This document shows positions 1 through 20,587 of a stretch of DNA of 20,587 nucleotides, piece after piece. Source of the DNA: a virus. Below the pieces are notes generated by a model, which saw only the letters and a program-made list of their open reading frames with translations, had not been told where the DNA came from and ran no database searches. Each line of letters starts with the position of its first letter. Position 1 is the stretch's first letter. The stretch lies in the IMG/VR virus record IMGVR_UViG_3300021540_000078; one strand, 5' to 3'. Made by a program: the position numbers and the translations under genes.

Positions 1-174
1 TGCTAAATAAGTATTGATTTTGATTATTTTTTAATTTGACCATTCACTGATTATTATAATAAATGTTTAAGACTCTACAAATATTTAAATGAACATATTT
101 ATATGTAATGTCGTCCAATCTATTAATAAGAGAACGAATGAGTCTCAGAAGTAAAATTAACGGAGTTGCCGAAC

Positions 175-528
175 ATGATTTTAAAAACAAACGAAATGGA
201 AATTCAATATGTGAAAATGACTGATGAAAACAAAAATGAATTTGGTTACGTTCCAGATTATGAAGCATTAATTGCTGAGGCACCTAACGCTGAAATGGCA
301 GCTAAATGGGAAGAATGCAGAGAACTTCACGAGAAATTCGGAAAAGAAAATCCGAAATTTGCAACATTTGCTTTCAACAGCATTTACATGATGAAAATGA
401 AATGCGGACACTATGAAATCTTCCAACATGCAGTAAGTAGTGAAGAAGATTTAATTGAATGGATTGAATTGATGTTGACTGATAAATACTACAAAAAATG
501 TACTACTTGTATTTGTGATTTTAAATAA
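175..528 (+). CDS. Hypothetical protein (~117 aa) with a possible Cys/His metal-binding motif
   Basis: ORF track gives 166..528. GGAG at 162-165 favours ATG 175. Contains KCGHYE and C-terminal KKCTTCIC. Followed by a T8 tract. No family recognised. Confidence 0.75.
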   Translation: MILKTNEMEIQYVKMTDENKNEFGYVPDYEALIAEAPNAEMAAKWEECRELHEKFGKENPKFATFAFNSIYMMKMKCGHYEIFQHAVSSEEDLIEWIELMLTDKYYKKCTTCICDFK

Positions 529-540
529 TCACAAAACTTC

Positions 541-548
541 TTTTTTTT
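541..548 (+). terminator. Archaeal-type oligo-T terminator candidate
   Basis: T8 run 13 nt after the stop at 528, immediately before the GGTGA RBS of the next gene. Confidence 0.35.
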
Positions 549-558
549 AGGTGATAAA

Positions 559-804
559 ATGTATGGTTTTAATTTTATTATCAGCAGACTTGGTGTTGAT
601 ATGAGAGTGTCTTTTTTCATTGATAAAAATGATAAATTTTATCATTGGCAATATTATGAAGGATTTAATTATGATTTAGATGAATTTGAATGGGATTTAA
701 TCAATAAATTTGGCAAAGAATTTATTATCAAATTAGTTAAATCAATGAATGTTTATGAAACAAAGCAATTGTCTGACATTATTAAATTGGTGAGGATAGA
801 ATAG
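559..804 (+). CDS. Hypothetical protein, 81 aa
   Basis: GGTGA RBS at 550-554, ATG at 559, tightly packed with neighbours. No family recognised. Confidence 0.7.
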   Translation: MYGFNFIISRLGVDMRVSFFIDKNDKFYHWQYYEGFNYDLDEFEWDLINKFGKEFIIKLVKSMNVYETKQLSDIIKLVRIE

Positions 805-813
805 GTGATTTAG

Positions 814-1092
814 ATGAGCTGGAACGTTGAAGCTAAAGAACACTATGAAAATGTTTCAAAAACCTATGATGTATTAAGCATCATCAGCAATGATGAACTC
901 ACCCTCAAAGATGCCTTGAGGGAGGTTATTGTTGATGAAATGAAATTATCATGTGAATGTATAATTAATGGAATTAGTGACATTGAAAACAAAAATTATA
1001 AAACAGCATCAGCATTTCTTGAAACTCTCAAAAAAGGTTATGATGTTGGAGTAATAGTTGAAGCAAGAAATTTTATTTATAATTTAATTTAA
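814..1092 (+). CDS. Hypothetical protein, 92 aa, probably helical
   Basis: GGTGA RBS at 804-808, ATG at 814. No family recognised. Confidence 0.7.
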   Translation: MSWNVEAKEHYENVSKTYDVLSIISNDELTLKDALREVIVDEMKLSCECIINGISDIENKNYKTASAFLETLKKGYDVGVIVEARNFIYNLI

Positions 1093-1115
1093 AAATATTT
1101 AATGGAGTAGATAGT

Positions 1116-1364
1116 ATGAAAGCAACTATTGAGTATATTGAAAAATCTCAGTATAGGAGTAAAGTGTTAAAAACATTAGCTAATGATACAAAAATCCCTT
1201 CACAAATTGCTAAAGATACCGGCATTGTTCAAAATCATATTTCAAATACTTTGAGGCAGCTAAAAGAGCATGACTTAGTGGAGTGCATTAATCCAGAAGT
1301 TAGAAAAGGTAGACTATATAGATTAACTGATAAAGGTGATGTATTAGTTAAAAATTTAAAATAA
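1116..1364 (+). CDS. Winged helix-turn-helix transcriptional regulator (ArsR/MarR-like, small archaeal type)
   Basis: Sequence RSKVLKTL..TKIPSQIAKDTGIVQNHISNTLRQLKEHDLVECINPEVRKGRLYRLTDKG has the HTH plus wing pattern (YRLTDKG). GGAG RBS at 1104-1107. Confidence 0.85.
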   Translation: MKATIEYIEKSQYRSKVLKTLANDTKIPSQIAKDTGIVQNHISNTLRQLKEHDLVECINPEVRKGRLYRLTDKGDVLVKNLK

Positions 1365-1369
1365 TTCTC

Positions 1370-1378
1370 TTTTTTTTT
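1370..1378 (+). terminator. Oligo-T terminator candidate after the wHTH gene
   Basis: T9 run 6 nt after the stop codon. Confidence 0.45.
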
Positions 1379-1423
1379 AAACATGGTTTAATCATAATCA
1401 TATATTTCATTTTCACACTATTA

Positions 1424-1455
1424 GAAAAATTTAATATATATTTTTATATATAAAT
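1424..1455 (+). promoter_or_regulatory. Putative BRE/TATA promoter of the BREX operon, overlapped by an imperfect AT-only inverted repeat
   Basis: Purine run GAAAAA (1424-1429) then TTTAATA (1430-1436); a second TATA-like TTTATATA at 1443-1450. Arms are ATTTAATATATA (1429-1440) and TATATATAAAT (1445-1455). Confidence 0.45.
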
Positions 1456-1477
1456 TATTAATAACAGGGTGAATTTA

Positions 1478-2071
1478 TTGAAGTATAATACAAGTTTAAC
1501 CAATAGTTCTTTTTGGTTTTTGGAGTCTAAAAAAGTTGCAGAACTTATATTGGAAGATTATTCAAAGAATGAAATTTTAAATGTTGCTTTAAAAGATAAT
1601 ATTTTTCAAGTAGACTCTGAAAATCGTATTAAAAAAATTACAAACAATGTTTATAAGCGATTAAATGTATTTCCAAATGATGTTTTAGAATATTTTGGTA
1701 GAGTTGATGTTAATTCAGCTAAAGTATTTGTTTTAATTTCTATTTTAAAATCAGATAAACTATTTTTTGAATTTATGTATGAAGTATTTAGAGAACATAT
1801 TGTTTTAGGAGATTTAACTCTTAAAAACAAAGATTTTGATATGTTTTTTGATAATAAATCTTATCAAAGTGACATTATTAGTAGTTGGTCTGAAGAAACA
1901 ATAGAACGATTAAAAAGAAGTTATATTACAATGCTTTCAGAAGCAGGATTATTAAATACTTCAAATGTTGAAAAAGAAATTAAATTACCTTTCGTTGATT
2001 TAAAATTTAAGGATATTTTGCTTGAAAATGATTTTGGCCCTTATATTTATTCTATAACTGGTGAAAAATAA
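1478..2071 (+). CDS. brxA: BREX protein BrxA (DUF1819 family)
   Basis: The ORF-track GTG at 1469 lies within the GGGTGA RBS. In-frame TTG 1478 gives MKYNTSLTNSSFWFLESKKVAEL, a typical BrxA N-terminus. Also has DNIFQ, LFFEFMYEV, WSEETIERLKRSYITMLSEAGLL. First gene of the type 1 BREX order. Confidence 0.9.
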   Translation: MKYNTSLTNSSFWFLESKKVAELILEDYSKNEILNVALKDNIFQVDSENRIKKITNNVYKRLNVFPNDVLEYFGRVDVNSAKVFVLISILKSDKLFFEFMYEVFREHIVLGDLTLKNKDFDMFFDNKSYQSDIISSWSEETIERLKRSYITMLSEAGLLNTSNVEKEIKLPFVDLKFKDILLENDFGPYIYSITGEK

Positions 2072-2087
2072 TTGGGGGAAGATTTAA

Positions 2088-2639
2088 TTGGATTTTGAAG
2101 AAAAGTTAAGTACTGTTGAGTTAAAAATAAAAGATCCATCTCTTAAAATAGATTATTATATCTTTGATTACGATCCTAAATATGAACTTAAAGTAAGAAA
2201 TGAAATTAAATATCTAAAGGATAAAATAAATAGCTCTAATATTGGAATTACAATTATTGAATTTGATTTATATGAAATTGTATTGGATATTCTTAAATCA
2301 AAAGGATATCTTGAAAAAACATTCGAATTTGAAAAGAAAAAAGGAAGAAATCTTGCTAAAAAGGCTGTAACTAAAATGCTAAAGTTAAGTATGGATTCTA
2401 ATTTAATTGTAAACTATATTAAAGAAAGATATTCCTCTGATTCAATAATATTTATTACAGGAGTGGGTAAAGCATATCCATTAGTTAGGTCGCATAATGT
2501 TTTAAATAATTTATCTCAACAAGTTGATGATGTTCCAGTGATAATGTTTTTCCCAGGAAAGTATTCCGGTTTGGATTTACTCTTATTTAATACTATTAAA
2601 GATAGTAATTTTTACAAAGCAGAGCCATTAATTAAATAA
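2088..2639 (+). CDS. brxB: BREX protein BrxB (DUF1788 family)
   Basis: Motifs YIFDYDP and FITGVGKAYPLVRSHNVLNNL..VPVIMFFPGKYSG. TTG start after GGGGGA. Lies between brxA and brxC. Confidence 0.92.
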   Translation: MDFEEKLSTVELKIKDPSLKIDYYIFDYDPKYELKVRNEIKYLKDKINSSNIGITIIEFDLYEIVLDILKSKGYLEKTFEFEKKKGRNLAKKAVTKMLKLSMDSNLIVNYIKERYSSDSIIFITGVGKAYPLVRSHNVLNNLSQQVDDVPVIMFFPGKYSGLDLLLFNTIKDSNFYKAEPLIK

Positions 2640-2660
2640 AATTTGGAAAGGTGTTAGTAA

Positions 2661-5600
2661 ATGCAAATTAAAAGCATGTTTGAAAAACCTATTGATAGAA
2701 GAATCAAAGGTGTAATTAAAGTTGGTCAAAAAGATGAAGAAAATATTTACCAAGAGTTAAATGAATATGTAGTAACTGATGAACTTAAAAAACACTTTAG
2801 TGAATTCTTTAGGATTTATAGTCAGGGTGTAGATACTCCAACAGATGATATTGGGGTATGGATTTCAGGATTCTTTGGTAGTGGTAAATCACACTTTCTA
2901 AAAATATTGTCATATATATTAAATAGTGAATTAGCGGTAGAAAGTAAAGAAAACCCAGGTATAATAAGAAGACCAATAGATTTCTTTAAGGAAGATAACA
3001 AGATAAAAGATCCACTTGTAATTGCAAATATGATTAAATCAAGCGATATTAGCACTGATGTAATACTATTTAATATAGATTCCAAAAGTTCAAATTCAGA
3101 ATCTGAAAAAGATAAAATATTGGATGTTTTTGTAAAAGTTTTTAATGAAATGAGAGGTTACTGTACAGAATATCCATTTTTAGCAGAGTTTGAAAAAAAA
3201 TTAGATGAAAAAGAAAAGTTCGAAGAATTTAAATCCACTTTCAAATCTATTAATGGTGATGAATGGGAAGTAGTAAGAGATGACTATTTTTTCATAAGTG
3301 ATGATATTGTTGAAGCTATTGTTAAAATAAACTTCATGAGTGAAGATGCTGCAAGAAACTGGGCAGATAAAGCAGATGAAAACTACAACATATCCATAGA
3401 AAAATTCGCAGAAGAAGTAGAAACATACTGTTCCTCTAAAGGTGAAAACCACCATGTTGTCTTCTTAGTAGATGAAGTTGGACAATACATAGGTGAAGAT
3501 ACAAAATTAATGCTTAATTTACAATCAATTACTGAAGATTTGGGGATTAAATGTCATGGGAAGGCTTGGATAATAGTTACAAGCCAACAAAACATTGATG
3601 ATTTAGTAGATGTAAAAGGAAATGATTTTTCAAAGATTCAAGGAAGATTCAAAACAAGACTATCATTATCTTCAGCAAATGTTGATGAAGTTATTAGAAA
3701 AAGGCTACTTGAAAAAAATGACACAGCAAAAAAAACACTCATAGCTTCTTACCCGCAATTAGAACCGATTTTAAAAAATAACTTTACATTTACAGATAGT
3801 GCAGAAATGAAAAAGTACTCAAATGCAGATGACTTTGCAGCAATATATCCATTCATTCCATACCAATTCAACTTACTTCAAGCAGTATTAACTTCAATAC
3901 GTGAACATGGAGCATCAGGAAAGCACCTTGCTGAAGGTGAAAGATCCATGTTAAAACTATTCCAAGATGCAGCAAAAGCATGGATGAATGAAGACACTAC
4001 AAGATTAATTCCATTTTATGCATTCTATAATCCATTACAAGATTATTTAGATCATTCTATACGTTCAGTATTTATAAAAGCTGCAAAAAATGATAACTTA
4101 GTACATGAATTTGATGATAATGTCCTTAAAGTACTATTTTTAATCAAATACATAAAAGAGCTAAAAGCAAATTTAGATAACATTACAATTTTAATGATTT
4201 CACATTTAGATGAAGACATACCTGATTTAAGAAACAAAATTGTAAAAGTATTAGTAAGATTAGAAAACGAAACATTGATTCAAAAGAATGGTGACACATA
4301 CTCATTTTTAACCAATGAAGAACAAGATATCAATCGTGAAATAAAAAATGAAATAGTAGAATTAGGCGAGGTCTTAAACAAAGCATCTGATGTAATATTC
4401 TACGATATTTATACTGAAAAAAAATTCAGATATGATAACAAATACAATTTTGGATTTAACAAAGCTATTGACAACATAGATAATGGAATGCACAAAAATG
4501 ATATAGGAATAAGAATTATAAGTCCATACTATGATTTTAACATTCAAACATCCCAACAACCTACATTAACAGAAGCGTCTGAAGATGAGAAAATACATAA
4601 TGCATTAAAAGGATTATCTGATAGTAAAAATGAAGTAATATTATATTTAAACAAAGATTTCACAGTATTTAAAGAAATAATGGAAATAATACAAATAGAA
4701 AAATATCTTAAAAAGCATGGAACAGAAATCAAACAATCTCTTAGGGATGCAAAGCAAGAAGAACTGAGAGATAAAAGTTCAAATATTGTAATACTACTTG
4801 AAAAATCATTAAAACAGTCAGAAATATTTGTAAAAGGGTCTACAGTCAATATTGCTGAAAAAAATGCAAAAGATAGAATCAATGATGCATTTGCAGATCT
4901 TGTTTCAAAAGTATATCATAAACTTAAATATATGGACTTCTCACCAGATAAAGATGATATTTTAGTTACAATCAAAGAATCTTCACAAGAGGTACTTTCA
5001 CGTGGAGAGTCAAAAGCAAATAATGCACTTGATGATGTGGACAATTATATTAAAACTCAATCAGATAATTTTGTAAAACCTCCACTAAAAACAATTATGG
5101 CAAGATTCACATCAGCACCATATGGATTTATAGATAATGATGTGGTCTGGTTAATAGCAAAATTATTCTCACAAAAAAGAATTAGCTTAATACTAAATTC
5201 TGAAATAATTTCACTAAAAACACACAAAGCAGAAGAAATATTCAAATACTTAACCTCAAAAGACTACTTGGAAAAAGTATTAGTTGAAAAGAAAAGAGAA
5301 ACCTCACAAAAGAAATTAAAAAGTGCAAAATTAATACTAAAAGATGTATTTGATACAGTAGAAAGCTCAACAAATGATGAAACAATAAAAGATTCATTCA
5401 TAACTCAAGCCAACAAAAAATTAGATACAATTAAAGACTGCTTAACATATTACAGAAACAACGCCAAATATCCTGGGAAACAAGTATTGGAAAATGCAAG
5501 AGAACTGCTAATGGAGACACTATCAATAAAATCAATAGATAAATTCTATGATTATATATTTAAACAAGAGAATGCTTTCTTAGACATGGGGGAAGACACA

Positions 5601-6254
5601 TATAATATACTTCAATTCTTCAAACACCAAAAAATATACTTTGATGATGCAGTAAAAATATATGATATCTTTGAATCCAACAAAAACTTCATCACGGACT
5701 CAGAATTAATAAATACTGCAACACAAATAAAAACAATATTGACAATGGATAATCCTTATTCCAAAATTAAAGATTTACCTGAATTAAGTGATAAATTTTT
5801 AGAAAAACATGATGAATTAATAGCTACAGAAAAATTAACTCCTCAAAATGATATAAAATTAGAATTTGAAGAGGTTCTAGAAGTTTTAAATGAAGATTAT
5901 GAATTCAAAGATGAACTCAAAGCAAAATATGAAACTACATTTAGTAATGACTTCGATAATTTAACTAAAAAACTAAACAATGCAACTGAGATATCTGTTA
6001 TACGAGGAGTAAGCGATGAAGCTTCTAATCTAAGAACAAAATGTATGAATAAAATTGATGAATTTAAGAAATCTAAAAAATCGGGCCATACTGATCCAGA
6101 ACCTAAATCCATGAATCTTTCTATTAAATTCATAGCATCAAAATCCAAAGTAAAAATAGAAAATGAGGAAGATTTAGATAATTTCTTAAATCAAATCAAA
6201 TCTGAAGTAAAAAAACATTTTAATGAATATGATATAATTAATTTAAAACTTTAA
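2661..6254 (+). CDS. brxC: BREX P-loop ATPase BrxC (PglY-like), 1197 aa
   Basis: N-terminus MFEKPIDRRIKGVIKVGQ, Walker A GFFGSGKS (2868-2891), Walker B FLVDEVGQY, SKIQGRF, YPFIPYQF. Size and position fit type 1 BREX. Confidence 0.96.
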   Translation: MQIKSMFEKPIDRRIKGVIKVGQKDEENIYQELNEYVVTDELKKHFSEFFRIYSQGVDTPTDDIGVWISGFFGSGKSHFLKILSYILNSELAVESKENPGIIRRPIDFFKEDNKIKDPLVIANMIKSSDISTDVILFNIDSKSSNSESEKDKILDVFVKVFNEMRGYCTEYPFLAEFEKKLDEKEKFEEFKSTFKSINGDEWEVVRDDYFFISDDIVEAIVKINFMSEDAARNWADKADENYNISIEKFAEEVETYCSSKGENHHVVFLVDEVGQYIGEDTKLMLNLQSITEDLGIKCHGKAWIIVTSQQNIDDLVDVKGNDFSKIQGRFKTRLSLSSANVDEVIRKRLLEKNDTAKKTLIASYPQLEPILKNNFTFTDSAEMKKYSNADDFAAIYPFIPYQFNLLQAVLTSIREHGASGKHLAEGERSMLKLFQDAAKAWMNEDTTRLIPFYAFYNPLQDYLDHSIRSVFIKAAKNDNLVHEFDDNVLKVLFLIKYIKELKANLDNITILMISHLDEDIPDLRNKIVKVLVRLENETLIQKNGDTYSFLTNEEQDINREIKNEIVELGEVLNKASDVIFYDIYTEKKFRYDNKYNFGFNKAIDNIDNGMHKNDIGIRIISPYYDFNIQTSQQPTLTEASEDEKIHNALKGLSDSKNEVILYLNKDFTVFKEIMEIIQIEKYLKKHGTEIKQSLRDAKQEELRDKSSNIVILLEKSLKQSEIFVKGSTVNIAEKNAKDRINDAFADLVSKVYHKLKYMDFSPDKDDILVTIKESSQEVLSRGESKANNALDDVDNYIKTQSDNFVKPPLKTIMARFTSAPYGFIDNDVVWLIAKLFSQKRISLILNSEIISLKTHKAEEIFKYLTSKDYLEKVLVEKKRETSQKKLKSAKLILKDVFDTVESSTNDETIKDSFITQANKKLDTIKDCLTYYRNNAKYPGKQVLENARELLMETLSIKSIDKFYDYIFKQENAFLDMGEDTYNILQFFKHQKIYFDDAVKIYDIFESNKNFITDSELINTATQIKTILTMDNPYSKIKDLPELSDKFLEKHDELIATEKLTPQNDIKLEFEEVLEVLNEDYEFKDELKAKYETTFSNDFDNLTKKLNNATEISVIRGVSDEASNLRTKCMNKIDEFKKSKKSGHTDPEPKSMNLSIKFIASKSKVKIENEEDLDNFLNQIKSEVKKHFNEYDIINLKL

Positions 6255-6265
6255 AGGTGATATAT

Positions 6266-9200
6266 TTGGATAAAAATGCAATTAAAACTTTTGCTATTGA
6301 GTCTCGACGCCAAATGATATTGAGTGTAAAATATCAAGCTAGTTTGATTGGAATTACTGCAGATGGTATTGAAGATCCTATTTCTAGAGCTGAAGGTATG
6401 GAAACCTATGATTATGGTGCTGGAACACATTCTATTTATGATGAAGATATTAAAAAGAGAGAAAGTTTAGTTCAAGAAATTCAAAGTAAAGGTTTTGATA
6501 ATGTCATCGAAGAGGTAGCTTATACTTGGTTTAATAGGATAATAGCTATAAGATTCATGGAAGTTAATGATTATCTCCCAACTAGGACAAGAGTACTTTC
6601 CAGTGAACTTGAAGGCAAAATAGAACCAGATATTGTAACTGAAGCATTAGATTTAGAACTAGATTACTCTTTAGAAGACAAAGATTTAATTTTAAAACTA
6701 AAAGATGAAAATAAATTGGATGAGTTATTTAGATTTCTATTTATTAAACAATGTAATAAATTAAATGAGATACTTCCAGGATTGTTTGAGCAAACTGATG
6801 ATTATATGGAACTTTTATTAAGTATTTCATTTACCGATGAAACTGGAGTTATTAGGCAATTATTAAACTTTATATCTGAAGAAGATTTTGGGAATGATGT
6901 AGAAATTATGGGGTGGTTATATCAATTTTATAACTCTGAATTAAAAGATGAAACTTTTAAAAATATTAAAAAAAATAAAGTATCTAAAGAAAGAATTCCA
7001 TGTGCAACTCAAATATTTACTCCAGATTGGATTGTAAAGTATATGGTTGAAAACTCTGTAGGAAAATTATGGCTTGAAGGTCATTATAATTTAAATCTAA
7101 AATCCAAATGGAGATATTATATAGAACCATCAAATGACGATCAAGTAGAAATTGACTTGAAGATTATACAGAATTCTAAAATGTTAAATGTTGAAGATAT
7201 TTTAATCATTGATCCTTGTATGGGTAGTGGCCATATTCTTGTCTATATTTTTGATTTATTAATGGATATATATGTATCTGAAGGATATACAGTAAAAGAT
7301 GCATCTGTTTCTATTTTAAAAAATAATATTTATGGATTTGACATTGATAAAAGAGCTTATCAATTTGCTTATTTTGCTATTATGATGAAAGCAAGAAGTT
7401 ATAATAGGATAATTTTTGATGAAAATGTAATTCCTAGAGTTTATTCAATTGAAGAATCAAATGGTATCGATGATGAATTAATAAACATATTAGTTTCTGA
7501 ATATCCTGCTATTAAAGATAGTTTGTTATACTTAATGAATACTTTTTATGATGCTAAAATTTATGGTAGTATGTTAAAAATAAAACTTATTGATTATGAT
7601 GAAATTTTAGAAGTTTTAAATAATCTAACGCAGAATTTTACTCAAAATTTAAAATTATTTAAATTTCAAACTCAAATAAATTTATTAAAAAAGATAGTAT
7701 ATCAAGCTAAGTATTTGGCTCAAAAATACCATGTGGTGGTAACAAATCCTCCATATATGAGCATCACAGGCATGTCTCAAGAACTAAGAGACTATTTAAA
7801 TAATAATTATCCTATGACAAAAATGGATTTATTTTCAGTATTCATTGAAAAAGGACTAAACATGGTTAGGGATAATGGTTTTAGTTCTATTGTAACAATG
7901 CAATCTTGGATGTTTTTAGCAAGTTATGAAAAACTGCGTCGTTATTTATCAAAAGAATCTATAATAATCAATTTATTACATATGGATAATATGGTAATGG
8001 GTATAGCTTTTGGAACATCTGCAACAGTATTTAGAAAATTAAATAAACCTAAATTCAGTGGTATTTTTAATCAAGTACTATTTAAAGACATTACTGAAAA
8101 TGGAATACCTTTTGAGTTTCCAGTTCGTTCAAATAGAAATACTATAGCTAACTTTGAAAGTTTTTTTAAAATTCCAGGGCACCCTATTGCTTATTGGATT
8201 GAAGAGGATATGATTAAAATTTTTAGTAACAAAACTATTTTGTCATATTCTTCGACATCTGGGCAAACTATTACTGCAAATAATGATAAATATTTAAGAT
8301 ATTTTTGGGAAGTAGATAAACGAAAAATTAATAAAGAAAATTGGGCTCCTTATGCTAAAGGAGGGAGTTATAGAAAATGGGCTGGTAATCTTTATTATGT
8401 TGTTGACTGGACTCCTGAAGCAAGATATAATTATAAGAAAGGTAAAAGTTCAAGGATACTTCAAGAAGAATTCTGGTTTAAGAAAGCTATTACATGGGGA
8501 TTAGTTACTTCAGATAGGCCAAGTTTTAGAGTTTTACCAGAGTATGCTACATTTGATAAAGGGGGTTCTTCAATCTTTATCAATGACTCTGAATTATATT
8601 ATTATTTTTTAGGTTTGTTAAATAGTAATTTATTTTTGGATGTATTATCGTTATTAAATCCTACGGTTAGTGTAAGAATTAAAGATATACTGTCCATGCC
8701 TGTAATTATTAAAGATTTACAAGATGTCACTGAATTAGTTAAGCAATGTTATACTATTTCAAATGATGATTGGGATGATTATGAAAATAGTTTAAATTTT
8801 TTAAAACATCCATTTTTGATTTTCGAAGGAAATAATCTTTATAACATATATGAAAATTGGGAATCTTATAAAAAGTATAAGTTTGATGCACTGAAGAAAA
8901 ATGAAATAAGATTAAATGAATTGTTTTCTGAAATTTATAATGTTAATTTTGATGTTAATGTGGAAGATAAATATGTTTCTGTTACAAAAGCAAATTATGG
9001 GGCTGATGTTAAATCATTTATTTCATATGCTGTAGGTTGTATGTTTGGTCGTTATAGTTTAGATAATGAAGGATTACAATTTGCAGGAGGAATATTTGAT
9101 TTAAATAATTATTCTAAATTTATTCCTGATGATGATAATATTATTCCTGTTTTAGATACTGAGTATTTTGATGATGATATCGTTGGTCGTTTTGTTGAGT

Positions 9201-9751
9201 TTGTAAAAGTTTGTTTTGGTGCAGAAACTTTAGAAGATAATTTAGATTTTATTGCGGGAGCTTTGAAGAAAAAAGGAAAAACAAGTAGGGAAATAATTCG
9301 TAATTATTTCTTAACTGATTTCTTTAAAAATCATTCACAATCATATCAAAAGCGCCCTATTTATTGGCAATTTGATAGCGGTAAACAAAATGCATTTAAA
9401 TGTCTTGTTTATATGCATAGATATGAACCAGATCTTGTTGCTAGAGTAAGGACAGATTACTTGCATAAAACTCAAAAAGCAATAGAACAGAATTTGACTC
9501 ATTGTGAAAATATTATCAATAATTCTACAAATAAATCAGAAGTTAGTAATGCCACTAAAGATAAATCTAAGTATATCAAACAATTAGAAGAAATTAAGGT
9601 TTATGATGAAGCTTTAAGACATATGGCTACTCAGAATATTGAAATAGATTTAGATGATGGTGTTAAAGTTAATTATGCTAAATTCCAAAAGATTGAGATT
9701 TCTAAAGAAGGAGAAAAGACTAAAAAAATAAACTTGCTTAAGAAAATTTAG
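6266..9751 (+). CDS. pglX: BREX-1 adenine-specific DNA methyltransferase PglX, copy 1
   Basis: The ORF-track GTG at 6257 overlaps the AGGTGA RBS. TTG 6266 gives MDKNAIKTFAIESR. Motifs EEVAYTWFNR, ATQIFTPDWIVKYMVENS, SAM motif DPCMGSGH, catalytic NPPY (7745-7756), C-terminal KRPIYW. Confidence 0.96.
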   Translation: MDKNAIKTFAIESRRQMILSVKYQASLIGITADGIEDPISRAEGMETYDYGAGTHSIYDEDIKKRESLVQEIQSKGFDNVIEEVAYTWFNRIIAIRFMEVNDYLPTRTRVLSSELEGKIEPDIVTEALDLELDYSLEDKDLILKLKDENKLDELFRFLFIKQCNKLNEILPGLFEQTDDYMELLLSISFTDETGVIRQLLNFISEEDFGNDVEIMGWLYQFYNSELKDETFKNIKKNKVSKERIPCATQIFTPDWIVKYMVENSVGKLWLEGHYNLNLKSKWRYYIEPSNDDQVEIDLKIIQNSKMLNVEDILIIDPCMGSGHILVYIFDLLMDIYVSEGYTVKDASVSILKNNIYGFDIDKRAYQFAYFAIMMKARSYNRIIFDENVIPRVYSIEESNGIDDELINILVSEYPAIKDSLLYLMNTFYDAKIYGSMLKIKLIDYDEILEVLNNLTQNFTQNLKLFKFQTQINLLKKIVYQAKYLAQKYHVVVTNPPYMSITGMSQELRDYLNNNYPMTKMDLFSVFIEKGLNMVRDNGFSSIVTMQSWMFLASYEKLRRYLSKESIIINLLHMDNMVMGIAFGTSATVFRKLNKPKFSGIFNQVLFKDITENGIPFEFPVRSNRNTIANFESFFKIPGHPIAYWIEEDMIKIFSNKTILSYSSTSGQTITANNDKYLRYFWEVDKRKINKENWAPYAKGGSYRKWAGNLYYVVDWTPEARYNYKKGKSSRILQEEFWFKKAITWGLVTSDRPSFRVLPEYATFDKGGSSIFINDSELYYYFLGLLNSNLFLDVLSLLNPTVSVRIKDILSMPVIIKDLQDVTELVKQCYTISNDDWDDYENSLNFLKHPFLIFEGNNLYNIYENWESYKKYKFDALKKNEIRLNELFSEIYNVNFDVNVEDKYVSVTKANYGADVKSFISYAVGCMFGRYSLDNEGLQFAGGIFDLNNYSKFIPDDDNIIPVLDTEYFDDDIVGRFVEFVKVCFGAETLEDNLDFIAGALKKKGKTSREIIRNYFLTDFFKNHSQSYQKRPIYWQFDSGKQNAFKCLVYMHRYEPDLVARVRTDYLHKTQKAIEQNLTHCENIINNSTNKSEVSNATKDKSKYIKQLEEIKVYDEALRHMATQNIEIDLDDGVKVNYAKFQKIEISKEGEKTKKINLLKKI
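6375..6456 (+). repeat. 82-bp exact direct repeat shared by the 5' parts of the two pglX genes (second copy 9870-9951)
   Basis: Base-by-base comparison at offset 3495 is identical from ATCCTATTTCTAGAGC to GATATTAAAAA, with mismatches on both sides. Confidence 0.9.
9269..9334 (+). repeat. 66-bp exact direct repeat in the pglX 3' parts (second copy 12782-12847)
   Basis: AAAAAAGGAAAAACAAGTAGGG...TTTAAAAATCAT is identical at offset 3513. Confidence 0.9.
9593..9696 (+). repeat. 104-bp direct repeat with 1 mismatch at the pglX 3' ends (second copy 13106-13209)
   Basis: 53 bp identical, one mismatch (9646 A vs 13159 T), then 50 bp identical, at offset 3513. Confidence 0.9.
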
Positions 9752-9760
9752 GTGATTTCA

Positions 9761-12700
9761 GTGGATAATAATGTTATTAGGTCCTTTGCTATTGAATCTC
9801 GTAGGTCTATGATTGATAGTGTTAAATATCAAGCTAATTTGATTGGTATCAGTTGTGAAGGCATTAACAATCCTATTTCTAGAGCTGAAGGTATGGAAAC
9901 CTATGATTATGGTGCTGGAACACATTCTATTTATGATGAAGATATTAAAAAAAGAAATAATCTAGTTAAAGAAATAGAAAATAGAGGTTATGATGCGGTC
10001 ATAGAAGAAGTAGCTTATACTTGGTTTAATAGGATAATAGCTATTAGATTCCTCGAAGTAAATGATTATCTTCCAACAAGAACAAGAGTACTCTCCAGTG
10101 AAACTGGAGGAAAAACAGAACCTGACATTGTCACAGATGCATTAGAATTAGATTTGGATTATATTAATGAAGATAAACAAGTCATACTTCGCTTAAAAGA
10201 TGAAAATGAGTTAGATGAATTATTTCGATTTTTATTTATTAAGCAATGTAATAAATTAAATGATATACTCCCTGGTTTATTTAAAAAAACTGATGATTGG
10301 ATGGAATTGTTATTAAATATTAATTTTACAAGTGATGATGGAATAATAGCGAATTTAATTAATCAAATACCGGAAGAAGATTTTAGAGAACAAGTTGAAA
10401 TCATTGGTTGGTTATATCAATATTATAATACTGAACTTAAAGAAGATACATTTAAGCATATTAAAAAGAATAAGGTGCCTAAAGATAGAATCCCATCTGC
10501 CACTCAAATTTTCACTCCAGATTGGATAGTAAAATACATGGTTGAGAATAGTTTAGGTAAATTGTGGTTAGAAGAACATTTTGATTTAGAATTAAAAAAT
10601 AAATGGAGATATTATGTTGATTCTGTTCAAGATGATAAAATTAATCAAGTAGATAGTTTGCAAATTCCTAGAAATATAAAACTTGAAGAAATTAAAATTA
10701 TAGATCCATGTATGGGTTCTGGCCATATTTTAGTTTACGTTTTTGATGTATTGATGCAAATATATTTGTCATTAGGATATTCAAAATATGATGCTAGTGT
10801 TTTAATTCTAAATAATAATATCTATGGTTTAGATATTGATGATAGAGCATATCAACTTGCTTATTTTGCTATTATGATGAAAGCAAGACAATATAATAGA
10901 AATATTTTAAAAACAAATATCACCCCCAATATTTTTTCATTTACTGAATCCAATTATTTAAATGAAGAATTTATTTTTTCTCTTGTTAATAAAAATCCTA
11001 AATTAAAAGAAGAATTGTTTTATGTAAAAGAATTGTTTATTGATTCTAAAATTTATGGATCGTTTATTAAACCAAAAAAATTAGATTTAAACCAGATATT
11101 TTCATTAATTAATGAAATAAAATTTAATAAAACTAATTTTGACAATGTTGCATTTAAAAAGGATATTGATATATTAGAAGATATATTGAATCAAATTAAT
11201 ATTTTAAATAAAACTTATGATGTTGTAATAACCAACCCTCCTTATATGGGTAGTAAAAATATGGATAAAAAATTAAATGTCTTTTTAAAGAAAAATTATC
11301 CTAATTCTGATAGAGACCTTTATTCTTCATTCATTGAAAGAGGTTTTGAACTTACAAAAAATAATGGTTTTAATTGTATGGTAACGATGCAATCATGGAT
11401 GTTTACAGCCATATATGAAAATTTAAGAAGAAAAATATTAGAAAATTATACTATTGCTAATTTATTACATTTAGATAATAATGTGATGATTTCTTTTTCA
11501 ACGGCAGCGACAATATTTAAAAATCAATATTTAAAGAATTACGAAGGAATTTATAATTTTATAACTGTAAATGATTTAGATGAGAATAATGTACTTAAAG
11601 ACGACTATAATCTAAATAAAAAATGTTTCAAAGTTAAAAAGAATAGATTTTTTAATATTCCAAGATCTCCTATTGCATATTGGGTTGATGATAATTTAGT
11701 AAATTCTTTTGAATTGGGTGAACCCTTATCAAATTATGGGGAGTTGAAAATAGGTTTATCTACTTCAGATAATACTAGATTCTTACGACATTGGTATGAA
11801 GTATCTAATGTAAAATGTGACTTTTCAACTAACAAAAATAAAACTGATAGTCCCAACAAATGGTTCCCATTAAACAAAGGAGGCAGTTTCCGTAAATGGT
11901 ACGGTAACCATGATTATGTTATAAACTATGAAAATAATGGTTTTGAACTAAAGAATTTTGAAAAATCAGTAATGCGAAATCAAAAATTTTATTTTAAATC
12001 ATCAATTAGTTGGTCTAAAATATCTAAAAAAGTTGCATTTAGATATTATCCTGAAGGGTTCTTATTTGATACTGTTGGAAGTTCATTCTTTGTTGACAAT
12101 GATTTAAAAGATTATATTATTGGTTTTTTAAATTCTAATATGAGTCAAACATTACTTGACTTGTTAGCACCTACATTAAGTTTTACTATAAGCGATATTG
12201 CTTCATTGCCTTTAAAAATTGATTATTCGCATATGGGTGAAATTAAAAAATTAACTAAAATTAATAAAGAGATTTGTAAACATGATTGGGATGATTATGA
12301 ACTTAGTTGGAACTTCTTAAAACATCCTTTATTGAAATTTGATGGTAGTTTAAAAAATAGATTTATTTGTTGGGAAGAATTTAAAGAAACTAAATTTATT
12401 AATCTAAAAAATAATGAAATTAGATTAAATGAAATTTTTTCTGAAATTTATAATGTAAAAATTGATGTTAATGTAAAAACTGAAGATATATCCATTTCAT
12501 TAGCTAATTATGAAAAAGATATTAAATCATTTATTTCTTATGCTGTTGGTTGTATGTTTGGGCGTTATAGTTTAGATAACGAGGGATTACAATTTGCAGG
12601 AGGAAATTTTGATTTAACAAAATATTCTAAATTTGAACCCGATAATGACAATATTATTCCAGTTTTGGATACTGAATATTTTGAAGATGATATCGTTGGT

Positions 12701-13264
12701 CGTTTTGTAGAATTTGTTAAAATCTGTTTTGGAGAAGAAACCTTGGAAGAAAACTTAGATTTCATCGCAGGTGCTTTAAATAAAAAAGGAAAAACAAGTA
12801 GGGAAATAATTCGTAATTATTTCTTAACTGATTTCTTTAAAAATCATGTTCAAATATATCAAAAATGCCCTATTTACTGGATGTTTAATAGTGGTAAACA
12901 AAATGCATTTAATTGCTTAATTTATATGCATAGATATCAACCAGACCTTATTGCTCGTGTAAGAACAGATTATTTACATAAAACACAAAAAGCTATTGAA
13001 CAAAATGTGTCTCATTGCGATAATATAATTACTAATTCCACAAACAAATCAGAAGTTAGTAAAGCTACAAAGGACAAAAATAAATATATTAAACAATTAG
13101 ATGAGATTAAGGTTTATGATGAAGCTTTAAGACATATGGCTACTCAGAATATTGAAATTGATTTAGATGATGGTGTTAAAGTTAATTATGCTAAATTCCA
13201 AAAGATTGAAATATCAATTGAAGGAGAAAAACCTAAAAAGATTAATTTACTTAAAAATATTTAA
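9761..13264 (+). CDS. pglX: BREX-1 adenine-specific DNA methyltransferase PglX, copy 2 (full length)
   Basis: The ORF-track GTG at 9752 overlaps the RBS. GTG 9761 gives MDNNVIRSFAIESR. Same motifs: EEVAYTWFNR, DPCMGSGH, NPPY (11234-11245). No frameshift or internal stop. Confidence 0.96.
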   Translation: MDNNVIRSFAIESRRSMIDSVKYQANLIGISCEGINNPISRAEGMETYDYGAGTHSIYDEDIKKRNNLVKEIENRGYDAVIEEVAYTWFNRIIAIRFLEVNDYLPTRTRVLSSETGGKTEPDIVTDALELDLDYINEDKQVILRLKDENELDELFRFLFIKQCNKLNDILPGLFKKTDDWMELLLNINFTSDDGIIANLINQIPEEDFREQVEIIGWLYQYYNTELKEDTFKHIKKNKVPKDRIPSATQIFTPDWIVKYMVENSLGKLWLEEHFDLELKNKWRYYVDSVQDDKINQVDSLQIPRNIKLEEIKIIDPCMGSGHILVYVFDVLMQIYLSLGYSKYDASVLILNNNIYGLDIDDRAYQLAYFAIMMKARQYNRNILKTNITPNIFSFTESNYLNEEFIFSLVNKNPKLKEELFYVKELFIDSKIYGSFIKPKKLDLNQIFSLINEIKFNKTNFDNVAFKKDIDILEDILNQINILNKTYDVVITNPPYMGSKNMDKKLNVFLKKNYPNSDRDLYSSFIERGFELTKNNGFNCMVTMQSWMFTAIYENLRRKILENYTIANLLHLDNNVMISFSTAATIFKNQYLKNYEGIYNFITVNDLDENNVLKDDYNLNKKCFKVKKNRFFNIPRSPIAYWVDDNLVNSFELGEPLSNYGELKIGLSTSDNTRFLRHWYEVSNVKCDFSTNKNKTDSPNKWFPLNKGGSFRKWYGNHDYVINYENNGFELKNFEKSVMRNQKFYFKSSISWSKISKKVAFRYYPEGFLFDTVGSSFFVDNDLKDYIIGFLNSNMSQTLLDLLAPTLSFTISDIASLPLKIDYSHMGEIKKLTKINKEICKHDWDDYELSWNFLKHPLLKFDGSLKNRFICWEEFKETKFINLKNNEIRLNEIFSEIYNVKIDVNVKTEDISISLANYEKDIKSFISYAVGCMFGRYSLDNEGLQFAGGNFDLTKYSKFEPDNDNIIPVLDTEYFEDDIVGRFVEFVKICFGEETLEENLDFIAGALNKKGKTSREIIRNYFLTDFFKNHVQIYQKCPIYWMFNSGKQNAFNCLIYMHRYQPDLIARVRTDYLHKTQKAIEQNVSHCDNIITNSTNKSEVSKATKDKNKYIKQLDEIKVYDEALRHMATQNIEIDLDDGVKVNYAKFQKIEISIEGEKPKKINLLKNI

Positions 13265-13278
13265 ATGGAGCATTTATA

Positions 13279-15780
13279 ATGGATCTCAGTACTGTGGAAA
13301 ATAAAATTAATGAAATTATCTCAGATTCTGAATATAGGCAAATTATAATGTGGTATGATGAATCTGAAGAATTTAATGAAGAAATAAATAATATCAAATT
13401 AGATAATGCAGAATTATTTATTTTAGATGATGCAAATTGGATTTTTGCTAAATACTATATAGAATCTGAAAATCCGGATACTAATTTTTTAGTTTATGCT
13501 CCTTTTAGAAAACCATCTGATGATGATAATTTTTTGGCTGACATGACTCATTATGCAACTTTATTTTCTGCTGATAAGATTATTATACTTTGTCAAGAAT
13601 TAGAAATTGATTGTAATCGGTTTAAAAATGTTTTAAATTCATATTCTAAGTTTTGGAATGCTTCCTCTAGAATTAAAGCTTTTAAAGAGTTAAATATACA
13701 GGAATATACGAAAAATAGAATTGAATTAGGTATTTTAGCAGTTATTGCTAATGAAAAAACTCTTAATTTTGAATATATTGTTAGAAAAATTATTGTTAAA
13801 CATTTTGAAGGTGATGACTCTATAATTGATAATTATGCTAAATTTGATGTCTTAGATGTATTTTGGGAGTTAGTATATCAAAAGTTTGGTTATATTGAAG
13901 AAAATCCTACTGTGGGTAAATTTACTATTTCGTTAATATTAAATTATACTGCTAGTTTATTTGATGGAACCACTCCTAAATCTTGGAAGAGATTTTTAAT
14001 TGAAGATAAAAATAATCCACGGGTTTTTATTGATAATTTTATGAATAATACTAATTTTATAAGTGTTTTTAATAATGTTTCAACTATTTTAGAAGATAAA
14101 CTCAATATTGCTAATGATATTAAAAATCATAATGTTGACTCTTATATTAGATGTGATAGCTTTAAGGTTTTTGATAGAAAAATAGTTCATCATTATGTTA
14201 ATTTATTGTATGAAACTAAAGAAAAAATGGATTTTGATTTAATATTTGAACTTAGGAAAAAGGGCCATTTCTATGAAGACTTTGAAGATGAATATCAATT
14301 AATTTATTGGGCTAATGAATTTATTGGATTAATCAATGAGTTTCAACGTGAAATTTTACCTGATGATGTAAATGAGTTAATTGATTTATTTACTAATAAG
14401 TTTGTTAATGTAGATAGGACATATAGGAAGTTTTATTATCATTTTGATAGGATTGAGGATGCTGATTATATTGGAAATCTACAATTAATGATTGAAAATA
14501 TGTATTCTAATATATTTTTATTTGAAATAAATCCTAGATTTACTTCTTTAATAGATGATATAAATGATATTTCTCTTACTAAGCAATGGAGATTTTATAA
14601 GAATTACATTTTTAATAAAAAGACTAAAACTATTGTTATTATTTCAGATGCTTTAAGATATGGATGTGCGCTTGAATTAAAAGAGGAATTAGATAAAAAC
14701 CCTACCTGGACAAATGTTATACAGCCAATGTTATCCACTGTTCCTTCATATACTGCTTTAGGTATGGCAGCATTATTGCCTAATCAGGAAATAAAATACG
14801 AAGATGATAATATTTTAGTTGATGGTAATAAATGTAGATCTACTGAAGAGCGTGAAAAGGTATTAAAAGAATATAATCCAAATTCAATTGCAGTACAATT
14901 TGATTATATTAATTCATTAAAAAGACCTCAATTAAGAAGTTTAATAAAAGGTAAAGATTTAATATATGTTTATCATAATCAAATTGATGCAATAGGAGAT
15001 AATAGTTCTACAGAAAATGAAGTATTTAAAGCTTCACAAGAGGCAATTAATGAAATAATTGCCTTTACTAAAAATTTAATTAATTCAGCAAATATTTCAA
15101 GAGTTATTATCACAGCAGATCATGGATATATTTATAAAAGAGGTAATTTAGAAGATAGTAGTAAAGTTGATTTAGATACTATTGATGCTTTTTATAAAAA
15201 TAGGCGATTTTTACTTACAAATGATAAAACGGATATTCCTGGAACTAAATATTTCTCATTGGATTATATCAATAATGATGATATTTATGTGACTGTTCCT
15301 AAAGGAGTAAATGTATTTAAACTTCAAGGAGCGGGTCTAAATTATGTGCATGGTGGTTTGTCATTAGAAGAAGTTATTGTTCCAGTAATTGAAGTTAAGT
15401 CTAAACATGGTGATAGTGGTCAAAGACATGTTGAATTACAATTAATTAGTTCTAATAATAAAATAACTAACTATGATACAATGTTAACATTTTTCCAGAA
15501 AGAAAATGTTTCTAATACTATTTTAACTAGAGAATTTTCAATTTATTTTGAAGATGACAATGGAAATAAAATTTCTAATGAAGTACTAATTTTTGCCAAT
15601 AAAAATAGTGAATATGCGGAGGATAGACAATTTAAAGAGAAATTTACATTAAAAAGAATGAGCTATTCTAAAAATAAAAGGTATTATTTAATTATTAAAG
15701 ATACTACTGATGATTTAGAAGTGAACAGGCATGAATTTATGATTGATATAGCATTTCAAGATGGATTTGATTTCTTTTAG
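13279..15780 (+). CDS. pglZ: BREX-1 phosphatase-fold protein PglZ (type A), 833 aa
   Basis: N-terminal IIMWYDESEEF. Alkaline-phosphatase-superfamily PglZ motifs ISDALRY, PSYTALGMAALLP, YHNQIDAIGD, ITADHG, YVHGGLSLEE. GGAG RBS. Confidence 0.96.
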   Translation: MDLSTVENKINEIISDSEYRQIIMWYDESEEFNEEINNIKLDNAELFILDDANWIFAKYYIESENPDTNFLVYAPFRKPSDDDNFLADMTHYATLFSADKIIILCQELEIDCNRFKNVLNSYSKFWNASSRIKAFKELNIQEYTKNRIELGILAVIANEKTLNFEYIVRKIIVKHFEGDDSIIDNYAKFDVLDVFWELVYQKFGYIEENPTVGKFTISLILNYTASLFDGTTPKSWKRFLIEDKNNPRVFIDNFMNNTNFISVFNNVSTILEDKLNIANDIKNHNVDSYIRCDSFKVFDRKIVHHYVNLLYETKEKMDFDLIFELRKKGHFYEDFEDEYQLIYWANEFIGLINEFQREILPDDVNELIDLFTNKFVNVDRTYRKFYYHFDRIEDADYIGNLQLMIENMYSNIFLFEINPRFTSLIDDINDISLTKQWRFYKNYIFNKKTKTIVIISDALRYGCALELKEELDKNPTWTNVIQPMLSTVPSYTALGMAALLPNQEIKYEDDNILVDGNKCRSTEEREKVLKEYNPNSIAVQFDYINSLKRPQLRSLIKGKDLIYVYHNQIDAIGDNSSTENEVFKASQEAINEIIAFTKNLINSANISRVIITADHGYIYKRGNLEDSSKVDLDTIDAFYKNRRFLLTNDKTDIPGTKYFSLDYINNDDIYVTVPKGVNVFKLQGAGLNYVHGGLSLEEVIVPVIEVKSKHGDSGQRHVELQLISSNNKITNYDTMLTFFQKENVSNTILTREFSIYFEDDNGNKISNEVLIFANKNSEYAEDRQFKEKFTLKRMSYSKNKRYYLIIKDTTDDLEVNRHEFMIDIAFQDGFDFF

Positions 15781-15789
15781 GTGAGATTT

Positions 15790-17835
15790 ATGGTGGAATA
15801 TGATTTAGAAGATGATTTAAATACAAAACTAAAACATTACTTTGATGGTAAAATTGTAAGAAAAGATTTAACTAAAAGAGTTAAAGAAGGCGCTAATGTA
15901 CCTGTTTATGTTTTAGAATATTTATTAGGAAAGTATTGTTCTCAAGATGATGCTTTAGTTGAACAAGGTGTTCAAACAGTTAAAGATATTCTTGCAAATA
16001 ATTATGTTCGCCCAGATGAAGCTCAAAAAATATTATCTAAGCTAAAAGAGTATGGTTCTTATTCTATTATTGATGTTGTTACTGTCAGATTAGATTATAG
16101 TAATGATACGTATTATGCTGCATTTTCTAATTTAGGAATTGCAGGTATTCCTATTAATCCCGATTTTCCACAAAAATATGAAAGACTTTTAGGCGGAAAT
16201 TTATGGTGTATGGTTAATTTAGAATACCAATATGATGAGGCGGACCATAGATCTAACACTATCAAGATTAGAAACTTACAACCAATACAAATGCCAAATA
16301 TTGATTTAGATGATATTTTATTAAATAGAAAATACTTCAATAAAGAGGAATGGATAGATATTCTTTTAAGATCATGTGGTATGGAACCTACACAATTTGA
16401 GGAACGTGTAAAATGGTTATTAATTGCAAGATTAATTCCTTTAGTTGAAAATAACTTTAATTTATGTGAACTAGGTCCAAGAGGAACTGGTAAATCTCAT
16501 ATCTACAAGGAAATTTCTCCGAACTCAATTTTAGTCTCAGGTGGTCAAACAACCGTAGCCAACTTATTTTATAATATGAGAGATAGACAAATAGGTCTTG
16601 TTGGAATGTGGGATTGTGTTGCTTTTGATGAAGTAGCGGGAATTAAATTCAAAGACCAAGATGGAATAGCTATTATGAAAGACTTCATGGCATCTGGTTC
16701 ATTTTCTAGAGGTAAAGAAGAGAAAAATGCAAATGCATCTATGGTTTTTGTTGGAAATATTAATCAAAGTGTTGAGTCATTATTAAAGACATCTAGTTTA
16801 TTTGACCCATTCCCTTCTGAGATGGGTACTGACACTGCGTTCTTTGATAGAATGCATTGTTATATTCCGGGTTGGGAAATACCTAAATACCGACCCGAGT
16901 TCTTCACAAATGATTTTGGATTCATCACAGATTATCTGTCAGAATTCTTTAGAGAAATGAGAAAACGTTCTTTTTCTGATGCATATCAAGAATACTTTAG
17001 ATTAGGTCGTGATTTAAATCAAAGGGATACAATAGCTGTTAATCGTATGGTATCTGGACTTGTTAAGTTAATTTATCCTAATGGGGATTTTGATAAAGAG
17101 GATATTCGTGAAATATTAACTTTAGCATTAGAATCTAGAAGAAGAGTAAAAGAACAACTTAAAAAGATTGGTGGAATGGAATTTTATGATGTTAACTTTT
17201 CATACATTGATTTGGAGGAAAATAGAGATTATCCTGTAGGTGTTGAAGAACAAGCAAGCAGTACTATAATACCTGAAGGTGACCTAAAACCAGGACATTT
17301 GTATTCTGTTGGACCATCAGAAAGTGGAAAACTTGGTGCTTATAAATTTGAAACTGAAATGATGAATGGAACTGGTAAATTTACACCAAATGGTATAGGT
17401 TCTAAAAAAGAAGTTAATGAATCTGTAAAAATAGCTTATCAATATTTCAAGTCAAATGCAAGTTCAATTAGTGGACAGATTTCCTACAAGGATAAAGATT
17501 ATGTAATGCAGGTCAAAGATTTGCATGGTGTTGGGATGACAAATCAATTAACTTTAGCGACATTTATAGCATTATGTAGTGTCGCAACAAACAGACAAGT
17601 ATTACCTTCACTAGCTATATTGGGCAACTTTTCTTTAGGCGGGACTGTCGAAAAAGTGCAAAACCTAGCTGATGCACTCCAGGTTTGTTTGGATAGTGGG
17701 GCTAAAAAAGTATTAATTCCAATGAGTTCCTACGCAGATATTGGATTAGTACCTCCAGAATTATTCTCTAAATTTACAACTATACCATATAACACTCCTG
17801 AAGAAGCTGTTATGAAAGCATTTGGTGTGGAATAA
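15790..17835 (+). CDS. brxL: BREX-1 BrxL (AAA+ ATPase with C-terminal Lon-like domain)
   Basis: The ORF-track GTG at 15781 overlaps GGTGA; ATG 15790 is preferred. Motifs GKIVRKDL, ANVPVYVLEYLLG, Walker A GPRGTGKS (16474-16497), Walker B AFDEV, Lon-like C-terminus GAKKVLIP. Confidence 0.96.
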   Translation: MVEYDLEDDLNTKLKHYFDGKIVRKDLTKRVKEGANVPVYVLEYLLGKYCSQDDALVEQGVQTVKDILANNYVRPDEAQKILSKLKEYGSYSIIDVVTVRLDYSNDTYYAAFSNLGIAGIPINPDFPQKYERLLGGNLWCMVNLEYQYDEADHRSNTIKIRNLQPIQMPNIDLDDILLNRKYFNKEEWIDILLRSCGMEPTQFEERVKWLLIARLIPLVENNFNLCELGPRGTGKSHIYKEISPNSILVSGGQTTVANLFYNMRDRQIGLVGMWDCVAFDEVAGIKFKDQDGIAIMKDFMASGSFSRGKEEKNANASMVFVGNINQSVESLLKTSSLFDPFPSEMGTDTAFFDRMHCYIPGWEIPKYRPEFFTNDFGFITDYLSEFFREMRKRSFSDAYQEYFRLGRDLNQRDTIAVNRMVSGLVKLIYPNGDFDKEDIREILTLALESRRRVKEQLKKIGGMEFYDVNFSYIDLEENRDYPVGVEEQASSTIIPEGDLKPGHLYSVGPSESGKLGAYKFETEMMNGTGKFTPNGIGSKKEVNESVKIAYQYFKSNASSISGQISYKDKDYVMQVKDLHGVGMTNQLTLATFIALCSVATNRQVLPSLAILGNFSLGGTVEKVQNLADALQVCLDSGAKKVLIPMSSYADIGLVPPELFSKFTTIPYNTPEEAVMKAFGVE

Positions 17836-17846
17836 TATTTTCACAC

Positions 17847-17861
17847 TTTTCTATTTTTTTT
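17847..17861 (+). terminator. Oligo-T terminator candidate ending the BREX operon
   Basis: TTTTCTATTTTTTTT starting 12 nt after the brxL stop. Confidence 0.5.
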
Positions 17862-17980
17862 ATATGTTGATATAAATATTGTTCTAAGTCGGTAAAATTA
17901 CAAGTTGAAAGCAATAATGCCTTAGACTTATATCAAAAAGCATTTATATTCGTTTAATCAATTATTAAATAGTGATTAAT

Positions 17981-18379
17981 ATGAATAATGAAAAAATAAA
18001 AACTTATGATGAATGTAATGCTGATGAAAAAGAAGTGCTTGACAGCTTCAGAAAAATGAAGCTATTGTATGATCATGCTAGATTCAGATTACATAAAAAC
18101 AATGTTGAAGATTTAATTAATGATTATGAAACATTAATGAAATTGCGTGAAGATATCCAAGTAAAATACTTTTCAATTTATGAAGAACTTTTGAAAGAAG
18201 ATTTGATTGAAGGTGAACTGGATGCGAGTATCTGGGGAATTACAAGAGAACATGAAACTGATACTTGGGAGTCTGAATTGAGATTAATGAGTGATATTAA
18301 AACTAATTTTGATATTGCAATTAATATGATTGAAAGTGGTGAAGCTGAAAAGAGTATTATTGATGCTGAAAATTGGTAG
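17981..18379 (+). CDS. Hypothetical acidic, probably helical protein (132 aa)
   Basis: ORF track gives 17972. AGTGA at 17971-17975 looks like the RBS, so ATG 17981 is preferred. Stand-alone gene flanked by T-tracts. Hand count 33 D/E vs 17 K/R. Confidence 0.8.
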   Translation: MNNEKIKTYDECNADEKEVLDSFRKMKLLYDHARFRLHKNNVEDLINDYETLMKLREDIQVKYFSIYEELLKEDLIEGELDASIWGITREHETDTWESELRLMSDIKTNFDIAINMIESGEAEKSIIDAENW

Positions 18380-18384
18380 GTATA

Positions 18385-18392
18385 TTTTTTTT
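18385..18392 (+). terminator. Oligo-T terminator candidate
   Basis: T8 run 6 nt after the stop at 18379. Confidence 0.45.
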
Positions 18393-18450
18393 ATGTAATT
18401 TAATTCTTAATTTCAATTATATATAATATAAACACACAATATTGTATTGT

Positions 18451-18493
18451 AAAACGAAAAAACATGGTTTGGTCGCTTCTGTTTTTTAGTTTT
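18451..18493. repeat. Imperfect inverted repeat (13/14 bp arms, 15-nt loop)
   Basis: AAAACGAAAAAACA (18451-18464) vs TGTTTTTTAGTTTT (18480-18493). Confidence 0.7.
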
Positions 18494-18503
18494 CACTAAA
18501 ATA

Positions 18504-18573
18504 GGAAAAATAAGTCAATAATTACTTTTTTTCAAACTGTTCTGTTCTAACCCTTGTCTTGACTTATTTTTCC
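18504..18573. repeat. Perfect 15-bp inverted repeat with 40-nt spacer
   Basis: GGAAAAATAAGTCAA (18504-18518) is the exact reverse complement of TTGACTTATTTTTCC (18559-18573). Confidence 0.9.
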
Positions 18574-18620
18574 AGTACTCCTTTTTTGTGCCGATGAAAG
18601 TAAAAGTCGGTGATAATTTT

Positions 18621-18651
18621 GAAATTTATAAATACTATTTTTGTGAGGTGA
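18621..18651 (+). promoter_or_regulatory. Putative TATA box and RBS for the right-hand gene cluster
   Basis: GAAA followed by TTTATAAA (18625-18632), and GAGGTGA (18645-18651) before ATG 18659. TATA-to-start spacing is short, so the TATA assignment is tentative. Confidence 0.4.
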
Positions 18652-18658
18652 AAACCCC

Positions 18659-19426
18659 ATGACACTTCACATAGCTCTAGATGGAATTTACGTGAATGTA
18701 AACCATATGATAATACAAAAACTTGCAGAATATTTAACTCAAAATTCATATACTGTAAAGACAATTTTTCCACTTCAAGATGAATCTATTCAGTCTATAT
18801 TGGCTGGCTATGATTTGACATTTTCTGAAAAAGCAATGATTGCAGCACTTGATAGAAGCATTGCCTGGAACAATCAAAACTTCAGCAATTATGATATTGT
18901 TATTTGGCAGACAAGCATTCTTTCAAGCTATGTTTTTCACACAGATCAAAATGTAAAGCCATCATTTATTAAAAGCATCAATAGATTTGTTCCAAATATG
19001 GATATCATTGTTGTGGTTCAGCCACTTGAGGATAAAAATCAAATCATTCAGAAATTCAATGAGGTTATCCAGCAATTTGATAATGTGTATCCGGTGAATT
19101 TTGTATACGGTGCAATTGACCTCACCTTTAAAGAGGCAATTGAGACTATTTTTGAGGTTTTGCCAACATGCAATTGGTGTGGAAGGCTTTTTACAAAAAC
19201 CACACACTTTAAAAAATATTGCAGCAAGAATTGCAAGGATTATGCAAAAGAGGAACAAAATCGCTTGAACTTTCGTAACTATTACAAAAGATACAAGGAC
19301 ACTATGAGTGAGGCTCAAAAAGGTGCTTTGGGAAGTAAAGGTGCAAATCTCCACGCTCATGCAAATACTGATCCAGAAGTTGAGGCACGTTTGATAAGTA
19401 ATGAAAAGAAACGTTTGGGATTATAA
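18659..19426 (+). CDS. Degenerate thymidylate-kinase-fold domain fused to a C-terminal CxxC...CxxxC zinc finger
   Basis: The N-terminal ~165 aa follow the Tmk pattern (IALDGI..KLAEYL..YTV; AALDR; IVI...SS; INRFVPNMDII) but lack the P-loop GK(T/S) and the DR(Y/F) motif. C-terminus has CNWCGRLF...YCSKNC and a basic helix. Confidence 0.7.
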   Translation: MTLHIALDGIYVNVNHMIIQKLAEYLTQNSYTVKTIFPLQDESIQSILAGYDLTFSEKAMIAALDRSIAWNNQNFSNYDIVIWQTSILSSYVFHTDQNVKPSFIKSINRFVPNMDIIVVVQPLEDKNQIIQKFNEVIQQFDNVYPVNFVYGAIDLTFKEAIETIFEVLPTCNWCGRLFTKTTHFKKYCSKNCKDYAKEEQNRLNFRNYYKRYKDTMSEAQKGALGSKGANLHAHANTDPEVEARLISNEKKRLGL

Positions 19427-19493
19427 TGTTTCTAATAATTTTAGGGTGGTTGGATTTTGTTTATTTTTATTATAGTTTTTAGTGAGGAGAGTA

Positions 19494-19751
19494 TTGAAGT
19501 CAATGTGTAATCAAACATATTCAAACTTGGTATGTCCTGAATGTGAAAATGAAGGTGAATTTGAAAAAGATGACAATGAGGAAGTTTACTGCAAAAATTG
19601 CGGTGTTGTTATCAAATCACCATACCCTTATACAGCTGGAATAAGATTTAAGACATTAACTGAAATGCTTGAAGATAAGAAAAACGAAGAAAAGAAAAAG
19701 GATTTCTGGAGGATGAAAAAATGTACAGTTTTAAAAAATACAGTTGGTTAA
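19494..19751 (+). CDS. Stand-alone TFIIB-type zinc-ribbon protein
   Basis: CPECENEGEFEKDDNEEVYCKNCGVVI matches the TFIIB ribbon pattern CPxC..D...E.YC..CG.VI. GAGGAG at 19484-19489 favours TTG 19494 or ATG 19503 over the ORF-track GTG 19482. Confidence 0.75.
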   Translation: MKSMCNQTYSNLVCPECENEGEFEKDDNEEVYCKNCGVVIKSPYPYTAGIRFKTLTEMLEDKKNEEKKKDFWRMKKCTVLKNTVG

Positions 19752-19981
19752 TTAGTGCAATATTTGCAATTTTAGTTTTTATAAGTGGTTTAACTGCAAG
19801 TGACATTGGTTTTTTACCTGTTAAATATCAGTCAATGGCTGTTGGTGTTATTGGTGCTGCTGCATTGATTGTTAAAATCATTCCTGAAAATTACAGGGTA
19901 AAAATAGCTGAAGGCCTTATCAGGGAAGAATATGAAATTCCAAAAGAGAGCTTAGATGAAAGAGATGAGGATTATGTGTGA
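19721..19981 (+). CDS. Small 2-TM membrane protein, holin-like candidate
   Basis: Hydrophobic segments WLISAIFAILVFISGLTA and MAVGVIGAAALIVKII, charged acidic C-tail, GGAGGA RBS. The holin function is inference only. Confidence 0.6.
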   Translation: MYSFKKYSWLISAIFAILVFISGLTASDIGFLPVKYQSMAVGVIGAAALIVKIIPENYRVKIAEGLIREEYEIPKESLDERDEDYV

Positions 19982-20201
19982 TGATAGAAGTTCAAATATC
20001 AAGGACCTTGTGAGATTTTCAACAAAAGCAACACTAACAGTTCCAACAATTCTTTTAGATGAAGCTACTGATGATTTTGAAGTATATTATGATTTTAAAA
20101 TTGCAATGTTTTGTTTAAAAAATGATGATGGATTAATTTTAAGTGAAAAGGAAATTGATGATGAAATGTCTGAAATCACCATTGAACTTAAGGGAGATTA
20201 G
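19974..20201 (+). CDS. Hypothetical acidic protein (~75 aa)
   Basis: ORF track gives 19956. GAGGA at ~19967-19971 favours ATG 19974, which overlaps the upstream stop. Confidence 0.6.
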   Translation: MCDDRSSNIKDLVRFSTKATLTVPTILLDEATDDFEVYYDFKIAMFCLKNDDGLILSEKEIDDEMSEITIELKGD

Positions 20202-20202
20202 T

Positions 20203-20544
20203 ATGTCTAAGCCATTGACTGAAACAATATCCTGGAGGCGTACAATCTGGACCTATGGATTTGTTAAAACCACACTTTCAGGTTCACTAATCTCAACAGG
20301 TGTGGTTTTGATTTTTAATGGTGTAACAGAACACCCTTTGTTTTCTGGATTTAATGAAATAGCTATTTTTACCGGTGTTATAGCAATAATATTGGCCATT
20401 GCTGTTATCACAAGCATTGATAGGTATAAGGAAAAAACCAAAAAAGAAGAGCTTGAGGCTATTGACAGACAAATCGATGAAAAAGCAAAACGCATTGCAG
20501 AAGAAAAGGTCCTGGAATATCTAAGGGAGATTGAAAATGAATAA
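20203..20544 (+). CDS. 2-TM membrane protein with C-terminal charged coiled coil (113 aa)
   Basis: ORF track gives 20143. AGGGAG at 20191-20196 favours ATG 20203. Hydrophobic segments TLSGSLISTGVVLIFNGV and IAIFTGVIAIILAIAVIT, then KEKTKKEELEAIDRQIDEKAKRIAEE. Confidence 0.7.
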   Translation: MSKPLTETISWRRTIWTYGFVKTTLSGSLISTGVVLIFNGVTEHPLFSGFNEIAIFTGVIAIILAIAVITSIDRYKEKTKKEELEAIDRQIDEKAKRIAEEKVLEYLREIENE

Positions 20545-20587
20545 GTACAATTCTTTTTTTAAAACCGTTGGAGGATCGGAAGGTGAT

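Follow-up and report, generated by a model that had tools for sequence, protein, structure and literature searches.

The window analysed here (20,587 nt; IMG/VR record IMGVR_UViG_3300021540_000078) contains a type 1 BREX operon with two complete pglX genes, pglX1 and pglX2, side by side. The two PglX proteins differ exactly in the part that reads DNA. Therefore, one BREX machine probably guards two motifs. A constitutive two-motif BREX with two co-expressed PglX is the best reading of the locus, and we consider it moderately probable.

The operon (1469–17835, + strand) has the order brxA-brxB-brxC-pglX1-pglX2-pglZ-brxL. All six gene types of type 1 BREX are present, co-oriented on the + strand, and strongly matched by Pfam and PADLOC profiles: brxA (1469–2071; Pfam BrxA E 3.5e-54, PADLOC BrxA E 1e-65), brxB (2088–2639; Pfam BrxB E 4.3e-41, PADLOC BrxB E 6e-58), a single brxC (2661–6254; Pfam BrxC 4th, wHTH, and helical domains, PADLOC BrxC 1316 bits over the full length), pglZ (13279–15780; Pfam PglZ E 9.5e-52, PADLOC PglZ 913 bits), and brxL (15781–17835; Pfam BrxL_N, BrxL_ATPase, and Lon_C, PADLOC BrxL 1091 bits), in addition to pglX. 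The BREX-1 context claimed in the original prediction is correct, because the genes flanking the pglX pair are brxA, brxB, brxC, pglZ, and brxL. Canonical type 1 BREX, reportedly described by Goldfarb et al. in 2015 and exemplified by the systems of E. coli HS, Salmonella, B. cereus, and Acinetobacter, shares these six genes and their order. However, its brxC and pglZ are separated by one pglX, whereas those of the window are separated by two full-length copies; the window departs from the canonical layout in gene number but not in kind.

A small winged-helix gene (ArsR/HxlR-like; 1116–1364, + strand) lies directly 5′ of brxA. Its product matches Pfam HTH_27, HTH_5, and HxlR, some above and some below the cut-offs, as well as a PHROG transcriptional regulator (E 1.8e-9), and from its position only it is a possible regulator of the operon. 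A terminator-like hairpin is located at the 3′ end of brxL (17824–17847), and no terminator-like site is found between pglX1 and pglX2. A scan for sigma-70 promoters is uninformative, with counts equal to those of shuffled sequences and an archaeal host. The host of the operon is a Methanobrevibacter-like archaeon (Methanobacteriaceae), a methanogen of the ruminant gut or faeces, unlike the hosts of the canonical type 1 examples. The window has no match in phage and plasmid collections, and its three matches in IMG/VR are each only 38–39% identical. Among the genome and metagenome contig matches listed, none is a close relative, the best reaching 60%.

Both pglX genes are intact. pglX1 (6266–9751, + strand; 1161 aa) starts at TTG 6266 in a frame open from GTG 6257, and pglX2 (9761–13264, + strand; 1167 aa) starts at GTG 9761 in a frame open from 9752; the public gene calls, 1161 and 1167 aa, fit these starts. 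The Shine–Dalgarno-like sequence AGGTGAT is positioned 5 nt before each start with the same SD-to-start geometry, at 6254–6260 for pglX1 and at 9750–9756 for pglX2, where it overlaps the stop codon of pglX1. Motif I, DPCMGSGH, begins at residue 319 of PglX1 and residue 318 of PglX2 (7211–7234 and 10703–10726), and NPPY begins at residues 497 and 495 (7745–7756 and 11234–11245). Both copies thereby carry the xGSG of motif I and the NPPY of motif IV that define gamma-class N6-adenine methyltransferases. The open reading frames, the AGGTGAT sites, and the motif search thus confirm the earlier claim of two full-length copies, each with its own ribosome-binding site, DPCMGSGH, and NPPY.

Both proteins match the whole length of the PADLOC PglX model PDLC02521 (1360 bits for PglX1, 1423 bits for PglX2) and have Pfam Eco57I/MmeI_Mtase matches. 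In Foldseek searches, the models of both superimpose over their full length on solved PglX/BrxX structures (E ~1e-72, TM 0.65–0.76), with a TM of 0.76 for PglX1 against PDB 8c45 and of 0.65–0.71 for PglX2 against 8c45 and 9ewz; phmmer also aligns PglX2 with 8c45 and 9ewz over the full length (E ~1e-228). As judged from the models and the profile, both copies have the four-domain architecture of canonical type 1 PglX, comprising NTD, MTD with insert, TRD, and CTD. The identity of a type IIG/IIL (MmeI-like) restriction-modification enzyme, a stand-alone type with an N-terminal endonuclease domain, is rejected. The PADLOC model REase_MTase_IIG scores 1147 and 1242 bits, compared with 1360 and 1423 bits for PglX, MmeI aligns to the MTD–TRD part only (TM 0.29–0.32), and the genes lie within a BREX operon.

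PglX1 and PglX2 are 61% identical overall, with 72% identity in the N-terminus, 33–49% in residues ~400–880, and 85% in the C-terminus. In blocks of 40 residues, identity is 25–47% between residues ~400 and ~880 and 72–95% past residue 900. The last 250 aligned residues contain 32 differences and no gaps, which bears out a hand count of about 30, and all of the divergent strings quoted in the original prediction are present: GQTITANN/GLSTSDN at residues 669/668, WGLVTSDRPSFR/WSKISKKVAFR at 747/754, FDKGGSS/FDTVGSS at 766/772, and LNPTVSVRIKDI/LAPTLSFTISDI at 800/805. The variable module of pglX1 (7454–8896, + strand; residues ~400–880) spans the MTD insert, the latter half of the MTD including the 6th-base loop, the TRD, and the beginning of the spacer helix, and is 33–49% identical to that of pglX2 (10946–12409, + strand; residues ~399–886). 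The predicted divergence of the specificity part therefore stands, including the positions aligned to base contacts, but the divergent module extends beyond the TRD, beginning at residue ~400 with the BrxX-specific MTD insert. It matches the segment swapped by programmed inversions in relatives (cf. PMC9881135).

PglX sets the BREX motif (PMC11341690; PMC11842806), as the original prediction had stated. The residues aligned to R751, K681, D684, Q784, and N823 of E. coli BrxX (base contacts from PMC11842806) are L, S, T, K, and S in PglX1 and R, K, S, T, and S in PglX2. Four of the five positions differ between the copies in this mapping, which is a sequence alignment within a variable domain. 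The 6th-base loop differs as well, and the MTD loop of PglX2 is one residue shorter than that of PglX1. The lysine aligned to K681 is also found in Salmonella PglX, which reads another base there. Prediction of the motifs from the contact residues was dropped, because the mapping rests on alignment, as this lysine illustrates. Given such alignment-based mapping, the two copies could conceivably still have the same specificity.

The two modules have different relatives. In a tree of the modules, that of pglX1 groups with P0123–P0126 and that of pglX2 with P0004–P0007, forming two distinct clades (local support 100%). Judged from the sequences, the pair is not a recent duplicate, because dS between the copies is ~0.7–1.35 outside one low patch and the middle modules fall in different, well-supported clades; a simple duplication followed by divergence is contradicted by these clades and by a dS of ~1. 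The PglX2 orthologues P0004–P0006 are 84–85% identical to PglX2 and appear to be single-copy. No homologue of PglX1 with more than 64% identity is present in a set of 5.8 billion proteins.

The same mosaic pairing is found in other Methanobacteriaceae loci, namely G001, which has an identical gene order and whose contigs end inside the first pglX, L130, and L194. Mosaic pairs are formed by P0010/P0063 and P0084/P0105, whose same-contig status comes only from an equal longest-contig size. Partners within a locus are alike in the CTD (rank 3–10 of 152). A tandem from Bacillales, L058, has copies that are ~100% identical and was therefore rejected as a further case of dual specificity; it reflects either recent duplication or an effect of assembly. 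Among 401 evenly sampled Bacillota genomes, none besides the chosen centre contains an adjacent pair of full-length pglX genes; two candidates were scored per genome, so that this count sets an approximate upper limit on the frequency. Two complete PglX side by side are a rare layout.

Most of the Methanobacteriaceae relatives carry inverted partial pglX cassettes and an integrase-like gene, which adjoins pglX in the loci of eight relatives. A phase-variable pglX shufflon is known from L. rhamnosus GG (PMC9881135). The part of PglX that varies in the L. rhamnosus GG and Methanobacteriaceae cassette loci is the same as in the window (the middle, from residue ~420), with constant termini. However, these loci combine inverted partial cassettes with a recombinase and express a single version at any time, whereas both genes of the window are complete and directly oriented. 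In the window, the only inverted match between the copies is one of 28 nt at 79%, the integrase-like gene of the relatives has no match (best tblastn E 0.012), and the scanned ORFs include no integrase-family match. The inverted cassette or repeats and the adjacent recombinase of an inversion shufflon are thus absent from the window.

The only two-methyltransferase BREX tested is the type V system of Haloarcula hispanica, in which BrxX1 and BrxX2 methylate two motifs independently and deletion of either methyltransferase abolishes defence (bioRxiv 10.64898/2026.04.28.721311). It serves as a functional model for the two-motif reading, because it is archaeal, its paralogues diverge to a similar extent (53% identical, compared with 61% in the window), and its two motifs are methylated independently. 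The two systems are built differently. Type V has two BrxC, the helicase BrxHII, and no BrxL, whereas the window encodes BrxL, a single BrxC, and no helicase; the brxX genes of type V are separated by brxZ, whereas the pglX genes of the window are adjacent; and type V modification is m4C, whereas the window enzymes have the NPPY of the N6A type. The window is therefore not a member of BREX type 5, though it may function similarly.

It is unlikely that one copy only is active, the other being a silent or merely regulatory spare. A precedent is the BREX-1 of L. paracasei Zhang, a locus annotated with two methyltransferase genes like that of the window, in which 6mA is lost on inactivation of pglX and not of the second methyltransferase gene, which does not methylate (PMC10164179; Hui et al. 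2022). This system, compared by annotation and not by gene layout, cautions that a second copy may be silent. Moreover, the second pglX in most Methanobacteriaceae loci consists of non-expressed cassettes. However, these silent cassettes are inverted and lack the first ~420 residues, whereas both copies in the window are full length, lie within the operon in direct orientation, and have their own SD and start. PglX1, which has no close orthologue, deviates at two family-conserved columns (Q214D and I218M), keeping 226 of 228, whereas PglX2 keeps all 228. Among the 151 relatives in which these columns are at least 97% conserved, the median number of misses is 1 and the 90th percentile is 4, so that two misses are within the family range. 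In the domains common to PglX1 and PglX2, dN/dS is low (0.08–0.26), also arguing against a decaying spare. In addition, contigs of two metatranscriptome libraries match unique parts of both pglX genes without mismatch, a weak hint that both are transcribed, as DNA carry-over is possible and the expression level is unreadable from contigs.

The precedents for a second methyltransferase, active in Haloarcula and silent in L. paracasei Zhang, point in both directions. The dual specificity proposed in the original prediction is partly supported, in that both copies are intact, belong to one operon, keep their catalytic and conserved residues, and differ in their specificity parts. Its corollary, that a phage must escape both motifs, is uncertain, because either deletion abolishes defence in type V and the second gene is non-methylating in L. 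paracasei Zhang.

The pair could instead be mainly a recombination substrate, with exchange between direct repeats giving deletions or hybrids in a slow, recombinase-free switching of which the two-gene state is one allele. We regard this as quite unlikely; it is compatible with both copies being active. Exact identical tracts of 82, 66, 53, and 50 nt are located at the ends of the pglX genes. The longest (82 nt; 6375–6456 in pglX1 and 9870–9951 in pglX2, + strand) is not found conserved in other loci and is specific to the pair, and dS is 0.32 in codons 41–120, compared with 0.7–1.35 elsewhere; on sequence grounds, the 82-nt tract is a candidate gene-conversion patch. Also in line with recombination, a partial PglX2-like protein (P0157) starting at residue 422 is encoded on another contig, and the PglX2 orthologues appear single-copy. 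However, the 66-, 53-, and 50-nt tracts at the C-terminus were rejected as signs of conversion; they are not pair-specific, because they are 92–97% conserved in other Methanobrevibacter pglX genes. Furthermore, deletion between direct repeats is irreversible, no deletion joint between the copies is seen in the contigs of two DNA runs (contigs hide rare variants), and the same two proteins are found unchanged on about 15 contigs. Clustered variants at 12802–12829 and 9160–9181 in run contigs were considered as traces of conversion between the copies and rejected; pglX1 and pglX2 are identical at these positions, and therefore the contigs with these variants derive from different pglX genes.

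It is very unlikely that PglX1 and PglX2 form an obligate pair within a single restriction complex (each serving, for example, one DNA strand or orientation), so that defence would need both. The loss of type V defence on deletion of either BrxX, though each methylates independently, would fit such a partnership, and Went et al. speculate that two PglX monomers may take part in a BREX complex. However, one PglX suffices in almost all type 1 systems, the PglX2 orthologues seem to occur alone, and there is no sign here of heterodimer-specific surfaces. Finally, an assembly artefact, in which two strain alleles of one pglX are stitched into a false tandem, is scarcely credible: the window is a metagenome contig, and conserved gene ends do break assemblies, as where the G001 contigs end, but pglX2 is preceded by the 3′ end of pglX1 and not by brxC, both proteins occur together on 7–8 ENA and 7 JGI contigs from separate assemblies, many runs from 19 studies carry window sequence, with half or more of its sampled words present in at least 12 metagenome runs, one of them a 2025 run from sheep, and the gene order is identical in G001.

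By membership in BREX type 1, the operon is predicted to place m6A on a non-palindromic motif and to exclude unmethylated viral DNA. In a two-motif BREX, one set of BrxA, BrxB, BrxC, PglZ, and BrxL would be shared by two complete PglX. Translation of both most likely proceeds from a single transcript spanning brxA to brxL, and the two would thus be co-expressed. The common N- and C-terminal domains are the presumed docking parts of PglX in the BREX complex, and the exchangeable middle modules (MTD insert, 6th-base loop, and TRD) come in versions unrelated between the copies. Each PglX would assemble with the shared partners and methylate its own non-palindromic host motif, and invading DNA without that methylation would be marked. 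The outcome would be a two-motif BREX without a recombinase, an alternative to the one-at-a-time inversion shufflons of the relatives.

More tentatively, and with slightly less than even confidence, we propose that type 1 BREX has a separate and recurrent strategy that needs no recombinase, namely the co-expression of PglX paralogues encoded in tandem, in which one BrxABC-PglZ-BrxL core accepts two interchangeable specificity subunits simultaneously. If so, the docking surface would consist of the NTD and CTD, because these are alike within a locus, and residues ~400–880 would form a specificity cartridge. The BrxX-specific MTD insert, earlier guessed to bind partners, falls inside this exchangeable cartridge.

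The pair is a natural experiment on PglX. The NTD and CTD, alike within the locus, offer candidate contacts for BrxB, BrxC, and PglZ, and the swapped part delimits a portable specificity module, useful for engineering BREX specificity. Methanogens are important archaea of the gut, and their defence against viruses has received little study. If both PglX are active, the window is, as far as we have found, apparently the first lead to a testable BREX-1 in methanogens. On the same condition, the type 1 BREX core would be programmable by more than one specificity subunit simultaneously, which would widen the range of viruses recognised and provide an alternative to phase variation.

The window (G+C content, 26%) carries one long series of co-stranded genes, which Pfam and PADLOC name as a small winged-helix gene (1116-1364), brxA (1469-2071), brxB (2088-2639), brxC (2661-6254), pglX1 (6257/6266-9751), pglX2 (9752/9761-13264), pglZ (13279-15780), and brxL (15781-17835). 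A terminator-like hairpin (17824-17847) follows brxL. The operon is a complete type 1 BREX system with one additional pglX. The pglX1 gene starts with TTG at 6266 and pglX2 with GTG at 9761, each preceded at 5 nt by AGGTGAT, which in the case of pglX2 overlaps the pglX1 stop codon; the public gene calls (1161 and 1167 aa, respectively) match these starts. The flanks (166-1092 and 17972-20544) hold small same-strand ORFs, with a family match only to a TFIIB-type zinc ribbon (19482-19751). Downstream of the operon, the C-terminal residues 168-254 of a 255-aa ORF (18659-19426) match phrog_13750 (E 6e-12), with further weak matches to HNH/zinc-finger PHROGs; a Pfam search gave no match for this ORF.

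The two PglX proteins are 61% identical overall, and their divergence is a mosaic along the length. Identity is 72% over residues 1-390, 33-36% over residues 400-480, ~50% over residues 481-595, 38-41% over residues 596-865, and 85% over residues 900-1170. The original prediction described this pair correctly: the strings it quoted are all found in pglX1 and pglX2, and the C-terminal likeness it claimed amounts to 32 differences in the last 250 residues.

The two copies align with Salmonella PglX and E. coli BrxX, whose structures are solved (E ~1e-228 for the full-length sequence match of pglX2). AlphaFold models of the two copies have a mean pLDDT of 73-76; in the methyltransferase and target-recognition domains most values are 80-95, apart from a few blocks in the 70s and one at 56. 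The models superimpose on the PglX/BrxX structures 8c45 and 9ewz with TM of 0.65-0.76. BREX specificity is set by PglX via the target-recognition domain (TRD) and a loop of the methyltransferase domain (MTD) (PMC11341690, PMC11842806). E. coli BrxX is composed of NTD (1-210), MTD (211-650, of which 390-500 are a BrxX-specific insert), TRD (651-837), and CTD (838-1205) (Drobiazko et al., PMC11842806); residues R751, K681, D684, Q784, and N823 contact bases, and MTD loop 587-601 reads the sixth base pair (PMC11842806). We mapped the contact positions through phmmer alignments to E. coli BrxX, a sequence-based mapping within a variable domain: pglX1 and pglX2 have L and R at R751, S and K at K681, T and S at D684, K and T at Q784, S and S at N823, and G and V at G785, respectively. 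The two sixth-base loops have different sequences and a one-residue difference in length. Since four of the five contact-aligned positions and this loop differ, pglX1 and pglX2 very probably recognise different sequences.

Neither copy shows decay. Across 151 other family members, 228 alignment columns reach 97% conservation or more; pglX1 retains 226 of them and pglX2 all 228, against a median of 1 miss (90th percentile, 4) for the other members. The dN/dS between the copies is 0.08-0.26 in the shared domains. Their dS is 0.7-1.35 along the genes, and the pair is not the product of a recent duplication. Orthologues of pglX2 (P0004-6 at 84-85% identity and P0007 at 72%) are even in identity along the whole length; for pglX1, a search of 5.8 billion proteins found no relative above 64% identity. 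In the middle-module tree the two copies belong to separate clades (local support, 100%), and in the CTD tree they lie near each other without being sisters. A local exception is codons 41-120 (dS 0.32), within which 82 nt are exactly identical (6375-6456 = 9870-9951); this tract is not common to the other loci compared, and the patch is likely the product of gene conversion. The exact C-terminal tracts, unlike the 82-nt tract, are conserved across the whole family.

The gene order of the window (brxA-B-C-pglX-pglX-pglZ-brxL) is also found in the related genome G001, split over two contigs inside the first pglX. The genome G086 (L198/L199, G086:C2) has an additional full-length pglX directly 5' of brxA; its BREX-1 operon is complete in other respects (pglX-brxA-B-C-pglX-pglZ-brxL; brxC and pglZ matches each in two pieces). 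Same-strand pglX pairs with the window-type mosaic occur at loci L130 and L194, where the second L194 copy ends before the TRD; the protein pairs P0010/P0063 and P0084/P0105, compared at the protein level, have the same mosaic. At L130 and L194, in the two protein pairs, and in G001, the partners have fractional identities of 0.7-0.9 (N-terminus), 0.25-0.49 (middle), and 0.85-0.93 (CTD; for G001, 0.72 in its first part and 0.93 in its last). The window pair, P0010/P0063, and P0084/P0105 rank 3-10 of 152 by CTD identity and 62-131 of 152 by TRD identity. Adjacent full-length pairs account for ~2% of the ~160 homology-fetched loci. Among 401 evenly sampled Bacillota genomes, scored for two candidates per genome, no such pair was found except in the centre genome, which was selected for having a pair. 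In the searchable literature, we found no publication describing two full, co-oriented, adjacent pglX genes in a type 1 BREX.

Three further loci are described here for themselves. L058 (10001-17175; G003:C132), from the MAG of an uncultured member of the Bacillales, carries two adjacent pglX after brxA-B-C; the copies are ~100% identical, which points either to a recent duplication or to an effect of assembly, and we rejected it as a dual-specificity pair. L002 (2593-16623), on an IMG/VR contig classed viral, has brxA-brxB-brxC-pglX-pglZ and then a second pglX truncated by the contig end; its first pglX match is broken at ~9940-10519. L118 (2-3808) is the closest fetched locus (PglZ 77% and BrxL 92% identical to the window); in its PglX, unrelated sequence replaces the first ~150 residues, and the open frame reaches the contig start.

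Among the matches listed, the named relatives are Methanobrevibacter and Methanobacterium (54-59% identity), and bacterial matches reach at most 47%. A PglX match is present in 30 of 314 Methanobacteriaceae genomes. Second pglX copies are common in this family, the majority partial and inverted; the partial copies begin at about query residues 417-548 and adjoin the full gene (G173, G174, G272, G271, G230, and G191). Eight fetched inverted-cassette loci (L200 4560-5597, L203 5117-6145, L096, L103, L110, L111, L112, and L202) also have, beside pglX, a conserved gene for an integrase-like protein (342-345 aa) with weak Pfam Phage_integrase and Phage_int_SAM_5 matches. It is 87-94% identical across seven of them, and the L203 version is 45% identical to these. 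Programmed inversion exchanging the PglX middle is a known design (PMC9881135), and the partial inverted cassettes with the integrase-like gene are that design. The cassette boundary (about residue 420) coincides with the onset of pglX1/pglX2 divergence. In contrast to these loci, the window has neither an inverted repeat between pglX1 and pglX2 nor a match to the integrase-like gene, which was also not found in the fetched G001 and G086 loci or in tandem-type loci.

Two of the inversion loci have features of their own. L200 (G174:C1:1790000-1809999), in a complete 1.85-Mb Methanobacteriaceae genome, has one full pglX and at least four partial pieces in both orientations, adjoining brxA-brxB, and looks like a multi-cassette specificity shufflon. 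At L203, BrxL (15810-19442; 1210 aa) is extended N-terminally by ~550 residues that carry a DpnI_C 'Dam-replacing HTH' domain (E 2e-15) and a weak DUF4145 match ahead of BrxL_N and the BrxL ATPase; it may be a fusion with a methyl-adenine reader. There, an inserted PIN-domain gene (12540-12941; E 1.8e-17) separates the partial pglX cassette from pglZ.

The window locus is real and not an assembly artefact. The pglX1 and pglX2 proteins are found on the same contig in 7-8 ENA and 7 JGI cases, and at least 12 metagenome runs (animal-faeces, sheep, and bovine) contain at least half of the window's sampled words. Contigs of two DNA runs cover all bins of the operon, and no joint deleting one pglX copy was seen in them. 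The main alternative, that one copy is silent, is in line with the BREX-1 of L. paracasei Zhang, in which pglX alone methylates and a second methyltransferase gene does not (PMC10164179). Contigs of two metatranscriptome libraries match unique parts of both genes without mismatch (e.g. 6874-7230, 7681-8023, and 8304-8695 in pglX1; 10060-10389 and 11123-11425 in pglX2), compatible with, though short of proof for, transcription of both, and we regard a silent copy as rather unlikely.

A BREX with two methyltransferases already has a precedent in type V. In Haloarcula hispanica, two active methyltransferases act independently on GTAYCCG and GACCCC, and deletion of either abolishes defence (2026 preprint, bioRxiv 10.64898/2026.04.28.721311). 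The reading we favour, and hold to be reasonably probable, is that the window would encode a constitutive BREX-1 with two specificities.
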